Below are positions 1 to 64,000 of a DNA stretch of 64,000 nt, one piece after another. Within the stretch, counting starts at the first letter, position 1; each line of letters opens with the position of its first letter. The translations under genes and the position numbers were made by a program. The notes under the pieces are model-generated. The model saw only the letters and a program-made list of their open reading frames with translations, was not told where the DNA came from and did no database searches. Source of the stretch: Vicinamibacterales bacterium (lineage in GTDB: Bacteria; Acidobacteriota; Vicinamibacteria; Vicinamibacterales; SCN-69-37); contig JBBQDM010000001.1 of the NCBI GenBank assembly GCA_038319675.1, forward strand, positions 166,457 to 230,456. Reading direction: 5' to 3'.

Positions 1-2292
1 GATGCGACTGTCATTCTGGATGTGGCCAAGCCGGTAGCCCAGATGCACGGGGCCGTGCCTTGAGAGGTCCATGGCCGAGGAACGCATCTGCGCAAAGAGC
101 CGCCGCTCGAGGTCTTCACCGCCGTCATGCGCCGCATACATCGCCGCAAAATATTGCGCCAGGCCTTCGCTCAGCCACTGTTCGTGGTAATTTTTCCAGC
201 CCACCGCCTGTCCCCACCACTGATGAGCCACTTCGTGGGCGAGGAAAAAGAAGGGATGGCCGTGCAGCGCCACCGGATCGTCGCGCCACGACAGGGTGGT
301 GGGCAGGGTGGGCTGGTTCCACAGGGCGAAGTACGCCGGGCTGTGTCCGCTGGGCAGTTCGGCATCCAGGGTGGCGAGGGTAAAGTTGGGGTACGGGGCT
401 TCGCCGATCACCCCGGAGTAAAACGACACGATGTCGGCTACACGCTCGGGCAGCGACCGGTTGCTGCGCAGCAGCCGAGGCGTGGCGACCACATCCACGG
501 CAACGGCGTCCGAAGGCAGCGCCCCCTCCACCTCGGTGTCCGCGCCCACCAACGCCGATCCAGCCACGGCTGGCGCCTGGGCTGATCTCGTGCCGACCGG
601 CACGAACCGGCTGACCAGAGCGGCTACGTACCGCAGGGGGCGGTCGGCCAGAAACTGCACGGTGCGCATGGCGCGGGAATCCCCGGTGCGCCCCGTGGGA
701 TCGGGCATCTGCGACACGGTGGAGTTGATGAGGTTCCCGCTCGCCACGACCTGGAACTGTGCCGGCAGCGTGATCTGCAGCGCCGCAGTGGCAAAATCCG
801 TGACGGTCGCCTGCGGATACCAGTACGTGCGGTTCGAGTAGAGGTATCGCGGCTCCGGGGGAATCACGATGTCCTGCATCCCGAGCGGGTTGGGGGCCCC
901 CTGGGCCACCTGTCCTTCCACGTCGATGGCTTCCCGGTCCACGGCCTGCGGGGGCAGGCGGCCCGAATAAAACACGTCCAGCACCAGGCGGCTGTCTCGC
1001 GGCAGCGCCTGCGGCAGACTCACCAGCACACCGCTCTGGCCCGACACGCGCAGGGCCAGCACCCGCCCAAGCTCGGGCGACGAAATGGACGAGACCGCCA
1101 ATGACTCTGCGAGCTTGAGCGACAACGTCGAGAGACCATCCACCTTCGTACGCAGGCGCAACGTGCCGCGCCCACTGATCCAGTCACGCTCAGGATCGAG
1201 CGTCACGTCGATGGCGTAGTGCTCCACGTCATAGGCGATCGCGTCATCTTCCGAGTAGTAGGGCCCCCGGGTCAGGAGTCGTTCAGGTGAGGCATACACC
1301 GAGATATTGCGACCGCGCTGACGATCAAACAGCGACACATCCTCCGCATCGTCAACCGATCGCACATACGTGAGGTTGCCATGGCGTCTGGTGCGCAGTT
1401 CTGCGAGTGTGTCGCCGGGCGGGGGCAAAAGGGACCAGCGAGCGGTGGTGAGGTCGCCGAGGTTCAGCGTGTAGCTGCGCCGGCCGAACTCCTCGAAGAT
1501 CTGTTGGGCCCGCGCAATATCACCAGGATGTGGGGTGGTCGGCACGAGCTGCGCGAGGTCCACACGCGACTGAAACTCGTACGGACTCAGACGCAAGAAC
1601 AGGCTCTCGATCGGGGTGTCGATCGACGGGCGACCACCAAACGCTCGAATCTGCACCTGTTCGGCCGGGTCCGCCGGCGCGAACACCATCTCGCCGCGAC
1701 CGCGAAACACCAGCGCGGTTGGCCCTTCGTCCACGCGGCCAAGAAACACGACGCCTGATGACAGGCGGACGGTCAATCCCGGGGCGGTGAACGTGAGATC
1801 GCGCACTTCGTACTGCTGGCTGATGTCGAGATCGAGTTGCACGAGACCATCCACAGCAGCAATGGGCGTCGCACTCGCAATCTCGTAGGAAACGGCCCCC
1901 TCGGCGGCCTGTGGGTGGCGCGGTTGCACCAGCAGTTGCCATGTCGCAATGCGTCCGTTCTTGCCGCGCCCGAGCAACATCTCGACCATCACCAGATAAC
2001 CGGGGCCTGTCGGGCGGCGATCCCGTTCACGCACCACCGCAAAGTTCTGCTCCGGAGCAAACGACGTGGCAGTGAAGATGGCGATTTCGCCTGACGACAT
2101 GGAGGCTGCGGTCAACAGCGGGAAGCCCTCGACCTGATTGCCCGCCAGAATGTTCTCGAGATCCGCCAGCAAAGTGACCACGCCATCGGCCTGCTGTGGA
2201 CGTTGGAGTTGCTGCGGTTGGATCGTCGATGTGGCGCCGATCGGGAGGCACAGCGCCAGCAGGCAGATGACCGCCAGGGCGTGCAGGCGCAT
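1..2292 (-). CDS. M1-family zinc metallopeptidase (aminopeptidase N-like), secreted; 3' end runs off the window
   Basis: Absent from the ORF track because no stop lies in-window. My manual minus-strand translation from ATG 2292-2290 stays open to nt 1 (764 codons). Signal-like N-terminus MRLHALAVICLLALCLPIGA. Gluzincin motif FFLAHEVAHQWWG (HEVAH = nt 237-223) followed by WLSEGLAQYF. Confidence 0.8.
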   Translation of the reverse strand, partial: MRLHALAVICLLALCLPIGATSTIQPQQLQRPQQADGVVTLLADLENILAGNQVEGFPLLTAASMSSGEIAIFTATSFAPEQNFAVVRERDRRPTGPGYLVMVEMLLGRGKNGRIATWQLLVQPRHPQAAEGAVSYEIASATPIAAVDGLVQLDLDISQQYEVRDLTFTAPGLTVRLSSGVVFLGRVDEGPTALVFRGRGEMVFAPADPAEQVQIRAFGGRPSIDTPIESLFLRLSPYEFQSRVDLAQLVPTTPHPGDIARAQQIFEEFGRRSYTLNLGDLTTARWSLLPPPGDTLAELRTRRHGNLTYVRSVDDAEDVSLFDRQRGRNISVYASPERLLTRGPYYSEDDAIAYDVEHYAIDVTLDPERDWISGRGTLRLRTKVDGLSTLSLKLAESLAVSSISSPELGRVLALRVSGQSGVLVSLPQALPRDSRLVLDVFYSGRLPPQAVDREAIDVEGQVAQGAPNPLGMQDIVIPPEPRYLYSNRTYWYPQATVTDFATAALQITLPAQFQVVASGNLINSTVSQMPDPTGRTGDSRAMRTVQFLADRPLRYVAALVSRFVPVGTRSAQAPAVAGSALVGADTEVEGALPSDAVAVDVVATPRLLRSNRSLPERVADIVSFYSGVIGEAPYPNFTLATLDAELPSGHSPAYFALWNQPTLPTTLSWRDDPVALHGHPFFFLAHEVAHQWWGQAVGWKNYHEQWLSEGLAQYFAAMYAAHDGGEDLERRLFAQMRSSAMDLSRHGPVHLGYRLGHIQNDSRI

Positions 2293-3451
2293 TACCCGTC
2301 GGCCCTCGTGAGGACGGCGACCGTCAAGTCGTCGGCCAGTCGCACGTCACCGGCGTGGGCTTCAACCGCGCTGATGATTGCGCGCGACAACGCTTCGGGG
2401 TCCCGTTCAGTCACGTGGTGAGCCAGGATTGTTTCCAGGCCCGAATCCTCGAAGGCACGACCCGTGCGGTTCTCGGCCTCGGTGATGCCGTCGGTGTAGA
2501 GCACCAGGGTGTCGCCGGGTGCGATGACGATGCGGCGCGACTCATAGGTCGCATGGTCAACATGCCAAGGGCCATGCCTCCGCCATCGAGGCGTGTGATT
2601 GTGCCATCACCACGTCGCAGCAGCGGTGGCAGATGCCCGGCGTTGACATACTCCAGCGCTCCCGTCGAGGGGTCGTAGAGTCCGTAGAAAAACGTGATGA
2701 ACCGTGAGCCCGGACTGTGGCGACAGATCTGGACGTTGAGCCGTGTGATCAGGCGCACCGCGTCGAGGCCTTCATCCACCAGGGTGCGCAACATGGCCAG
2801 CAACAGGGCCATCAACAACGCCGCTGGACTGCCTTTGCCGGCGACATCCCCGACCGCGATCATCATGCGTCCGTCGGCCCGCGGCAACATGTCGTAGAAG
2901 TCGCCGCCCACCGTGTTGGCCGGCCGTGTGGTGCCAAACACACGCGCGTCGCCGATGGTATGTTCGCCACGCGGCAACATCGCAATCTGAATGTCGCGCG
3001 CGATCTCGAGGTCGCTCTTGAGCGAGAGCCGGTCGGCCACCTCCATCAACACCAGCAGGTGGATCGCCAGAAAACCGAGCACCATCCATGACGTGCCCTC
3101 CACCCACTGGGGCAGCCACAAGTACATGGTGAATGGCCACAACATCAGACGGATAGAGCCGAAGCCGTCGAACAAATCAAGCAGGCCGAACAGGAGCGCG
3201 ACCACGGCGAAGCCGTACAACACGCGCCGCCCGGGCGACAGGCGCATCGCGAACGCAATCAGAAACAGGCGGGCGTGAGTGGGCCACCGCTTGTACCAGG
3301 GCGCCGCAGCGAGCGCGGCCAGGTCGATGCCGCGCGAGAAGTAGTGATAGGCGTCCGCGGTGTCGCGCGTGAACAAGCGCTGGAACTCGGTACGGTCGAA
3401 TCCCCTCGTGTACTCGTCGAAGAAACTTTGCGGCCTGTCCTTCCGCGCCAT
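2292..3451 (-). pseudogene. SpoIIE/PP2C-family protein phosphatase with N-terminal membrane region; frame broken by an apparent 1-nt deletion near 2558-2563 (or a sequencing error)
   Basis: ORFs 2411..3451 (346 aa) and 2292..2504 (70 aa) are two halves of one PP2C domain. Frame A reads GGDFYDM, VGDVAGKG, YVNAGHLPPLL, LDGGGMALGM and then nonsense. Frame B continues DHATYESRRIVIAPGDTLVLYTDGITEAEN. Stop TAA overlaps the ATG of the downstream peptidase (TAATG, 2290-2294). Confidence 0.7.
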
Positions 3452-3534
3452 CAGATCACGCCCTACTCCGCATGAAAGCAGTCTACCCGACCCGGGTAAC
3501 GTCGATGTGTTCGCGGACGGACTGTTTCCGGAAC

Positions 3535-5538
3535 TCAGCGCACCCTGAATAAACGATCCGTGCCATCGCGCAGCAACTCGACGGCGCCGTGCGCGAGGAG
3601 CCAGTCGGCGACGATGGAGCGCTGGCTCGGGATGAAGCCGTCTTCATGGACAAGCACGTGCGTGGCACGGGCGCTGACCATGGCCCGCCACGCGGCGTCC
3701 GGGTCTGAATCGATCATTGACCAGACGAGCGCACGAACGCGCTGACTCTGTGGAAAAAACCCGGAGTACCCGTTCACCAACAGCCGACGGTGATACCCCG
3801 CGTAGAACATGGCCTGCAAATCCCACGCGGGTGCACCGAACGGAAACTCCACGAGCACCACGGGATCCGGTTCGTCGCGAATCACCTTGTAGATGGGCGG
3901 AAGGGCCGCGCCCGTGTGCAGGTCACGCGGAGTGGCCTGATACCCGTCAGCCGCGAGGCGCACGTTCGTCTGGAACGGGCCCGCCCAGAACTCTGCCAGG
4001 ATCAAGACGCCGGCGACTATCACTACGCCTGCCGCGAGGCGAGGTTGCCACCGGACCAGTGCCGCCACCCCGAAACCGGCGAGGCAGGCAAGGAACAGCG
4101 CCACCAGCATGAAAAATCTCGCCGGCACCCGGACGCCGTCAAACCCAGGCACGTACGCCACCAACCACGCGTACGGTCCGGTACCAATGACATGACCGGC
4201 CACGGTGATCTGCGGCCCAAGCGCGAGGAGGGAAGCCAGCACCGTCGCCATCGCGAAAAAACCCACCAGCGACCCGGAGACATCGTGCAGGTACCGACGG
4301 ACGCCTGCCGAGACGACAACCAACAACATCGTCAGCACCAGCAGGCCCACCAGCACCGCATTTGCCTGTCGGTGCACGGCCCAGACGCCATCCACCGGCA
4401 ACGGGAGTCCCCCGGTCACCAGGAAGATCAGCGCAGCGATCAGGCTGATGGACCACCATGCGGCGATCATGCCCACAAGGACATGTTGCCAGGGTCGGGT
4501 GAAAGGGCGGTGAGCGTCATGTGTCTGCCGACGTCGACGCGTCAGCCCTACAGCCACACCCAGCGCCGCAAGGATCACAATCGTGAGCCCCGGAAAGCCC
4601 TCGCCTTCGGCCTTCTGGTATCCCGGCAGCCGCTCCGCCCAGAACCACGACGCCGGAGAGGGGGTGACCAACGCATGGGTGTCGGCCGAGAACAGCGCGA
4701 TCTCTTCCGCCGTGCGCACCCCGACGTCAGTGTGGGCGCGCACATCGAAGTACGGAGCCAGAAACGGATACGTCGCTGCAAGTGCAATCGCGCCGGTGAC
4801 CATCCACGTGCGCCAGAGTGTCCACTCGCGCAACCGACCACGTGACGCCATTTCGTAGATCACATACAGCCCGACGAACGGCGCAAAAAACAGCAGGTAG
4901 TAGCCGCAGGAGAGATTCTGGAGGACCAGTGCCACCGTGCCGCCGATGAGCGGGCGCATGCGCCCCGTCTCGAAATAGCGTCGGTAGCCGTAGAGCACAA
5001 ACGGCATCCACTGCGCCGACAGCACCTGCAGATGCGAAAACTGTGAAAGACGATACGGCGCAAACGCAAACGCTAGGCCGGCCACCACACCGGCTGCCGT
5101 GCTGCCCGTCAACTCACGCACCAGCAGAAATGCACCCAGACCCGACAACACAAACGTCGAAAGAAACAGCAGGTTGTAGGCGAGCACAACGTTGTCTGTG
5201 GCCGCCAGCACCGGCAGTGCCTGGAGCATTTGCGGCACCATGTGTTCAGAAAAGGCGACCGTCAGTCGTTCGGGATAAAAGATGTTGCCGTGCCAGAAGC
5301 GGTTGAGCGCCGACAGGTCGCCGGAAAGGAATGCCAACACCTGCCCACCCGTCCACAGCAAGACCCAGCTGTTGAAGGCCGGGTCGCCCAGGTCCCACGC
5401 GATTTCGACGTCGATGACCGTGACCAATGGCCACGTGACAGCGATCGCCACCAGCGCATAAAACGCGACGACGAGGAGGTTATGGGCGCGGCGACCAGCG
5501 GGCATACCGGAGGATCGTCCACGCGGCCTGCACGGCAT
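3535..5538 (-). CDS. Polytopic membrane protein, putative GT-C-type glycosyltransferase (ArnT/PMT-like); start uncertain (5538 or 5505)
   Basis: 667-aa ORF with many hydrophobic helices followed by a soluble C-terminal region. It overlaps the 3' end of the upstream GT2 gene. The family call is by architecture and context only. Confidence 0.5.
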   Translation of the reverse strand: MPCRPRGRSSGMPAGRRAHNLLVVAFYALVAIAVTWPLVTVIDVEIAWDLGDPAFNSWVLLWTGGQVLAFLSGDLSALNRFWHGNIFYPERLTVAFSEHMVPQMLQALPVLAATDNVVLAYNLLFLSTFVLSGLGAFLLVRELTGSTAAGVVAGLAFAFAPYRLSQFSHLQVLSAQWMPFVLYGYRRYFETGRMRPLIGGTVALVLQNLSCGYYLLFFAPFVGLYVIYEMASRGRLREWTLWRTWMVTGAIALAATYPFLAPYFDVRAHTDVGVRTAEEIALFSADTHALVTPSPASWFWAERLPGYQKAEGEGFPGLTIVILAALGVAVGLTRRRRQTHDAHRPFTRPWQHVLVGMIAAWWSISLIAALIFLVTGGLPLPVDGVWAVHRQANAVLVGLLVLTMLLVVVSAGVRRYLHDVSGSLVGFFAMATVLASLLALGPQITVAGHVIGTGPYAWLVAYVPGFDGVRVPARFFMLVALFLACLAGFGVAALVRWQPRLAAGVVIVAGVLILAEFWAGPFQTNVRLAADGYQATPRDLHTGAALPPIYKVIRDEPDPVVLVEFPFGAPAWDLQAMFYAGYHRRLLVNGYSGFFPQSQRVRALVWSMIDSDPDAAWRAMVSARATHVLVHEDGFIPSQRSIVADWLLAHGAVELLRDGTDRLFRVR

Positions 5539-6187
5539 CCTTCAGGCCAATCTTCTTGCCGTCCGCATACGTGCGCCCGTGATACGAAATCGGCACTTCG
5601 TAGATGCGCACCCGCAGCCGTGCGATCTTGCACGTCATCTCCGGCTCCACGCCGAAACGCTTCGAGCGAAGGTCGAGGCGTGTTGCGACGTTGCGAGTGA
5701 AGGCCTTGTAGCAGGTCTCCATGTCCGTGAGGTTGAGGTCGGTGACGGCATTCGACAACAGCGTCAACATTTTGTTGCCGACCGAATGCCAGAAGTACAA
5801 CACCCGTTGACCGTGGGGTGACCCCTGAAAGCGGGATCCATAGACGACGTCCGCGTCACCGCGCAGAATCGGGCCGAGCAGACTGGAGTACTCCGCCGGG
5901 TCGTACTCAAGGTCGGCGTCCTGAATCAGCAGAATGTCGCCGGTGGCCTCACGAAATCCTCGCGCGACCGCGGCGCCCTTGCCCTGGTTGGGTGACTGGG
6001 TGAACACCCGAATCCCATCCCGCCCATCCATCGTCTTCAAAATGTCAGCCGTGCCATCCGACGAGGCATCGTCAACGATGATCAGTTCTTTGGTCATGCC
6101 CGGCAGATCGACGGCCAGCACGCGCTTGACGATCTCTTCGATTGTCCGCCGCTCGTTGTAGGCGGGCATGATGACGGAGAGCTTCAC
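5480..6187 (-). CDS. GT2 glycosyltransferase, polyprenol-phosphate sugar synthase-like
   Basis: 235 aa. MKLSVIMPAYNE, IVDDASSDGT and QDADLEYDP (DxD) motifs typical of GT-A/GT2 enzymes. GTG start. Confidence 0.8.
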   Translation of the reverse strand: MKLSVIMPAYNERRTIEEIVKRVLAVDLPGMTKELIIVDDASSDGTADILKTMDGRDGIRVFTQSPNQGKGAAVARGFREATGDILLIQDADLEYDPAEYSSLLGPILRGDADVVYGSRFQGSPHGQRVLYFWHSVGNKMLTLLSNAVTDLNLTDMETCYKAFTRNVATRLDLRSKRFGVEPEMTCKIARLRVRIYEVPISYHGRTYADGKKIGLKDAVQAAWTILRYARWSPRP

Positions 6188-7389
6188 TGTAGAAACTCCC
6201 CGGTGAACGTGGCGATGTCGTCGTAAATGGAGTGCAGCACGTCGGGTGTGGCGAGAAAGACGATGCGGAAGAAACCCTGGTCAGCTGGCAGACCGAACCC
6301 GGAGCCATAGACGCAGAGGACGCCGGTGGCACGCAACAGGCCGAGCACGTAATCCTCGTCGGTCTTGCCGGGCGGCAGATCCACTTTGGGCATGGCGTAA
6401 AACGCCGCGCGCGGAGCCACACAACGCATGCCGGGAATCTGATTCATGCGATCGACGGTCAGCTGCGAACGAATCGCCAGTTCTCGCACGAAGGTCTGTT
6501 GATGTGAGCGGTCGCCGGTCAAGGCCGCGTGGATGGCGTATTGCATCGGCCCCGTGCTGCACAGCCGGCCGTCGGCCAACTTCTTGATCGCCGCCAGCAC
6601 ATCGTCGAGGCGCGGCGACCGGCCGACGCAGAGCCATCCCGCACGCCATCCGGGCGCGACGTAGGCCTTCGACAGAGACGAGAACGAGATGATCGGTGCG
6701 TCCGGCGCCAGACTGCCGATGAGCGGCAACGGCCCGTCGAATCCAAGGTCCCCGTACACCTCGTCGGCAAGAATCGGAACCCCCGACTTCTCAGCGAGTT
6801 CGATGAGTGCCAGCCGCGTCGACTCCGGATAGACAGCGCCAGTCGGATTGTTGGGATCGATGATGACGATGGCCCTGGTGAGCGGCGACATTTTGCTCGC
6901 GATATCAGCGACGTCGGGCTGCCAGTCGTTGTCGGGGTCGGTCTTGTAGTACACCGCCTTGGCCCCGAGTTTGGCGAGCACGGCGGTATACAGCGGGTAG
7001 GTGGGCGTGGGGACGAGCACTTCGTCGCCCGCGTCTGCCAGTGCGCCCAGCGCGAGTTCGATGCCTTCGGATGTGCCCGACGTGAGGATCACGCGATCTG
7101 GACCGACGGGCATGCCGCGTTGTTCGTATTCGGCTGCGACGGCCTCGCGCGCAGGTGCCACGCCGACCGAGGCGGTATACCCGTTGTGCCCGTCGCGCAT
7201 GGCGCGTTCCACCGCCTCGATCAGGTGGGGCGGTGTCTTGAATCCGAACGGAATCGGGTCGCCGATGTTCAGATACCGGACAGGGGTGCCGGCCGCCTCC
7301 ACCTTGCGGGCTTCGGCGACGACGTTGCGGATGGCGTATGTGAAGCCGTGAATACGTGCGGCAACCCGCACCGGCGCCTGCGTCGGCAT
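6184..7389 (-). CDS. Class I/II PLP-dependent aminotransferase (alanine aminotransferase-like)
   Basis: ORF 6184..7665 trimmed to ATG 7389 (MPTQAPVRVAARIHGFTYAIRNV). NIGDP motif and PLP-lysine motif SFSSLSKAYVAPGWRAGW. The upstream 92 codons are low-complexity and overlap the divergent promoter region. Confidence 0.85.
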   Translation of the reverse strand: MPTQAPVRVAARIHGFTYAIRNVVAEARKVEAAGTPVRYLNIGDPIPFGFKTPPHLIEAVERAMRDGHNGYTASVGVAPAREAVAAEYEQRGMPVGPDRVILTSGTSEGIELALGALADAGDEVLVPTPTYPLYTAVLAKLGAKAVYYKTDPDNDWQPDVADIASKMSPLTRAIVIIDPNNPTGAVYPESTRLALIELAEKSGVPILADEVYGDLGFDGPLPLIGSLAPDAPIISFSSLSKAYVAPGWRAGWLCVGRSPRLDDVLAAIKKLADGRLCSTGPMQYAIHAALTGDRSHQQTFVRELAIRSQLTVDRMNQIPGMRCVAPRAAFYAMPKVDLPPGKTDEDYVLGLLRATGVLCVYGSGFGLPADQGFFRIVFLATPDVLHSIYDDIATFTGEFLQ

Positions 7390-7474
7390 GGCGACGATCC
7401 TATCTGAACTTGAGCCCGACGGGCTGCAGGGGGATGGAGTCGGAGCCGAAAAGACGTGTCTGAGGTTCATCCCC

Positions 7475-8074
7475 ATGAGATATCCCCATCCGTCCGCCGT
7501 TGGTATTGCCCTGCTGCTGGGGCTGCTCGCCGCACCCGCCGTCGTGTCTGCCCAGAGCGTGGCGATTGGGCCCCGCCTGAGCCTGGTCCGCGGTGACCTG
7601 GCGACCGATACTCCCTCGTCCCGGTTGTTCGGCGGCACCATGCGCATGCGCTCGTCGTCGTTCACCGCGCTGGAACTGTCGATGGATTACCGGGTGACCC
7701 ACAACGAGGCCCGCACCGAACGCGTGCGTGAAACACCGATGCAGGCGTCGTTGCTGGTGATGCCCTTCCGGTCGCTGCTGGCTCCGTATGCGCTGGGTGG
7801 TGTGGGGCTGTACTCCAGCAAGGTCGACCTGATGGGCCCCGAAAACGTGATTCTGGACAGCAGTCTGGAGCGGCGCATTGGCTGGCACGCCGGCTTCGGG
7901 GCTGAGCTCAAGCTGGGTCGTCGCGCGGGGGTGTTTCTGGACTACCGGTACCAGTTCATCAACTTCAGTCGCAACGATGATCCTGACGCCGATTCGATCA
8001 TCCCCGGGCTGGAGCGCGTCAAATTCTCGCACCAGGGGTCGATGTGGACCAGCGGGGTCGCGTTCTATTTTTAG
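7475..8074 (+). CDS. Outer-membrane beta-barrel protein (OmpW/OmpA-like porin family)
   Basis: ORF 7388..8074 trimmed to MRYPHPSAVGIALLLGLLAAPAVVSAQS (signal peptide), with GAGG 9 nt upstream. Alternating amphipathic strands. C-terminal WTSGVAFYF ends in an aromatic residue. Confidence 0.7.
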   Translation: MRYPHPSAVGIALLLGLLAAPAVVSAQSVAIGPRLSLVRGDLATDTPSSRLFGGTMRMRSSSFTALELSMDYRVTHNEARTERVRETPMQASLLVMPFRSLLAPYALGGVGLYSSKVDLMGPENVILDSSLERRIGWHAGFGAELKLGRRAGVFLDYRYQFINFSRNDDPDADSIIPGLERVKFSHQGSMWTSGVAFYF

Positions 8075-8128
8075 ACGTCGGGTGTCTTTTTCCGATCTCA
8101 GCGATGCAGAAAAAGACACCCGACGTCT
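8073..8128. terminator. Perfect 19-bp inverted repeat (18-nt loop) between convergent genes; likely intrinsic terminator
   Basis: AGACGTCGGGTGTCTTTTT (8073-8091) pairs with AAAAAGACACCCGACGTCT (8110-8128) with no mismatch. The left arm starts inside the TAG stop of the OMP gene. A T-rich tract (TTCCGATTCTTGTTTT) follows. Confidence 0.7.
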
Positions 8129-8155
8129 TTCCGATTCTTGTTTTGAGGGCGCTGA

Positions 8156-9454
8156 TCAACTCTTCGCCAGCCTCTCCATCGCCCCGATAAACGTATCCAC
8201 ATCGTCGAGTGTGGTGTAGACGTTCGGCGTCACACGAACGCCGGCGTATTCGGGGTTGTCGGCTGGGCCCACGGTGATGGGCGTCACGATGATGCGATGG
8301 TCGGCCCAGAGTTTCGAGACGATCTCGCCCGGCGTGATGCCGTCGATGCCCACGGTGCCAATCGCACACGAGTGGGCGGGGTCCAGGCTGGTGTGTAGGC
8401 GAACACGCGGGAGCTGGGTGAGTCGTTCGGCCCAACGTGCCTTCAGGTAGCGCAGCCGTGCGGCTTTGCGCTCAATGCCGATGCCGCGGTGGAAGACCAT
8501 CGCTTCGGCAATGGCATTGTGATTAGCGGCCGGGTGTGTGCCGATCTCCTCAAACTTCTTGATGCTGGTGTTGAGGCCCACCGCCGGCGGCTGCAGGGCC
8601 CATGTCTTCTCGATGCGGTCGGGTCGCACATAGAGCAGCCCGGTGCCGATGGGTGCGAGCAACCACTTGTGCAGGCTTGATCCGTAATAGTCGCAATCGA
8701 AGTCGGTGATCTGGAAGGGGAAGTGTGCGTAGGCGTGTGCGCCGTCAACGATGGTGAGAATACCCCGCGCGTGAGCCATGTCGCAGATCTCTTTGGCGGG
8801 GAAGATGTGGCCGGTGAGATTGGTGATGTGGCAGAAGTGGATCACCTTGGTGGCCGGTGTGATCGCGCGTTCAAAACGCTGCAGGAGGTCGGCCTGGGTC
8901 GGCGGCACAGGGAACGCGATCTTCGTCAGTTTGATGCCGTCCCGTGTCACGCGTTGTTCCCAGGTCTGCAGCATGCGGCCATAGTCCTGGTTGGTGGTAA
9001 GCACTTCGTCGCCCGGTCTGAGGTCGATGCCCAGTTGTGCCGTCTGCAGAGATTCACTGGCGTTGCGGGTGATCGCGATGGTGGCGGGGTCGGCACCGAT
9101 GTCGCGGGCGAGTTCGCGCCGCACGCTCTCGATGTTGGGCTCGAGCACCTGCCACATGTGGTAGACCGGAGACTGGTTCGAGATGTCGAGGTACCGCTTG
9201 AGCGCCTCGTGCACCACGCGCGGACTGGGGCAGACACCACCGTTGTTCAAGTTGATGATCGTGCGGTCGAGGGTGAAGCCCTGCTGGATCTCGCGCCAGT
9301 AGTCTTCGTCGCGCGCCACGTCCAGCGGCGACCGCCCGGCTTGTGAGGCGCTGGCTTCCAGCACCCGTGGGAGGGCGTCGAGATTGTAGGTCGCGAGCGC
9401 GGCAAATCCGGCCGCGTGACCGGTGCGATGGAGGAACTGGCGTCGGTTCAGCAT
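8156..9454 (-). CDS. Class V-fold PLP-dependent enzyme (cysteine desulfurase/isopenicillin-N epimerase-like) with twin-arginine signal
   Basis: 432 aa. N-terminus MLNRRQFLHRTGHAAGFAALA (RRxFL Tat motif). PLP-lysine context SSLHKWLLAPIGTGLLYV. Confidence 0.75.
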   Translation of the reverse strand: MLNRRQFLHRTGHAAGFAALATYNLDALPRVLEASASQAGRSPLDVARDEDYWREIQQGFTLDRTIINLNNGGVCPSPRVVHEALKRYLDISNQSPVYHMWQVLEPNIESVRRELARDIGADPATIAITRNASESLQTAQLGIDLRPGDEVLTTNQDYGRMLQTWEQRVTRDGIKLTKIAFPVPPTQADLLQRFERAITPATKVIHFCHITNLTGHIFPAKEICDMAHARGILTIVDGAHAYAHFPFQITDFDCDYYGSSLHKWLLAPIGTGLLYVRPDRIEKTWALQPPAVGLNTSIKKFEEIGTHPAANHNAIAEAMVFHRGIGIERKAARLRYLKARWAERLTQLPRVRLHTSLDPAHSCAIGTVGIDGITPGEIVSKLWADHRIIVTPITVGPADNPEYAGVRVTPNVYTTLDDVDTFIGAMERLAKS

Positions 9455-9544
9455 GGGTTACCCTCAGAAATTCTCGACTTTCAGCCCGAAAACACGCGGA
9501 TCATAGCCCGTACGGTGGCACAATAGCGCACAAAAGGGGGCAAC

Positions 9545-10030
9545 GTGAACGGACTTGGTCTGGTGGCACTTCGGCTGATTCTCGCCGTTGTGTTCATCGC
9601 CCACGGCACACATAAGTTGTTCGGCCTCTGGGCCGGTCCCGCCATTGGCGTGGGTGGCCCCGAGGTCACCGCCCAGATGTTTGGCGCGATGGGCCTGGAA
9701 CCCAATTTTCCGATCGCCGTGTTTGTGGGCGCGCTTGAGATGCTGGGCGGAGTCTTGCTGGCCGTCGGTTGGTTCACCCGCGTGGTCGCGCCCACCCTGA
9801 TCGTCGTGTCGGCCGTCATGATCTGGAAGGCCCATTGGGCCTGGGGGTTCTTCATCAACTGGATCGGCACGCCCGACAGGGGCCAGGGCATGGAGATGCA
9901 CGTCCTGCTCATCGGTGCGCTGCTCTGCCTCTCCCTCACCGGGGCCGGGGAGTGGTCGATCGACGGCTCGCGGGAGAAGAGCGCGCAGGCGCGTGCGGCC
10001 GGCCGCGCCAGGCTGAGGGGTAAACTCTGA
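9545..10030 (+). CDS. DoxX-family membrane protein
   Basis: 161 aa with four hydrophobic helices. LRLILAVVFIAHGTHKLFG is typical of DoxX. GTG start with GGGGG 5 nt upstream. Confidence 0.75.
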   Translation: MNGLGLVALRLILAVVFIAHGTHKLFGLWAGPAIGVGGPEVTAQMFGAMGLEPNFPIAVFVGALEMLGGVLLAVGWFTRVVAPTLIVVSAVMIWKAHWAWGFFINWIGTPDRGQGMEMHVLLIGALLCLSLTGAGEWSIDGSREKSAQARAAGRARLRGKL

Positions 10031-10034
10031 CCGT

Positions 10035-10078
10035 GTGCACCTGAGCACGAGCGCACCAGAGCACCCGAGCACTTGACC
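10035..10078 (+). repeat. About 7-nt periodic G[A/C]ACC / GAGCAC array (array A, 6 units)
   Basis: gtGCACC tgaGCAC gagcGCACC agaGCACC cgaGCAC ttGACC. It lies between the DoxX stop (10030) and the SDR start (10081). Confidence 0.7.
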
Positions 10079-10080
10079 AA

Positions 10081-10821
10081 ATGTTACTGAACGGAAAAGC
10101 CGCCCTTCTCGTGGGCGCGCGGCGTATGGGTGAGCCCTTGGCGCGCGCACTCGCCGAACGCGGCGCGGATGTCGCGCTGTCCTACCGCACATCGCCTGAG
10201 GCAGCGGAGGTCGCCGCAACCGCGGTGCGCGGTGCCGGCAGACGCGCGATGGTCTTGCCCTGTGACGTGCGGGATGTTGATGCGGTCAAAGCCATGGTGG
10301 ACCTGGTCGCGACCGACTTCGGCAGACTCGACGTGCTCGTCGTGATGGCATCCCGGTATGAGCACGTGCCCTTTGACGCCTTGAGCGCGGAGTCCATGGA
10401 CGCACAACTGGCCGTCGACCTGCGCGGCACATTCCTCTGCATGCGCTCCGCAGTGCCTCACATGCGCGCGGCGGGCGGTGGTCGCATGGTGGTCTTCAGC
10501 GACTGGACCTCCGCGAGCGGCCGGCCACGATACCCCGGTTACACCGGCTACTACGTAGCGAAAGCCGGCGTAAAAGCCCTCGCTGAATCGTTCGCACTTG
10601 AACTGGCCCCCGACAACATTCTGGTGAACGCCATCGCGCCCGGCCCTGTGTTGGCCCCAGACACCATGTCGGACGACACCCGCGCCCGCGTCGAAGACGC
10701 CACGCCTCTGGGTCGTTGGGGTGGGGTGGACGAAGTCACAAAAACCGTAATGGCGCTCATCGAGTCCGACTTCATCACCGGCGACACGATCCGCCTGGAT
10801 GGCGGCCGACACCTGCGGTAG
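10081..10821 (+). CDS. Short-chain dehydrogenase/reductase (SDR) family oxidoreductase
   Basis: 246 aa. N-terminal nucleotide-binding region, catalytic YYVAKAG (YxxxK), and PG motif IAPGPV. Confidence 0.85.
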   Translation: MLLNGKAALLVGARRMGEPLARALAERGADVALSYRTSPEAAEVAATAVRGAGRRAMVLPCDVRDVDAVKAMVDLVATDFGRLDVLVVMASRYEHVPFDALSAESMDAQLAVDLRGTFLCMRSAVPHMRAAGGGRMVVFSDWTSASGRPRYPGYTGYYVAKAGVKALAESFALELAPDNILVNAIAPGPVLAPDTMSDDTRARVEDATPLGRWGGVDEVTKTVMALIESDFITGDTIRLDGGRHLR

Positions 10822-10855
10822 TTTGGCAGCACCCGACATCAAGTAGACTCGCGCC

Positions 10856-12304
10856 ATGCAGCGATTCGTTCTGTTGATGTTGGTGACGCTGGCGGCGGTG
10901 CCCGTCGTGGCGCAGCGCGGTGGCGGTGCACAGAACTACGACTACTGGGCGCCGCAGCGCGACATGATTCGCTACGGGCAACAGGCCATCTTCATGTGCA
11001 ATGGCCTGTTCACGTCCAATCGCACGCTCGAACAGGTGTTCGCGCACGAGTTGAAGTTTCTGCCCAACCCGGTCGGCACGCCGCAAGGCGGCGACTACGT
11101 CATCGACAGGGAGCGGAAAGCGGTGGCCATCGGTGCCCCGGGTCGGCCCACGCCGGTGATGCGTGCGGTATTCCGCGACGGGATTGGCTGCGTCATCCTC
11201 GCGCCCAACCAGACGTTCGACGACATCGGCAGTCTTCCGCAATTGACTGCGCCACCGCCCGCCGGTGACCCTGCGACGATCGCATGGCCCGATGGCGACC
11301 TCGTGCAGGAACAGCCACTGCCCGCAGGTGTTGACGCGGCGAAGCTGCAGGCCGCGTCCGACTGGGCGTTTGACAGGTCAACAGCCGAGCAAAACACACT
11401 GAGTCTTCTTGTCGTGCACAAGGGCCGCATCATCCACGAACGCTACGCGGATCACGTGAACATGACGACCCGAACGCGGACGTGGTCTACGGCCAAGAGC
11501 ATCGCGTCCACGCTGATTGGGATGCTTGTGGACCAAGGCAAGCTCTCGCTCGACGACCCACTGCCGATTGAATGGTTGCCACGTGCTCCGACCGGTTCGA
11601 CCGATCCACGCTCCAGGATCACACTGCGACACGCACTGCACATGTCGAGTGGTCTCGAGACGATCGATAACGGCGGGCTTGAGTACGCCACGGGCTCGGG
11701 TATGTCGTACTGGGCGGGCGCGAGTTCGGTGGAAGGCGCGCGCAGCCGCGCGCTGATCCGCGAACCTGGCACCGCGTGGGATTACGAGAACTACGACACC
11801 ATTCTTGCGGTCTACGCGATGAAGCAGGCGCTTGGCAGCTCCGAGGCGTATCTCGCGTTCCCGCGCACGGCGCTATTCGACAAGATCGGCATGCGCAACA
11901 CACTCGTGAGCACGGATCGGTTCGGTGACTTCATCTTCAGCAGCCAGATCTACACCAACGCGCGCGACCTCGCCCGCCACGGCCTGCTCTACCTCAACAA
12001 CGGCATGTGGAATGGCGAGCGCCTGCTCTCGCAGGCGTGGATCGACTTCGTGCGTACGCCCGCGCCGGCGACCAAAGCCCGCGGCAACCAGTACGGCGGC
12101 CAGTTCTGGCTGGTGCCTGATGACCGCATGGATGTGCCGAAGGACGCGTATTCCACCAACGGCAATCGTGGGCAGTTCACGGTGATCGTCCCCTCCCACG
12201 ATCTCGTCATCGTCCGCCGCGGCCTCGACTACGGGCGTCAGGGCTTCAGCCACTGGGAGCTGGCGCGCGAAGTCATCAAAGCACTCGCGCCGCCGGTGAA
12301 ATGA
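10856..12304 (+). CDS. Secreted beta-lactamase-related serine hydrolase (class C / PBP4-like fold)
   Basis: 482 aa. Signal peptide MQRFVLLMLVTLAAVPVVAQ. SxxK nucleophile motif WSTAKSIAS. Confidence 0.75.
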   Translation: MQRFVLLMLVTLAAVPVVAQRGGGAQNYDYWAPQRDMIRYGQQAIFMCNGLFTSNRTLEQVFAHELKFLPNPVGTPQGGDYVIDRERKAVAIGAPGRPTPVMRAVFRDGIGCVILAPNQTFDDIGSLPQLTAPPPAGDPATIAWPDGDLVQEQPLPAGVDAAKLQAASDWAFDRSTAEQNTLSLLVVHKGRIIHERYADHVNMTTRTRTWSTAKSIASTLIGMLVDQGKLSLDDPLPIEWLPRAPTGSTDPRSRITLRHALHMSSGLETIDNGGLEYATGSGMSYWAGASSVEGARSRALIREPGTAWDYENYDTILAVYAMKQALGSSEAYLAFPRTALFDKIGMRNTLVSTDRFGDFIFSSQIYTNARDLARHGLLYLNNGMWNGERLLSQAWIDFVRTPAPATKARGNQYGGQFWLVPDDRMDVPKDAYSTNGNRGQFTVIVPSHDLVIVRRGLDYGRQGFSHWELAREVIKALAPPVK

Positions 12305-12319
12305 GCTCGGAGCTCACGT

Positions 12320-12460
12320 TCAGGCTTTTGGTTCCATCTTCTCGCCACAACACGTGAGCGACCCCTGGCCACCCTTGCCGGCCACCGTCGGTGCCGCCGT
12401 GACTGTCACATGACATCCGCACTTGCTACACGTGTACTGCTCGCCTTGTTTCATCTGCAT
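12320..12460 (-). CDS. Desulforedoxin-like small metal-binding protein (46 aa), not in the ORF track
   Basis: Manual translation: MQMKQGEQYTCSKCGCHVTVTAAPTVAGKGGQGSLTCCGEKMEPKA. It has the CxxCG ... CCGExM pattern of desulforedoxin / the desulfoferrodoxin N-domain. GGAGGAG lies 7 nt upstream of the ATG. Codon third positions are GC-rich. Confidence 0.7.
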   Translation of the reverse strand: MQMKQGEQYTCSKCGCHVTVTAAPTVAGKGGQGSLTCCGEKMEPKA

Positions 12461-12539
12461 TGGTGTTCTCCTCCGCCACAATAGGCGAAGGCGTCGACCC
12501 GCCGATGTGCACTTCCGTACAGGTCGTGGCGAGGCGGTG

Positions 12540-13718
12540 CTACAGGCTGGCGTCCATCGACTCGAGTGCGCCTTCGATTTCGGCCCTGTCCCTGGCGAAG
12601 CAGAAGCGCAGGTAGCCCTCGCCGCGTGCGCCGAAGTCCACGCCCGGCACCGAGCCGATGCGGGCCTTCTTGATCAGAAACTCCGTCATGGCCCAGGACT
12701 GCGACTCTGGTGCGTTGGGCAGCGGCGAGCGCCAGGCCGGATCAATCTGCACGAAGGCGTAAAACGCGCCGGAGGGCCTGACGCCCGTGAGCAATCCGTG
12801 TGACGCTTTCGGCAGCTTCTCGTAGAAGATGTCGCGTCGTGCGACGATCTCGCGCCGGAACTCTTCGATCACGTCCTGTGACCCTTCCAGCGCCCCGACG
12901 GCGCCGTACTGCACGAGTGACGACACGTTCGATGTGGAGCAGAACACGATCTTCTTCGCCCGGTCGCGAATGACGGGGTCTTTAATCGCGAGGTAGCCGA
13001 TACGCAGGCCTGTGATCGCGTAGGTTTTGCTGAGGGTGTAGAGCGGGATGGTCCGTTCGTAGAGCCCGGGCCACGACGCGATGCTGAGGTGTTCGCGACC
13101 ATCGAACAAGAAGTCCTCGTACGCTTCATCCGAGAACACCCAGAGGTTGCGCTCGGTCACCAGGGCCGCGAGAGCGTCGAGGTCTTCGCGCGTGAGCATG
13201 CCGCCGGTGGGGTTACACGGCGTGTTGAGCACGATGGCTTTGGTCTTGGGTGTGATGAGACGCTCGATCTCGTCGATGTCAGGCCGCCAGCCGCGTTCCT
13301 CGTACAGCGGATACGGCACCGCCACCGCCTGCGCGGCCATGATGTTGCTGACGGTGGGCGGCCACGCCGGATCCGGTAGCAACACTTCGTCGCCCGGCTC
13401 CAGCAGCGCGAGGCACGCGATGTACTGCGCGTGGATCCCGCCGTTGGTGACCATCACTTCCTCGGCCCCACCGATCGGAATGCCGTTTTTGGTGCGCATC
13501 TTCTCGACGAGCAGGTCCAGCAGCGGTGGGATGCCCGTTGTCTGCACATAGTGCGTGCGGTTGTCAGCGATGGCCTTGGTGAGGGCGTTTTTCACAGACG
13601 CGGGTGCGTCAAAGCTGACATCCCCCTGATCGAGGCGAAAAGGCTTGTCGACCGAGTACATCATGTCGCGAATACGAATGATGCCGGAGAAGGGAACCGC
13701 GTCAAGAAACTTGGCCAT
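12540..13718 (-). CDS. Class I/II PLP-dependent aminotransferase (aspartate aminotransferase-like)
   Basis: 392 aa. PLP-lysine motif YTLSKTYAITGLRIGY and NPCNPTG motif. Confidence 0.85.
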   Translation of the reverse strand: MAKFLDAVPFSGIIRIRDMMYSVDKPFRLDQGDVSFDAPASVKNALTKAIADNRTHYVQTTGIPPLLDLLVEKMRTKNGIPIGGAEEVMVTNGGIHAQYIACLALLEPGDEVLLPDPAWPPTVSNIMAAQAVAVPYPLYEERGWRPDIDEIERLITPKTKAIVLNTPCNPTGGMLTREDLDALAALVTERNLWVFSDEAYEDFLFDGREHLSIASWPGLYERTIPLYTLSKTYAITGLRIGYLAIKDPVIRDRAKKIVFCSTSNVSSLVQYGAVGALEGSQDVIEEFRREIVARRDIFYEKLPKASHGLLTGVRPSGAFYAFVQIDPAWRSPLPNAPESQSWAMTEFLIKKARIGSVPGVDFGARGEGYLRFCFARDRAEIEGALESMDASL

Positions 13719-13746
13719 TCAGGAGATGATACTAGTCTTGGGAACG

Positions 13747-14352
13747 ATGCCACATCCGAAACACGCAACCACCGACCATGACGTGCTGGACCTGATTCGC
13801 GAGCGCTGGAGCCCCCGGGCGTACGACGCCACGCGTGCGATTCCGGAGCGCGAACTCTGGCGGCTGTTCGAGGCCGCGCGCTGGACGCCGTCCTCACGTA
13901 ACGAACAACCCTGGCGCTTCATCGTCGTTGACAAGATCGCGCATGCCGACGTGCACGCGGCTCTGGTGCCGACACTCAGCGCAGGCAATCAGGCGTGGGC
14001 ACCACTTGCGCCGGTGCTGATTGTCGTGGCGGCCAAGATGACGGTCGGTGGCGCGGGTGATGCCAACCGGCACGCCTTCTACGACACGGGACAGGCCGTG
14101 GCGTACCTGACGCTGCAGGCACAATCACAGGGTCTCGCGTCACGACAGATGGAAGGGTTCGATCGCGTGCGCACACAGGCGATCTGTCAGGTGCCCGCTG
14201 ACTACGACCTCGTCGCCCTGATCGCACTCGGATACCCAGGGTCACCCGATGCGCTGCCTAACGAGAAACATCGCCAAAGCGAACTCACACCACGTACCCG
14301 TCGGTCGGCCGCCGACTTCGTCTATGGGGGCACGTGGGGCACGCCTGCGTAG
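13747..14352 (+). CDS. Nitroreductase-family protein; start uncertain (13726 or 13747)
   Basis: ORF 13645..14352 trimmed because its 5' part overlaps the divergent aminotransferase. DLIRERWSPRAY and NEQPWRF are typical of the nitroreductase fold. Confidence 0.75.
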   Translation: MPHPKHATTDHDVLDLIRERWSPRAYDATRAIPERELWRLFEAARWTPSSRNEQPWRFIVVDKIAHADVHAALVPTLSAGNQAWAPLAPVLIVVAAKMTVGGAGDANRHAFYDTGQAVAYLTLQAQSQGLASRQMEGFDRVRTQAICQVPADYDLVALIALGYPGSPDALPNEKHRQSELTPRTRRSAADFVYGGTWGTPA

Positions 14353-14413
14353 GCCGTCCGTGTCCGTTGCTACTCCGCGTCCTCCGTGCCTCCCTGTGAA
14401 CCTGAGGTCTTGA

Positions 14414-15259
14414 CTACACCAGCGCGAGGATCCGTTCGAGCGTTTGCCTGGTGCCCTGAATGGGCAGGTTCGACAGGTACAGGTGGCGGGCACCGGCTTT
14501 GCGGAGTTCGCGGATCGACCGTGCGCAGATGGCTTCGGCAGAATCGCCAGCCGCAAACTCAGCCGTGAGCTGTTCAGCCGGCACACTCAGGAACTGCTGC
14601 AGGATTGACAACGTCTTCGGGTTCGCGCTGCGGTAATAAAACACACCGAAGATGCCTGGGATCGTGACTCCGGCGGCCTGCTGCTCGGTCAGGAAGGATT
14701 CCACCTTCGGCAAGTCGTGATGTGACACGACCTGCGTCAGAAACAACTCACCGTTGAAGTGGGGATCGGCCAGGTATCCAACCTGTGTGCGCGGGTGCTG
14801 ATGCGGATTCGCCCACCCGCCCAGCGCAAGGTCGGGCACATGCGCGCGGATGTCCTGCCGCAGCTCCCAGGCGTGGTTCACACACCGCGGCGGGCCCACG
14901 GACTTGTCACCGCCCAACACCACCAGCGACGGAAACCCGGCGTGAAGCGCCCGCTCGGCGTATGCGAGGCAATATTCCTTCGTGTGTTTGGTGGTCAGGA
15001 AGGGGATCACGTGATCGCGCGCCACGTCCGTACCCAGGTTGTTCACCAGATGGCGCAGGTTGTTCTCTTCCTTGGCTCCAACGGCGCTGTCAGTGAGATA
15101 CACAAACAGCCCCTGGCGCACGAGGCCACGCACGGCATGGTAGGTGTCAATCCACGCATCCATGCCCGCCGGCGCGTCCAGCTCCGCGCGCGGAGGACGT
15201 AATTCGACCGAGAGCACGTTGGGAGTCGAGTTCAAAGCGTCGAGAAGCGGATTGTGCAC
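14414..15259 (-). CDS. Methylenetetrahydrofolate reductase-like (MetF-family TIM barrel) protein; start uncertain (15259 GTG or 15340)
   Basis: The ORF 14414..15340 overall pattern resembles MTHFR-family proteins (ELRPP, VVLGGD, FLTQVV, IPGIFG). The longest ORF would overlap the divergent gene start, so it was trimmed. Confidence 0.5.
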   Translation of the reverse strand: MHNPLLDALNSTPNVLSVELRPPRAELDAPAGMDAWIDTYHAVRGLVRQGLFVYLTDSAVGAKEENNLRHLVNNLGTDVARDHVIPFLTTKHTKEYCLAYAERALHAGFPSLVVLGGDKSVGPPRCVNHAWELRQDIRAHVPDLALGGWANPHQHPRTQVGYLADPHFNGELFLTQVVSHHDLPKVESFLTEQQAAGVTIPGIFGVFYYRSANPKTLSILQQFLSVPAEQLTAEFAAGDSAEAICARSIRELRKAGARHLYLSNLPIQGTRQTLERILALV

Positions 15260-15285
15260 CGCTCCCAAGTATAGACTTGCAGACA

Positions 15286-16263
15286 ATGGCCACCGCGCTG
15301 GCAACTCTGCGGGCACTCGCCTCCGAGCCGCTCGCACCACATCCGACGCCGGTTGACAGGCTTGATCGCCTGAGACGAGCCCTCGGGCCTGAGTGTCCTG
15401 CGTTGTTCATGAAACGCGACGACCTGCTGTCGTTCGGGATGGGCGGCAACAAGGTGCGCAAGCTCCAGACAGTCCTGGCCCAGGCCCGTGCCGCAGGTGC
15501 CGACACACTCATCACCTGCGGAGGCCTGCAATCCAATCACTGCCGCGTGACAGCCGCTGCCGGAGCCGCACTCGGCATGCGGGTGGTGCTTGTGGTGAAC
15601 GGCATTCGCCAGGAACGTCCTACCGGCAACGCCCTGCTCGACCAACTCTTCGGCGCCGACGTGCGGCACGTGGCCTCACGCGAGGAGCGGTCGACAATGA
15701 TGGTCACACTGGCTGAAGAGCTCGAGGCCCAAGGGAAACGTCCGTTTGTGATTCCACTTGGTGCGTCTACGCCCATCGGTGCCGCTGGCTTCACCCGCGG
15801 GGTCGAGGAACTCATCACCACCGCCATCTCTCCCACCGCCATCGTCCACGCCTCGTCCTCTGGAGGCACGCAGGCGGGGCTGATCGCCGGGTGCGCGTTG
15901 TACGGAGTCAAGGCGCGGGTGCTTGGCATCAGTGCCGACGAGTCGTCGCAGGGCCTGACGGCCATTGTGTCTGGCCTGCTCGACTCGCTGGCATTGCTCA
16001 TCGGCGCATCCCGGACTGCCATTGGCCTCGACAGCCCGATTGACGTGAACGACCAGTTCATCGGTGAAGGCTACGGCATTCCGACACCCGCATCACGCGA
16101 AGCGCTCGAACTCGTGGCTCGTACGGAAGGCATCGTGCTCGACCCGGTCTATACCGCCAAGGCCATGGCCGGGCTTCTCGCGCTTATTCGAGCGCACCAT
16201 TTCACTCAGGACGACCGGGTGCTCTTCTGGCACACCGGAGGTCAGACGGGACTGTTTGCATGA
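15286..16263 (+). CDS. PLP-dependent D-cysteine desulfhydrase / ACC deaminase family protein
   Basis: ORF 15277 (TTG) trimmed to ATG 15286. KRDDLLSFGMGGNKVRKL carries the PLP lysine, typical of this Trp-synthase-beta-fold family. Confidence 0.8.
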   Translation: MATALATLRALASEPLAPHPTPVDRLDRLRRALGPECPALFMKRDDLLSFGMGGNKVRKLQTVLAQARAAGADTLITCGGLQSNHCRVTAAAGAALGMRVVLVVNGIRQERPTGNALLDQLFGADVRHVASREERSTMMVTLAEELEAQGKRPFVIPLGASTPIGAAGFTRGVEELITTAISPTAIVHASSSGGTQAGLIAGCALYGVKARVLGISADESSQGLTAIVSGLLDSLALLIGASRTAIGLDSPIDVNDQFIGEGYGIPTPASREALELVARTEGIVLDPVYTAKAMAGLLALIRAHHFTQDDRVLFWHTGGQTGLFA

Positions 16264-17615
16264 AGTTGACGTTTCTCGGCGCGGCACGTACGGTCACTGG
16301 CTCGAAACATCTGCTGGAGGTGGGTAACACACGAATTCTCGTGGACTGCGGCATGTTTCAGGGCCTCAAGTCGCTGCGCGAGCGCAACTGGGAGCCGTTT
16401 GCCGTGCCGGCGAACTCGATCGACGTCGTGGTGCTGACCCATGCCCACCTCGACCACTGCGGCATGTTGCCGCGTCTGGTGGCGCAGGGTTTTAATGGTC
16501 GTATCTTCTGCACAGGCGGTACGCAGGACCTCGCGCGCATTGTGATGGAAGACGCCGCGCGCATTCAGGAAGAAGACGCCGAACGCGCCAATCGCAAGGG
16601 CTACACCAAACATCGCCCCGCTCTCGCGTTGTATACAAGCGACGAAGCGGCGAAGGCGATCTTGCAGCTGCAACCTCTCGGGTACGACAGGCCGGTGCCG
16701 ATCGCGCCAGGGGTCGAGCTGGAGTTTCACAACGCAGGCCATTTGCTCGGGTCGGCCTATGCACGCATTACGGTGGCTTCGGAAGGCAAGACGATCCTGT
16801 TCGGCGGTGACTTGGGCCGGTATGGTCGGCCTGTGCTCCCAGACCCTGTGCAGCCGCCCAACGCTGATGTCGTGGTGCTGGAGTCCACGTACGGCAACCG
16901 TGTCCACGACCCGGATGATGACGGAGTGCAATTGGCCCGCATCATCAACGACACGGTCGAGCGACGGGGCAAGGTGGTGATTCCCGCGTTTGCGCTCGGA
17001 CGCGTCGAGGAACTGTTGTACTGGGTGCGCATCCTTGAGGAGCGCAAGGCGATTCCGGAGCTGCCCGTTTATGTGGACAGCCCCATGGCGGTGGAAGCTC
17101 TCGAGGAGTATCGCGACCGCACGCATGAGCTGGACGAGGGGTTGCGCAACTTCCTGACGGCGCGTCTCCGTGTGGTGTCGTCCATTGCGCTGTCGCGAAA
17201 AGTCCAGGAAGACGACAAGCCAAGCATCGTTATCTCCTCGAGCGGCATGGCGACCGGTGGACGCGTGTTGCACCACCTGGTGCGTGTGTTGCCTGATGAA
17301 CGCAACACGGTGCTGTTTGCCGGTTTCCAGGCGAAGGGCACACGGGGACGCCTGTTGCTGGAAGGCGCGCAGACCACAAAAATCCACGGCAAGGAAGTGG
17401 CCGTGCGTGCGCACATCGAAACGCTCGACTCCATTTCGGCCCATGCGGACGTGAACGAGATCATGCGCTGGTTGAAGAGTTTTGAGAAGGCTCCATCGCT
17501 GGTGTGCCTGGTGCACGGCGAGCCTGACCCTATGGACGCGCTGAAGGCCCGCATTGAAACCGAGATGCAGTGGACGGTGGCAGCACCGAACCACAGAGAG
17601 ACGATCACGATCTGA
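16260..17615 (+). CDS. MBL-fold beta-CASP family hydrolase (RNA-metabolising metallo-beta-lactamase)
   Basis: 451 aa. VLTHAHLDHCG (HxHxDH), ESTYG and a C-terminal VHGE motif. ATGA start/stop overlap with the upstream gene. Confidence 0.8.
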   Translation: MKLTFLGAARTVTGSKHLLEVGNTRILVDCGMFQGLKSLRERNWEPFAVPANSIDVVVLTHAHLDHCGMLPRLVAQGFNGRIFCTGGTQDLARIVMEDAARIQEEDAERANRKGYTKHRPALALYTSDEAAKAILQLQPLGYDRPVPIAPGVELEFHNAGHLLGSAYARITVASEGKTILFGGDLGRYGRPVLPDPVQPPNADVVVLESTYGNRVHDPDDDGVQLARIINDTVERRGKVVIPAFALGRVEELLYWVRILEERKAIPELPVYVDSPMAVEALEEYRDRTHELDEGLRNFLTARLRVVSSIALSRKVQEDDKPSIVISSSGMATGGRVLHHLVRVLPDERNTVLFAGFQAKGTRGRLLLEGAQTTKIHGKEVAVRAHIETLDSISAHADVNEIMRWLKSFEKAPSLVCLVHGEPDPMDALKARIETEMQWTVAAPNHRETITI

Positions 17616-17616
17616 T

Positions 17617-19512
17617 ATGGAACGACAGTACCTGCTCGAACAAATCGACGAAGCGGCGGTGGTGCAGCTGTATGCGGATGGGTTTTCCGTCTTGCCGCTT
17701 AACGACAAGATCCTGATCTGGCATTTGACGCAGGCGGCGATTGCCGGCCGCGACATTTACTGGGATCAGCGCTATCGCCACAATCTGGCAATGCGCGAGG
17801 TGCTGGAGGCGATCGTGCGCGCGGCCAAGAACGACCCCGGTGCGTTCGACGAGGCGACACTCACCGAGATCCGCCGATACACGAAGCTGTTCTGGATCAA
17901 CACGGGTCCGTACAACAACCTGACAGCGCGCAAGTTTGTGCTGAAGTGCTCCTTCGAGGCGTTTGTGACGGCGGCTGAAGCGGCCGGCCTCACTCGGGCC
18001 GACATCGAGCCTTTGCGTGCGGCCTTCTTCGATCCCACATCCGAGTCCCTGGTCACCAACAAATCCGCCGGTGAGGGGCAGGACATCCTCCGCGATAGTG
18101 CCAACAATCTGTATGCCGGTCTGACGATGGCCGACCTTGAGGGATTTGCGGAACGGTACGGCCTCAATTCGCGACTGGTCAAGACCGAGACCGGTCTGGT
18201 TGAAGAGGTGGCCCGCGAAGGTGGACTGTACGGCGAAGAGATCAGCAACATCGTGCGCCATCTGACGGCCGCGCTGCCGTACGCAACAACGGAGATGCGC
18301 AAGGCACTTGAGGCGCTGATCGCGTTCTACCGATCGGGTGAGGACGTCGATCGTGTGGCGTATGACATCGCGTGGGTCGAGGACAAGGCGTCCCCGGTCG
18401 ATACGATCAATGGATTTATCGAGACGTACATGGACGCCCGGGGCGTGAAAGGCGCGTGGGAGGCGCTGGTCTTCTACGTCAATCCGGAGAAGACCGAAAG
18501 TATCCATCGCCTGGCGGAGTCGGCGCAGTGGTTCGAAGACCGTATGCCCTGGCCGGAAAAATGGCGACGCAAGACGGTGGTGGGCGTCACCGCGCGGGCG
18601 ATCGATGTCGTCATGGAGACGGGCGACTCAGGCCCGGTGACGCCCATTGGCATCAACCTGCCGAACGATCAGTTGATCCGCGAAAAACACGGCAGCAAGT
18701 CCGTGTCACTCGCCAACGTCAACGAGGCGTACGACAAGTCGTTGCCGCCAGCCTACCGACAGGAGTTCTGCTGGACCCCCGAGGAAGTGGCGCGTGCCGA
18801 GCAGTGGGGATCGCTGGCCAGTGAAGTCACCACCGCGATCCATGAGGTGCTCGGCCACGGCAGTGGCGTGGTGGAAGCGCACCTCGGTGGGCGGCCCGAG
18901 TCGGCGCTGAAGGAGCAGTATGCGGGGCTCGAAGAGACGCGCGCCGATCTCGTGGCGTTGTACTTCGTCGGGAACCCGAAGATCGCCGAGATCGGGATGG
19001 TGCCTGCTGAACATCAGACCGAGATCGTGCAGGCCGAGTACGAAGCGTACGCGCGCAACGCGCTCGTGCAACTGCGTCGCATTCGTGAAGGCACCACCAT
19101 CGAAGAGGACCACATGCGGAATCGTCAGGCCATCGTGCACTGGCTGCTGGCGAATACGGCGGCGATCGAAGTGCGTGTGCGCGACGGCAAGACCTACTAC
19201 GTGATGGTGGACGCCGACGCGTTCCATGACGGCGTGGGGCGCCTGCTGGGTGAAGTGCAGCGCATCAAGTCCACCGGCGACTACGCGGCCGCCAAGGCGC
19301 TGTTCGACACCCACGGCATCCACTTTGATCCGGCGTTGCGCGACGAGATCGTGGCGCGCGTCGAGAAGCTGAACCTGCCGTCGTACACGGGTTTCGTGCA
19401 GCCGGAGCTGACGACTGTCCGTGACGCCGCCGGGGCGGTCACCGATGTGACCATCTCGTATCCCCTCAGCCTTGAAGACCAGATGCTGGGCTGGAGTGGC
19501 AGTCCTCGCTGA
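17617..19512 (+). CDS. M49-family dipeptidyl-peptidase III-like zinc peptidase
   Basis: ORF trimmed to MERQYLLEQ (ATG 17617, 1 nt after the upstream TGA). HEVLGH (HExxxH) and EETRADL (EExxAD) are the two M49 zinc motifs. Confidence 0.8.
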   Translation: MERQYLLEQIDEAAVVQLYADGFSVLPLNDKILIWHLTQAAIAGRDIYWDQRYRHNLAMREVLEAIVRAAKNDPGAFDEATLTEIRRYTKLFWINTGPYNNLTARKFVLKCSFEAFVTAAEAAGLTRADIEPLRAAFFDPTSESLVTNKSAGEGQDILRDSANNLYAGLTMADLEGFAERYGLNSRLVKTETGLVEEVAREGGLYGEEISNIVRHLTAALPYATTEMRKALEALIAFYRSGEDVDRVAYDIAWVEDKASPVDTINGFIETYMDARGVKGAWEALVFYVNPEKTESIHRLAESAQWFEDRMPWPEKWRRKTVVGVTARAIDVVMETGDSGPVTPIGINLPNDQLIREKHGSKSVSLANVNEAYDKSLPPAYRQEFCWTPEEVARAEQWGSLASEVTTAIHEVLGHGSGVVEAHLGGRPESALKEQYAGLEETRADLVALYFVGNPKIAEIGMVPAEHQTEIVQAEYEAYARNALVQLRRIREGTTIEEDHMRNRQAIVHWLLANTAAIEVRVRDGKTYYVMVDADAFHDGVGRLLGEVQRIKSTGDYAAAKALFDTHGIHFDPALRDEIVARVEKLNLPSYTGFVQPELTTVRDAAGAVTDVTISYPLSLEDQMLGWSGSPR

Positions 19513-19542
19513 TCGGAGCCGAATACGCACCATCGGAGTAAG

Positions 19543-21738
19543 ATGCCCGTCACCATGAGCCTCTCGTCCTGGTTCGCTGTTGCTGTGGCCGCTGTTGGTC
19601 TGTTGGTACCACCGACGGGCACACCTCCTGCCCAGGTCCACCAGGTGCAGACGTGTGGCACTGATGCCGTGCAGAGCGACCCGCATCCGTTGACGCGCGA
19701 GCACATCATCCTTGCGGCCGATCGCCGATTGTTCTCCCCGTGTGAGGTCGGCGACCACGGTGCCACACATCTGGAAGTTCGCGATCTGGATCTGCTCGAT
19801 CGGGCGGCTGCGTCCAACACGGTGGAGTTTCGCCGCCTGGCCGTGCAGGCGTTCGGGCGTTTTGGCGCACCGTCGATGACGCCTCGGATTGCCGCGTTGC
19901 TTGATGACGTCTCGCCGCTGGTGCGAGCGGAAGCGGTCAATGCCCTGGGGCAGGCGTTGTCGGGGACGCGGTCGGACCTGCGTGAGGACGAGCCGCCCAT
20001 GGGGGCCGATGTCACCGCCGCACGTGAATTGCTTGAATCGCGAATGCAGAAGGAAACCGACGATCGGGTGGCCGGCGTGATTCTCGCGACGGTCGGCCGG
20101 ATGCGTCACGACGCCTCGGAGCTGGCGGCCGTCGAGCCGTGGCTCACGGAGCACACCGCGGGCGCCGTGGATCGGCTGCTGGGTGGCGCTGAAGGTCTTG
20201 AAGCGTTGGCGCGACGGAATCCGCGGAGTCCACTGGCGTTGCCGGCGCGTGCGCGACTCCGCGATATTGCCGGCCTCGGCCGCACAGCGACCGGCCCCAC
20301 GCAGGAACCCCTGGCACGACTCCGGCGATTGGCAATGACCGCGCTGCAGGTGGCACGAGACACCGATATCGGCACGATGCTGGAGGCCGCGACCGATCCG
20401 GACTGGCAGGTGCGTCGCATTGCCGCGCAGATGATGAGCCCGTCGGTCGAACAACTCAGACCGGTCGTCATCACACTGCTGCGTGATCCACAGATGCACG
20501 TGCGCCTCGAGGCGGTGCGCACGTTTGGTCGCGGTCTGCAGACGATTCCAGACTGCGCGCCGCTGGTCGCAGCATTCAGCGACACGGCCACGCTGGTGAG
20601 CCTGCAGGCGATGGACAGCGTCAGCGCCAGTTGTGCGGATTCCGCAGCTGTGGTGACTGCGCTCACGGCTGTTGCGAACCGGCTGTCGGATCCCGAGTCC
20701 GCCGCAACGTGGCATCGTCCCGCACGTGCTTTGACGACGCTGGCTCGTGTGGCGCCGACAGATGCGCGTCCGCGCCTGGCGTCCGCCGCGACGCATTCGG
20801 CCTGGCAGGTCCGTGCCGTTGCGGCATCCGCTGCTGCGACACTTGCGGAGCCCGCAGTGATGCTCCAGCTCTCAAATGACGCCGTGGCGAATGTGCGCAC
20901 TGCCGCCATTGACGCCATGGCCCGCATCACACACCCCGAGACCTCTGCTGCGGCGATCGCTGCGTTACAGAGCGATGATCATCAGCTCGTGCGTGCGGCC
21001 GCGCGTGCGCTGGCGGACTCAACACAGGCCGAGGCCGTTCCTGCGTTGTTGGCGGCTCTACGGCGACTGACCGAGGCCGGCGCCGACACGTCACGCGATC
21101 CACGCGTCGCCATCGTTGAGCGACTCGCGACCCTGCTGGGCCCGCCGCAGGTGCACCAGTTGGCCCCATGGACGTCCGACTGGGACACCGCAGTGCGTAC
21201 CGCCGCGCGTCGTGCCTTCACCACCGCACAGGTGGAGGTGCCCGTCCGCCCGCGCCAGTACCGCTACCCGCTGCAACCCAGCGCGGAGGAACTGCGTGAC
21301 CTCCTCACCGCGCGGCACGCCGACATCGTGATGGCCGGTGGCGGCACCATCACGCTGGAACTGTTGACTGACGACGCCCCGATGTCAGTCGCGCGTGTTG
21401 TGATGCGTGCCCGTTCCGGCGCCTACGACGGGCTGACCTTCCACCGCGTGGTGTCAAATTTTGTGGTGCAGGGCCTGAGCCCTGGGGCCAACGAATACGT
21501 CGGCGACCAGCGTTTTATGCGCGACGACGTGGGGTTGGTGCCGCACACACGAGGCGCGGTGGGCATCTCCACCCGCGGGTACGACACCGGCGACACGCAG
21601 ATCTTCTTCGATCTCGTCGACGTGCCGCGGCTCGACCACGACTACACCGTCTTTGCGCGTGTCGTCAGCGGAATGGAACATGTGGATGCCATTCTCGAAG
21701 GGGCCGTTGTGACGTCGGTGAGGATTCGACAGCGGTAG
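19543..21738 (+). CDS. Secreted HEAT-repeat protein fused to a C-terminal cyclophilin-type peptidyl-prolyl isomerase domain
   Basis: 731 aa. N-terminal hydrophobic signal. At least 7 HEAT-like units (DxxxxVRxxAxxAL). C-terminus TFHRVVSNFVVQG ... TQIFFDL ... YTVFARVVSGMEHVD is cyclophilin-like. GGAG lies 4 nt upstream of the ATG. Confidence 0.75.
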   Translation: MPVTMSLSSWFAVAVAAVGLLVPPTGTPPAQVHQVQTCGTDAVQSDPHPLTREHIILAADRRLFSPCEVGDHGATHLEVRDLDLLDRAAASNTVEFRRLAVQAFGRFGAPSMTPRIAALLDDVSPLVRAEAVNALGQALSGTRSDLREDEPPMGADVTAARELLESRMQKETDDRVAGVILATVGRMRHDASELAAVEPWLTEHTAGAVDRLLGGAEGLEALARRNPRSPLALPARARLRDIAGLGRTATGPTQEPLARLRRLAMTALQVARDTDIGTMLEAATDPDWQVRRIAAQMMSPSVEQLRPVVITLLRDPQMHVRLEAVRTFGRGLQTIPDCAPLVAAFSDTATLVSLQAMDSVSASCADSAAVVTALTAVANRLSDPESAATWHRPARALTTLARVAPTDARPRLASAATHSAWQVRAVAASAAATLAEPAVMLQLSNDAVANVRTAAIDAMARITHPETSAAAIAALQSDDHQLVRAAARALADSTQAEAVPALLAALRRLTEAGADTSRDPRVAIVERLATLLGPPQVHQLAPWTSDWDTAVRTAARRAFTTAQVEVPVRPRQYRYPLQPSAEELRDLLTARHADIVMAGGGTITLELLTDDAPMSVARVVMRARSGAYDGLTFHRVVSNFVVQGLSPGANEYVGDQRFMRDDVGLVPHTRGAVGISTRGYDTGDTQIFFDLVDVPRLDHDYTVFARVVSGMEHVDAILEGAVVTSVRIRQR

Positions 21739-21778
21739 GAGCACCCGCGCACGAGAGCACCGCTGCGCGTTAGCGCAC
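21739..21778 (+). repeat. About 7-nt periodic GAGCAC-type array (array B, 4-5 units)
   Basis: gaGCACC cgcGCAC gagaGCACC gctGCGC gttagcGCAC. It starts at the first base after the TAG of the HEAT-PPIase gene. Confidence 0.6.
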
Positions 21779-22816
21779 TGCGCTTTCCACCATCGCCACC
21801 GTGCCCGCGCCCGCATCGATCGTGACGCGTGCGCCGACCGGCAGAGTCCATTGCGCGTGGCCGTGGCCGATCATCGCACCGCTCCACGCGGGCACACCCA
21901 GAGGCGCGATGTGATCCGCGAAGATTTCTTCCGGTGTGAGCGAGGCGAAACCCGAGCCGGGTTCACATTCATTGCAGGTGCCGAAAACGAAGCCGCGAAT
22001 CTTCGGCAGGATGCCTGCGAGTGTGAGTGACGTCATCATGCGGTCGACGCGATACCACTGTTCGCCGACATCCTCGAGAAACAGAATCGCATCGTCGAAG
22101 TCGGGGACGTATGGGGAGCCGAGGATGGCCGTGAGCACCGTGAGGTTGCCACCAAGCAGGCGTCCGGTCGCCTGGCCGGGTGTGATTACACGCACGCGAT
22201 TTTCGACCTGGGTCAATACGTTGCGATCGGCAGTGGACTTCGGGTTCCCAAAGGTGACCGACTCACCCTGGAACAACACGCGGCGGACGTAGTCCACCGT
22301 GAATTCATCCCATCGGCCGCCGGCGTTTGGACCGTGGAACGTCACCAGGCCCGTGCGCGCGTGAATGCCGTTGAGTAACGCCGTGATGTCGCTGAACCCC
22401 ATCAGGATTTTCGGGTTGCGGCGGATCACGTCGTAGTCGAGCAGTGGCAGCAGTCGCGCCGTGCCCCATCCGCCGCGCGTTGGCAGGATCGCCTTGACCG
22501 TGGTGTCAGCAAAAAAGCGGTTGATATCGGCCGCGCGGTCCACATCCTGGCCGCCCAACGACCCGTGCCGATCACGAATGTGCTGGCCCATTTTGACCGT
22601 CAGACCCAGGGCTTCCAGCGATTCGCGGGCGATATCCACCTCGTCCTGCTGGTACATCGCCGTAGCCGGGGTGACCAGGCCCACGGTGTCACCTGGCTGC
22701 AGTCGAGCCGGCGTCAGAAGGCCGGGCGTCTGAACAGGTGTGCCCGTGAGCAACCGCGTGGAGGCGGGCATCAGCAGGGGGGCGGTGGCGGCAGCAAGAA
22801 AGGTGCGGCGATGCAT
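21770..22816 (-). CDS. LD-carboxypeptidase (S66, MccF/LdcA-like) with Tat-type signal
   Basis: ORF 21770..22846 trimmed to MHRRTFLAAATAPLLMPAS. Nucleophile motif GFSDITALLN. Confidence 0.8.
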   Translation of the reverse strand: MHRRTFLAAATAPLLMPASTRLLTGTPVQTPGLLTPARLQPGDTVGLVTPATAMYQQDEVDIARESLEALGLTVKMGQHIRDRHGSLGGQDVDRAADINRFFADTTVKAILPTRGGWGTARLLPLLDYDVIRRNPKILMGFSDITALLNGIHARTGLVTFHGPNAGGRWDEFTVDYVRRVLFQGESVTFGNPKSTADRNVLTQVENRVRVITPGQATGRLLGGNLTVLTAILGSPYVPDFDDAILFLEDVGEQWYRVDRMMTSLTLAGILPKIRGFVFGTCNECEPGSGFASLTPEEIFADHIAPLGVPAWSGAMIGHGHAQWTLPVGARVTIDAGAGTVAMVESAVR

Positions 22817-22844
22817 GACGCGTGAAAGAATAGACCGTATCCAC

Positions 22845-24032
22845 ATGACACGTCTCCCTCGGACTCGTCGGGTCGCCCTTGCGGCAGTGTTGTGCTGGTC
22901 ACTGGTGGCCGGCGCCTGTCAGGGCGAGTCGTCCGCTCCACCCCAGACCGGGTGGCTCAGCGCCGGTGACACCATCGCCCAGGGGGTCACCTTGTATACC
23001 TCCTCAGACTCCACCCTGCTCGATCCGCCGGCGCCGGTGCAGGTGTCGCTGCTGCGGCTTGATCCGCACCGGGTGCGCCTCACCAGCCTGCTGTCGCACG
23101 ATCAGGTGATGTTCGCGGAAACCGTGCTCGATGTGGCCGCCCGCGCTGGTGCGGTGGCCGCGGTCAACGCCGGCTTCTTCAACATCACCAACGGCGAGCC
23201 CGTCGGTCTGCTCAAAGTGGAGGGTGTGCTCGTCAGTGACACCCCGGTCACCAAAGGCGCCGTCGCCATCTGGTCTTCGTCGGACGCCGCCACCGAATTG
23301 GCGTTTGATCAGATCAGCGCGCGTGTCGATCTGCGCATCGGGGAGGGCGATGAGGCTGTGGCGTTTGCGGTGGACGGAGTGGACACCACACGCGCGCGTG
23401 GCCGATTGATGCTCTACACCCCGAAATATCACGAGCACACCGACACCGCCGGCAACGGCGTGGAGTGGGTGCTGCGTGGATCCCCGCTCAAGGTCGTGAG
23501 TTTGCGGTTCGACGCCGGCAGCACTCCGATCCCGGAGGATGGCTACGTGTTGTCGTACGGGGGCCTGGAACTGCCGCAGGAGTTGAAGCGGTTGTTGCCC
23601 GATACGTCCGTGACACTCGACACGCATTGGCGGACCGTCAACGGGCTGGATTCTTCACGTCTGGACACCGCCGACCACGTGGTGAATGGCGCCGGGTTGC
23701 TGCGGTATCGCGGCCGTCAGGTGACCGACTGGGAGAACGAGCGCCTCAGCCGCGCGAATTTTATTGAGGCCCGCCATCCGCGGACACTGATCGGGGTGGA
23801 TCGGCGCGGGGATATCTGGCTGGTGGTCGTGGACGGACGCCAGGCGCCGAGCGCAGGGATGGCATTCAGCGACCTGCAACGCCTCGCGGATCGGCTGCAA
23901 CTGACCGACGCGCTCAATCTTGATGGGGGCGGGTCCACCACGATGGTGGTGCAGGGCCGGGTGGTGAATCGCCCCTCGGATGCCAAGGGCCCACGCGCCG
24001 TGAGTGATGCCATCGGCGTCACGCTGCGGTAG
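22845..24032 (+). CDS. Phosphodiester glycosidase family (DUF2233) lipoprotein
   Basis: ORF trimmed to MTRLPRTRRVALAAVLCWSLVAGAC (lipobox). NLDGGGSTTMV motif. Confidence 0.75.
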   Translation: MTRLPRTRRVALAAVLCWSLVAGACQGESSAPPQTGWLSAGDTIAQGVTLYTSSDSTLLDPPAPVQVSLLRLDPHRVRLTSLLSHDQVMFAETVLDVAARAGAVAAVNAGFFNITNGEPVGLLKVEGVLVSDTPVTKGAVAIWSSSDAATELAFDQISARVDLRIGEGDEAVAFAVDGVDTTRARGRLMLYTPKYHEHTDTAGNGVEWVLRGSPLKVVSLRFDAGSTPIPEDGYVLSYGGLELPQELKRLLPDTSVTLDTHWRTVNGLDSSRLDTADHVVNGAGLLRYRGRQVTDWENERLSRANFIEARHPRTLIGVDRRGDIWLVVVDGRQAPSAGMAFSDLQRLADRLQLTDALNLDGGGSTTMVVQGRVVNRPSDAKGPRAVSDAIGVTLR

Positions 24033-24058
24033 CCGAAGGGATATAATCAGGGTCTTCG

Positions 24059-24601
24059 ATGATCTACTACGTCGCTCTTCTTCGTGGAATCAACGTCGGC
24101 AAGGCCAAGCGGATCTCAATGGAGGACCTCCGAGCCCTGGTCGAACGACTCGGATACGAGGACGTCCGCACGGTGCTCAACACCGGCAATGTGGTCTTCA
24201 AGGGCAAAAAAGCGGCTGAACAGACGATCGCTGATCGCATTCAGGAAGCCCTTGAGATTCGCCACGGCATCGAATCCGTCACCGTCGTGATCACCGCCAC
24301 CGACCTGGATTCGATCATCCGGGAAGACCCACTGAGCAAGGTCGCAACCTCCGATTCCAAACACCTGGTCGGTTTCACCATGGACCAGACGGCGCTGTTT
24401 GCCGCCCGGGCGCTGCCGACCGACGACTTTGGCGACGACACGCTGGCGGTCACCGCCCGCGCCGCCTACATCTGGGCCCCCAAAGGCGTCTCCGCCAGCA
24501 AGGTCTGCAAAGCGGTGGACCGCATCGGTGCCCAGGCCATCACCTGCCGCAACTGGGCCACCCTGCTCAAGATTCAGGCCGCCACCCGCATTCGTGACTA
24601 A
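24059..24601 (+). CDS. DUF1697 family protein
   Basis: 180 aa. MIYYVALLRGINVGKAKRISMEDL is the characteristic DUF1697 N-terminus. Confidence 0.75.
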   Translation: MIYYVALLRGINVGKAKRISMEDLRALVERLGYEDVRTVLNTGNVVFKGKKAAEQTIADRIQEALEIRHGIESVTVVITATDLDSIIREDPLSKVATSDSKHLVGFTMDQTALFAARALPTDDFGDDTLAVTARAAYIWAPKGVSASKVCKAVDRIGAQAITCRNWATLLKIQAATRIRD

Positions 24602-24627
24602 CCAAACCTCTTAGACTTGCGTCAAAT

Positions 24628-24659
24628 GTATTGATAATCAATATACTGATTATCAATAC
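24628..24659. promoter_or_regulatory. 32-bp near-perfect palindrome (30/32), putative PadR operator overlapping the promoter
   Basis: GTATTGATAATCAATATACTGATTATCAATAC ends 1 nt before the padR ATG. It contains the nested palindrome TATTGAT-A-ATCAATA. It is an AT-rich island in GC-rich DNA. Confidence 0.65.
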
Positions 24660-24660
24660 A

Positions 24661-25023
24661 ATGACGAGCCCACAGTCCTTCCTCCCTCTCACACCCTTTG
24701 CCTTCCAGGTGCTGTTGGCTCTCGCCGACGAGGCCAGGCACGGCTACGCCATCATCAAGGAGGTCGAGGAGCGGTCCGGCGGCCAGGTGACCCTCAGGAC
24801 CGGCACGTTGTACACCCTGGTGCAGCGGCTGGTTGACGAATCCCTGGTCGAGGAGGCCCCGGCCCCGACCCTCGCCGCCGGAAAAACCGAAGACAGCCGC
24901 CGGCGGTACTACCAGATGACCCCGCTGGGTCACGCCGTGCTGCGGGCCGAGGCGCTTCGACTTGAAGCACTCATCACACACGCCCGCCGCACCCACGTGC
25001 TGGGCGACACCTCAGGCGCATGA
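24661..25023 (+). CDS. padR: PadR-family transcriptional regulator
   Basis: ORF trimmed to MTSPQSFLPLTPFAFQVLLALADEARHGYAIIKEVEERSGG ... GTLYTLVQRL (winged-helix PadR signature). Confidence 0.85.
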   Translation: MTSPQSFLPLTPFAFQVLLALADEARHGYAIIKEVEERSGGQVTLRTGTLYTLVQRLVDESLVEEAPAPTLAAGKTEDSRRRYYQMTPLGHAVLRAEALRLEALITHARRTHVLGDTSGA

Positions 25024-27623
25024 TGAAGCGACGCCTGCTCGGCCCCGCCTGGCACCCCGACACTGTCGCCACCATTCTCGACGTGTGTGCCGGTGCACGG
25101 CGTCGGCACGGCGTGGTCGGATACGCGCTCGCACTTTTTACCGAGATCACCAACCTTCTTCTCGTCGCGGTTCGCGCACGGTTGGGCGGCCGTACCCCGA
25201 TTACCGGTGGTCTTCCGCCTCCTACTCCCAGGAAAGCAGGCTCAACGATGCCCGCAGTGATACACGATGTGGTGAACGGCTGGAGAAGGATGGTGCGTCA
25301 ACCCCGCGCAGCGCTGGGTGTGATTGCGCTGCTGACGCTGGCGATCGGAGTGGCGTCGGCGATGTTCACGGTTATGGATGCGTTCATCGTGCGTCCTGCA
25401 CCGTTTCGGGAAGCCGACAGGTTGCACAGCCTGTGGCTTCGGGGCAGCGGGGCTCGTCCGAACGTGGCTGCGGCGCGCGCGCTGCGGGATAGCGGTCACT
25501 TTGATGCCGTGCATGCGACGGTCATCAACGCCCGAGCTGAGTTCCTGGGGCCGTCCGGTCCCGACGTTCGAATGGGAGCATGGATTCCGGCGGGCACGTT
25601 TGCCGATCTCGGAGTGTCACCGCTCGTGGGCCGTGAGTTCATCACAGGGGAAGGCACCGAAGGCAACGACGGCTACGTGTTGTTGTCCGAGTCAGTGTGG
25701 CGAGACGTCTTTGAAGCCGACCCTGCGATCGCGGGCAGGACCGTTCAGATGTCCGGCCGACCGACAATTGTCGTGGGAGTGATGCCCGACCGATTGCGAT
25801 TTCCGAACAATGGCGACGGGATGTGGCGTCCCCTCGACCTCGATCGTCCGTCGGCGGCGTCGCAGCAATCCCAGATGTTGTTGTTTGTGCGGCGCACGGC
25901 CGGGATGCCGCTCGCTGACGCCGAGCGCCTGGCCGGAGAGGTTGTGTCGTCGCTTGCCGGCCCGGGTCCTGTGACCGCGACGAGCCGGCCCATGGGCAGC
26001 CAACTCGACGACTATTCCCGTGAGTCTCTCGTGTCGCTGGCCATTGGTGTGGGTCTTGTCTTTGTACTGCTCTGCGCGAATGTCACCAACCTGATTCTTG
26101 CGCGGACAGCGGCCCGGCGTCAGGAGTTCGGCGTCTGCACCGCGCTGGGTGCCTCACGCCTCCGGCTCCTGCGACAAGTGTTGCTCGAGCACCTGGCTGT
26201 GGGCATCACTGCCTCGGTGCTTGGGCTCGGTCTCGCCTATGCCCTGATCGCATTGGCGAACGCGACATTACCTGAGGACCTCTTGTGGCGCACGCTGAAC
26301 ACCCTCGATGTAGACTTCCGTGCCGTGGCCGCCACGTCCGTCATCGGACTCCTTGCGGTGTTGCTGGCAGGGTTGCCGGCCGCGTGGTTCGGCACTCGAA
26401 TCGCGGTGAATGAGTCAATCGGCACATCGCGTGGTGGCACTGACACGCTGGGCAGTCGACGCCTCACGCGCGGCCTGCTTGTGCTGGAAGTGGCCATGGC
26501 CGTGGCCGTGCTTGCGTCTGCCGGCCTTCACGTCCGATCGTTCGTCAACCTCGTGAATGCCGACCGAGGGCTCGACACCGACCGTGTGCTCGTCGCGACA
26601 CTCGCGTTGCCACAGTCAGCCACCGGTGCATCAGCGGCGACGCTCGTCTCGGAAATCGAAACACAGTTGGCCGGTCTGCCTGGTGTCGATCGGGTCAGTC
26701 GCACAGCTCACGTACCACCAGACCTTGGTGCGATGCACTTTGGACTTCAGATGCAGACCGACCTGACACACAGCGAGGTCGTGACACTTGGCCTGCTGCG
26801 CAGTTACCAGGTGCCGGAGGGCTTCTTCGACACGTTTGGCATCCGCATCGTTGACGGCCGTGGGTTTGACGCCGCAGATGATGAACACACGCTCGTGTTC
26901 AGCGAACAGTTGGCGCGTCAACTCTACGGGGACCAGTCACCCGTGGGGCGAACCGTTTCGCTTTGGAAGCGGCAATACCGCGTAGTGGGCGTGGCCACGG
27001 AAATTCGCAATTCCATCACCGAACCTCGCGAAGACCACCCGGAGTTCTACATGCGCTGGACGGCTCCTGTTGATGCCGCTGCGTCCGGCGGCGTGATGAT
27101 GGGGATTCGGTGTGCGGTGCCCTGCGCCTCGCACGCGAGGATCCGCGAGGCCATCACATCGGTGAGCGCAGGCATCGAGGTCACCGCACTTCGTGAACTC
27201 TCCGATGACTTCCTCGAACAACTTGCCAGACCGAAGATGGCGGCCATTGTGGCTGCGGCGTTCTCGGGTCTCGCGCTGCTGGCCACGGCCGCCGGCCTGT
27301 ACGGGGTGCTCGCGTACGCGGTGACTCGGCGTCGTCGTGAGTTTGGCATTCGCGCGGCGCTCGGGGCGCACCCGACTGATCTGCGGCGACTGGTGCTGCG
27401 TGATGGTGTTGCGGTCACTGCGATTGGATTGGTCGTCGGACTCGGCGCTGGGTGGGGCCTGGCGCGATGGCTCGAGTCTGTGCGGTATGGCGTGACGTTC
27501 CTTGACCCGCTCACATGGGGCACGGTCACGCTGACCGTGCTTGTGGTGGCCGTGGCGGCGTCGTGGATGCCGGCCCGTGCCGCCATGCGTGTGGACCCGG
27601 CCGAGATGCTCAGGGATTCGTAG
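25020..27623 (+). CDS. Duplicated FtsX/MacB-type ABC permease (ADOP-type orphan permease)
   Basis: 867 aa. ATGA overlap with padR. Two FtsX-like 4-TM modules separated by large extracytoplasmic domains. No cognate ATPase is adjacent. Confidence 0.8.
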   Translation: MMKRRLLGPAWHPDTVATILDVCAGARRRHGVVGYALALFTEITNLLLVAVRARLGGRTPITGGLPPPTPRKAGSTMPAVIHDVVNGWRRMVRQPRAALGVIALLTLAIGVASAMFTVMDAFIVRPAPFREADRLHSLWLRGSGARPNVAAARALRDSGHFDAVHATVINARAEFLGPSGPDVRMGAWIPAGTFADLGVSPLVGREFITGEGTEGNDGYVLLSESVWRDVFEADPAIAGRTVQMSGRPTIVVGVMPDRLRFPNNGDGMWRPLDLDRPSAASQQSQMLLFVRRTAGMPLADAERLAGEVVSSLAGPGPVTATSRPMGSQLDDYSRESLVSLAIGVGLVFVLLCANVTNLILARTAARRQEFGVCTALGASRLRLLRQVLLEHLAVGITASVLGLGLAYALIALANATLPEDLLWRTLNTLDVDFRAVAATSVIGLLAVLLAGLPAAWFGTRIAVNESIGTSRGGTDTLGSRRLTRGLLVLEVAMAVAVLASAGLHVRSFVNLVNADRGLDTDRVLVATLALPQSATGASAATLVSEIETQLAGLPGVDRVSRTAHVPPDLGAMHFGLQMQTDLTHSEVVTLGLLRSYQVPEGFFDTFGIRIVDGRGFDAADDEHTLVFSEQLARQLYGDQSPVGRTVSLWKRQYRVVGVATEIRNSITEPREDHPEFYMRWTAPVDAAASGGVMMGIRCAVPCASHARIREAITSVSAGIEVTALRELSDDFLEQLARPKMAAIVAAAFSGLALLATAAGLYGVLAYAVTRRRREFGIRAALGAHPTDLRRLVLRDGVAVTAIGLVVGLGAGWGLARWLESVRYGVTFLDPLTWGTVTLTVLVVAVAASWMPARAAMRVDPAEMLRDS

Positions 27624-28518
27624 GCGCGCTGAGCGCAACAGGGCTGAACAGCACCCGGCTGATGTCGGCGATTAACGCACCGCTCACCTTCTGGTCAGCG
27701 ATGCCGCGCACCAGCACCACGAGCACGTAAGGGCGGTTGTTGTAGATGATGCCGGCGTCGTGATGAATGCGCGTGATGTTGCCGGTCTTGTGGGCGACCG
27801 GTGTGCCAGGGGGTAGCCCTGCGGGGATACCGTCCACAAACTTCTGACGTTTCAGAATGTCCACCATCTGGGCAGACGCAGCAGGGTTCACGGCCGCACC
27901 CGTGCCAATCGCCTGCAACAGCGCGAGCAGGCCGCGGGCGTCTGTCGTGTTGTTCTTTCCGGCGTCAAACGCCTTCTGATCTTCCACGCCACGCAGCACC
28001 TGCATTCCGGACGCGTTCATGCGATCCACGGTGGCCTGCACGTTCTTCGCGCCGAGGTGTTCGATGAGAATGTTGGTCGCCAGATTGCTGCTGACGGTGA
28101 TTGCCGCTTCGATCAACACGCGGAACGAGAGCGGCGTGCCCATGGCCTTGTAGATCTCGCCGTCGGAATCCTCCGTGGCCGAGAGGGTGTAGGGCGTGCC
28201 ATCGTGGATGCTCGTGAACTGGTTGGTGACGACTACCGTGTCGTCGAGACGACGTTCGCCAGCCTCGACCTGACGAAAGAGCTCGATCATCACCGGCACC
28301 TTCATGGTGGAGGCTGCGTGAAACCGCATGTCGGCGTTGATCAGGATCTCTTCACCCGGCTTGGCGTCGAGTGGCCGCCACGCCACGGCCACCTCCGCAC
28401 CGGATGCCTTGATCAGGCGTTCAATCTCCGCGCGTGCACCGATTGGTGCCTGCGCCGCCAGCACTCCGGCCATCCCCACGACGAGCAGCATGTGTCGCAT
28501 GGGCCTGTTGTACACCAA
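27610..28518 (-). CDS. Class A beta-lactamase-like serine hydrolase
   Basis: 302 aa with a signal peptide. STMK (SxxK), SSN (SxN) and HKTGN (KTG) motifs. Confidence 0.8.
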   Translation of the reverse strand: MVYNRPMRHMLLVVGMAGVLAAQAPIGARAEIERLIKASGAEVAVAWRPLDAKPGEEILINADMRFHAASTMKVPVMIELFRQVEAGERRLDDTVVVTNQFTSIHDGTPYTLSATEDSDGEIYKAMGTPLSFRVLIEAAITVSSNLATNILIEHLGAKNVQATVDRMNASGMQVLRGVEDQKAFDAGKNNTTDARGLLALLQAIGTGAAVNPAASAQMVDILKRQKFVDGIPAGLPPGTPVAHKTGNITRIHHDAGIIYNNRPYVLVVLVRGIADQKVSGALIADISRVLFSPVALSAPTNP

Positions 28519-28528
28519 AATAGGTGCG

Positions 28529-29187
28529 TGACCCTGTACTCACAGATTCACCCCGTGGACCGGGGGGCCACCCAGGTCTGGTTCGCCTTGTGCGAGCGGG
28601 GCTCCCTGTCAGACGATGTCGATACCTCTCACAGGTTTCTGTACGGTCACCGCTACTGGCCGATGGTGAAGCGGGCGCTCCTGACCACGGAGCTCGCCTC
28701 AGACGATCAGGCTGAAACCGCGCGCCGTGTTGCGGAGGCGGCAACCCGCACGGCCCGTGTCGATGCCGACCTGCTGCTGGGCATGACCGCAGTGGGACTT
28801 TCGATTCTGACCCGCGTGGGGCGCGACGCGTTTGCGGCGTCCCGCGGTCCGGCCCCCCTCTCCCGGGCCGTCATGCTCGAAACGCCGTCGCAGGTGCTGC
28901 AGCGTCGCGCGCGCCTCGCCCCGGAGGGGTTGTTCGGAGCCTTTCGCGGCGCTCGTCGCCGGTGGACGGTCATCGTCGAGCCCGATCCCACTGACAGGTA
29001 TCAGGTGAGGCACGGACAGCCGCTGGCGGTGTGCCATGGCGGTGAGCACGAGTGGTGTGTGGTGGGAATTCTTGCCGGAGCCGAGCGGTTGTCGCCCGTG
29101 GATGGCGACGAGCCGTTTCCGCTGGTGCGGCGGGCCTGTGAGGCCAGGGTCTACGGTCGCGTGTCGGTGGTTACCCGCCGCCCTTGA
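28529..29187 (+). CDS. Hypothetical protein; start uncertain (GTG 28529 or ATG 28663)
   Basis: This is the 3' part of ORF 28057..29187. The 5' part is antisense to the beta-lactamase-like gene. GC-rich third positions continue to the stop. No motif recognised. Confidence 0.4.
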
Positions 29188-29743
29188 GCGCCGCGAGCTC
29201 CCTGTCGATTTGTTCCTGAATCTGTTTCTTGCGCGCCTCTGTGCGCGCTTCAGACAACTCGCGGTACAGCCGTTTGACCGTCCACACGGTCGCGGTATTC
29301 ACCAGCCCCCACTGCAGCTGGTCCATGGCATTGATGCCCCCGGAGCTGTAGAGGTACTTCGGTGTGACCATGCCCAGAAACTCCGAGTGGGTCATACCCG
29401 CCCCGGGCACGGGGCCCATCGTGAGATTAAACCCCTTGCTGAACGCCGAGAAGCTCGGCGCCTTCTCCTCGGTCTGCGCATAAAACCTCAACCGGCCGTC
29501 GCCAAAGAGGTTGGGCATGACCGGCTCGGCCACACTCATGCGAATGCGGCTGAGGTCCAAGTCTGGCGGCAGCGTGGCGTCAGGTGGTGGAGTGGGTGTT
29601 GTGGGTGGGGGAGGGGTCTGCGCCCATGCATGCGACACCAGGCCTACGTCTCCAGCTAGGAGGAGGAGGAGGAGGACTGGACACGCGAGGGTTCTGATCG
29701 TCACAACAATAAGACGCACACGACCCTCCCAGAGCCTGATCAA
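29171..29743 (-). CDS. Hypothetical secreted protein with Pro/Thr-rich linker
   Basis: 190 aa. A hydrophobic Leu-run signal, then QTPPPPTTPTPPPD, then a domain of about 120 aa with no motif I recognise. Confidence 0.5.
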   Translation of the reverse strand: MIRLWEGRVRLIVVTIRTLACPVLLLLLLAGDVGLVSHAWAQTPPPPTTPTPPPDATLPPDLDLSRIRMSVAEPVMPNLFGDGRLRFYAQTEEKAPSFSAFSKGFNLTMGPVPGAGMTHSEFLGMVTPKYLYSSGGINAMDQLQWGLVNTATVWTVKRLYRELSEARTEARKKQIQEQIDRELAALKGGG

Positions 29744-29785
29744 GCAAGTCGGATGCCACCAGGCCTATGCCGCCTGGCGGGTGTT

Positions 29786-30265
29786 TCAGTCGATCAGCCC
29801 GTCAACCGCACCCCATGTGTCCCCATCAAGCACCAACAGGGTGTGCAAATACAACCGCACTGCCTCTGCGGGGAACCCGGCTTTGATGGCGGCCACGCCG
29901 GCCGCGACTTTCTCCGGCTCCGGCGTTTCCACCTCTTCGGCGGTGATCAGGCCGTTGTCGTGTTCAAGGCCCACCGCGTCGAGAAAGGCGGCCATCAACG
30001 GGCGTTCGGCGGTGAGGTGGTAGCCAATCAGGCCGCGTGTGGCCACGGCCTCCGACACGTCCGCCATGTTGGCCAGCAGCTTCGCCCGCCGCTCGGTCGA
30101 CAACTGCTGCACACTTTTGGGTCTGAAATTCAGCTTCCGGGCGAGGGTCACAATCACCTCAACCTGCTGATCCAGGCCGTGTTCATCCTCCCAGAAGGCC
30201 GTGGCGGCGACCAGGCGCTTTTCGGGGGGCATCTCTTTCCACAAAACAGACGGGCGTACGGACAT
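29786..30265 (-). CDS. Hypothetical protein
   Basis: 159 aa with coding-like composition, no signal peptide and no recognisable motif. Confidence 0.5.
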   Translation of the reverse strand: MSVRPSVLWKEMPPEKRLVAATAFWEDEHGLDQQVEVIVTLARKLNFRPKSVQQLSTERRAKLLANMADVSEAVATRGLIGYHLTAERPLMAAFLDAVGLEHDNGLITAEEVETPEPEKVAAGVAAIKAGFPAEAVRLYLHTLLVLDGDTWGAVDGLID

Positions 30266-30317
30266 CCACCAATGTTACTGCTTGACCCGCGGCCCCGGTC
30301 ATGCGACCGTGTCCGCC

Positions 30318-31946
30318 ATGCGAAAAGTCTCTCGTCGCGACTTCACGAAAACGGCCGCGCTCACCGGTGCCGGCTTTGTCATCGTTCCGCGCTCGGTGCT
30401 CGGCCGTGGATTTCAGGCGCCCAGCGATGTGCTCAACATTGCCACCGTCGGTATCGGTGGCATGGGCGGCAGCAACACCCAGGCCGTCATGAGTCAGAAC
30501 ATCGTGGCCTTGTGTGATGTCGACGACGTGTTGATGGAGCGACGTCTGGCGGGATGGCGCGACAGGATTTATCCGATACCCGCACCGCCGGCTGCGGCAG
30601 GGACGGGTGGCGGTGGACGTCAGGGTGGCGGGGGCGGTGGTGCGGCGCAGGCACCCGCGCGTCCGACCTGGCAGAACTTTGGCCGGTCACAGATGCAGAC
30701 GGCCGCCGACGCCAAGTGGAAGCAGGAGCCTGGCGACGTCCATCTGGAGAAGTTCGTTGATCAGCAGATGAAACGTGTGGTGCGGTATCGCGACTACCGC
30801 GAGATGCTCGAGAAACAGAAAGATATCGACGCGATCATCGTGGCGACGCCCGATCACATGCACGCGGTGATCGCATCCAACGCGATGGACCTCGGCAAAC
30901 ATGTGTACGTGCAGAAGCCCCTGTGCTGGTCGGTGCACGAAGCGCGGCACCTGGCGCAGAAGGCGGAGGCCACCAAAGTTGTGACGCAGATGGGCAACCA
31001 GGGGCATTCGCAGGATGACGCCCGCCGCGGTCAGGAGTACCTCAAGGCCGGGGTCATTGGCGACATCACCGAAGTGCATGTGTGGACGAATCGGCCGCTG
31101 GCATTCTGGCCGCAGGGCATCCCGCGTCCGAATCCGATGACCGGCAATCCTCCGACGAACTGGAACAATACCGCGATCACGCGACGGCTGGCGGCGACGA
31201 TGGCCGGCGAGGGTGTGACCAAGCCGAACAGCCTGCAGTGGGATCTGTTCCTGGGCGTGGCGCCTGATGTGGACTATCACCCCGTGTATCACCCCTTCAA
31301 CTGGCGCGGGTGGGTCGATTGGGGCCAGGGTGCCCTCGGCGACATGGGCGCGCATCTGATCGACCACCCGTTCTGGGGGCTCGAGCTCGGCTCGCCGACC
31401 GTCATCGAGACAATGTCCACGCCGTTCGAGCGACGCCCGCAGGCGGGGCTGGCCAGTTACCCGCTCGCCACGAGCACGCACTTCACATTTCCGGCACGCG
31501 GCAATCGGCCGGCCGTCAAGATGGTGTGGTACGACGGAGGGCTCACGCCGCCGAAGCCGGAGGAGATTGGCGACGACGCGCTTGAAGGGGAGGGCGGCAT
31601 TCTCTACATCGGCACCAAGGGCAAGATGTTGCAGAACACGTACGGGGCGCGGCCGCGGTTGTTGCCGCTGGAGATGCACAACAGCTACGGTCCACCCCCG
31701 GAGTCGATTGCCCGCATTCCGCATCAGTCGCACGAAATGAACTGGGTGAATGCGATCAAAGGCACTGATACCATCTCGTGTCCGTTCTCCTACGCGGCGC
31801 CCCTCACGGAAGTGATGCTGCTTGGCATTGTGTCCCTTCGCGCCAACTCGAAAATTCACTACGACGCGGCCAACATGCGCGTGACCAACAACGACAACGC
31901 GAATCAATTCCTCACGCGTCAGTATCGGGAAGGGTATTCACTATGA
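30318..31946 (+). CDS. Tat-exported Gfo/Idh/MocA-family oxidoreductase
   Basis: ORF trimmed to MRKVSRRDFTKTAALTGAGFVIV (twin-arginine). Rossmann motif NIATVGIGGMGG. Contains a Gly-rich insert GTGGGGRQGGGGGGAAQ. Confidence 0.8.
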   Translation: MRKVSRRDFTKTAALTGAGFVIVPRSVLGRGFQAPSDVLNIATVGIGGMGGSNTQAVMSQNIVALCDVDDVLMERRLAGWRDRIYPIPAPPAAAGTGGGGRQGGGGGGAAQAPARPTWQNFGRSQMQTAADAKWKQEPGDVHLEKFVDQQMKRVVRYRDYREMLEKQKDIDAIIVATPDHMHAVIASNAMDLGKHVYVQKPLCWSVHEARHLAQKAEATKVVTQMGNQGHSQDDARRGQEYLKAGVIGDITEVHVWTNRPLAFWPQGIPRPNPMTGNPPTNWNNTAITRRLAATMAGEGVTKPNSLQWDLFLGVAPDVDYHPVYHPFNWRGWVDWGQGALGDMGAHLIDHPFWGLELGSPTVIETMSTPFERRPQAGLASYPLATSTHFTFPARGNRPAVKMVWYDGGLTPPKPEEIGDDALEGEGGILYIGTKGKMLQNTYGARPRLLPLEMHNSYGPPPESIARIPHQSHEMNWVNAIKGTDTISCPFSYAAPLTEVMLLGIVSLRANSKIHYDAANMRVTNNDNANQFLTRQYREGYSL

Positions 31947-32617
31947 AGACCGCCGTCTCCACGATCACAGCGTTGGTGGTGGCACTGTTGGCGACGTTGT
32001 CGGGGCACGCGACCCAGCCGCAGTGGGTGTCGCTGTTCGACGGCCAGACGATCGCACACTGGCGCGGGTTCAAGATGGCCACCGTGCCTGATGGGTGGCG
32101 AGTGGAAGAAGGGGCGATCACCTGGACGGGTGGTACGCCTGTGGATCTTGTAAGCCGAGAGCAGTACGCCAATTTCGAGTTCGAATTTGACTGGAAGCTT
32201 CCACCGCGCGGCAACAGCGGCATCATGTTTCGCGTGACCGAGGAGCTCGACCGCACGTATCACAGCGGCCCCGAGTACCAGATTCTGCACGATGCGGGCC
32301 ATCGCGACGGCAACAATCCGCTGACGTCGGTCGGCGCAAACTACGCCATGCACGCCCCGACACGCGACGCCAGCAAACCCGTTGGTGAGTGGAACACCGG
32401 GCGACTGGTGGTCAATGGCACACACGTGGAGCATTGGCTTAATGGGGAGAAGGTGGTGGAGTACGAGCTGCACGGTCCGGAGTGGACCGCGCTGATGCTC
32501 GCCAGCAAGTTCAAGGAGTGGCCGCGGTACGGCCGTGAAGCCCGCGGCCACATCGTGCTGCAGGAACACGGCGCTCGCGTCCAGTACCGCCACTTGAGAA
32601 TCAAGGTCCTTCCGTAA
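31943..32617 (+). CDS. DUF1080 (3-keto-disaccharide hydrolase family) secreted protein
   Basis: ORF trimmed to [27 protein letters not shown] overlap with the upstream gene. WVSLFDG ... NSGIMFRV ... EYQILHD ... VLQEHG ... YRHLRIKVL. Confidence 0.8.
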
Positions 32618-33822
32618 TGAGTACGCGCACCAAACTCTCCATCATGATGTTCCTCCAGTACTTCATCTGGGGGGCGTGGTTTGTCACCATGGGCACGTAT
32701 CTGGGGCAGACGCTGGGATTCAGCGGTGCGCAGATTGGGAACGCGTACGGGGCGACCGCGATCGCGGCGCTGTTGTCGCCGTTCACCGTCGGGATTCTCG
32801 CCGATCGGTTTTTTGCGTCCGAGAAGCTGTTGGCGGTGTTGCATTTGATGGGTGGCGTCGTGATGTGGTTTGTGGCGCAGCAAACAGAGTGGGCCACGTT
32901 TTTCCCGCTGCTCATCGTGTACGCCCTCTGTTACATGCCGACGTTGTCGCTGACCAACTCGGTGGCGTTCCATCATGTGCAGGACTCAGCCAGGGACTTT
33001 CCGATCATTCGCGTACTCGGCACTATCGGCTGGATCGTGGCCGGGATCGTTGTCGGTCGGTACCTGCAGGCGGACGCGCTGAACCTGCCGATGCAGCTCG
33101 CGGCCGGGGCGTCGATCGTGATGGGGCTGTTCTCGTTCCTGTTGCCGCACACGCCACCCAAGGCGGCCGGCGCACCGTTTTCGGTGCGTGACGCGCTTGG
33201 TCTTGATGCGCTCGTGTTGCTGAAGGACCGGTCGTTTCTGGTATTCGTGATCGGGTCGTTCCTGCTGTGTGTGCCGCTGCAGTTCTACTATGCGTTCACC
33301 AACGTCTATCTCAACGAGATCGGGGTGCCGCAGGCCGCCTTCATTCAGACGTTCGGCCAGATGAGTGAAATTCTATTCATGGTGATGTTGCCGCTGCTGC
33401 TCACGCGGCTCGGCATCAAACGCATCATGCTGATTGGCATGTTGGCCTGGGCGCTGCGGTATGTGGCGTTTGGCTACGGCGATGCCGGCAGCGGCATGTA
33501 CCTTATTTATATCGGCATTGTGCTGCACGGCATCTGCTATGACTTCTTCTTTGTGAGCGGCCAAATCTACACCGACCAGCAGGCCGGTCCGAAGGTGCGC
33601 GCCGCCGCGCAGGGGTTCCTGAACTTTGTCACGAACGGCATCGGCTACTTCATTGGGGCCTTCGTCTCCGGTCAGGTGGTGGATGCGTATTTGTTGGCGG
33701 ACGGCTCCCACGACTGGCGATCGATCTGGATGGTGCCGGCGATCGCCTCGGCTGTCATTCTCGTGATCTTCGCATTCGCGTTCTCACCGAAGTCTTCACC
33801 GAAGAATACGGTGAACACTTAG
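32617..33822 (+). CDS. MFS transporter of the NupG/XapB nucleoside:H+ symporter family
   Basis: 401 aa. TAATG overlap with the upstream gene. N-terminus [24 protein letters not shown] ... GILADRF closely parallels E. coli NupG. Confidence 0.8.
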
Positions 33823-33842
33823 CGGTTTCCGCTAGTTTGTTG
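33820..33842 (+). terminator. Weak candidate intrinsic terminator
   Basis: TAGCGG-ttt-CCGCTA (6-bp stem, 3-nt loop) starts in the stop codon and is followed by GTTTGTTG. Confidence 0.3.
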
Positions 33843-33978
33843 CATTGAGCACTGATCCGGGTTGCATCTTCGGCCGTATTCTGTTCCGATCAAGAGGTTC
33901 TACTTTTTGATCGAGCGGCAATCCCGCGCCCACGCGCGGATGAGTGGGTGCGTGGCCTCTCGTAATTTCCCGAGGCTC

Positions 33979-35658
33979 ATGACGCACACAACATCCGACC
34001 CACTCTCATCACGTTCATCCACCCCTGTCGTGCCGCACCTGGATGTGCTCTGGAAGCGCGCCTACGGCGCCCGCACCCGCGATGACCTGCGCGAACTCTA
34101 CAAGGACTGGGCGGCCACCTACGATGCGGACCACGCTCGTGTCGGGTTCGTCGGACATCAAGTGACCGCCCAGGTGCTGGCCAGACATCTGACGCGCCAT
34201 GATGCCGCTCGCATTCTTGATGCGGGTGCCGGCACCGGTGCTGCGGGTGAAGCCTTGTCGGCACTGGGTTTTACCAACATCGTGGGACTCGATTTGAGCG
34301 AAGACATGTTGGCCGTCGCCGGTGCCAAAGGCGTGTACACACAGGTGATGACCGCCGACTTGTCGTTGCCGGTCGACGCGTTTGGTGTGGACAGTTTTGA
34401 CGCGGCTGTGCTTGTCGGTGTGTTTTCCTACGGTCAGGCGCCGGCCGAAACACTCGACGAAATTGTCCGGCTTGTGCGTCCTGGCGGTGTGGTGGCCTTC
34501 ACCATGCGCACGGACTTCCACACGAAGGACGCCATGGGCGTGCGTTCCAAGATCGAGTCACTCGAACGGCGCGGCATCTGGCGCATGCTCGAAGTCACCG
34601 ACCCAGCGCTGTATCTGCCGAAGAAGGACCCGGACGCGAAGTTTCAGGTGTGGTGTTTCCGGATCACCGGTCACAAGGACGCCGAAGTGGAATCGGGTTT
34701 TGAGGACGCCGTGCGCGAGGCACTCGAGGGTGATGACTGGGTCAAGAAGATCGATCACGCCTGGATCTGGGACTCCACTGCCTCGCGCCTGTACAACCGG
34801 TACACACAGACGTCCGGCTACTACCTGACCGATTGCGAAGAGGAGATCGTGCGCAGTCACGCTGCCGACATTCTCGGTGATGCGCGGCTGATCGTGGAGC
34901 TCGGCTGTGGCTCGGCGCGCAAGGTGTCACACATCCTGCGGGCGGCTGTTGAGCGCGGTGAACGCGTTCGGTACATGCCAATCGACGTGTCGGAGGGGGC
35001 GCTGCGGGCGACTGCCGCCGACGTACGCGCGAAGTTTGGTGATCGCGTTGAGGTGGAGCCTCGTCAGGGTCTGTTTGAGGCGGTGTTGCCGACATTGCCG
35101 GTGGACGTGCCCAAGGTCGTGCTCTTTTTTGGCTCCTCGATCGGCAACCTCGACACGGTGGCAGAGACAGTGACGTTCCTCGAAGGCCTGCGCAGTCGGC
35201 TGCATGCTGCCGACCGATTCGTAGTGGGCGTTGACCTGCACAAGGACCCGGCGGTGCTTGAGGAGGCCTACAACGAAGAGGAAGCCTGTCGCGCCTTCTT
35301 TGTACACATGGTGCGGCGCATCAACGAACACCTCGGTGCTGACTTCGACCCTCGGGTGTTTGCCCTGTCGTCGGTGTACGAAGAAGAGACGCCTGTCGGT
35401 GAGCTGCGCACACGCCGCATGAGTCTGCGCATCGCTCCCACCGAGCCCCAGCGCACCTGGGTGAACACACTCGGCATCGAGGTGTATCTCAAACCCGGTC
35501 AACCGGTGCAGGTGGGCATCTCGCGCAAGTACGAGCCCTCAGGCATCCGTGCGCTGGCGCGTATGGCGTCGTTCGACACACGTCGGCAGTGGCTCGACTC
35601 GCGGCAATGGTTCTCGCTCACGGAATTGGTGCCTGCAGCGACAGAGCCGACGCCGTGA
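33979..35658 (+). CDS. Fusion of a class I SAM-dependent methyltransferase (N-terminal) with an EgtD-like amino-acid N-methyltransferase (C-terminal)
   Basis: ORF trimmed to MTHTTSD (GAGG 3 nt upstream). N-domain ILDAGAGTGAAGEAL (motif I). C-domain LIVELGCGSARK, YMPIDVS, VLFFGSSIGNLD, VGVDLHKD and ISRKY parallel the EgtD/Methyltransf_33 architecture. Confidence 0.7.
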   Translation: MTHTTSDPLSSRSSTPVVPHLDVLWKRAYGARTRDDLRELYKDWAATYDADHARVGFVGHQVTAQVLARHLTRHDAARILDAGAGTGAAGEALSALGFTNIVGLDLSEDMLAVAGAKGVYTQVMTADLSLPVDAFGVDSFDAAVLVGVFSYGQAPAETLDEIVRLVRPGGVVAFTMRTDFHTKDAMGVRSKIESLERRGIWRMLEVTDPALYLPKKDPDAKFQVWCFRITGHKDAEVESGFEDAVREALEGDDWVKKIDHAWIWDSTASRLYNRYTQTSGYYLTDCEEEIVRSHAADILGDARLIVELGCGSARKVSHILRAAVERGERVRYMPIDVSEGALRATAADVRAKFGDRVEVEPRQGLFEAVLPTLPVDVPKVVLFFGSSIGNLDTVAETVTFLEGLRSRLHAADRFVVGVDLHKDPAVLEEAYNEEEACRAFFVHMVRRINEHLGADFDPRVFALSSVYEEETPVGELRTRRMSLRIAPTEPQRTWVNTLGIEVYLKPGQPVQVGISRKYEPSGIRALARMASFDTRRQWLDSRQWFSLTELVPAATEPTP

Positions 35659-36407
35659 TTCGACTCGAGGCCGTCTCCAAGGTGTTTACGCGTCAGGGCG
35701 GTGACCCGGTCACCGCTCTTGACGCGTTGTCTCTCGACATCCGGACCGGTGAAACACTGGCCCTGCTCGGACCCAGCGGATGTGGCAAAACCACCACGCT
35801 GCGACTGCTCAATCGACTCGTTGAGCCCAGCGACGGCCGCATCCTGGTGGGCGACGAAGACACCGCCACGCTTGATCCTGTGCGACTCCGTCGACGCATG
35901 GGGTACGTCGTGCAACGCGGCGGTCTGTTTCCGCACTTGACCGTCGCCCGTAACATTACGCTCCTGCCCGAGTTGGAAGGCTGGACGCGCGAGAGGATGT
36001 CGGCACGGGTCAACGAACTGTTGACACTTGTGCGCCTGCCGCCCGATCAGTTTCGCAACAGGTACCCGGCGGAACTGTCGGGTGGTCAGCAACAACGTGT
36101 CGGCGTGGCACGTGCCCTGGCACTCGATCCGGAATTCCTGCTGATGGACGAACCGTTTGGGGCTCTCGATCCCATCACACGCGCCGAGCTGCAGCAGGAG
36201 TTTCTGGAACTCGACTCCCTGATCGCCAAAACCGTGGTGCTAGTCAGTCACGACCTTGCCGAAGCGTTTTTATTGGGTGATCGCGTCGCGCTGCTCAACC
36301 ACGGTCGCCTGGTGCAGGTGGACACGCCTGATGACCTGCGGCAGCGCCCGGCCTCGGATTGGGTCCGGTCCTTTGTGCAGAGCCAGTTGGCGGATGTGGG
36401 CGCGTGA
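35655..36407 (+). CDS. ABC transporter ATP-binding protein, glycine betaine/osmoprotectant (Opu) type, no CBS tail
   Basis: GTG 35655 overlaps the upstream TGA (GTGA). Walker A GPSGCGKTT, signature LSGGQQQRV, Walker B LLMDEPFGALD. Confidence 0.85.
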   Translation: MIRLEAVSKVFTRQGGDPVTALDALSLDIRTGETLALLGPSGCGKTTTLRLLNRLVEPSDGRILVGDEDTATLDPVRLRRRMGYVVQRGGLFPHLTVARNITLLPELEGWTRERMSARVNELLTLVRLPPDQFRNRYPAELSGGQQQRVGVARALALDPEFLLMDEPFGALDPITRAELQQEFLELDSLIAKTVVLVSHDLAEAFLLGDRVALLNHGRLVQVDTPDDLRQRPASDWVRSFVQSQLADVGA

Positions 36408-37966
36408 TGGCGACGAGGATGCGACACGTGTGGCTCGCCATCGCAGTCGCGCTCTGCGTAGCCACACCTTCCGCACAGACTCCCTCAACCATCGTCATCG
36501 GCAGCAAAAACTTCACCGAGTCGCGCATTCTTGGGGAGATGCTCGCGTTGCTCGTCGAAGACCGCACCGACCTGACGGTGGAACACCGCAGCGGTCTGGG
36601 TGGCACACTTGTGTGTTTTGCGGCCCTGCAGGCCGGCGAGATTGATCTCTATCCCGAATACACCGGCACCGCCTGGTCCATCGTCCTGAAAGAGTCCGGG
36701 CGCATCAGCGATCGGTTGCAGGCGTTCCTGCACGTTGAGCGGCGGTATCGCGAGTTGTATGACCTTGAATGGTTGCAGCCGTTTGGCCTGAACAATACCT
36801 ACGCGCTGGCCATGCGGGAGGACCGCGCCGAGGCGCTGGGTGTGACGACGATCTCGGACTTGGTGGCGCATGCGGGTGAGCTGTCGGCGGGATTCAGCAT
36901 CGAGTTCATGAACCGCGAGGACGGGTGGTCGGGTCTGGGCCCGTTCTACGATCTGTCGCTCGGGCAGGTGCGTGCGCTGGAGCATGGGCTGGCGTATGAG
37001 GCCATCAACGCCGGCAGTATCGATGTGGTTGACGCGTATTCGACCGACGGCAAGTTGCTACGGTACCCGCTGCGGGTGCTGGTGGACGACAAGGGATTTT
37101 TTCCGCCGTACAACGCCGCGACCGTCGTGCGGGGAGATACGCTGCGTGCACACGAAGGTTTGCGTGAGGCTCTCGATGCGTTGGCGTTCCGCATTCCGGA
37201 CGACACGATGATTAGGCTCAACCATGCGGTGGAAGAGGAAGGCCGTGGCTTCCGCGAGGTGGCGCGGGAGTTTCTCGTGGCCGAGGGTCTCCTGGGAGCC
37301 GACGTGGCCCTCACAGATGACGGCACCGCAGACCGGGCGACGTTCGTGGCCTTTCTCCGTGGGCGCTGGAGTGAGACGCTTCGACTGGGATGGCAACATC
37401 TGCAGTTGACGCTGGCGGCCGTGTTGCTGGCGGTGCTTGTCGCGGTGCCGCTGGGTATCGCGATCACGCGCAGCCGAGTGGGCGAACGCATCGCTCTTGG
37501 CACCGCCGGTGTGCTGCAGACAATTCCAAGCCTCGCGCTGCTCGCCTTCATGATTTCAGTGCCCGGTCTCGGCCTCTCCGTCACCTCGGCCATCGTCGCG
37601 CTCTTTTTGTATGCGGTGTTGCCGATTCTGCGCAATACCCATACGGGACTCAACAGCGTAGACCCGGAGTTGCTGGATGCCGCGCGTGGGATGGGCCTCA
37701 CGCCTCGACAGATGTTGTTCCGCGTGCAATTGCCGATGTCGCTGCGCACGATCATGGCCGGCGTACGAACTGCGACCGTGATCAGCATCGGCGTCGCGAC
37801 GCTCGCGGCGTTCATTGGGGCGGGTGGTCTCGGCGAGCCAATCGTCACCGGCCTCTATCTCAACGACACGTGGTTGATTCTATCGGGTGCCATACCTGCG
37901 GCCGCGCTGGCACTCGCGGCTGATGCGTTGCTGGGTCGCATCGAGAAACGCTGGATGACTCACTAG
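36407..37966 (+). CDS. Fused osmoprotectant substrate-binding domain (N-terminal) and ABC permease (C-terminal)
   Basis: The ATG overlaps the upstream TGA (TGATG). Signal/anchor MATRMRHVWLAIAVALCVATPSAQ. OpuAC-type SBP motifs IGSKNFTES and YPEYTGT. C-terminal BPD-type permease (EAA-like loop DAARGMGLTPRQ). Confidence 0.8.
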   Translation: MATRMRHVWLAIAVALCVATPSAQTPSTIVIGSKNFTESRILGEMLALLVEDRTDLTVEHRSGLGGTLVCFAALQAGEIDLYPEYTGTAWSIVLKESGRISDRLQAFLHVERRYRELYDLEWLQPFGLNNTYALAMREDRAEALGVTTISDLVAHAGELSAGFSIEFMNREDGWSGLGPFYDLSLGQVRALEHGLAYEAINAGSIDVVDAYSTDGKLLRYPLRVLVDDKGFFPPYNAATVVRGDTLRAHEGLREALDALAFRIPDDTMIRLNHAVEEEGRGFREVAREFLVAEGLLGADVALTDDGTADRATFVAFLRGRWSETLRLGWQHLQLTLAAVLLAVLVAVPLGIAITRSRVGERIALGTAGVLQTIPSLALLAFMISVPGLGLSVTSAIVALFLYAVLPILRNTHTGLNSVDPELLDAARGMGLTPRQMLFRVQLPMSLRTIMAGVRTATVISIGVATLAAFIGAGGLGEPIVTGLYLNDTWLILSGAIPAAALALAADALLGRIEKRWMTH

Positions 37967-38925
37967 GCCCAGTACGCCTGCCCCCTGGGCTTGGCGATGA
38001 TCATCGGCTTGAGGAAATCGATGGCTTTGCGCAGGCCTTCGTCTGGCGCCATCAGACTGTCTTCGTGTTCGATGCTGACGACGTGGTCGTAGCCGACCAT
38101 GCGGAGGGTGGAGATGATGTCCTTCCACACCAGGGCGTCATTGCCGTAGCCGACCGTGCGGAAGATCCAGGAGCGCTCGAGTTCGCGGGTGTAGTTCTTT
38201 GCGTCGAGCACGCCGTTGAGCCGAGTGTTGGCCGCGTCGATGCGGCAATCCTTGGCATGCACGTGGAAGATACGTTCGCCGAGCGCCTTGATGGACGCGA
38301 CCGGATCTGACTGCTGCCAGAAAAGGTGGCTCGGGTCGAAGTTGCAGCCAATGGTCTTGGGTGCGATGGCCGAGAGGCGCAGCATTGTGTCGGTGTTGTA
38401 CGCCACGAAGTTTGGGTGCATCTCGATGGCCACGCGGACACCCGCGGACTTGCAGATTCTTGCGGTGTCGGTCCAGTAGGGAACGACCCGCTCCTTCCAC
38501 TGCCATTCAAGCGCCTGTGCAAACTCCGGCGGCCACGGCGACACGATCCAGTTCGGCTGTGTCGCTTTGGCGTCCCCCCCGGGGCACCCGCTGAACGTGA
38601 TCACCGTGCGCACATCGAGCTGTTCAGCCAGTGCCACGGTCTTGAGGAACGCCTCATGGTGCGCCCGCGCGATCTTCCTGTCGGGATGCAGCGAATTGCC
38701 GTGGCAGCTCAGCGCGCTGATCGTCAGGTTGCGCTGCTCAACGGCACTCCTGAACTCACGCAACCGTTTGGCGCTCGATAGCAGCTGTGCCGGCTTGCAG
38801 TGGGCATCCCCAGGATACGCGCCGCACCCAATCTCGATCGCCTCAAGCCCGAGCGACGCCACATAGTCGAGCGTCTCCTCAAACGGCTTGTCGCCAAACA
38901 ACACCGCAAACACACCAAGCTTCAT
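37963..38925 (-). CDS. Sugar phosphate isomerase/epimerase (xylose isomerase-like TIM barrel)
   Basis: 320 aa. MKLGVFAVLFGDKPFEETLDYVASLGLEAIEIG is a typical N-terminus. GGAGGGAG lies 7 nt upstream of the ATG. Confidence 0.8.
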   Translation of the reverse strand: MKLGVFAVLFGDKPFEETLDYVASLGLEAIEIGCGAYPGDAHCKPAQLLSSAKRLREFRSAVEQRNLTISALSCHGNSLHPDRKIARAHHEAFLKTVALAEQLDVRTVITFSGCPGGDAKATQPNWIVSPWPPEFAQALEWQWKERVVPYWTDTARICKSAGVRVAIEMHPNFVAYNTDTMLRLSAIAPKTIGCNFDPSHLFWQQSDPVASIKALGERIFHVHAKDCRIDAANTRLNGVLDAKNYTRELERSWIFRTVGYGNDALVWKDIISTLRMVGYDHVVSIEHEDSLMAPDEGLRKAIDFLKPMIIAKPRGQAYWA

Positions 38926-38940
38926 CTGTTTACTCCCTCC

Positions 38941-39004
38941 GTACGGAGCAGACGGACTTTAGTCCGTCTGGTGTCCGACGGGCTGAAGCCCGTCGGCTCC
39001 GTAC
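38941..39004 (-). other. Intercistronic three-way-junction element (three perfect 8-9 bp helices)
   Basis: P1 is GTACGGAGC (38941-49) with GCTCCGTAC (38996-39004). The first hairpin is AGACGGAC-ttta-GTCCGTCT (38950-69). The second is CCGACGGGC-tgaa-GCCCGTCGG (38975-96). There are no mismatches. It ends directly at the SD of the downstream cistron. Confidence 0.65.
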
Positions 39005-39023
39005 TGTCAGCGCACACAAGCAC

Positions 39024-40145
39024 CTATACCGTGACCCATCGACGACTCTTGGCCGCCCGCTCGATCGCGTGCAGCACGCGCTGGTTCGCGACGCCGTCGA
39101 CAAAGTTCGGCGTCGGGATCGTGTGCGCCGCAATGGCTTCGACCAGGTCGTACACCGTGTGCACAAACGTGTGTTCGTAGCCGAGGATGTGGCCGGGCGG
39201 CCACCACTTGCCCACAAACGGATGTGTGGGTTCGGTGACCATGATCGTGCGGAAGCCACGCAGGTGCGGCGGGTCGTTCTCGAAGTAGACCTCGAGTTCA
39301 TTAAGCCGTTCGAGGTTGAAGGCAATGCTGCCGAGTCGGCCGTTGATCTCGAAGCGGTTGTAGTTTTTTCGGCCAGGCGCCATGCGCGTCGCTTCGATGG
39401 TGCCGACCGCACCGTTCGCGAAGTGGACAAGCGCTATGGCGGCATCATCAACCGTGACTGTACGTTTGGTGCGCGGTTTACCTGCTTCAGAACGCACCGG
39501 CACAAATGTCGTGAGGTCGGCTGTCACCTCGGTGATCTCACCCACAAGGAACCGTGCGAGATCGATGGAGTGTGACGCAATATCCCCCAGCGCGCCGGAG
39601 CCGGCCTTGGTACGATCCAGGCGCCAGTTGAACGGGGCGGCCGGGTCTGACATCCAATCCTGCAGGTAGGTGCCGCGGTAGTGTCGAATCTCGCCGAGTT
39701 GGCCGGCCGCGATGATCTGTCTCGCGAGCTGCACAGCGGGGGCGCGGCGATAGTTGTGGCAGATCATGTGCGCCACGCCGGCCTTCTCAACGGCGGCGAG
39801 CATGCGCTCGGCATCCTTGAGTGAGTTGGCGAGTGGCTTCTCGCAGAACACGTGTTTGCCGGCCTTTGCCGCGGCGATGGCGATGTCAGCGTGACTGTCG
39901 CCTGGCGTACACACGTCCACCAGTTCGATGTCCTTGCGCCGGATGACGTCTTTCCAGTCGGTGGCGGCCTCTTCCCACCCGAGTGCCTGGCGCGCCGCCT
40001 CAACACCGCGTGGGTCGCGGCCGCAGATCACCTTCATGCGTGGAGCACGGGTCGGTGAAAAAAACGGGCCCACCTGGCGGTACGCATTCGAATGGGCTCG
40101 GCCCATGAAGGCGTAGCCGATCAGAGCGACGTTGATGTCACTCAC
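39024..40145 (-). CDS. Gfo/Idh/MocA-family oxidoreductase (cytoplasmic, no signal)
   Basis: 373 aa. [22 protein letters not shown] Rossmann N-terminus. GTG start overlaps the stop of the cytochrome c gene (GTGA). Confidence 0.85.
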
Positions 40146-40564
40146 TGTTTCTCCGGTTTGAGCCGCGTATCAAACGCCCGCACGTGTTTGGCGAGAGCCG
40201 TAATCTGCTCCGGCTTCAGCTTGCCCTTGAATGGCATCATCGGCGTACCTTTCACGCCCTCGGCAATGACCTTTGCCATCTGCACCGATGCCGTGCCGTG
40301 TTTCCAGTCGCGCCCCACAAAGGCCATTTCCGGCAACGGGGCCTTGCCGTTGGCGCCATGGCACACCTGGCAGTGCAACTTGTAGAGCGCGGCGGCATCA
40401 ATCTTCGGGGCCTGGGCACGGTGGATGGGGAGGTGAGGAGATGAGGAGATGAGGAGATGAGGAATGGGAATTGTGGTTGGCGCTGCTGCGCGCAGGGTCA
40501 TGGCCCCCGCCAGCGCGACAATTCCGAGACCTGTCACTACCATCCTGAAAACCACTGTAGACAT
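40142..40564 (-). CDS. Membrane-anchored/secreted mono-haem c-type cytochrome
   Basis: ORF 40142..40933 trimmed to [21 protein letters not shown] because the remainder is antisense to the giant gene. Haem motif CQVCH. Distal Met in GTPMMPF. Confidence 0.75.
40427..40466 (-). repeat. 8-nt tandem repeat (3 perfect and 2 degenerate copies of GAGGAGAT) inside the cytochrome c linker
   Basis: Perfect copies are at 40435-40458. On the coding strand this reads CCTCATCT x3 and encodes [11 protein letters not shown]. Confidence 0.8.
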
Positions 40565-40681
40565 TGAACCTATTGTGACATCCCCGGAGCGTAGCCAACC
40601 CGGGACTCCTGTGCTGACCCAATGGACATTAGGCGACTTTAGGTACATACTCTCTTCGCTCTCATTACAGATTGGTACCCT

Positions 40682-43600
40682 ATGATGCAACTCCCCCCGG
40701 TAAGTGTGCAGTCCTCCGCTCGTGTACGCCCATTTGCCAGCCTGGTCGCCCTGTGCGGCGCCCTGTTCCTTAGTGCCGTATGGCCGTCGGCGCAATCTCC
40801 CGATCCGGGGCTGGGTCTGGTCGTTGGGCGGAACGTCAACATGGTGTCCGGGCAGACGCTGCCCGGTGGCGATCCCTACCTGCAGCGGCAGAACGAGCCC
40901 TCGGTGGCGGCCTCGACGCGAAACCCGCTGCACTTGTTGGCCGGGGCCAACGACTACCGGACCGTCGACATCCCTGGGAACTTCGATGATGGCGAGACGG
41001 GGGATGCGTGGCTCGGGGTGTTCAAATCTTTTGACGGTGGTGAGCGGTGGCAGAGCACGCTGTTGCCGGGCTACCCGCAGGACACCTCGCCGCAGGGCAT
41101 GGCATCGCCGCTGAAGGCGTATAGCGCGGGTGCTGACCCCGTGGTGCGTCCGGGCACCAACGGTCTGTTGTATTACGCGGGCCTCGCATTCAACCGCGGC
41201 GAAGGTGGCGCCAGCGCCATTTTTGTCTCGCGGTTTGTCGACAACAACAACAAGGAAAACGGCGACCCGATCGCGTACATCTCCACCTCGGTGGTGGCCA
41301 GTTCCACGGGTGCCGGGTTCCTCGACAAACCGTGGTTGGCCGTGGACGTACCACGCGCCGGGGCGACGGTGTGCCGCATCACGACCGAGGCGCCCACGCG
41401 TCAGGTCTCGGCCGCCGCACCATCATCCCCATCGACGGGTAAGGGGGCCAGCGGCGCGGCGGTGTCTGCAGCGGCCGGCACCATTAAGGAGACCCGCACG
41501 ACGAAGGGCACCCCCACGGTATTGCCGACACCCGGGATCGCGAAGCAGACCTCCATCACCCAGCAGGTGCTGGCCGGCGCGATGTATGTGGCCTACGCCC
41601 AGATCACCACCACGCACCTGGCGACGGGCGAGACCGACATCGAATCCCGGATTATGTTTTCGCGCTCGGATGACTGCGGCGTGACCTGGACGACGCCCGT
41701 GCGCATCAGCGACCCGTCGCACAAGGTGAATCAGGGTGCCACGATCGCCGTCGACCCTGCCACGGGTGTGGTGCATGTGGCGTGGCGGCAGTTCGGCCTC
41801 GATGACGCGTCCCCCGACGCGATCATGACCGTGGTCCCCACGGTGACGGCTGTGACGTCCGGACCCGGAAGGAATGCCCGGTCCACGCCCACCCAGCGAA
41901 AGCCCACAAAAGTGCACGAATTCAAGGCCGGTCCGAAGGCCGACGCGATTCGGCCCAAGCTCCAGCGCGCGCATCGGCACGGGGACGTGAACGAACTGGT
42001 GTCGATTCGCCCGTTTGACTCGGGCACGACGGAAGATCGCTTCCGCACCAACGCGTATCCCACCATCGCGATCGACGATGAGAGCCGCGTGTATCTGGCG
42101 TGGACAGAGCGGGGATTTGGTGGCGCCAGGTCTGATCCACTCATTGGTGACGCCCGCATCGTGCTGACGACGTCTCGTCAAGGTGGCTTCTGGACGACAC
42201 CACGCGCCGTGGATTCCCAGCCTGACGGCACGGATTTGCCCGGTCACCAGATGATGCCGTCGATGTCGTATTCGGGCGGTCGGTTGCTGCTTGTGTACTA
42301 CGACCTTCGTGAGGACGTCTCGCGCGTCTTCGGGCCGTTTGTGTCTGAGCGGGATGCGATCTCGCAGGGCCGGCGTCACACGATCGACGTGCGTGCCGTG
42401 CAGGCCACCAAGGGGGATGTGCCGGCGTTTGGTCCGTCCACGATGGTGTCGCAGTATCTGATCGGCAACCTGCGCGGCGCGGGTGGCATCGAGCCCCAGC
42501 AGTTGCAGTTCAACGCACCCAATCTGCCGCTGTTCCAGCTCGGCACGGTGCCCTTCATGGGCGACTATATCGACATCGCCCCGGCGCCGGCGTTTGTTCA
42601 GGACGCGGGCGGCCGGTGGATCCACAACACAGCCACCACGTCCGCGCCGGTGTTCCACGCCGTGTGGACCGACAATCGCGATGTCCGGAAGCCGATCGAT
42701 GGTGATTGGAAAAACTACACGCCGCCTGGCGGCGCCTCCTGCATCGACGGGCAGACGGGCATGCGCAACCAGAACGTGTACTCCGCGCGTCTGACGATGG
42801 GTCTCGTCGCCGGATCTCCTGGCAACTCGAAGCCACTCAGCACAGACACCCCGCGTGGGTTTGTCGTGTTCGCGCAGAATCTGACGTATCAGACAAAGGC
42901 GTTCCGCCTCACGATCGAGAATCAGCCCGTCGGTGGGAACGCGTCGTTCGCCCAGCTCGGCCTGGCCACCCCTGCTCCCCTGCTGCTTTCTGTCGACGTG
43001 AAGGTGGCTCCGCGGTCGATGGTGACCCGGACCGTCTATGCGACGTCCACCAACGCCAAAGATCAGGTGCGTGTCTCGGTGACTGAGGTCGGCGTGGCTG
43101 ACTTCCTCCCCATCGACGGGGGACTCGCGACAACGGTGATCCTCAATCCGGATATTTCAAACCCGGATATCTCGAACCCGGATATCTCGAACCCCGACAT
43201 CTCGAACCCGGATATCTCAAATCCGGATATCTCGAACGCCGAGGTCTACAACCCCGATATTTCCAATCCGGACATTTCCAATCCGGACATTTCGAACCCG
43301 GATATCTCGAACCCGGATATTTCCAATCCCGATATCTCGAACGTGCTCATTGCCAATCCGGATATCTCGAATCCTGACATTTCGAACCCGGATATCTCGA
43401 ATCCTGATATCTCCAACCCGGATATCTCGAATCCAGACATCTCCAACCCCGACATTTCGAACGGGTCCCTGACTGATGTGACGTGGACGATCCGGAACGG
43501 CGGCAACACGACCGCCGCGTTCAACGTGGACCTCTTTATCGCGAATCAGGCGGCCGCAGCTGGCGGTATCAAGACGCAACTGGTCGTGCACAAGACCTAC

Positions 43601-46600
43601 AAGACGCCGGTCTCCGACGGGTGTGTGCTGAAGACCGAGGCGCACACGGTGCTCGTGGCCAACGTGCTGAATCCCACGTTCAAGACGGTCGGCGACGATA
43701 CGACGTTTGATCCGGCGAACCCCGACATCTCGAACACGACGTTGTGGCTCGAACCCGGCGGCGAAGGGAAGATCACGCTGCGCATCGTGGACCCGGATCC
43801 AACCGATGCCTTCTCAATCAATCCAGTCACGGACGTGACGCCCGTGGTGCAGTCGCTGGCGGTGAACACCGAGACGCTCGCCGACCCGATGCCCGAACCG
43901 CCGGCCACACCGGCGCCGACTGACCCGCAGCCGGTGCCTGCGACGATGCTCACGTTTGTCGCGCAGCCTGTGGATACGCTGGCGGGCGGGCCAATGGCCC
44001 CGGTTACAGTGAGCGCCTTCGCTGGCCTCAACCCCGCGCCAGGCGTGCAGGTCACCCTCGCGATCGCGATCAATCCATCCGGGGGCAAGCTGTCAGGGAT
44101 CGTCACGACACTCACCGACGCTGCAGGCCTGGCGACGTTTGCCGGCTTGTCGATCGATCGCGATGGGGCCGGCTACCGGCTTTCAGCGTCTGCCAGCGCG
44201 GCCGGCGCGCTGCCGGTGCTGTCGAATGCCTTCGCAGTCGGCGTGGTGGCGCCGCCTCCGCCTCCGCCTCCGCCGGCCACGAACTGGTCTGCGAACGGCG
44301 ACGGCATCGTCGTGCTGACGGACAACGGGGCCGTCGGCGGCACGCCGCGCATGACCTATCAGCGCAACGGCATCCCCAACTTCACCGGCGCATGGACGTT
44401 GTCCACCGTCGCGGCGGCCACCGGACCGGTGCGGCTCGACTGGGAGTGGACCGGGCTGCACTCCTACTGTGCGGCTGGCGTCCAGCTCCAGTCCTTCGTC
44501 AACCGCGCAGGCAATGATGTCTTTGTGGGCCCGCTGCTGCAACTGACTGACAACTGTGTCGGCGCCCGCAACCCAAGCGCTGGCTTTGCATTCGCCGGCG
44601 TCACGTCGGTGGCGGTGCAGGCTGGCGACACCTACGGATTCCGGCTGAACGGAAGCCACGGTGATGGCAGCTACATCCTGGAGGGCGCCTTTGGCGCAGT
44701 CGTGAATGGCGCGACGTCGGCGAGTCCGTTTGTCGTGACCAACGCCTCGGACGGAGGTCCGGGTTCCCTGCGTGCGGCGCTGATCGAGGCGAACGTTGCG
44801 GCGGATCTGAACACGATCACCTTCGCCATCCCGGGACCGTGGCTGCACACCATTGCGCCAGCCACCCCACTGCCCGTGATCACGAACCCTGTGATCATCG
44901 ACGGTCTGTCGCAGCCGGGCTCGCTCTCGATGGCGCCGATGGTGAACCTCGATGGCCGGTTCATGCTGAATTTTGTCTCCGACAATAATGACGACCTGCC
45001 GGGAACAAACATCGGCCTGGCCCCTGGCTTTGAAGTGGTTGCGTCGGACGTGACCATTCGCGGTCTCGGCATCAACCGATTCCCGGGACCTGGCGTGTAT
45101 GTGAACAACGGCACGAACAACGTGCGCGTTGAAGACAACGCTATCGGTGCCGGACGTGCCGGTGTGCAGACGTGGCCCGCCAACAACGTTGGTGTCCACT
45201 TGAACTACAGCACCAATCACGTGATTGCGCGCAACGTGATTTCCTCGTCAGAGACATCCGGCATCTTGATCGCCGGTGGGTCGGGCTCGTTGATTACGGG
45301 AAACCGAATCGGCACGAGCGCGGACGGGCTGACGGCCCTGCCGAATCTTGACAACGGCATCACGCTGTTCGACGGTGCGACGGCAACGATCATCGACGGC
45401 AACCTGATCTCCGGCAACGGTACGGTCGGTGGCGCGAACGGCTTTGGCATCGACATCCAGCAGTCGGGTCTGCTGGCCGAGGTGACGGGCACGCTGATTC
45501 AAGGCAACACGATCGGCCTTGATGCTGCGGGGAACGTTCTGCGGCGGAGCGCGACCGATATCATCGGCCCCGCAAGTCAGGCGAATGAAAATCTCGGCCC
45601 GCTTGCGCGTGGTAATACCGGTGGCGGCATTCGACTCAACCGTGCGTCAGGCACGGTGATTGGTGGCGTGGCGGGATCGCCGAACACGATTTCTGGCAAC
45701 GGCGGCTATGGAATTGTGATCGTCGGCGCGCAGGCAGGAGCGGCGCCCCGCATCGTCGGTAACTACATCGGCACCGGTCCCACCGGAGCGGGAATCGCGG
45801 CCAATGTCGGGCGCGGGATCAGCGTGCAGGGGGCGGCCGCTGTCATCGGCGCCCCTGGAGTCGAGAACCGCAACATCATCTCCGGGAACCTCGGTGATGG
45901 CATCTTCTCGAACGGCAACACGGTGATCGAGAACAACTTTATCGGGACCGACAGCACCGGCACGATTGCACAGGGGAACGCGCGACTCGATGACTTCGGC
46001 CCAACGCTGACACTTGGCTGCTGTCATGTCGGCGTGTTTGTCACCGCGCCGAACAACGTCGTTCGCAACAACCTGGTGTCAGGGCAGGTGCGCGGGGGCG
46101 GTATCCGGAGTGGTGGCGCGCTCGGTGCCATCGCGAATCTGATTGAGAACAACAAGGTCGGGACCGACGTGACCGGCACCTTGCCGCTGCCCAATGGCGG
46201 TGGGATTGGCCTCTACGGGGATCGATCCGGAACTTGGGTGCGCGGCAACCTCATTGCCTTTAATCCCAATGGGGGAATTGGCATGTTCGAGGGCACGCAG
46301 GGTGCGCTGATCGGCGGTCTCGCTCCCGGGGACGGCAATACCATCGTCAACAACGGAGACGGTGTGCAGGTTGGCTACAACGCCGGACAACTGGCTGATC
46401 TGGGCAACCGAATCTGGTCGAACTCGATTTACAACAACCTGGGGCTTGGCATCGATCTGTCGAGGAACAGCGTGACCGTCAATGACGCCAATGACGGAGA
46501 TGTTGGGCCTAACGGGCAACAGAACTTCCCCGTGCTGAGCAATGTCACGAACAACGGTGTGGTCACCACCGTGGACTACCTGCTGGACAGCCAGCAGATC

Positions 46601-47445
46601 AACGCGAATCACACGATCCAGATTTTCGCGAGCGCGTCCTGCGATGCCAGTGGCTTTGGTGAGGGTGAACGATTGGTCGGGTCATTCATTCAGCAGAGCA
46701 ACGGCTCGGGCGACATGGTGGTCGTCGGAGCCGCACTCACCGAGATGGTGCCCGCAGGGCAGTTCCTGACCGCGACGGCGACCGACGGCAACGGCAATAC
46801 GTCGGAGTTCTCGCAGTGTGTGCAGGTCCAGGCCGGCGTCACGATTACGTCGGCATCCCCGGCGAACGGGGCACCGAACGAAGGCTTCATGGTGTTTCGC
46901 GGCGCGAACCTGCCAGCCGGCGTTGGCGATGTGGTCGCGGAGGTGTCCAACGGGGTCACGACGATGAACGGCTTCTGGTTCGCCAGTCCGTCGTCGCCGA
47001 CCGCAGGGTATGTGCGGTTACCCGGCATGCCGCTCGGGGCCGCCACCGTCCGGTTGCGCAACAACGCGGGCACCATCGTGTCGAACGCATTTCCAATCAC
47101 GATCACGGCCGTGCCTGGCACGCCGGTGATCACGGCGATTCGAGACGGCAACATGAACGTCGTGGCTACGCCGGTCCCGGCTGGCACTACGATCTACGTC
47201 GTGGCTGACGGTATCGACACTTTAGGAGCGGTGGTGCGCTTCACGCAGGGCGCCAATACGTGGGATGTCACTGGTATTGCAACGTCCAGCGCCGCCATCG
47301 GGCTGGCACTGGAAGTGAACCTGCCCGGTGTCGCCTCAGCCGGACCGATTGATGTGAGCATCCGCCAGGGCGCGAGTAACTTCAGTGCCACGGTGACGAT
47401 TCAAGTGGCGGCAGCGCCGACGGTCTCCGGTCCGACGGGTACTCG

Positions 47446-47449
<4 letters not shown>
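40682..47449 (+). CDS. Giant secreted multidomain protein: BNR/sialidase-like propeller, PDISN pentapeptide array, Ig-like domain, CSLREA-type parallel beta-helix, IPT/TIG-like C-terminus
   Basis: 2255 aa. Signal peptide ending PSAQS. Asp-box motifs SFDGGERW (41027-41050) and SDDCGVTW (41666-41689). NPDIS array. P8 linker (about 44254-44277). GGPGSLRAALIEAN then many NxxIxGN beta-helix turns. TATATDGNGNTSEFS. Two C-terminal beta-sandwich modules. Confidence 0.85.
43145..43459 (+). repeat. 21 in-frame 15-nt units; 19 encode NPDIS, plus NAEVY (unit 7) and NVLIA (unit 14)
   Basis: Read directly. The units differ only at synonymous third positions (aat/aac, ccg/ccc/cct/cca, gat/gac, att/atc, tca/tcg/tcc). 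An orphan copy lies at 43718-43732. Confidence 0.95.
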
Positions 47450-50235
<2,786 letters not shown>

Positions 50236-50328
50236 TCAGCCGGGCAGTTGGCGGAGTTTTCCCGCTCGTTAACGGTTTGTTACATCGATGTACCCTCCGG
50301 CGGGTACGGTCGTGCAATGGAGAAGTAC

Positions 50329-53300
50329 ATGCGAAGCAAGTTGATTCGAAACGTGCGCCTGGGTGTGTCGATAGTCGTCGCCGTATTCATGACCGTCGGT
50401 GTGGCGCAGGCGCAGGGTGTGACCACCAGTGCCATTGCCGGTGTTGTTCGTGACGCGCAGGGGCTTGCCGTGCCCGGTGTGACCGTCACCGCGTTGCACG
50501 AGCCGTCAGGCACGATGCAAACAGCCGTCAGCCAGGCTGACGGTCGATTCTCGATTCCCAATCTGCGTGTCGGCGGACCCTACACGGTTCTGGCGGAACT
50601 GGCGGGATTCCAGCCGGCGAGTCGTTCCGGTCTGACGCTGTCGCTGGGCGTGACCGCCGATGTGGACCTGACCCTCGGGTCGGTCGCCGCAGCCGAGACG
50701 ATCACCGTCACCGGCACAGTGGATCCCGTCTTCAGTTCGGCGCGCACCGGCGCCGCGACGGCCATCAGCCGTCAGGCGCTGGAAACCATGCCCACACACG
50801 ACGGGCGTCTCAGCTCATTTGTGCGCATGACACCGCAGTCGTCCGGGGGCCTCTCGTTTGGCCAGGACAATCGGCTGAACAACATCACCGTGGACGGCTC
50901 GTACTTCAACAACTCGTTCGGTCTGGGTGGCGCACCCGGCGACCGCACGGGCGTGGCGCCGATCTCGGTCGACTCGATCGAACAGGTACAGGTCAACATC
51001 GCGCCGTACGACGTGCGGCAGGGCAACTTCATTGGTGCCGGCATCAACACCGTCACGCGCAGCGGCACGAACCGGTTCACCGGCTCCGCCTACTACCAGT
51101 TCCGCAGCGATGATTTGGTGGGTGATTCGTCCGGCGGCAGAGACTTTGATACGGGCACCTTTGAGTACAAGAACTACGGCTCGACCCTTGGCGGACCCGT
51201 GCTCCGCAACCGGGTGTTCTTTTTCGCGAACGCCGAAAGTGAAGCCGAGACACGCCCAGGCACGACGTGGCGCGCGAACACCGGCGGCGAACCGACGGGT
51301 GGCCAAATTACACGCGTGCTCGCCTCCGACCTGAATCAGCTCAGTTCGTTCCTGTCGTCGCGCTTCAACTATGAGACGGGCGGCTACCAGGGTTACGACC
51401 ACGAGACCCCCGCGCTGCGGTTACTGTTCAAGACGGACATCAACATCAGCGACCGTCACCGCGCCAGCGTGCGCTACACCCATCTGGATTCCGATACGGA
51501 CGTCCTCGCGTCCAACTCGTCGTCGCTGGGCTTTGGTTCGCGTCGCTCGAGCCAGAACGCGCTGAACTTCCGCAACACCAACTACAAGATCCTCGAGAAC
51601 ATTCGCTCGGTCATCGGCCAGGTCAACAGTGTGATCGGCTCGAACATGACCAACACCGCCATCGTCGGCTACACGTCGCAGGACGAAAGCCGCGACTCGT
51701 TGGGAACCTTCTTCCCACTCGTGGACGTGCTGCAGAGCGGCTCGACGTACACGTCATTCGGGTTTGAACCGTTCACGCCGAGCAACGAACTGCGTTATTC
51801 AACGTGGCAGCTGCAGAACAACCTGACCATCCTGCGCGGAGGCCACTCCCTGACATTTGGCGCCAGCCTTGAGAGGTATGAGTCAGAAAACGTGTTCTTC
51901 CCTGGCTCGCAGAGCGCCTACGTCTATAACTCGCTCGACGACTTCTACACCGACGCCAACGACTATCTGGCCAATCCGAACAGGACGACGTCGCCGGTAA
52001 CGCTGCGCCGGTTCCAAGTGCGGTGGGCCAACATCCCCGGGATGGTGAAGCCCATTCAGCCGCTGGAAGTGATGTACAGCAGCCTCTACGCACAGGATGA
52101 GTTCCGCGTGCGCCCTAATCTCACGGTGACGGCCGGGGTCAGAATGGATGTGGCGTCATTCGGCGACACCGCGTTCGCCAACGCGAATGCAGACGCACTC
52201 ACGTTCAGAGCTGCTGATGGCGGTGCGATTCAGTATCAGACGGGCAAGTTGCCTGACGCGACGCCGCTGTGGTCGCCGCGAGTGGGCTTCAACTGGAACG
52301 TGAACGGCGAGGGCCGCATTCAGGTGCGTGGCGGCACCGGGGTGTTCACCGGCAAGCCGGCGTATGTGTGGATCTCGAACCAGGTGGGCAACACGGGTGT
52401 GCTGACCGGCTTTGAGTCCATCGACAACACACGGAATCGACCCTGGAATCCGAACCCGGATCACTACAAACCCACGACGGTGACCGGCGCTCCCGCCAGT
52501 GCCTATGAACTGGCGCTGACGGCGAGTGACTTCAAGTTCCCGCAGGTGTGGCGTTCCAACGCGGCGGTGGACTACCGACTGTTTGGTGCGTGGACGGCGA
52601 CGGCGGAGCTGCTCTACACCAGAGACGTGAATGGTATTTCGTATCACAACGCCAACCTGATCGCACCGAACGGCACGTTTGCGGGTGCGGACAGCCGGTC
52701 GCGGTGGATTGGCAGCAACCGCATCCATTCGAATGTGGCCAACGCGGTGACGTTGGGTAATCAGAACGAGGGCTCGGCCTGGAATGTGGCGGCAACGCTT
52801 GAACGGGCGTTCCGTGATGGATTCACGGTCAAAGCCGCGTACAGCTATGGCGAGACACGCAACACGGTGGATGCCGGCTCGATCGCGTCAGGCTCATGGC
52901 AGAACAACCCGGCGGCCGGTGACCCGAACAATCCCGGTGTCGGCTTCTCGTCGAGCACTCTCGGCCACCGCGTGTTTGGTGCGGCCACGTTCAGTCGTGA
53001 CTGGTTCCGCTTCGGCGGCACCACCGTGTCGTTGTTCTGGGATGGTGTGACGCGGGGAACGGCGTCGTACCGCTTCCAGGGCGACATGAACGGCGACAGC
53101 AACTCCAACAACGACCTGCTCTACATCCACCGCAACGCTTCAGAGATGAACTTCCAGACGTTCACCTCCGGTGGTGTCACGTACACGGCCGATCAGCAGG
53201 CGCAGGCGTGGGAGGCCTATATCAACCAGGACCCCTACCTGAGCAAGAACCGAGGCCAATACGCCGAGCGCAACGGTCTGTTCCTGCCGATGGTGTGGCG

Positions 53301-53595
53301 TCTGGATTTCGGGATGCAGCAGGACCTGTTTACGAATGTCGGCGGACGCCGCCACACGCTGAAGTTCCGCTTCGACATCCTGAACATGAACAACCTGATC
53401 AGCGGTGATTCCGGCGTGGGCCAGGGTGTCATCTCGAGCCAACCGCTGACCAATCCGTCCGTGGACTCGCAGGGACGCTCGACGTATCGTCTGCGCGTGG
53501 TGAACGGGCAACTGATGAACACCACGTTCGAGAAGAGCCCGGGCATCGGTGACATCTGGCGCATGCAGTTCACGCTGCGCTACCTGTTCAACTGA
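50329..53595 (+). CDS. TonB-dependent receptor with N-terminal carboxypeptidase-regulatory-like domain
   Basis: ORF trimmed to MRSKLIRNVRLGVSIVVAVFMTVGVAQAQG (GGAGA 5 nt upstream). GVVRDAQGLAVPGVTVT ... DGRFSIPNL CarboxypepD_reg pattern, plug region, long barrel, and a terminal RYLFN. Confidence 0.8.
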   Translation: MRSKLIRNVRLGVSIVVAVFMTVGVAQAQGVTTSAIAGVVRDAQGLAVPGVTVTALHEPSGTMQTAVSQADGRFSIPNLRVGGPYTVLAELAGFQPASRSGLTLSLGVTADVDLTLGSVAAAETITVTGTVDPVFSSARTGAATAISRQALETMPTHDGRLSSFVRMTPQSSGGLSFGQDNRLNNITVDGSYFNNSFGLGGAPGDRTGVAPISVDSIEQVQVNIAPYDVRQGNFIGAGINTVTRSGTNRFTGSAYYQFRSDDLVGDSSGGRDFDTGTFEYKNYGSTLGGPVLRNRVFFFANAESEAETRPGTTWRANTGGEPTGGQITRVLASDLNQLSSFLSSRFNYETGGYQGYDHETPALRLLFKTDINISDRHRASVRYTHLDSDTDVLASNSSSLGFGSRRSSQNALNFRNTNYKILENIRSVIGQVNSVIGSNMTNTAIVGYTSQDESRDSLGTFFPLVDVLQSGSTYTSFGFEPFTPSNELRYSTWQLQNNLTILRGGHSLTFGASLERYESENVFFPGSQSAYVYNSLDDFYTDANDYLANPNRTTSPVTLRRFQVRWANIPGMVKPIQPLEVMYSSLYAQDEFRVRPNLTVTAGVRMDVASFGDTAFANANADALTFRAADGGAIQYQTGKLPDATPLWSPRVGFNWNVNGEGRIQVRGGTGVFTGKPAYVWISNQVGNTGVLTGFESIDNTRNRPWNPNPDHYKPTTVTGAPASAYELALTASDFKFPQVWRSNAAVDYRLFGAWTATAELLYTRDVNGISYHNANLIAPNGTFAGADSRSRWIGSNRIHSNVANAVTLGNQNEGSAWNVAATLERAFRDGFTVKAAYSYGETRNTVDAGSIASGSWQNNPAAGDPNNPGVGFSSSTLGHRVFGAATFSRDWFRFGGTTVSLFWDGVTRGTASYRFQGDMNGDSNSNNDLLYIHRNASEMNFQTFTSGGVTYTADQQAQAWEAYINQDPYLSKNRGQYAERNGLFLPMVWRLDFGMQQDLFTNVGGRRHTLKFRFDILNMNNLISGDSGVGQGVISSQPLTNPSVDSQGRSTYRLRVVNGQLMNTTFEKSPGIGDIWRMQFTLRYLFN

Positions 53596-53614
53596 CGCGC
53601 ACGGGACTACGCAC

Positions 53615-55579
53615 ATGGTGACGATCAGCCGACGTCGTTTCGGAACTCTGCTCGCGGCCACGCTGGGGCCGACCCTGGTCAGCCGCACGCCGGCGCTGCC
53701 GTTCACGGCGACGCTCGACCTGCGCACGTCGCAGCAGCAGGGCACCGATACGGTCACGGGGATCGTGTTCGATGACCTTAATCGGGACGGCGTACATCAG
53801 GCCAATGAGCCTGGTGTACGCGGCGTCCTCGTCAGCAACGGACTGGATGTCGTGCGGACGGATGCAGACGGGCGGTACCGTTTGCCTGTCCGCCCCGACA
53901 TGTCAGTGTTCGTCGTCAAACCCTCAGGCTGGCGCACGCCGACCAACGGCTCGTTCGTGCCGCAGTTCGCGTATCAACACAAGCCGGCCGGCTCGCCCAG
54001 GGCTTTGCGGTTCGGTGGGTTGCCCGCGACGGGCCCGATCCCATCGGCCATCAATTTCCCGCTGGTGCGGGTGGACGAATCCGGACCACTGCGCTGCGCG
54101 ATCATCGGCGACAGCCAGACCTACTCCAATACCGAAGTCGGCTACTTCCGTGACAGCACCGTCGCGGACCTGCTCTCTGAGGGGCCGGGCGCGTACGACT
54201 GCGTTCTTTACCTCGGCGATGTCGTGGGTGACGATCTGGCGCTGCTGCCGCGCTTGCTCGAGGTGGGCGGCGCATTGGAGGCACCGCAATACCTTGTGCA
54301 GGGCAATCACGACTTCGACTTCGATGCGACGACCGATGCGGACTCGTCGGATTCCTGGCGACGACTCTTCGGACCACACTATTACGCCTTCGAGATCGGG
54401 CAAGCGACGTTTGTGGTGCTCGACAACGTCGTGTTCCCGTGTGGTGCTCTCGAGGCCGCCACGCCTGGTCGTCAAACCTGCGCCGATCCCGCTCGTCCCG
54501 GATATAACGGTCGCGTTGAAGCCACGCAGATGGCGTGGTTGCGCAACCTGCTGGCCGAAGTGCCGCGCGATCGGCTGATCGTGCTGGCCCATCACATTCC
54601 GCTTGTGTCGTTTGTGGACTCCGGCTCTCCAGTCCATCAGACCGACAACCTGCCCGAGATTCATGCGCTGCTCACCGGACGACCCGCGTTGTCGTTGTCC
54701 GGCCACACACACACCACTGAGAACCTCGCGCCTGGCGAACACTATCAAGGCTGGACCGACGCCGTCGGCGCTGGTCCTCTACCTTTCCGTCACATCGTCG
54801 CCGGCGCGGCATGCGGCGCCTGGTATCAGGGTGATCTGGGCATGGACGGCACACCGATGGCGTTGCAGCGTCAGGGGGCTCCGAAGGGGTTCCTCACGCT
54901 CGACCTTGACGGCGCTGACTATCGAGAGACTTACATCGGCGCCAACATCGACAGGCGTCGTCAGATGTGGGTGTCGTTGTCCACGCCGGGATTCCGCCAG
55001 TGGTACACGGACCTTGTGGCGTGGAAGGCCGAGGACGGCAAGACGCGCGATCCGATTCCCCCCGTCAACATCAACGATCTGCCGGATACCAAAATCCTGA
55101 CGGCTGATGATCTGCGGGAGGGCACCTTCCTAGTCGCCAACGTGTGGCTCGGATCTCGAGAGACGCGCGTCACCGCGCAACTGGGAGACCAACGACTGAC
55201 GCTTGAACGCACCCAGGAGGGCCGCGGTGAGGCCGCTCGTGTAGGTGTCGAGTTTTCCGACCCCTTTGCCGCCGTCAAACAACTGCAGGTCGGACGTTTT
55301 GCGCTGCAGAGCCGATCCGGCGAGGCACGCAACCAGGGCTTCGAACTCTTCCGCGGCAACACCAATGGCCCCGCCGCGCCACAGCCAACGGCCGTGCTGG
55401 CCGACCGGTCGATGCACCTATGGCGTGTCCGACTGCCGGCGTCACTGCCGGAGGGCATGCACGTGGTCACTGTGACATCCGTCGATCGTCATGGCCGGGA
55501 GTCTATCGAACGTCTTGGGTTTGAAGTGCGGTCCGCGCGGCCGCCGGCCCACTGGCGCCGCGAACCCTGGACCCGCTGA
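53615..55579 (+). CDS. Tat-exported calcineurin-like metallophosphoesterase with N- and C-terminal accessory domains
   Basis: ORF trimmed to MVTISRRRFGTLLAATLG. Motifs IIGDSQ, YLGDVVGDD, QGNHDF, LAHHIPL and SGHTHT. Confidence 0.8.
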   Translation: MVTISRRRFGTLLAATLGPTLVSRTPALPFTATLDLRTSQQQGTDTVTGIVFDDLNRDGVHQANEPGVRGVLVSNGLDVVRTDADGRYRLPVRPDMSVFVVKPSGWRTPTNGSFVPQFAYQHKPAGSPRALRFGGLPATGPIPSAINFPLVRVDESGPLRCAIIGDSQTYSNTEVGYFRDSTVADLLSEGPGAYDCVLYLGDVVGDDLALLPRLLEVGGALEAPQYLVQGNHDFDFDATTDADSSDSWRRLFGPHYYAFEIGQATFVVLDNVVFPCGALEAATPGRQTCADPARPGYNGRVEATQMAWLRNLLAEVPRDRLIVLAHHIPLVSFVDSGSPVHQTDNLPEIHALLTGRPALSLSGHTHTTENLAPGEHYQGWTDAVGAGPLPFRHIVAGAACGAWYQGDLGMDGTPMALQRQGAPKGFLTLDLDGADYRETYIGANIDRRRQMWVSLSTPGFRQWYTDLVAWKAEDGKTRDPIPPVNINDLPDTKILTADDLREGTFLVANVWLGSRETRVTAQLGDQRLTLERTQEGRGEAARVGVEFSDPFAAVKQLQVGRFALQSRSGEARNQGFELFRGNTNGPAAPQPTAVLADRSMHLWRVRLPASLPEGMHVVTVTSVDRHGRESIERLGFEVRSARPPAHWRREPWTR

Positions 55580-55582
55580 CGT

Positions 55583-55649
55583 TTTCACCCGGTTGTCTTC
55601 GATCAGTCATCGGATTGTCGAATCCGATTGATGTGATGCGCGGGTGAAA
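55583..55649 (+). other. Nested hairpin between the phosphoesterase stop and the olsB-like start
   Basis: The outer stem is 9 bp: TTTCACCCG (55583-91) with CGGGTGAAA (55641-49). The inner stem is 8 bp: ATCGGATT-gtcg-AATCCGAT (55609-28). The 3' arm abuts the GGA of the likely SD. There is no U-tail. Confidence 0.5.
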
Positions 55650-55660
55650 GGACGGTCCAC

Positions 55661-56416
55661 ATGACCGGATTGGATCTCGTCGAAGGCGGGTATCGCATTC
55701 ACCTGGCGCAAGGACCCGACGATCTCGAGGCGGCCGCGCGCCTGCGGTACGAAGTCTTCAACCTGGAACTTGGTGAGGGGCTGGCCGGGGCCGAGGCCAC
55801 CGGACGTGACCTTGACGACTTCGACGCGGCCTGCGACCACCTGATCGTCAGGCAAGCGACCACCGGTCAGGTCGTCGGCACCTATCGGATGCAGACGATG
55901 GACCAGGCGGTCGGGCACCGCGGATTCTACAGCGCCACAGAATTTGTACTGGATGAGCTGCCGGCCGAAGTCCTCACTCACGGCGTGGAGGTCGGCCGTG
56001 CCTGTGTGGCGCAGGCGTTCCGCAGTCGCCGTGTACTCCTGCTGCTGTGGAAGGGCCTGGCCGCCTATCTCCATGCACACGACAAGCGTTACCTGTTCGG
56101 GTGTTGTTCGCTTCCGACGCTGGACCCCGCCGCAGGCTGGACTGTGGCTGAGCACCTCCACGCGATCGGGGCATGGCATCCCACATGGCGCGCCCGTGCA
56201 GCGGACGCAAGTACAGTGCCCGCCTCGGTTCCCTGTGCGGACGGCACACCGGAGCTGCCGATGCTCTTCCGCACCTACCTGCGCTTTGGTGCGTCGGTGT
56301 GTGGAGGGCCGGTGCTGGATCGCGCCTTCGGCACCACTGACTTCCTCGTGATCCTCGACCGGCACAATTTGACGCCCGAAGCGACCGCCATGTTTTTTAC
56401 GACAGGAGTCGCCTGA
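55661..56416 (+). CDS. olsB: GNAT-fold N-acyl amino acid synthase (OlsB-like, ornithine/lyso-lipid N-acyltransferase)
   Basis: 251 aa. LRYEVFNLELGEG ... DDFDAACDHLIV ... VVGTYRM is typical of the Acetyltransf_5/OlsB family. It is followed by a coupled PlsC-type acyltransferase. Confidence 0.65.
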   Translation: MTGLDLVEGGYRIHLAQGPDDLEAAARLRYEVFNLELGEGLAGAEATGRDLDDFDAACDHLIVRQATTGQVVGTYRMQTMDQAVGHRGFYSATEFVLDELPAEVLTHGVEVGRACVAQAFRSRRVLLLLWKGLAAYLHAHDKRYLFGCCSLPTLDPAAGWTVAEHLHAIGAWHPTWRARAADASTVPASVPCADGTPELPMLFRTYLRFGASVCGGPVLDRAFGTTDFLVILDRHNLTPEATAMFFTTGVA

Positions 56417-57204
56417 TGGGACCACTCCGAGCGGTGTTACGCCTCTCGGTGTTGGCCGTCTGGACCGGAGGTTCGGTGCTGTACGCGTGGGTCACGCGAC
56501 GCGACTGGGTGCAGTTGTGGGTGCGTCCGACCTGTCGGATCCTTGGACTCACCATCGTTCGCTCCGGTCCTCTGCCGCCGCGCGGCACGTTGGTCGTGGC
56601 CAATCACGTGGGATATCTCGACATCCTCGCGTTGGCCACCCAGATGGACACCAAGTTTGTCGCGAAGTCGGAGATCGCACAGTGGCCGCTGATCGGCCGA
56701 CTAATCCGCGATGCCGGCACCATCTTCATTCATCGTCAGCGACTGAAGGACCTGCCGCGCGTGATTGCCGACATGCACGACCGGCTGGCCGCTGGTAATC
56801 GTGTCACCTGGTTTCCCGAGGGCACCAGCACTGATGGCCGTGTCGTGTTGCCATTCAAGTCGGCGCTCCTGCAGACCGCGATCACGCGAGACATCCCGAT
56901 TCACACCGTATCGCTGACGTGTGAGGCTCCACCCGGCGTGTGCCCGCATGAACGTTTGTGCTGGCACGGCACCACGAGTTTCGCCCCGCATCTCTGGCGC
57001 CTTGCGCAGGTGCCGAACTACCGCATGACGCTGACCTTTGCCGACCGCGCCGTCTACCAGCGTGACCGCAAGGCACTGGCCCGCGTGACCCGGGAATCCG
57101 TGGTCGAACATCGAGAAACCTCCCGGGTACTCCGCTACCTGCCCGAGCGCCCCTCGCAACCGGCCGGGCACGGCGGTTCAGACCTGCACTCCGCTCGACT
57201 GTAG
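56416..57204 (+). CDS. olsA: Lysophospholipid (PlsC-type) acyltransferase, OlsA-like
   Basis: TGATG overlap with the upstream gene. HX4D motif NHVGYLD and FPEGTST. Confidence 0.65.
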   Translation: MGPLRAVLRLSVLAVWTGGSVLYAWVTRRDWVQLWVRPTCRILGLTIVRSGPLPPRGTLVVANHVGYLDILALATQMDTKFVAKSEIAQWPLIGRLIRDAGTIFIHRQRLKDLPRVIADMHDRLAAGNRVTWFPEGTSTDGRVVLPFKSALLQTAITRDIPIHTVSLTCEAPPGVCPHERLCWHGTTSFAPHLWRLAQVPNYRMTLTFADRAVYQRDRKALARVTRESVVEHRETSRVLRYLPERPSQPAGHGGSDLHSARL

Positions 57205-57241
57205 CTGGCGCGGCTCTCAGGATTCTCCCGACGACCCGGCG

Positions 57242-57838
57242 CTACTCCAACCCCAGCTTGGTCAACACCTCGGGCGGGCAACCGGTCCACTTGGGCACGA
57301 AGGTGTTGCCCATGTACTGGATGTCGTTGATGCCCATCTCGCTGGTCCAGAAGCCGCTGGCCGTGAGGTCGCGGAAGCTGTTGAAAAACGTGACGCCGGG
57401 GTTCATGCCCTCGACTGTCCGACGCGGCCACGAGATGTCGTCGAGCACCTGACGCCGCTCGGCATCGGTGCACACGATGAACCGTTTGTCGAAGCGACGA
57501 TGGCATTCGAGGTCGAGCCAGGCAAGCCCGCCGCGCATGGCGTTCTGCCGATTCGGCTGGTCGGTCATCATGAAATCCATGAACTGCGGCACGCCCGCCT
57601 CCGACGCGCTGCCGGACCGCTCGTCCTTCGGAATGATGTAGTCCACCAGCACGGTCACTGTCTGATATTCGTGCGCGGTGAAAAACACGGGCGTGAACGC
57701 GGTTTGCCCCGCCTGTGCCTGCGCGGCTTTGACGGCGTTGCCGGCAAACACCGCCTCTTCGTGTGTCCACGTAAACGCCGCCGCCATCGGCGCGGCCGCC
57801 ATCAGGCGCAACAACGAGCGTCGATCCATGGTTGCCAT
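57242..57838 (-). CDS. Gluconate 2-dehydrogenase subunit 3-family small subunit with Tat signal
   Basis: 198 aa. MATMDRRSLLRLMAAAPMAAAFT. The ATG overlaps the stop of the GMC gene (TGATG). Confidence 0.7.
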   Translation of the reverse strand: MATMDRRSLLRLMAAAPMAAAFTWTHEEAVFAGNAVKAAQAQAGQTAFTPVFFTAHEYQTVTVLVDYIIPKDERSGSASEAGVPQFMDFMMTDQPNRQNAMRGGLAWLDLECHRRFDKRFIVCTDAERRQVLDDISWPRRTVEGMNPGVTFFNSFRDLTASGFWTSEMGINDIQYMGNTFVPKWTGCPPEVLTKLGLE

Positions 57839-59550
57839 CAGAGTGCTCCCCGGTTGCGTTCAGACACGATGAAATCGCTGGTGCGCCACGAGAGCGCAAG
57901 AATGGTCCACGTCGGGTTTTTGTCAGGCTGCGAGACGAACGGACCGCCGTCAGTGACAAACAGATTCTTGACGTCGTGCGCCTGGCAGTTGCTGTTGAGC
58001 ACCGAGGTCTTCGGGTCGTTACCCATGCGCGTGACGCCCAATTCGTGAATGATGGAGCCCCCGGTGGAGATGCCGTAGCCGCGCTCGCGCGACGGCATCG
58101 TGCCCATCGTTGTGCCGCCCATCTCGTCGACGATGGCGCGGAACGTGTCCTGCATGTGTTTGGCCTGGTTGTACTCGTGGTCGGTCCACCGCCAGTGGAA
58201 CCGCAACACCGGAATGCCGAACTTGTCGATCGTGTTCGGATCGATCTCGCAGTAGCTGCCTTCGTTCGGAATCATCTCGCCGCGGCCCATGAACGTCACT
58301 GTTGACCCGTAGAAGCGCCGGTAGTCGTCCTTCAAGGTGGTGCCGTAGCCGCCAATCTCGCGGCCGCTGTCGTAGCCGGTGAAGCGCTGAATGTTGCCGC
58401 CGAAGCCGGCGTTGGGCATGTTGCGACCGCCGCCGATCTCGGTGTGATACCCGCGCGGGAAGTCGAGCTTTCTGTTGTCGAGCACCCACGGCATGTAGAG
58501 GTGCGCGCCGCCGACGCCGTCCTCGTTGTGCGGAATCTGATCCATCAGCTTCGGGATGAACGCCGTGACGCTCGCGCCGGTGGAGTCGGTGATGTATTTG
58601 CCAACCACGCCCGACGAGTTGCCGACGCCCTGCGGAAACTGCGTGTTCTTTGAGTTGAGCATGATGCGCGCTGATTCACACGCACTTGCGGCCAACACCA
58701 CGATGCGGGCCGACACGTGATTCTCCTGGCCGGTTGTTTTGTCGATGTAGGCCACACCTGTCGCAAGCCCCTGCGCGTTGACGGTGACTTCACGCGCCAT
58801 CGCCTGCGTGATGATCGTCAGGTTGCCTGACGCAATCGCCGGGCGCAGCAGCACCGAGGGCGACGAGAAGTTTGAGTGCGTCGCACATCCACGCGAACAC
58901 TGGCCACAGTAGTGACACGCCGCGCGACCGTTGAGCGGCTGCGTGAGGATCGACAGCCGCGACGGGATGCACTTGATGTTGAGGTTGTCGGACGCGTTCT
59001 TGACCAACCGCTCCCAGCACCGCGGCTCGGGTGGCGGCTGAAAGATGCCGTCGGGTTCGTTGGGAAGGTTTTCAACGGTGCCGAACCGGCCGACGAACCT
59101 GTCCACGCGGTCGTAATACGGCTTGATGTCGTCAAACGTGATCGGCCAGTCGTCGCCGAGCCCATCCAGGCTCTTGCGCCGGAAGTCGTCGGGACCAAAC
59201 GCCAGCGAAATGCGGCCCCAGTGATTCGTGCGGCCGCCCAGCATGCGCGTTCTGAACCACTGGAAACTTGAGCCCTGCCCGGTCGTGTACGGCTCGCCAT
59301 CAATCTGGAAGCCGCCAATCCACGCACCGAACTCGCCCCACGGGCGCTCCGGCGTGCCGCCACCTCGTCGAGGCGAGTCGTACGGCCACGCGAACATCTT
59401 CGGATCCGTCTCCGGGTCCCAGTTCACGCCCGCCTCCAGCATCACGACCTTCGCACCGGCCTCGGTCAGCACCTTGGCGGCCATGCCGCCCCCGGCGCCG
59501 GACCCTACGATGCAGACATCAAATGTTTCGCGGCTTCGGATGATTTGCAC
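57838..59550 (-). CDS. GMC-family FAD-dependent oxidoreductase (large subunit)
   Basis: 570 aa. DVCIVGSGAGGGMAAKVLTEAGAKVVMLEAG (GxGxxG). C-terminal HELGVTRMG ... VTDGGPF. GTG start. Confidence 0.85.
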   Translation of the reverse strand: MQIIRSRETFDVCIVGSGAGGGMAAKVLTEAGAKVVMLEAGVNWDPETDPKMFAWPYDSPRRGGGTPERPWGEFGAWIGGFQIDGEPYTTGQGSSFQWFRTRMLGGRTNHWGRISLAFGPDDFRRKSLDGLGDDWPITFDDIKPYYDRVDRFVGRFGTVENLPNEPDGIFQPPPEPRCWERLVKNASDNLNIKCIPSRLSILTQPLNGRAACHYCGQCSRGCATHSNFSSPSVLLRPAIASGNLTIITQAMAREVTVNAQGLATGVAYIDKTTGQENHVSARIVVLAASACESARIMLNSKNTQFPQGVGNSSGVVGKYITDSTGASVTAFIPKLMDQIPHNEDGVGGAHLYMPWVLDNRKLDFPRGYHTEIGGGRNMPNAGFGGNIQRFTGYDSGREIGGYGTTLKDDYRRFYGSTVTFMGRGEMIPNEGSYCEIDPNTIDKFGIPVLRFHWRWTDHEYNQAKHMQDTFRAIVDEMGGTTMGTMPSRERGYGISTGGSIIHELGVTRMGNDPKTSVLNSNCQAHDVKNLFVTDGGPFVSQPDKNPTWTILALSWRTSDFIVSERNRGAL

Positions 59551-59573
59551 GCGGCTATTCTAGTCTGGGCTGG

Positions 59574-59643
59574 GTGCACCAAGAACCCTGCACCCAGGAA
59601 CCACGAACAGCACCCGGAACCATGAACCGATGAACCATGAACC
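59574..59643 (+). repeat. About 7-nt periodic G[A/C]ACC array (array C, 10 units)
   Basis: gtGCACC aaGAACC ctGCACC cagGAACC acGAAC aGCACC cgGAACC atGAACC gatGAACC atGAACC. It sits in the divergent region between the GMC gene and the DUF1080 gene. The last unit supplies the candidate ATG 59637. Confidence 0.85.
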
Positions 59644-60638
59644 GTCAACGCCGAGTTACCATACGACTCATGCGCATCCTCCTCTCGGCCTGTCTTCTTG
59701 CGGTGGCTTCCATGACTTCAGGCGTGTCGGCCCAGCCCAACCCGTTCCTGGGCACCTGGAACATGACGGGGACGGGCGACGATTCGGGGTTTGTGTACTG
59801 GCTGAAGGTGGAGCAGGGGGCGGATGGGCTCACGGGTCGGTTTTTGAATCGCGCTGGCAGTCCTGGCAGCCTCGGCGTCGTCAAGGTCGAAGGCGGGGAG
59901 TTGATCTTTCAGTCCGGCCGGGCCGACAACCTGACGGGGCCTGAATACCGCGCACGTCTTGAAGGCGAGCGATTGGTTGGCCGGCACACGTTGCGCAGTG
60001 GCGGGCGGGGCGGAAATCCTGTGACCGAGCGCGTCGTGAATTGGGTTGGTGTGCGCACACCTGCGTGGCCGGTGGTTGATGCCAACGCCGAACACAAATA
60101 CGGCACACCGGTGGTGCTGTTTGACGCCTCCACTACTTCGATGGATGCGTGGGGCGTGCAACACGCCGCCCGACCCATGAACTGGTCTGTGGAAAACGGC
60201 ATGATGGTGAACGTCAAGAGCGCGAACAACCTCGTGTCGAAACAGACGTTCAGCGACTTCAAGCTCGAGGCCGAGTACCGCCTCACCGAGGGCAGCAACA
60301 GCGGCATCTACCTGCGCGGTCGGTACGAAATGCAGGTGTTTGACGATGCCGGCAAGGACACGGCCATCACGGGGCACATGTCAATCTATGGGCGGAAGGC
60401 CCCCGATGTGAACGCCAGCCTGCCTCCAGGCGAGTGGCAGAAAGTCGAGATCGTTTTGATCGGCAACCGCGTGACAGTCACCCTCAACGGCACCCGGATT
60501 CATGACAACGCCGTGATCGAAGGCATTACCGGTGGTGCGCTCGACAACAACGAGCTCGCGCCAGGTCCGATCATGATCCAGGGTGATCACTCCGTCGCCG
60601 CGTTCCGCAAGGTCGTCGTCACACCGATCGTTAAGTAG
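59637..60638 (+). CDS. Secreted DUF1080 (3-keto-disaccharide hydrolase family) protein with an extra N-terminal domain; start 59637 or 59670
   Basis: 333 aa. Signal MRILLSACLLAVASMTSGVSAQ. C-terminal FSDFKLEAEYRL ... NSGIYLRGRYEMQVFDD ... IMIQGDH. Confidence 0.8.
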   Translation: MNRQRRVTIRLMRILLSACLLAVASMTSGVSAQPNPFLGTWNMTGTGDDSGFVYWLKVEQGADGLTGRFLNRAGSPGSLGVVKVEGGELIFQSGRADNLTGPEYRARLEGERLVGRHTLRSGGRGGNPVTERVVNWVGVRTPAWPVVDANAEHKYGTPVVLFDASTTSMDAWGVQHAARPMNWSVENGMMVNVKSANNLVSKQTFSDFKLEAEYRLTEGSNSGIYLRGRYEMQVFDDAGKDTAITGHMSIYGRKAPDVNASLPPGEWQKVEIVLIGNRVTVTLNGTRIHDNAVIEGITGGALDNNELAPGPIMIQGDHSVAAFRKVVVTPIVK

Positions 60639-60652
60639 AAGAAAGACGTCGG

Positions 60653-61834
60653 GTGTCGGCTCCGCTTTTTACCGCGCGCTTCTTCGTCATGTGCGCGTAC
60701 ACCTTCACGGTGTTCATCTCGCTGTTTCAGCTGTTGCCGGCGGCGCCGTATCACGTGCTCGCGCTCGGCGGCACGACGTTTGCCGGCGGGTTGTTCCTCG
60801 GATTCCTCACGTATTCGTCGGCGTTGTCTGCGCCGGTTACCGGGCAACTCGCTGACCGTGTCGGCCATCGCCGTGTGCTGATTGTCGTGAGCCTCGCGCT
60901 GGCGGCGTTTGCTTCGCTGTACGCGGTGATCGAAAACTATCGCCTCCTGCTGGCGCTTGTGTTCGTGCACGGCCTGTTCTGGTCCGCGCTACTCTCGGCG
61001 TCCGGGGCGTACATCACGTCGATCATTCCTGATGGTCGGCGCGCCGAGGGCCTTGGATACTGGGGACTCTCGTCCGTGCTCGCATTGGCTGTGGCACCAC
61101 CACTCGGCTTTTGGGTGTTTTCGTTCGGATGGAAGGCCCTGTGCTTCGAAATCGCGGCGCTTAATCTGCTGATGGCATTTATCGCGTGGCGATTACCGGA
61201 AGAAGCATCCGAGCACAAGAGCACCCGAGCCCGCTCGCGCCTTGCTATCGAATGGCCCGTGATGGCCCTGTCAGTGTCGATGGCGCTGATTGCATTCGGG
61301 TACGGCGGCTTGACGACGTTTTCGGCGCTGTTTGCAGACGAGCTGCAGGTGACTCCGCGCAGTCTGTTTCTGACGTCGATGGCGGTGGCGATGCTGGTGG
61401 GACGACTGGCAATCGGACGAATGCTCGACCGCATCGGGCACCGTGTGGTTTTGCTCCCCTGTCTGCTCATCACGGCTGCGGGCATGGCCCTCTTCGCGGC
61501 GGCGCAGGGGCGGCTCACGTTTGTGCTTGCGGCAGTGGCTTTTGGTTCGGGCTTCGGCTTGCTGTATCCCACGTACAGCGCGTACATCATGGGCCGCATC
61601 CCGCCGTGGCGGCGCGGCGCGGCGTTTGGTGCGATGCTCGCGGCCTTTGATCTGGGGATCGGCAGCGGCTCTACGGGCCTTGGCTGGCTGATTCACCAGT
61701 TCGGATTCCGACCAGCCTTCGGTATCGCCGCAGGCCTCGCATTCCTGGCTGTTCCGTATTTCCTCCTGATGGAAAAACGACTGGGCTTCGACCAGCACCC
61801 GAGCACTGGAGCACCCGAGCACGTGAGCACTTGA
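60653..61834 (+). CDS. MFS transporter (12 TM, YfcJ-like)
   Basis: 393 aa with 12 hydrophobic segments. GTG start. The central loop and C-terminal tail are encoded by GAGCAC-type repeat DNA. Confidence 0.75.
   Translation: MSAPLFTARFFVMCAYTFTVFISLFQLLPAAPYHVLALGGTTFAGGLFLGFLTYSSALSAPVTGQLADRVGHRRVLIVVSLALAAFASLYAVIENYRLLLALVFVHGLFWSALLSASGAYITSIIPDGRRAEGLGYWGLSSVLALAVAPPLGFWVFSFGWKALCFEIAALNLLMAFIAWRLPEEASEHKSTRARSRLAIEWPVMALSVSMALIAFGYGGLTTFSALFADELQVTPRSLFLTSMAVAMLVGRLAIGRMLDRIGHRVVLLPCLLITAAGMALFAAAQGRLTFVLAAVAFGSGFGLLYPTYSAYIMGRIPPWRRGAAFGAMLAAFDLGIGSGSTGLGWLIHQFGFRPAFGIAAGLAFLAVPYFLLMEKRLGFDQHPSTGAPEHVST
61209..61232 (+). repeat. GAGCAC-type repeat units (array E, 3 units) inside the MFS central loop
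   Basis: ccGAGCAC aagaGCACC cGAGCCC encodes SEHKSTRA. It shares the 13-mer AGAGCACCCGAGC with array A. Confidence 0.6.
61793..61834 (+). repeat. GAGCAC-type array (array D, 5 units) forming the last 14 codons and the stop of the MFS gene
   Basis: caGCACC cGAGCAC tggaGCACC cGAGCAC gtGAGCAC TTGA. It encodes HPSTGAPEHVST*. Confidence 0.75.
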
Positions 61835-61868
61835 TTCCTTGGCTGCGATGCGTATCCTTGCTGTACGC

Positions 61869-63596
61869 ATGAATATCCGACTTCGCTCCACCACCATTCT
61901 CGCCACTGCGTTGCTTGTCACCGTGGCCGCTGTGGCCCACGTCACCACCCAGACTCAGAAACCGCCGTCGCCGGCAGACCTTGTGCTCCGCAACGGGCGA
62001 GTTGTGACGGTTGACGATGCCAGGCCGACGGCACAGGCGATTGCCGTCAATGGCGACACGATCGTGGCGGTGGGGTCCGATGCGGAGATTGGCCGCTACA
62101 TCGGGCCCAATACGCAGGTGATCGACCTTGCCGGACAGATGGCGATGCCGGGTTTTGTCGAAGGGCACGCGCACTTCACCGGCATCGGCCAGGCGAAACT
62201 GGGCCTCGAGCTCATGGAGACCGAGAGCTGGGAAGAGATCATCGGCATGGTGCGCGATGCGGTGGCGAAAGCGCGGCCGGGTCAGTGGATCGTCGGTCGT
62301 GGCTGGCACCAGGAAAAGTGGTCGTCGGTGCCGCAGCCGAACGTGGCGGGTTTCCCCCTGCACACGGCGTTGTCGGCAGTGTCGCCCAACAATCCTGTGG
62401 TGCTGACGCACGCCAGCGGTCACGCGTCGTTTGCCAACGCCAAGGCGATGGAGCTGTCGAACATCACGGGGACCACCGCGGCACCTGCCGGCGGCGAAAT
62501 TCTCAAGGACTCGGCAGGTAATCCCACGGGGCTCTTGAACGAAACGGCGATGGGCCTTGTGCGCCGCGGTGCGGGCGAGCCGCCTCCCACAGCAGAAGAG
62601 CGCGAGGCCGAGGCCATGCGTGTGATTGAGCTGGCCGACCAGGAGATTTTGTCGAAGGGTGTCACGAGTTTCCAGGACGCCGGTTCGAGTTTCACGGACG
62701 TCGAGCGATTCAAGCGTGCCATCGACGAGGGGCGTCTGAAGTCGCGACTGTGGGTGATGATTCGCGGCGGCGGCACTCCGGAGCAGCTGTCGCGCGGACG
62801 CCTGATCGACTACGGCAACAAACATCTGACGGTGCGCGCGATCAAAATTTCCGTGGACGGCGCGCTCGGCTCACGAGGTGCGTGGCTGCTCGCGCCGTAC
62901 TCCGACCTTGTCGAAAGCTCAGGTCTCGGTCGCGATCTCGCACCTGTCAGAACGACAGCACAGCTGGCCATCGACCACGGCTATCAGCTATGCCTGCATG
63001 CCATCGGCGACCGCGCCAACCGTGAAGTGCTGGACGTGTTTGAGGAAGCGTTCGTCAAGAACAACCGCAACGGCAAGGATCTGCGGTGGCGTGTGGAACA
63101 TGCGCAGCACATCCATCGCGATGATATTCCGCGGTTCGGCCAGCTTGGTGTGATCGCAGCGATGCAGGGCGTTCACGCCACATCCGATGCGCCGTACGTG
63201 GTGGCGCGCCTCGGTGCCGAGCGCGCCGAAGAAGGTGCGTATGTCTGGAAGAAATTGCTCGACAGCGGTGCCGTTATCGCCAATGGCACCGACGCGCCGG
63301 TGGAAAACGTCGATCCGATTTCGAGTTATTACGCCACAGTGACGCGCATGACCGCGGCCGGCACTGAATTTTTTCCGGCCCAGAAGCTCTCGCGCATCGA
63401 TGGCCTGAAGTCCTACACGTTGTGGGCCGCCTACGCCGCCTTCGAGGAAGACAGCAAAGGCTCACTCACCCCAGGCAAACTCGCCGACATCACCGTGCTG
63501 TCCAAGGACATCACGACGGTGCCGGACGCCGAGATTCGCGACGCCAAGGTGCTGTACACGATTGTCGGGGGCAAAATCGCCTACAAGGGACAGTAA
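61869..63596 (+). CDS. Secreted amidohydrolase-3 (YtcJ-like) metal-dependent hydrolase; start uncertain (61839/61848/61869)
   Basis: MNIRLRSTTILATALLVTVAAVAHV signal. PGFVEGHAHF (HxH). Later HAIGD and NGTDAPVE motifs. Confidence 0.8.
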   Translation: MNIRLRSTTILATALLVTVAAVAHVTTQTQKPPSPADLVLRNGRVVTVDDARPTAQAIAVNGDTIVAVGSDAEIGRYIGPNTQVIDLAGQMAMPGFVEGHAHFTGIGQAKLGLELMETESWEEIIGMVRDAVAKARPGQWIVGRGWHQEKWSSVPQPNVAGFPLHTALSAVSPNNPVVLTHASGHASFANAKAMELSNITGTTAAPAGGEILKDSAGNPTGLLNETAMGLVRRGAGEPPPTAEEREAEAMRVIELADQEILSKGVTSFQDAGSSFTDVERFKRAIDEGRLKSRLWVMIRGGGTPEQLSRGRLIDYGNKHLTVRAIKISVDGALGSRGAWLLAPYSDLVESSGLGRDLAPVRTTAQLAIDHGYQLCLHAIGDRANREVLDVFEEAFVKNNRNGKDLRWRVEHAQHIHRDDIPRFGQLGVIAAMQGVHATSDAPYVVARLGAERAEEGAYVWKKLLDSGAVIANGTDAPVENVDPISSYYATVTRMTAAGTEFFPAQKLSRIDGLKSYTLWAAYAAFEEDSKGSLTPGKLADITVLSKDITTVPDAEIRDAKVLYTIVGGKIAYKGQ

Positions 63597-63614
63597 ACGG
63601 CTCGTCAGCGGCAG

Positions 63615-63836
63615 CTAGTTGCCGCCGCCGGTGCCGCCGCTTTTGCCGCCGCCCTTGGTGCCGTCGCCCTGCTTGCCGTCACCTTTGTCGCCGCTGCTGT
63701 GATCACCGGTCTGGTGTCCGGTGCCTTTGCTTCCGCCGCGGTTGCCATCGATGTCGCCGGCCTGCCGGTTGTCACCCTTGTGGTCGCCATCCTTCGGGTT
63801 GATGATTGCGCTCTGATCCTGGTTCGCCATAGTCAT
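63615..63836 (-). CDS. Small Gly/Asp/Lys-rich hydrophilic protein (73 aa), hydrophilin/KGG-stress-protein-like
   Basis: MTMANQDQSAIINPKDGDHKGDNRQAGDIDGNRGGSKGTGHQTGDHSSGDKGDGKQGDGTKGGGKSGGTGGGN. It has no hydrophobic core. The ORF is from the track. No SD was seen. Confidence 0.5.
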   Translation of the reverse strand: MTMANQDQSAIINPKDGDHKGDNRQAGDIDGNRGGSKGTGHQTGDHSSGDKGDGKQGDGTKGGGKSGGTGGGN

Positions 63837-64000
63837 GGGAACGCTGACTGCAAGACCAGCGCCACCTATTTCGCTGCTGCGTGCGGTCGCAGTGAGTAGG
63901 CGAATGCCTAATGTGTGGAAAGCGAGGCCAGCTAGCTGCTGACGCTGCGTGTCAGACGGTCGACAGCTCGCGCTCTTCCCGCCGCGGCCCCTTGGGGCCG

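Follow-up and report, generated by a model that had tools for sequence, protein, structure and literature searches.

A three-helix element beside a Shine-Dalgarno sequence in a Vicinamibacterales operon is probably an inverted dimer of REP-type units

The hallmark of REP elements is the tetranucleotide GTAG followed by a short palindrome (PMC3733652). Published degenerate forms of this tag vary at positions 2 and 3 (GYAG, GYRG, GTRG and GTMG), and a G at position 2 is not listed among them. Most REPs lie 3' of genes, where the flanking ORFs are co-directional or convergent, and heterodimers of units with different stems are common (PMC3733652). In the paired arrangement termed 'HH dimers', two units have their GTAG ends outside, and the partners may fold on their own or jointly into one large stem-loop (Di Nocera et al. 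2013, PMC3733652). Two further groups of repeats bear on the locus described here. REPs flanking subclass 2.7 RAYT (TnpA-REP) genes in Ignavibacterium album have the sequences GTAG-GACAGAC-TTTA-GTCTGTC and GTAG-GACAGGC-TTCA-... (Quentin et al. 2018, PMC6006769, Table S1), and hairpins with a 'CnGA foot', which occur around class 3 Y1 (HUH) transposase genes, number about 600 copies in Solibacter usitatus (PMC6006769).

The window, a 64-kb stretch of a contig from a soil acidobacterium that homologues of its TIM-barrel protein place in the order Vicinamibacterales (Acidobacteriota), contains a 64-nt element (38941..39004, minus strand) that is interpreted here, with a probability of roughly 0.8, as an inverted dimer of two REP-type units with their tags outside, similar to an HH dimer or REPIN and recently acquired at this site. 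The element lies between a GFO/IDH/MocA oxidoreductase gene (39024..40145, minus strand; TAG stop at 39026-39024) and a xylose-isomerase-like TIM-barrel gene (sugar phosphate isomerase/epimerase; 37963..38925, minus strand), the last gene of the unit, which is convergent with an OpuAC/permease gene (36359-37966, plus strand). Upstream, a cytochrome c ORF (40142..40933, minus strand) overlaps the oxidoreductase start by 4 nt. A 19-nt spacer separates the oxidoreductase stop from the element. On its other side, in mRNA sense, the element abuts the Shine-Dalgarno (SD) sequence of the TIM-barrel gene, GGAGGGAG (38933..38940, minus strand), which lies 7 nt 5' of the ATG (38925-38923); the sequence directly 3' of the element is thus GGAGGGAG-TAAACAG-ATG. 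The original prediction had described a mismatch-free three-helix element of 64 nt in a 98-nt gap between two co-oriented genes of a three-gene operon, and a 12-nt palindrome at its edge. Each of these points was borne out: all three genes are on the minus strand, the intergenic gap measures 98 nt, the sequence and fold are as described, and the palindrome CTCCGTACGGAG is present at 38937-38948.

Read on the mRNA strand, the element starts with the 5' arm of a closing helix, GTACGGAG (38997..39004), in which GGAG (39000-38997) stands in the register of a tag. This arm is followed by unit 1, the hairpin CCGACGGGC-TTCA-GCCCGTCGG (38975..38996), the junction ACAC (38971..38974), unit 2, the inverted hairpin CAGACGGAC-TAAA-GTCCGTCTG (38949..38970), and the 3' arm of the closing helix, CTCCGTAC (38941..38948), whose CTCC is the complement of the unit 2 tag. 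The closing helix comprises 8 bp, and each 22-nt hairpin unit consists of 9 bp and a 4-nt loop, with zero mismatches in any of the three helices. This fold is both the minimum free energy and the centroid structure, at -45.0 kcal/mol and 82% of the ensemble, compared with a mean of -19.2 +/- 3.2 kcal/mol in dinucleotide shuffles (z = -7.95; 0 of 200 as good), and it is retained when the element is folded in 116-nt and 179-nt contexts. The three-helix fold is far beyond chance. A structural scan for two perfect hairpins and a closing helix, covering about 1.4 Mb of examined DNA, found stems of 8-9 bp to be almost confined to the element's relatives: the sole other match of that size was a low-complexity G/C-run artefact, and the remaining matches had 6-7-bp stems and unrelated sequences.

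The same 64 nt also constitute an inverted repeat of two 28-nt arms, 86% complementary, around an 8-nt centre, so that the hairpins represent a single unit present twice, in inverted orientation. This inverted repeat over the whole element did not figure in the original prediction. Between unit 1 and unit 2, two base pairs have changed in a compensated way and one base of the loop is different, and the loops on the mRNA strand read TTCA in the first hairpin and TAAA in the second. Because the units are palindromic and mutually inverted, two folds are available, a double hairpin closed by the tags or one long imperfect hairpin. The long hairpin is 3.5 kcal/mol worse than the three-helix fold with RNA parameters (-41.5 versus -45.0 kcal/mol), and DNA parameters also rank the three-helix fold first (-27.1 versus -22.3 kcal/mol).

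These features resemble HH dimers (PMC3733652) and REPINs (Bertels and Rainey 2011, PMC3116915) in several respects: short palindromes in inverted orientation with tags outside and a separation of a few bases, the choice between separate and long-hairpin folding, extragenic sites that mostly follow coding sequences, compensated stem differences in heterodimers, and presence/absence variation between relatives. The window copy itself is a close inverted pair of short palindromic stem-loops at a co-directional site after a gene, as in REPs, but the bases 5' of the unit are GGAG instead of an unpaired GT[AG]G. The tag of the window subfamily thus differs from that of HH dimers and REPINs, and the survey of REPs (PMC3733652) lists no such family for Acidobacteria. 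Points that count against the REP reading include the single copy in the 64 kb, a tag of GGAG in place of the defining GT[AG]G and the small number of GGAG-tagged copies recovered.

The layout of a unit is tag, 2 bp, GACGG(G/A)C, TT(C/T)A and complement. Its 7-bp core and 4-nt TTTA/TTCA loop are shared with the REPs of subclass 2.7 RAYT genes, the cores differing by a single compensated base pair (GACGGAC versus GACAGAC, and GACGGGC versus GACAGGC). Read on the plus strand, unit 2 is GACGGAC-TTTA-GTCCGTC, one base pair away from the I. album repeat GTAG-GACAGAC-TTTA-GTCTGTC, and one metagenome copy (L145, 2605-2652) carries the GACAGGC core. The window element differs from the subclass 2.7 repeats in that its stem is longer by 2 bp, its tag is GGAG and no RAYT gene was found nearby.

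Relatives of the element were sought in metagenomes with a pattern that specified nothing but the two 7-bp hairpin cores; three stem positions, both loops, the spacer and the flanks could vary. At least 120 loci, mostly from soil, were recovered, corresponding to 125 distinct places among the matches listed. In 94 of these 125 places, each of the three unconstrained stem positions proved complementary to its partner. Of the 94, 62 had TTCA and then TGAA in the unconstrained loops, and 81 had a closing helix of at least 4 bp that was no part of the pattern; at random positions of the same contigs the figure for such a helix was 20%. The commonest unit core and loop among the matches listed, GACGGGC-TTCA-GCCCGTC, is that of unit 1. 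The two-unit inverted arrangement is common to all 82 well-formed dimers among the matches listed, and these 82 fall into 79 different, unrelated flank contexts; they therefore represent a dispersed repeat family and not one orthologous regulatory site sampled repeatedly. Four contigs (L120, L144, L145 and L213) carry two copies each, and at least seven contigs of one sample carry copies.

The metagenome family bears the REP tag. In the scanned loci, among the matches listed, the tetranucleotide 5' of the maximally extended stem was GTAG in 115 of 200 units, and in 41 more the G of GTAG was taken into the stem, bringing GTAG to about 78% of the 200. The window units have GGAG in exactly the register of this GTAG, that is, tag, 2-bp stem extension, 7-bp core and 4-nt loop, as is seen when the metagenome unit GTAG-GC-GACGGGC-TTCA-GCCCGTC-GC is set against the window unit GGAG-CC-GACGGGC-TTCA-GCCCGTC-GG. 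Gene contexts among the matches listed were 15 convergent, 20 co-directional and 3 divergent, counts that rest on heuristic gene calls (ORFs filtered by codon-position GC) under which about 10 of the 82 elements, the window copy included, were wrongly flagged as lying within an ORF. The median distance from stop codon to element was 22 nt among the matches listed, compared with 19 nt for the co-directional window copy. These contexts agree with the published distribution of REPs (PMC3733652).

A second scan, of genomes, identified relatives that carry the window's tag. Its pattern, CGGAGC plus hairpin, specified 18 bases and was too loose: most of the at least 96 rows returned were chance matches in GC-rich genomes, and the real ones among the matches listed were L014, L023, L042 and L077. 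The same three-helix element with a CGGAG/CTCCG closing helix occurs in a Solibacteraceae MAG (L014) and in two Vicinamibacterales MAGs (L023 and L042) among these matches, while L077 is a half copy at a second place in the same Solibacteraceae MAG as L014. L042 belongs to the same assembly as a relative of the window locus, L001, whose TIM-barrel protein is 90% identical. The GGAG subfamily thus comprises at least four full copies, the window copy included, and at least one half copy, in four assemblies. The scan fixed CGGAGC on one side and left the tag of the partner unit free, and in every copy listed this free tag was again GGAG or GGAAG, the elements ending in CTCC(G) or CTTCCG. A search of viral contigs for the GGAG-type dimer gave 0 matches.

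The GGAG-tagged copies sit beside genes unrelated to the window operon (the neighbours of L014, L023 and L042 include isocitrate/isopropylmalate and malate dehydrogenase genes and FHA and metallo-beta-lactamase genes). Each of these relatives follows a stop codon at a distance of 3-6 nt. Among them, one lies between convergent genes, and L042 is co-directional, ahead of an SD sequence and ATG. When the GGAG-tagged set was aligned, 93.8% of cells were paired, compared with 28-40% in slid controls, and 6 of 26 pairs had changed on both sides, a compensatory pattern that RNA selection, ssDNA selection and arm-to-arm conversion produce indistinguishably in a DNA palindrome.

The ends of these copies bear on whether the element could be a MITE that a DDE transposase moves; the closing helix would then supply its terminal inverted repeats, and TA, GTAC or GTACGGAG would be the target-site duplication. 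The inverted repeats are indeed perfect, and GTACGGAG, found at the 5' end, recurs over the 3' boundary. However, L014, L023 and L042 have no flanking direct repeat, so that the GTACGGAG repeat is not reproduced. All GGAG-tagged relatives keep the inner GGAG/CTCC, the outer GTAC occurs in the window copy alone, and the conserved terminal motif of the family at large is GTAG. At 64 nt, the element is also below the typical length of a MITE. A MITE origin is therefore very improbable.

Further copies of the element were sought throughout the 64-kb window. No second copy was found there by matching the full pattern with as many as 3 mismatches allowed, by a degenerate hairpin pattern or among all perfect hairpins, and fuzzy matching to five unit consensi (up to 3 mismatches) added none. 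Hairpins with a GTAG- or GGAG-like tag were not enriched in the window (7, compared with 2-11 in shuffles). The 11-mer at 7416-7426, to which attention had been drawn as a recurrence of part of the element, does exist, but it is not a second copy: it has no hairpin or palindrome around it and was rejected as a chance match. Near-matches to this 11-mer in the window number 10, two of them being the element itself, compared with 4.2 +/- 2.0 expected, a count compatible with chance.

Three readings had been offered for the element at the outset: a cis-regulatory switch, a processing or stability element, and a REP-like repeat. The last is upheld by the recurrence of the same architecture in at least 79 unrelated flank contexts and by the GTAG tags. 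The switch falls under refuting conditions named in the original prediction itself, the element being dispersed. It had been proposed that CUCC in the 3' arm pairs either with the distal 5' arm, leaving the SD free, or with the adjacent GGAG, occluding it, and so controls translation of the TIM-barrel gene. The palindrome CTCCGTACGGAG and the position of the element against the SD gave this proposal its appeal. In a 179-nt mRNA context, however, the closing helix has pair probabilities of 0.96-0.98 and the CUCC:GGAG pairing that would mask the SD has a probability of 0.0014; the SD bases come out as largely unpaired in the prediction (probability 0.61-0.98), and the long-hairpin alternative leaves them equally free. 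The junction between the units, which would be the ligand pocket of such a switch, is conserved in neither length nor sequence, ranging from 0 to 12 nt across the family among the matches listed. In L042, the other co-directional copy ahead of an SD, the SD lies 12 nt from the element and does not abut it.

The distribution of the element also speaks against a switch. The genes beside the copies are unrelated to one another and frequently convergent, and the copies occur either way round. The order of the two hairpins relative to the gene that ends beside the element was 27 one way and 24 the other among the matches listed; this lack of orientation bias is not the behaviour of a strand-specific RNA regulator. 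The element is, in addition, absent from the orthologous junction of relatives whose TIM-barrel proteins are 90-95% identical (L234, L235, L236 and L001). A search of the whole window against Rfam at gathering thresholds matched no family. In E-value mode the region gave only sub-threshold matches to miRNA-precursor hairpins (best 31 bits, against a threshold of 72 bits), because the long-hairpin alternative fold was detected. The likeness to three-way-junction riboswitches is thus limited to the outline as drawn, a junction of three helices beside an SD; unlike them, the element has no conserved junction bases, position or orientation, no competing expression-platform fold and no Rfam match.

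An intrinsic terminator or attenuator between the two genes was also considered, as the element places stable GC-rich hairpins just 3' of a stop codon. No U-tract follows it, however, the next sequence being GGAGGGAGUAAACAG; a consensus promoter/terminator scan called nothing at the element; and an SD and ATG stand immediately downstream. Given the pairing probabilities, the free SD, the absence of a U-tract and the variable junction, the switch and the terminator are both rejected as hardly credible.

The history of the junction was reconstructed from orthologous oxidoreductase/TIM-barrel junctions in members of the TIM-barrel protein's 90% cluster, and the identities given here refer to that protein. 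In the 99.4% relative (L233; GCA_027624085.1), the spacer and element are identical to those of the window. In the 95.3% relatives (L234 and L235), both the element and the spacer are missing, and the two genes share an ATGA overlap. The 93.8% relative (L236) also lacks the element and has a spacer with a different GTAG-tagged hairpin, GGCGCGC-TGAGCTTGA-GCGCGCC, whose family has two more copies within 5.3 kb. In the 90% relative (L001), the element is again absent and a 34-nt spacer contains AACGACC-TCAGA-GGTCGTT, the stop codon TAG being part of its GTAG. A rearranged 90% relative (L225-L232) has GTAG-CGCGTCGCG-GTTTCA-CGCGACGCG after the TIM-barrel gene. The element is therefore polymorphic for presence and absence at its orthologous site, as REPs are. 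The spacers of the window and L001 (98 and 34 nt) differ in length by exactly the 64 nt of the element; a clean insertion was nevertheless rejected, because beyond an SD-proximal part that aligns in register the spacer is unalignable, leaving the equal length suggestive only.

These sequences show a junction occupied time and again by different REP-type hairpins, the window dimer being a recent, lineage-specific acquisition. Such turnover is expected of REPs and is the opposite of what a conserved regulator would show. The presence of other small hairpins at the same junction in relatives, together with the extreme stability of the structure, could also be read as an intercistronic stabiliser or processing hairpin that evolved locally, is peculiar to this operon and belongs to no mobile or dispersed family. 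Against this stand the near-identical units and the same dimer architecture at 79 or more unrelated contexts, and the GTAG that precedes the stem in the relatives' same-site hairpins too, which indicates repeated occupation by repeats rather than local evolution. Local evolution is thus unlikely, and the inverted REP-type dimer is retained as the best explanation of the element. On this explanation the 64 nt are ordinary DNA, either junk-like or with a mild effect on expression, and do not encode a new regulatory RNA.

An ORF scan for HUH...Y transposase motifs in six frames, covering the window and all examined loci, gave no credible match; the sole motif match, in an unrelated Streptomyces locus, was judged to be due to chance. 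No class 3 transposase gene was seen in the window or the examined loci either. The element has points in common with the class 3 repeats of S. usitatus: the host phylum is Acidobacteria in both cases, and CGGA (39001-38998), one base earlier than GGAG, fits a 'CnGA foot', the sequence running CGGA-G-CCG... with its first 8 nt (CGGAGCCG) identical to the repeat CGGAGCCGCGACCGTAAGGGAGCG. It differs from them in that class 3 structures are weak, interrupted hairpins, whereas each hairpin in the window element has a stem of 9 perfectly paired bp and is of the GTAG-REP type. As a tentative and rather doubtful proposal, the double hairpins with a GGAG tag in Vicinamibacterales and Solibacteraceae might represent an undescribed REPIN lineage in which the guide has shifted from GT[AG]G to GGAG or to a CnGA foot (CGGA). 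If so, there would have to be a cognate enzyme, either a RAYT or a class 3 Y1 transposase, that recognises its guide differently, and GGAG would be a natural variant for studying how RAYTs read the guide tetranucleotide if that transposase exists. Moreover, GGAG and CUCC mimic SD and anti-SD sequences, and insertions beside start codons, such as the one in the window, could then have been co-opted to tune translation initiation.

A plausible course of events for the REP-type dimer can be proposed. The copy occupies a spacer that formed between the oxidoreductase gene and the TIM-barrel gene recently in the history of this Vicinamibacterales lineage. If GTAG REPs are a guide, a RAYT-type HUH/Y1 transposase recognising the tag may have copied the units in the form of ssDNA hairpins (PMC3733652, PMC6006769, PMC3116915). 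As no HUH/Y1 transposase ORF was found in the window or the examined loci, this mobilisation step is put forward purely as an analogy. Selection, or the copying process itself, would keep each hairpin perfectly paired, which would explain the compensated differences between the arms. The copy would then be transcribed within the cytochrome c - oxidoreductase - TIM-barrel mRNA.

An effect on expression may be envisaged from intercistronic REP/BIME elements of Escherichia coli and Salmonella, which at malE-malF protect the upstream mRNA from 3' exonucleases and give differential expression within the operon. Both systems have a REP cluster between co-transcribed genes; the window element differs in belonging to another sequence family, and a search of the literature on REP and mRNA stability found nothing specific. 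By this analogy, a stable structure 19 nt after the oxidoreductase stop codon might stall 3'-to-5' exonucleases and so favour the upstream cistrons. The 98-nt spacer would also replace the ATGA coupling seen in the 95% relative, making TIM-barrel initiation independent, at an exposed and strong SD. At most, then, the element possibly acts as a barrier at the mRNA 3' end and decouples two cistrons. The locus provides a clean natural comparison of the effect of a REP dimer on an operon, between the ATGA-coupled relative and the 98-nt spacer with its dimer here.

The main value of these results is a correction: a regulatory-looking three-way junction beside an SD is in this case the expected fold of an inverted REP dimer. 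They also document a REP-type family in Vicinamibacterales and Solibacteraceae MAGs, along with a closely related and much larger set in mostly soil metagenome contigs. REP-type families are little described in this phylum, and the GGAG tag is mildly unusual. A minor observation concerns the cytochrome c gene: the protein is called at 125-169 aa in relatives, and the true start of the window's cytochrome c gene probably lies downstream of 40933.

GTAG-tagged hairpins also occur around the TIM-barrel gene in relatives. L236, the relative's locus whose TIM-barrel protein is 93.8% identical to that of the window, carries a GTAG-tagged hairpin family unlike that of the window dimer, with three copies within 5.3 kb (81-103, 3647-3669 and 3698-3720), one of which occupies the orthologous counterpart of the junction that holds the dimer. 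The stems of this family are GGCGCGC / GGCCCGC and its 9-nt loops are TGAGCTTGA / TCAAGTTCA. In L001, another locus bearing a TIM-barrel homologue, positions 5962-5986 show a small hairpin with GTAG one base 5' of it, and the oxidoreductase gene takes its stop codon, TAG, from this GTAG. In loci L225-L232, from a further relative, the gene order is rearranged to TIM barrel, cytochrome c, oxidoreductase, and GTAG-CGCGTCGCG-GTTTCA-CGCGACGCG comes after the TIM-barrel gene (3474-3501 in L226).

Among the metagenome contigs matched by the double-hairpin core scan (L105-L224), the inverted repeat of the commonest GTAG-tagged subfamily generally reaches far past the tag, in the form ACAT-NNNN-GTAG ... 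CTAC-NNNN-ATGT (for example, L120, 881-933 and 4002-4054). This extension argues for a predicted mobile unit of about 75 nt in that subfamily, not about 53 nt. Four of the contigs carry head-to-tail tandem arrays of 23-30-nt units with GACGG...CCGTC hairpin-like cores (L176, 6758-6856, with a period of 27 nt; L169, 5068-5131; L137, 9967-10010; and L135, 1046-1093). These arrays differ from the inverted dimers and could represent either REP clusters or repeats within coding sequence.

In the window, the cytochrome c ORF (40142-40933, minus strand) is overlapped in its 5' quarter by a plus-strand ORF of 2255 aa (40682-47449) with beta-helix/NosD-like and extensin-like stretches. Because cytochrome c is annotated at 125-169 aa in relatives, its true start probably lies downstream of 40933, and the gene would then be a divergent neighbour of the one encoding the 2255-aa product. 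On the other side, a fused OpuAC substrate-binding/permease gene (36359-37966, plus strand) is convergent with the TIM-barrel gene, with a 4-nt overlap, and a nearby gene (33862-35658, plus strand) encodes two fused methyltransferase domains, one of them histidine-specific (Methyltransf_33, EgtD-like). The genes around here point to metabolism of the betaine or ergothioneine type.

Two other palindromes lie elsewhere in the window. A perfect 20-bp inverted repeat (8073-8128; arms AGACGTCGGGTGTCTTTTTC / GAAAAAGACACCCGACGTCT, spacer 16 nt) sits a short way beyond the stop of a minus-strand ORF (8156-9454) and may be a bidirectional terminator-like structure. A 34-nt near-palindrome (24627-24660; TGTATTGATAATCAATA|TACTGATTATCAATACA), AT-rich in a GC-rich genome, is flanked by an ORF (24059-24601) and a MacB/FtsX-type permease gene (25020-27623), both on the plus strand, and looks like a transcription-factor operator.

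What the first reader, a model, noticed from the sequence alone, without database searches (positions are those of the whole stretch)
43145..43459. Array of 21 pentapeptide units (19 identical NPDIS, register PDISN) kept identical at protein level while the DNA has diverged synonymously
Seen directly:
- There are 21 consecutive in-frame 15-nt units, and 19 translate to exactly NPDIS.
- Every nucleotide difference among those 19 is a synonymous third-position change (Asn aat/aac, Pro ccg/ccc/cct/cca, Asp gat/gac, Ile att/atc, Ser tca/tcg/tcc).
- The array is therefore not a fresh slippage product. The peptide appears to be under strong purifying selection.
- Two variant units (NAEVY, NVLIA) occur at units 7 and 14, giving a 7-unit super-period.
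- One orphan NPDIS lies 86 codons downstream (43718-43732).

Read in the register P-D-I-S-N, the unit matches the pentapeptide-repeat consensus A(D/N)(L/F)XX. The variants AEVYN and VLIAN keep the hydrophobic centre. However, Pro at position i-2 is something I do not know from characterised pentapeptide-repeat proteins.

Inference: the array forms a roughly 5-coil quadrilateral beta-helix, or another rigid solenoid, used as a spacer or binding face in a giant surface protein. It may be an undescribed repeat subclass.
Basis: partly seen in the sequence, partly recalled or inferred. Interest (0 to 1): 0.8.

Follow-up and report, generated by a model that had tools for sequence, protein, structure and literature searches.

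The report
Proline-type pentapeptide repeat in acidobacterial giant protein
A run of 21 five-residue units (19 exact NPDIS) is a real, strongly conserved part of a large family of secreted Acidobacteria proteins; it looks like a known repeat type (pentapeptide repeat) with proline replacing the usual alanine, but its 3D shape could not be confirmed.

Summary
Window 43145-43459 carries 21 in-frame 15-nt units: 19 NPDIS, plus NAEVY (unit 7) and NVLIA (unit 14). All DNA differences among the 19 are synonymous.

The array is aa 822-926 of a 2255-aa secreted protein. It lies between two beta-sandwich domains, downstream of a sialidase-like propeller.

It is not an artefact. The same array (mode 21 units, same landmark units) occurs in 78 of 79 related loci across Acidobacteriota. 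The family has about 480-2000 clusters at 50% identity.

The unit profile is N(99%)-P(86%; otherwise A/V/I/T, or S/G in other members)-D-I/V-x. In the register PDISN this is the pentapeptide-repeat consensus with Pro at i-2.
- The native array hits no Pfam pentapeptide model.
- An in-silico P->A copy scores 73 bits on PF00805 (cut-off 20.2).
- Natural NADIE homologues also pass.
- phmmer against the PDB finds almost only pentapeptide-repeat proteins.

However, two AlphaFold2 runs give no fold for the array (pLDDT about 30 and 56, no strands). The beta-helix therefore remains unproven.

Best reading, at about 50%: a non-canonical, acidic pentapeptide-repeat solenoid acting as a rigid connector. 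Main rival: an extended chain of Asn-Pro-Asp turns.

Unit types switch across whole arrays between clades, with no sign of DNA homogenisation.

The parts
40682..47449 (+). ORF of 2255 aa that carries the array; a member of a large Acidobacteriota protein family
   Evidence: 1749 homologues, the closest at 78-81% identity; the closest loci are Vicinamibacterales MAGs.
40682..40798 (+). Signal-peptide-like N-terminus, about aa 1-39 (MMQLPPVSVQSSARVRPFASLVALCGALFLSAVWPSAQS)
   Evidence: Read from the translation. AF2 gives a helix at aa 19-30 with low pLDDT. Inferred; not tested with a signal-peptide predictor.
40814..42841 (+). Conserved sialidase-like six-bladed beta-propeller module (aa ~45-720) with insertions. 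No Pfam family.
   Evidence: AF2 pLDDT is mostly 80-95. Foldseek against the PDB: bacterial sialidases 2ber, 1w8o and NanA, E 1e-10 to 1e-8. Two Asp-box-like motifs. No Pfam hit.
42854..43144 (+). Beta-sandwich domain (aa 725-821). Its last strand, TTVIL, runs straight into the first repeat unit.
   Evidence: AF2 strands 725-733 through 816-821, pLDDT 83-94.
43145..43459 (+). Pentapeptide array: 21 units, 19 of them NPDIS (aa 822-926). It contains 19 Asp + 1 Glu and no Lys or Arg.
43235..43249 (+). Landmark unit 1, NAEVY (non-Pro unit). Across the family it sits at the 16th unit from the C-terminal end.
   Evidence: 80 of 123 arrays
43340..43354 (+). Landmark unit 2, NVLIA (NV.VA type). Across the family it sits at the 9th unit from the C-terminal end.
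   Evidence: 108 of 123 arrays
43460..43474 (+). Closing unit NGSLT (22nd N-initial unit). It leads into the strand DVTWTIRN of the next domain.
   Evidence: NG[SA][LI]T is the commonest closing unit; AF2 strand 929-938
43466..43861 (+). Second beta-sandwich domain (aa 929-1060)
   Evidence: AF2 pLDDT 72-87, eight strands
43718..43732 (+). Orphan NPDIS (aa 1013-1017), in the loop before the strand NTTLWLEPG. Some relatives carry a mini-array of 3-5 units at this site.
   Evidence: conserved in the window's clade; 4 x NPDIA in P0037, P0052 and P0057. L059 and L068.
45044..45520 (+). Right-handed parallel beta-helix region (aa 1455-1613) in the variable C-terminal half
   Evidence: Pfam PF13229 46.3 bits and PF05048 33 bits. 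The profile hits mannuronan C5-epimerases in the PDB.

Best explanation
The array is a non-canonical pentapeptide-repeat domain. Read as P(i-2)-D(i-1)-I(i)-S(i+1)-N(i+2), Pro and Ile would point into the core, Asp and residue 5 would point outward, and Asn would sit at the corner.

On this reading about 21-22 units wind into roughly five coils of a right-handed four-sided beta-helix about 2.5 nm long. That length uses the ~4.8 A rise per coil of solved pentapeptide-repeat proteins, which is my own knowledge.

The helix would be capped directly by the beta-sandwich before it (strand TTVIL) and the one after it (strand NGSLTDVTW). It would serve as a rigid, strongly acidic connector between the conserved sialidase-like head and the variable C-terminal modules of a secreted protein.

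**Shown:** the repeat, its conservation, its selection regime, its sequence kinship to pentapeptide repeats, and its place in the domain architecture.

**Inferred:** the fold, the inward/outward assignment of residues, and the spacer function.
For: 1. phmmer of the array against all PDB chains hits almost only pentapeptide-repeat proteins: the designed beta1 series (1e-11), Np275/276, Alr5209, Rfr, All3740, TL15 and QnrB1. The only others, all at E > 0.7, are FabZ, a designed repeat protein and apolipoprotein B. The alignments put p under A, d under D/N, i under L and s under S.
2. Replacing Pro with Ala in silico lifts the array from no hit at E <= 10 to PF00805 73 bits (cut-off 20.2), PF13576 45.7 (27) and PF13599 38.3 (38).
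3. Nature has made the same swap. Positionally homologous arrays in relatives are NADIE, with some NPDIE units mixed in, and pass PF00805: P0073 51.6 bits, P0204 35.1, P0211 27.6. Others are NSDIE or NGDIT.
4. Over 2543 units in 123 arrays, position 2 is P in 86% and otherwise A, V, I or T. Position 4 is I 87%, V 11%, L 1%. Position 5 varies freely. The non-Pro landmark units keep small or hydrophobic residues at positions 2 and 4, while position 3 varies. This is the inward/outward alternation of the pentapeptide fold, whose i-2 set is A/C/S/T/V (PMC2964730).
5. Length is constrained. The mode is 105 aa (55 of 140 arrays), and 88% of lengths are multiples of 5. The landmarks are fixed relative to the C-terminal end. 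The second landmark and the closing non-Pro unit are 8 units apart, which is two coils.
6. There is no linker sequence at either junction; flanking strands abut the array.
7. Each unit type is uniform within a protein even though synonymous sites are saturated and units are inherited position for position. This fits residues stacked in ladders.
Against: - AlphaFold2 does not predict the fold. With a 56-sequence alignment the flanks reach pLDDT 80-95, but aa 826-928 sit at about 30 with no secondary structure. The array alone gives pLDDT 55.8, pTM 0.12 and no strands.
- The native array fails all Pfam pentapeptide models. Its NCBIfam pentapeptide hits are far below cut-off (16-25 bits against cut-offs of 125-260).
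- In solved pentapeptide-repeat proteins the type II turn is closed by a hydrogen bond from C=O of residue i to N-H of the next i-2 residue. Pro cannot make this bond. Pro introduced at i, i-1 or i+2 abolishes Qnr function (PMC2964730); i-2 was not tested there.
- Asn at position 1 is 99% invariant and never Gly. Canonical repeats vary at i+2 and often have Gly.
- The centre residue is Ile/Val rather than Leu/Phe.
- The 7-unit landmark spacing is not a multiple of 4 units per coil. Single-unit length changes are tolerated.
Confidence: 0.5

Rival explanations
1. The array is an extended, semi-flexible stalk made of about 21 consecutive Asn-Pro-Asp-x type I beta-turns (Asx-Pro turns), one per unit. 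This resembles the NPNA turns of the Plasmodium circumsporozoite (NANP)n repeat or an elastin-like turn spiral. It would act as a long acidic tether or entropic spacer rather than a compact solenoid.
For: - Both AlphaFold2 runs give low confidence, no strands and an extended chain (pTM 0.12).
- The unit profile fits type I turn preferences: N 99% at position 1 (the rare substitutes are S/T), P at position 2, and D/N/S/E at position 3. That N-P-D-x is the preferred type I turn sequence is my own knowledge.
- NPNA units of CSP adopt type I turns held by the Asn side chain, in equilibrium with disorder (PMC7057269).
- The composition (N, P, D, S) is typical of disordered regions.
- Length changes occur in single-unit steps.
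Against: - About 20 Ile/Val at position 4 are conserved at 98% and would be exposed to solvent.
- Landmark and variant units use A/V/I/T, S or G at position 2 and V/I at position 4. That is a buried-strand pattern, not a turn pattern.
- Whole clades replace Pro with Ala yet keep everything else.
- There is a sharp length mode and fixed landmark positions across a phylum, unlike ordinary linkers.
- Unit uniformity without DNA homogenisation is hard to explain if units do not touch each other.
Confidence: 0.27
2. The array folds only with a partner that a monomer prediction cannot see. The partner could be other chains (for example a trimeric beta-helix or beta-spiral, as in phage fibres) or bound metal ions (a Ca2+-dependent roll, as in RTX repeats). 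It may form a solenoid with a geometry other than four units per coil.
For: - AlphaFold2 monomer runs fail although the sequence is under extreme constraint.
- One Asp and one Asn per unit, and never Lys or Arg as the majority fifth residue, would suit cation binding.
- There are weak sub-threshold hits to a phage tail tip fibre (7z4b, E 0.0025; PF09327) and to the 15-residue-coil antifreeze protein CfAFP.
Against: - These hits are at noise level.
- Lineages with NPNIT, NPSIT or NPSLQ units lack the acidic residue, so Asp-based metal binding is not universal.
- Nothing in the flanking domains suggests trimerisation.
- No such arrays were found in viral contigs.
Confidence: 0.13
3. The array is an assembly artefact or lineage-specific low-complexity noise with no function.
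For: None was found. The only reason to consider it is that short-read assemblies can mis-build repeats.
Against: - The units differ at synonymous sites, and the longest exact repeat is 26 nt.
- The same array occurs in 78 of 79 independent assemblies from many orders of Acidobacteriota.
- The synonymous pattern is inherited unit for unit in relatives (permutation P = 0.0003 for L001).
- All 36 differences from the consensus are synonymous.
Confidence: 0.01

Closest known systems
Pentapeptide repeat proteins (Pfam PF00805; Rfr fold, e.g. MfpA, Qnr, Np275/276, Rfr32, designed beta1 series)
   Same: - Strict 5-residue period.
- D at i-1, an aliphatic residue at i, a free i+1, and a polar corner residue at i+2.
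- Small or beta-branched residues at i-2 in the non-Pro units.
- phmmer against the PDB finds almost only these proteins, in this register.
- A-type homologues pass PF00805.
   Different: - Pro at i-2 in 86% of units, which removes the turn-closing N-H (PMC2964730) and abolishes every Pfam pentapeptide hit.
- Asn is invariant at i+2.
- Ile/Val replaces Leu/Phe at i.
- The units are near-perfect copies.
- The setting is extracellular and inter-domain, in a multidomain protein, rather than a small cytoplasmic DNA mimic or thylakoid-lumen protein.
- AlphaFold2 does not predict the fold.
Plasmodium falciparum circumsporozoite protein (NANP)n repeat
   Same: - Tandem short units built on Asn-Pro-Asx.
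- Local type I turn potential (PMC7057269).
- Extracellular.
- Low-confidence structure prediction.
   Different: - CSP has a four-residue unit and no conserved hydrophobic residue.
- CSP has no fixed landmarks, and its copy number varies.
- There is no homology; the resemblance is in how it might work only.
RTX nonapeptide repeats (GGxGxDxUx) and other Ca2+-dependent beta-rolls of giant secreted proteins
   Same: An acidic, Asp-plus-hydrophobic repeat in a large secreted bacterial protein. RTX repeats are known to be disordered until a ligand binds.
   Different: The unit length and motif differ, there is no Gly, and some lineages lack the Asp. Not a member.
Extensin_1 (PF02095), the label precomputed for nearly all family members
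   Same: A Pro-containing short-period repeat gives a periodic HMM match (40-47 bits).
   Different: The match is far below the 105-bit cut-off. Extensin is a plant Ser-Hyp4 cell-wall protein. The label is spurious.

Membership tests
Pentapeptide repeat (PF00805 and relatives PF13576, PF13599) | Score at or above the Pfam gathering threshold | tested here: not met
   There is no pentapeptide family at E <= 1 for the whole protein or at E <= 10 for the array. NCBIfam penta_Alr5209 and HetL score 15-25 bits against cut-offs of 125-260.
Pentapeptide repeat (PF00805 and relatives PF13576, PF13599) | Tandem 5-residue units with consensus [S,T,A,V][D,N][L,F][S,T,R][G]: D/N at i-1 and a hydrophobic residue at i | tested here: met
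   D 85% and E 8% at position 3; I/V/L 99.5% at position 4. PDB alignments are in this register.
Pentapeptide repeat (PF00805 and relatives PF13576, PF13599) | Small residue (A/C/S/T/V) at the inward-facing i-2 position | tested here: not met
   Pro occupies it in 19 of 21 units here and in 86% of units across the family. The remaining units and some relatives do use A, V, I, T, S or G. The P->A swap alone restores 73 bits on PF00805.
Pentapeptide repeat (PF00805 and relatives PF13576, PF13599) | Right-handed quadrilateral beta-helix, four units per coil | tested here: inconclusive
   AlphaFold2 gives pLDDT ~30 with an alignment and 55.8 / pTM 0.12 alone, with no strands. A failed prediction does not establish absence of the fold.
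Homology to canonical-looking pentapeptide arrays | Positionally equivalent arrays in orthologous or paralogous proteins that are recognised as PF00805 | tested here: met
   P0073, P0204, P0211 and P0072 carry NADIE arrays between the same flanking motifs.
Turn-repeat stalks of the CSP (NANP)n kind | Isolated N-P-[N/D]-x type I turns in equilibrium with disorder, with no hydrophobic core | not testable with these tools
   The sequence is compatible at positions 1-3. The conserved Ile at position 4 argues against it. NMR or CD is needed.
RTX / Ca2+ beta-roll | Nonapeptide GGxGxDxUx | tested here: not met
   The sequence shows a 5-residue unit without Gly. There is no RTX family hit.
Extensin_1 (PF02095) | Score at or above 105 bits | tested here: not met
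   39.6-47.3 bits
Sialidase-like (GH33-type) propeller, for the N-terminal module only | Six-bladed propeller fold with Asp boxes, and a Pfam BNR/sialidase match | tested here: inconclusive
   The fold matches sialidases at E 1e-10, and there are two Asp-box-like motifs. This protein has no Pfam hit, and relatives give only sub-threshold BNR_2 hits. Catalytic residues were not examined.

The most novel reading that the evidence does not exclude
The (N-P-D-I-x)n array is a solenoid or turn-spiral fold that has not been described structurally and that AlphaFold2 cannot see. It would be related in sequence to pentapeptide repeats but built on Asn-Pro corners. Its units would be kept identical by selection for uniform stacked ladders rather than by recombination, so that whole arrays change residue by many parallel point mutations. 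An example is the 15 in-situ D->E changes between P0079 and P0082.
Probability: 0.22. Interest if true: 0.75.

Novelty: new variant of a known kind. Interest (0 to 1): 0.5.

Why it matters
**A blind spot in family models.** Pentapeptide-repeat proteins are defined by a small residue at i-2. Here a family found across a phylum, with hundreds to thousands of sequence clusters, uses Pro there. Current family models do not recognise it and label it 'Extensin'.

**A test case for structure.** If the array folds as a four-sided beta-helix, the sequence rules of that fold widen and designers gain a Pro-cornered variant. If it does not, it is a strongly constrained repeat with an unknown structure, and a useful test case for structure predictors.

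**A case for repeat evolution.** The peptides are perfectly identical, synonymous sites are saturated, units are inherited position for position, and yet whole arrays switch residue.

**An uncharacterised host family.** The host protein has a sialidase-like head and swappable C-terminal binding modules. The family is uncharacterised and apparently common in soil Acidobacteria.

Tried and rejected
- **Pfam and NCBIfam on the native array.** Only a spurious Extensin_1 hit and sub-threshold hits.
- **AlphaFold2, twice.** Once on aa 1-1075 with a 56-sequence alignment and once on the array alone. Neither gave a fold for the array, and both jobs are now used. The A-type homologue, which would have been the better second target, could not be run.
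- **Array-only search of the 5.8-billion protein set.** It failed because no shared words were found.
- **Viral contigs scan for three NPDI. units.** One AT-rich chance match, unrelated. Phage origin and the tail-fibre link are rejected.
- **Weak hits to phage tail tip fibre and CfAFP**. Treated as periodicity noise.
- **Knotted Solenoid paper (PMC13123833).** Read and set aside; it concerns Brevundimonas and is unrelated.
- **Literature search for NPDIS/PDISN.** Only acronyms were found.
- **A 105-nt higher-order DNA repeat.** A lag-7 dip appeared when variant units were included. It vanished when only identical-peptide units were compared, so it is rejected.
- **Spread of variant units by duplication or conversion.** Minor and major unit types do not cluster at synonymous sites.
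- **AFDB fold search.** The library was not available.
- **Look-up of the contig encoding P0001.** Not on record.
- **Neighbouring genes.** They are a Ser/Thr kinase with TPR repeats, a TonB-type barrel, an oxidoreductase, a cytochrome c and others. They give no functional link.
Full report
**1. The observation**

The sequence at 43145-43459 is 21 in-frame 15-nt units. Nineteen translate to NPDIS, unit 7 to NAEVY and unit 14 to NVLIA. A 22nd N-initial unit, NGSLT, follows. Tandem Repeats Finder reports period 15, 21.0 copies, score 287.

The units lie in ORF 40682-47449 (+), 2255 aa, as residues 822-926. The 19 NPDIS units have 14 distinct DNA versions, and only third codon positions vary. The orphan NPDIS at 43718-43732 is there too.

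**2. Selection on the array**

- All 36 departures from the consensus unit are synonymous. Only 10 of the 45 possible single-base changes are synonymous, so P is about 3e-24 under neutrality.
- Mean pairwise difference is 2.60 nt per unit. Codons drawn at random from the local codon usage give 2.46 +/- 0.20. Synonymous sites are therefore saturated.
- Ser is always TCN, although 29% of local Ser codons are AGY (P = 0.0017). This marks common descent under purifying selection.
- Distance does not depend on how far apart two units lie.
- The longest exact repeat is 26 nt, so mis-assembly is unlikely.

**3. The host protein**

The translation starts with a signal-peptide-like segment (read; not tested with a predictor).

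AlphaFold2 on aa 1-1075 with a 56-sequence alignment gives confident structure for three regions (pLDDT mostly 80-95):
- a large beta-propeller (about aa 45-720);
- a beta-sandwich (aa 725-821);
- a second beta-sandwich (aa 929-1060).

Foldseek matches the propeller to bacterial sialidases at E 1e-10. Two Asp-box-like motifs are present, but no Pfam family hits this module.

Downstream come an Ig-like region, a poly-Pro linker and a right-handed beta-helix (PF13229, PF05048). The array therefore connects two folded domains. The strand TTVIL runs straight into unit 1, and the closing unit NGSLT runs into the strand DVTWTIRN.

**4. Distribution**

- The whole protein finds 1749 homologues. About the first 1150 residues are conserved. 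The C-terminal halves differ: beta-helix, C-type lectin, MBG, FG-GAP, cadherin-like, and in more distant members Kelch, He_PIG and PKD.
- A scan of one genome per species finds at least 533 relatives. The 79 loci kept are Acidobacteriota MAGs: Vicinamibacterales closest at 86%, then Terriglobales, Bryobacterales, Thermoanaerobaculia, Aminicenantales and Acidoferrum. One is labelled Cyanobacteriota.
- An exhaustive HMMER search with aa 725-1075 gives 478 clusters (at 50% identity) at E <= 1e-30 and 1991 at E <= 1e-10.
- The array is present in all 120 best protein hits and in 78 of 79 loci.

**5. Family profile of the unit**

Over 2543 units in 123 in-register arrays:

| Position | Residues |
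|---|---|
| 1 | N 99.1% (otherwise S or T; never G) |
| 2 | P 85.7%, A 7.7%, V 3.8%, I 1.0%, T 0.7% |
| 3 | D 85%, E 8% |
| 4 | I 87%, V 11%, L 1% |
| 5 | S, E, A, T, D, Q and others |

- In more distant members whole arrays are NPNIT, NPSIT, NPSLQ, NADIE, NSDIE or NGDIT.
- Array length peaks at 105 aa (55 of 140). The range is 65-146 aa, and 88% of lengths are multiples of five.
- Non-Pro landmark units sit at the 16th (NAEVY type) and 9th (NV.VA type) unit from the C-terminal end, in 80 and 108 of 123 arrays. Counted from the N-terminal end, the commonest positions are units 6 and 13 (96 and 64 occurrences).
It is not a DNA periodicity.

**6. Is it a pentapeptide repeat?**

By sequence it is one step away.
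- phmmer of the array against every PDB chain returns almost only pentapeptide-repeat proteins: the designed beta1 series at 1e-11, then Np275/276, Alr5209, Rfr, All3740, TL15 and QnrB1. The only other hits, all at E > 0.7, are FabZ, a designed repeat protein and apolipoprotein B. The alignments put p on A, d on D/N, i on L and s on S.
- The native array hits no Pfam pentapeptide model even at E <= 10. The same array with Pro changed to Ala scores 73 bits on PF00805 (cut-off 20.2), and also passes PF13576 and PF13599.
- The natural, positionally homologous arrays of P0073 (NADIE with some NPDIE units), P0204 and P0211 pass PF00805 with 51.6, 35.1 and 27.6 bits.
- When position 2 is not Pro it is A, V, I, T, S or G. 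The published i-2 set is A/C/S/T/V (PMC2964730).
- The landmark units keep hydrophobic residues at positions 2 and 4 while position 3 varies. This is the expected inward/outward pattern.

**7. The evidence against that fold**

- AlphaFold2 gives pLDDT about 30 and no secondary structure for aa 826-928 in the aligned run, although the neighbouring domains fold well.
- The array alone gives pLDDT 55.8, pTM 0.12 and no strands.
- In solved pentapeptide-repeat proteins the type II turn is closed by a hydrogen bond from C=O of residue i to N-H of the next i-2 residue. Pro cannot donate this bond.
- Pro introduced at i, i-1 or i+2 destroys Qnr function (PMC2964730). The i-2 position was not tested there.
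- The invariance of Asn, the absence of Gly at the corner and the Ile/Val centre also depart from canonical repeats.

**8. The main rival**

N-P-D-x is, from general knowledge of turn propensities, an ideal type I beta-turn with an Asx cap. NPNA units of the malaria circumsporozoite repeat form such turns in equilibrium with disorder (PMC7057269). A chain of 21 such turns would be an extended acidic stalk, which would explain the AlphaFold2 result.

Several findings count against it:
- the 98% conserved Ile/Val at position 4;
- the hydrophobic landmarks;
- the Pro-to-Ala, Ser or Gly clades;
- the sharp length mode;
- the uniformity of units described in section 9.

I rate the solenoid at about 0.5, the turn stalk at about 0.27, and a partner-dependent (oligomer or metal) or otherwise novel solenoid at about 0.13. 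An artefact is excluded.

**9. How the units stay alike**

Within a protein the unit is uniform, but it differs between clades. S<->A and D->E switches recur on a tree of the N-terminal module. This is not recent DNA homogenisation.
- Synonymous distances between identical-peptide units show no lag structure in 61 arrays.
- Major and minor unit types in mixed arrays do not cluster at synonymous sites.
- The window's synonymous pattern is shared unit for unit with relatives: permutation P = 0.0003 for L001, 0.009 for L015, 0.011 for L003 and 0.028 for L004.

The closest pair with different units is P0079 (NPDIS) and P0082 (NPEIS), 83% identical in the N-terminal module.
- Their arrays are collinear, with 22 units each and the same landmarks.
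- The Ser codon class (AGC or TCN) agrees in all eight shared Ser units among units 2-10.
- Where P0079 has GAC x17 and GAT x1, P0082 has GAG x10, GAA x5 and GAC x3.
- This points to about 15 separate in-situ D->E changes rather than the spread of one mutated unit. The positional signal for this pair is only borderline (P = 0.054), so I treat the conclusion as suggestive.

Selection for uniform stacks of side chains would explain the pattern. That leans towards a structure in which units contact each other.

**10. The orphan unit**

The orphan NPDIS is conserved in the window's clade, in the loop before the strand NTTLWLEPG. In P0037, P0052 and P0057 the same site holds four NPDIA units, the same unit type as their main arrays. 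L059 and L068 have 3-5 units there.

**11. Function**

The array has 19 Asp and 1 Glu, and no Lys or Arg. No array in either protein sample (the 120 best hits or the 134 further representatives) has Lys or Arg as its majority fifth residue. The likeliest role, by inference only, is a rigid and strongly acidic connector. It would fix the distance and orientation between the conserved head and the rest of a secreted protein. Cation or surface binding is possible. The neighbouring genes give no clue.

**12. Verdict**

The finding is real, non-random and under strong selection. It is best filed as a new variant (Pro at i-2) of the pentapeptide repeat, and as the hallmark of a large uncharacterised acidobacterial protein family. 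Membership in PF00805 was tested and is not met. Kinship is supported. The fold is unresolved.

Noticed in passing
window 40814-43144 (aa ~45-821 of the ORF): The conserved N-terminal module has no Pfam family, but it is predicted as a sialidase-like six-bladed propeller plus a beta-sandwich. It heads a family of roughly 480-2000 clusters at 50% identity. The C-terminal halves are swapped between members (beta-helix, C-type lectin, MBG, FG-GAP, cadherin-like, Kelch, He_PIG, PKD).
   Followed up: partly
L081 (P0082) and L082 (P0079), array units 1-22: Two collinear arrays differ by D->E in 15 of 18 units, with mixed GAG and GAA codons. Ser codon class (AGC or TCN) is conserved by position. This suggests parallel point substitutions across the array rather than homogenisation (positional signal P = 0.054).
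   Followed up: partly
window 43145-43459 and the arrays of L001-L079: AAT is over-used for Asn inside the arrays (43% against 26% in the rest of the gene; higher in 66 of 79 loci). GAT and ATT show no consistent shift. This may reflect avoidance of C runs in AAC-CCN. Adjacent identical-peptide units are slightly more different than average (1.05 +/- 0.02).
   Followed up: partly
P0250 (1308 aa), residues ~979-1308: An unrelated protein with an N-terminal AAA_22 ATPase domain and a long low-complexity region ends in about 66 RPDIE/RPDLE units. This is another Pro-first pentapeptide, and it even scores above the Extensin_1 cut-off.
   Followed up: partly
P0204, P0239, P0242; L036, L040-L042: In some family members every unit has Ala, Ser or Gly in place of Pro (NADIE, NSDIE, NGDIT/NGDLT). 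The Ala type is recognised by PF00805.
   Followed up: yes
L040 (arrays at 4814 and 10919), L045 (2548 and 7433); L012 and L038 from one MAG: Family members occur as tandem or multiple paralogues in one genome, sometimes with different unit types (NPDFE next to NPDIE in L045).
   Followed up: no
window 40142-40933 (-) versus 40682 (+): A minus-strand ORF with a cytochrome c domain overlaps the annotated start of the giant ORF by about 250 nt. The start of one of the two is probably further in.
   Followed up: no
window 40424-40463: An 8-nt tandem repeat, GATGAGGA x5 (TRF score 66), lies upstream of the giant ORF, inside the minus-strand ORF.
   Followed up: no
window 44250-44275 (aa ~1190-1198): A run of eight prolines (CCGCCT repeat) forms a linker after the Ig-like region.
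   Followed up: no
L054 (JAIEMQ010000005.1): One family member lies in a MAG labelled Cyanobacteriota, while all other loci are Acidobacteriota. This is probably a binning or labelling error, or possibly a transfer.
   Followed up: no
precomputed Pfam column: Nearly all family members carry a precomputed PF02095 Extensin_1 label, which is a sub-threshold periodic artefact of the array. JGI names some members 'YjbI with pentapeptide repeats'.
   Followed up: yes

Follow-up and report, generated by a model that had tools for sequence, protein, structure and literature searches.

Tandem GAGCAC arrays in an acidobacterial genome look like members of the little-understood families of short tandem repeats in bacteria

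Introduction

At positions 59574-59643 of a stretch of DNA from a Vicinamibacterales bacterium, ten short units stand in a row between two divergent genes, and similar tracts lie elsewhere on the same strand. The question raised by this locus is what these units are, whether the tracts belong together, and what produces or keeps them. The window analysed here is the whole stretch of 64,000 nucleotides (64 kb); the closest named proteins to those encoded in it belong to Acidobacteriota/Vicinamibacterales. A sequence-only reading of the window had proposed a dispersed family of tracts with a period of about 7 nt, and had considered slippage-prone repeats, Rho-utilisation and arrays of binding sites as possible roles.

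For decades, tandem families with units of 7-8 nt have been described in cyanobacteria, Beggiatoaceae, Geobacter and Xanthomonas, and no function has been accepted for them. The cyanobacterial STRR heptamers, and the long simple-sequence repeats surveyed in prokaryotes, the latter with units of 5-11 nt, are dispersed, largely intergenic and lineage-specific in sequence. Heptamer repeats are known in Xanthomonas and Nostoc (PMC4692102). Geobacter metallireducens carries 49 elements made of four GGACCGG heptamers in tandem, which lie inside genes as well as between them, and 48 sites of four tandem GTTGCTYN octamers; its families reach tens of copies per genome (PMC2700814). For marine Beggiatoaceae, one study describes 169 sets of TAACTGA heptamers, mostly forward and just upstream of starts that often lack an RBS; some sets extend over the end of the ORF before them, a few lie inside ORFs, and sets are also described in some Cyanobacteria and Bacteroidetes, with S1, Csp or CsrA proposed as the binding proteins (MacGregor 2015, PMC4679880).

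The arrays described below look like such poorly understood short tandem repeat families and not like a conserved regulator. What is added here is an acidobacterial member of this known but unexplained kind of repeat, together with a series of orthologous sites that displays gain, resizing, inversion into hairpins and absorption into proteins.

Results

The repeat unit and its period

Each of the five tracts was read individually, and all were confirmed at their reported places on the + strand of the 64-kb window. Four of them are built from an octamer, GAGCACNN, i.e. G-A-G-C-A-C-N-N. Array A (10035-10078) consists of five 8-nt units, GTGCACCT GAGCACGA GCGCACCA GAGCACCC GAGCACTT. Array B (21739-21778) has three good units, GAGCACCC GCGCACGA GAGCACCG, followed by a degenerate tail. 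Array D (61204-61232) has two to three units, AGCATCCG AGCACAAG AGCACCCG AGCC, and array E (61793-61834) has five, CAGCACCC GAGCACTG GAGCACCC GAGCACGT GAGCACTT, followed by GA. Only array C (59574-59643) is made from a 7-base relative of the GAACC type, G[A/C]ACC. Therefore, the period of about 7 nt first proposed for all tracts applies to array C alone, and period 8 holds at 10035-10078, 21739-21762, 61204-61232 and 61793-61834; Tandem Repeats Finder also returned period 8 for arrays A, D and E.

The observation is real, and the family is non-random and confined to one strand. When periods 5-12 were scanned over the 64-kb window, GCAC chains of at least three units were found at period 8 only and on the + strand only. 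The pattern GCAC-N4-GCAC-N4-GCAC gave 7 matches, all on the + strand and all within arrays A, B and E, compared with 0.07 expected from shuffles. For the 12-mer GAGCACCCGAGC, three exact and two one-mismatch matches were obtained where 0.79 were expected; they are confined to arrays A, B, D and E, and the identities of 13-15 nt reported among arrays A, D and E are thus genuine. The 7-periodic pattern has two exact matches, both in array C, and three with at most one mismatch (0.07 expected). Array C had been described as ten G[A/C]ACC units; nine of these are perfect (three GCACC and six GAACC), the tenth is GAACA, and the spacings from unit to unit are 7, 7, 8, 7, 5, 7, 7, 8 and 7 nt. Repeat clustering assigned A, B, D and E to a single family (D3), which array C did not join.

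The tracts are C-rich and poor in T, as reported (C 36-46%, T 0-10%), with 20-33% G and a C/G ratio of 1.2-1.9. For every array, the C-rich strand is the sense strand of the gene that it touches, a sense-only orientation read from a small sample of four or five arrays in the window, two of them within one gene. The GAGCAC copies outside the arrays number 31 on the + strand and 29 on the - strand; a single-motif skew similar to that of Chi or uptake sequences was rejected on these counts.

We aligned 43 units from the window and from three related loci (L120, L122 and L127). Positions 3-6 (GCAC) are invariant across the 43 units, and the same positions served to find the arrays. Positions 1-2, which were not used in the search, are G in 84% and A in 88% of the units, and positions 7-8 come close to random (0.33 and 0.11 bits). 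The layout is therefore a conserved GAGCAC core with a free 2-nt spacer, repeated several times in a row. Under pure slippage with subsequent neutral decay, all positions of a unit would be expected to blur to the same degree. The uneven conservation counts against such a course, and the pairing of core and spacer is the chief objection to a history of neutral slippage only. In the relatives, the GAGCACC core is retained at periods of 10-12 nt and in palindromic form, which suggests that the motif as such is constrained or recognised. Array E also has a superperiod of 16 nt, at which it matches itself at 90% compared with 76% at period 8, and this indicates that blocks of two units were duplicated.

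Two further ideas on the unit were discarded. The likeness of GAGCACCT to the 3' end of 16S rRNA (GAUCACCUCC) was dropped because the last two unit positions are free. A role as selected stop codons in all three frames was rejected, as only units ending in T provide them and such units are not enriched. The Rfam 15 scan of the whole window gave 0 matches at the gathering score, scans for sigma-70 promoters and intrinsic terminators around the arrays gave weak matches only, none of them tied to the arrays, and the TAACTGA unit is not present in the sequences of the five tracts.

Position of the arrays relative to genes

Genes were named by Pfam. Array A fills the 50-nt spacer between the stop codon (10028-10030) of a DoxX gene (9545-10030, + strand) and the ATG at 10081 of an SDR gene (10081-10821, + strand), ending 6 nt before this ATG, before which no SD-like motif was found. 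Array B begins at the first base past the TAG (21736-21738) of a HEAT/cyclophilin gene (19543-21738, + strand), and its degenerate 3' tail overlaps the stop codon (21770-21772) of a convergent LD-carboxypeptidase gene (21770-22846, - strand). Both placements agree with those first given. Array C lies in a divergent region, between the start at 59550 of a GMC oxidoreductase gene (57838-59550, - strand) and the ATG at 59670 of a DUF1080/3-keto-disaccharide hydrolase gene (59670-60638, + strand). The possibility that array C represents ECF-sigma -35 elements (GGAAC) was set aside, because on inspection the spacings to any -10-like element appear unsuitable.

Arrays D and E both belong to the ORF of an MFS transporter (60653-61834, + strand). 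Array D is inside the coding region and is translated as ...EHKSTRA... in the central cytoplasmic loop. Array E comprises the last 14 codons (QHPSTGAPEHVST) and the TGA stop, i.e. the C-terminal tail, and it ends 13 nt before the first ATG (61848) of an amidohydrolase gene; a second in-frame ATG is at 61869, so that this gene runs from 61848 or 61869 to 63596 on the + strand. Therefore, arrays D and E cannot simply be placed at gene boundaries.

No SD-like motif was found before the start codons that follow the arrays. The MFS start, which has no array, likewise lacks such a motif, and so the lack of SD sequences may be general in this genome.

The RNA folds of arrays A (z = -0.5), B (z = -0.9) and E (z = +0.35) show no structure beyond that of shuffled controls, in accordance with the earlier statement that the tracts contain no inverted repeats. 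Array C departs from this statement: its first 28 nt, counted from 59570, form a 9-bp hairpin (fold z = -2.6). Arrays A and C both open with the palindromic hexamer GTGCAC.

Orthologous sites in relatives

The arrays were compared with syntenic loci of Acidobacteriota, Vicinamibacterales-like, with protein identities of 72-93%. For the MFS protein, the identity to the window is 93% in L120/L121, 89% in L122, 81% in L123, 78% in L124 and L125, and 72% in L126. For the SDR protein it is 87% in L127/L128 and 74% in L129, and for the LD-carboxypeptidase it is 91% in L228.

Arrays at one site differ by whole units between relatives, and they appear and disappear. The numbers of units at orthologous sites are 0, 2 or 5 at site A, 0, 5 or 6 at site E, and about 3, 5 or 10 at site D. 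At site A, the window has five units, L127 and L128 have two each, and L129 has none. At site D, about three units in the window correspond to five in L120/L121 and ten in L122, while other periods are found in L124 (four units, period 10-11) and in L125 (six units, five of them at period 12). At site E there are five units in the window, six in L120/L121 and five in L122, and no array is found in L123, L124 and L126, which have short spacers there. Array B is absent from L228, in which a MacB-type permease gene separates the cyclophilin and LD-carboxypeptidase genes. Overall, arrays D and E recur at orthologous sites and array A recurs as a seed of two units; B and C were never seen as direct arrays in the relatives. 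Judged by the refuting condition set at first, arrays that are absent or unconserved at other loci, this outcome is mixed. The proposal of slippage-prone repeats fits these unit-number differences. L120 and L121, which represent one population in two metagenome samples, have identical arrays, and no short-term hypermutability was seen between them.

Sites D and E also differ in how the arrays are read. In the alignment of the MFS proteins, the central loop (D) and the C-terminus (E) are the only hypervariable parts, and both are full of EH, ST and AP strings, which are the three-frame translation of GAGCACNN. In L120/L121 and L122, the array at site E begins at the TAG stop codon of the MFS gene and is intergenic; in the window, the MFS stop has been lost and the array is read as protein. 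The coding arrays D and E are in frame in all relatives, and L120 and L121 do not differ in their arrays; the behaviour expected of phase-variation (contingency) repeats, in which a gene is switched through frame or promoter spacing and very close strains vary, is not displayed by them.

The arrays exist either as direct arrays or as two inverted arrays that form a long hairpin. At site C, L122 has a near-perfect palindrome of about 125 nt made of GGTTC/GAACC heptamers (-95.9 kcal/mol, z = -13.4), of which the window has the right arm only. This palindrome is the only counterpart of array C among the relatives: L120/L121, L123, L124 and L125 have no array at the site, and relatives other than L122 show unrelated hairpins or an extra gene there. 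At site E, L125 has a palindrome of about 110 nt, (GGTGCTC..)n/(..GAGCACC)n, with a period of 11-12 nt (-79 kcal/mol, z = -9.7). Within the window, it holds that the tracts form a dispersed family of one orientation, nearer to the STRR type than to classical REP hairpins. The sharp contrast that had been drawn with hairpin elements does not hold for the relatives, in which the same motifs form near-perfect palindromes of 110-125 nt at the same loci.

Two other arrays also lie in translated segments that would tolerate them. In L129, an antisense array of GCACC heptamers encodes a signal-peptide-like VLGA... segment. An unrelated octamer array, (GATGAGGA)5, lies in the linker of a cytochrome c.

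Occurrence in other bacteria

When the genomes of 185,579 species were scanned for three GAGCACNN units, at least 119 loci in many phyla were found. Among the matches listed, most are perfect octamer repeats of up to 13 units, and the hosts include Actinomycetota, Acidobacteriota, Bacteroidota (down to 32% G+C), Planctomycetota, Elusimicrobiota, Omnitrophota, Pseudomonadota, Gemmatimonadota and others; there are no Cyanobacteria among them, and Bacillota are represented only by one Metamycoplasmataceae MAG. The listed loci with GAGCACNN arrays also hold many unrelated arrays of period 7 or 8. In viral contigs, GAGCAC gave 13 loci compared with 9, 38 and 47 for control hexamers of the same composition, two of these controls overlapping in part because they report the same (GACCAGCA)n array. 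We therefore rejected GAGCACNN as a universal bacterial element, the controls being equally common or commoner and the same genomes being rich in unrelated arrays. Octamers of many sequences thus commonly form arrays, and in the sense relevant here the GAGCAC family is specific to its lineage.

The orientation of the arrays relative to genes was counted at the 119 listed loci with crude ORF-based gene calls that mix many phyla; one genuine gene of the window had escaped an earlier version of this caller. By these calls, arrays at most 60 nt from a gene start are in sense orientation in 19 cases and antisense in 2. Between co-directional genes, 27 are sense and 14 antisense (p = 0.06). Convergent gene pairs are hosts in 19 cases and divergent pairs in 8. 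Because of the crude gene calls, the orientation counts are suggestive only. Among the matches listed, inverted pairs of arrays also occur in other phyla (L049, L069, L081, L094, L073 and L074).

Discussion

Origin and maintenance of the arrays

We give an even chance to the explanation that the arrays are a lineage-specific repeat family made by slippage and template switching and tolerated only in mRNA-sense orientation. Judging from the differences in unit number, replication slippage would make and resize the arrays, and occasional template switching would give the palindromic forms. The arrays would then persist only where they do little harm, with selection acting as a filter on orientation and position. 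The tolerated places would be those in which the C-rich, T-poor strand is the mRNA sense strand: after stop codons, in short spacers before starts, and in disordered segments read in frame. In the sense orientation the units translate to a linker rich in E, H, S, T, A and P; the antisense orientation would put GTG starts into leaders and a V/L/C-rich peptide into loops. As the same operons occur in relatives without arrays, the arrays are not required for the control of the neighbouring genes, and any present-day effect, such as spacing or an unstructured leader, would be a by-product.

The conserved core, which slippage with neutral decay would hardly leave, suits the main rival reading, to which we give clearly less weight. 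The arrays may be cis-acting mRNA elements, in which GAGCAC cores in a row at 8-nt spacing are bound by a putative oligomeric or multi-domain single-strand RNA-binding protein. Candidates would be a TRAP/HutP-like ring, cold-shock proteins, ribosomal protein S1 or the 30S subunit, and binding would determine translation or stability for the gene downstream of the stop codon, as MacGregor proposed for the TAACTGA repeats. The 6-nt core with its free 2-nt spacer matches known arrays of protein-binding repeats such as those of TRAP, and arrays A and E are on the sense strand, unstructured, and 6 and 13 nt before SD-less starts. Array E is present in three lineages with every core intact and with differing spacers. 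The excess of sense arrays at gene starts (19 to 2) and between co-directional genes (27 to 14, p = 0.06) points the same way at the 119 listed loci, although it rests on crude gene calls from many phyla. The TAACTGA repeats share the same anatomy (PMC4679880). Against this, the same operons at 72-87% identity have no arrays or two units only, and the array-less MFS gene is SD-less too. Moreover, array B follows the last gene of a convergent pair, array D is within a coding region, and array C may lie upstream of the promoter and hence outside the mRNA. The earlier suggestion of a binding-site array thus has some probability, given the conserved core and free spacer, and is weakened by the absence of arrays from the same operons in relatives.

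A bolder form of this idea, somewhat more doubtful still, is that GAGCAC is kept by recognition and not by copying. The arrays would be mRNA or ssDNA landing pads for a putative oligomeric nucleic-acid-binding protein of Vicinamibacteria, with one GAGCAC per subunit at 8-nt spacing, and would form a fluid, genome-wide post-transcriptional network in which the palindromes represent an "off" or sequestered state. Alternatively, a sequence-specific DNA-processing enzyme might write both the arrays and the palindromes. The difference between core and spacer makes GAGCAC a concrete handle for testing binding. Should there be a binder, it would offer a testable route to the role of such repeat families; if there is none, the arrays would be a tidy case of repeat turnover that is tolerated and by which disordered protein segments also arise.

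The long hairpins of the relatives suggest a third origin, which we regard as unlikely: the direct arrays may be the decayed halves of palindromic, REP/MITE-like intergenic elements with GAGCAC or GAACC arms. The full element would be the long hairpin; it may serve in termination or RNA stability, or a dedicated enzyme may move it. The palindromes of L122 (about 125 nt) and L125 (about 110 nt) are exactly at sites C and E, arrays A and C open with GTGCAC, and array C keeps its 9-bp hairpin. Inverted pairs also occur in the six loci from other phyla mentioned above, and convergent hosts outnumber divergent ones (19 to 8 by the crude calls at the 119 listed loci), which is the usual placement of REP-like elements. 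Nevertheless, L120 and L122 have direct arrays at site E, no second arm can be traced at the two-unit seeds of site A, and the arrays in the MFS loop cannot be hairpin elements. An origin from palindrome halves is compatible both with slippage and with arrays of binding sites.

Loading of Rho, the second of the roles proposed at first, is very improbable. According to this proposal, the C-rich unstructured RNA after a stop codon would load Rho and cause polarity or termination. Rut sites are usually at least 60-80 nt long and poor in G. The tracts lack structure, and each contains more C than G and little T; A, B and E begin at a stop codon or directly behind one, and B is at a convergent gene end without an intrinsic terminator. 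The tracts are, however, only 24-70 nt long, with 20-33% G and a C/G ratio of only 1.2-1.9, and the idea is weak. Two of them are translated, array D from within the gene; the next start of what appears to be the same operon is within 6-13 nt of A and E, and orthologous operons do without the arrays. It is hardly credible that the units are iteron- or operator-like dsDNA sites for a transcription factor or nucleoid protein: the conserved core, the position of array C in a divergent promoter region and the annotation of similar Geobacter metallireducens quartets as putative global-regulator sites (PMC2700814) would suit such sites, but a period of 8 bp does not keep phase with the DNA helix, and the strict one-strand orientation, the positions after stop codons and inside a CDS, and the loss from orthologous promoters all argue against them.

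Comparison with known repeat systems

The arrays stand close to several described systems and differ from each of them. The cyanobacterial STRR heptamers are likewise tandem units of about 7 nt that are dispersed, largely intergenic and lineage-specific. By contrast, an 8-nt unit is found in four of our five arrays, an acidobacterium is the host, copies are few (3-10), and inexact copies combine a conserved core with a variable spacer. The exact 7-nt head-to-tail unit of STRR is not present; only array C is approximately 7-periodic. Both GAGCACNN and G[A/C]ACC probably differ from the STRR unit sequences, and their host is not a cyanobacterium.

The layout of a short core with free spacers of fixed length also recalls RNA arrays of the TRAP/HutP type. 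TRAP-binding arrays consist of a triplet with a 2-3 nt spacer. The likeness is one of layout only, and the target genes of the arrays are not conserved among the relatives.

Like the TAACTGA sets (PMC4679880), the present arrays are dispersed sets of at least 2-6 tandem units of 7-8 nt, mostly intergenic and of one orientation towards the downstream start; array A ends 6 nt and array E 13 nt before an SD-less start, and E overlaps the MFS stop. This anatomy does not apply to B and D and is uncertain for C. Unlike the exact TAACTGA heptamer, GAGCACNN has a free 2-nt spacer, and the phylum differs. A further difference to what the consulted part of that study describes is that orthologous sites here display rapid gain, loss and resizing as well as palindromes.

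The Geobacter metallireducens families are similar in having about four tandem hepta- or octanucleotides both between and within genes, and the octamer there has a degenerate last position (PMC2700814). The sequences differ, and the octamer sites of that organism are paired on opposite strands and were read as regulator sites (PMC2700814).

REP/BIME elements resemble the arrays in being short, dispersed and intergenic with a preference for the 3' ends of genes, and hairpin versions occupy the very sites in relatives. As direct repeats without a significant fold, the window's arrays A, B and E differ from them. Apart from the 9-bp hairpin that opens array C, the hairpin that characterises REP/BIME is not a feature of the window arrays and is found in L122 (-95.9 kcal/mol) and L125 (-79 kcal/mol).

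Gene content and spacers at the array sites

Gene content differs between the window and its relatives exactly at two array sites, those of arrays C and B. At the site of array C (59574-59643, G[A/C]ACC units of about 7 nt), a 282-aa ORF is found between the GMC oxidoreductase and DUF1080 genes in the syntenic loci L120/L121 (L120 8079-8927). At the site of array B (21739-21778), which belongs to the period-8 GAGCAC family, a MacB/FtsX permease gene lies between the LD-carboxypeptidase and cyclophilin genes of a relative (L228 5085-7511). The arrays may be markers of rearrangement junctions.

A short motif, GTTACCAT(A/T)(C/A)C, adjoins the DUF1080 start codon on its 5' side (window 59655-59669), and it is kept in all the relatives, with or without array C (L120 8970-8983; L122 8978-8991; just 5' of the DUF1080 ATG in L124 and L125). 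TACCAT within this motif could be a -10-like element; if this were true, the DUF1080 transcript would have almost no leader, and the promoter would be 3' of array C.

In L124 and L125, the two syntenic loci with 78% identical MFS proteins, a different, long inverted repeat, GGATTTACAGGGAGACACGGAG ... CTGTGTCTCCCTGTAAATCC, replaces the GAACC array in the GMC/DUF1080 divergent region (L124 8735-8860; L125 8735-8850). It therefore seems that every lineage has filled this spacer with a hairpin or repeat of its own. The spacer between DUF1080 and MFS is 14 nt in the window versus 115-150 nt in L124 (9885-10000) and L125 (9850-10000), and the added sequence is AT-rich, self-complementary and of low complexity, with AATCG/CGATT-like units.

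Short-period arrays in relatives and in other genomes

Further short-period arrays were found in L125. Its convergent amidohydrolase/DUF349 junction carries (CCTTTGG)4.6 at 13108-13139 and (GAACCCT)5.3 at 13197-13233, the GAACCCT unit matching one unit of array C, and a TGCCTCAT-type array with a period of 8/16/24 is located near 3800 of the same locus (3797-3864). In L129 (18460-18524, - strand), a syntenic locus with a 74% identical SDR protein, GCACC heptamer arrays antisense to the genes overlap the point where a peptidase M49 gene meets the next ORF, and read on the coding strand they give a signal-peptide-like VLGAECSVLVRCWVLGCLVLGALTLSAQ segment.

A Vicinamibacterales MAG (L018) has two GAGCACC[CT] arrays on opposite strands, 600 bp apart (3356-3385, -; 3956-4010, +). 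By crude ORF-based gene calls, both are sense with respect to the gene next to them: the stop codon of a 132-aa gene falls within one array, and the other is 11 nt 5' of a 608-aa gene. In the Bacteroidales MAG CAYVJA01, with about 50% G+C, (GAGCACTA)n arrays occur on at least seven contigs (scan loci L009, L031, L044, L073, L074, L095 and L117; L037 is grouped with them). They typically have a GC mini-hairpin, GCGCGAAGCGC, on the 5' side, and occur together with (TCACCAT)n heptamer arrays and with GTGCTC copies in inverted orientation. This combination resembles a composite system of intergenic repeats.

Other coding repeats in the window

A tandem array (GATGAGGA)5 with period 8 and 90% match is located at 40424-40463, and its unit is unrelated to GAGCAC. 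It is in frame on the - strand within a gene for a small cytochrome c with a CQVCH motif, where it lies in the linker directly following the signal peptide. At 43144-43462, a 15-nt pentapeptide-type coding repeat (CCGGATATCTCGAAC, roughly NPDIS) is present in about 21 copies with a 60-nt superperiod, within a 2255-aa ORF (40682-47449).
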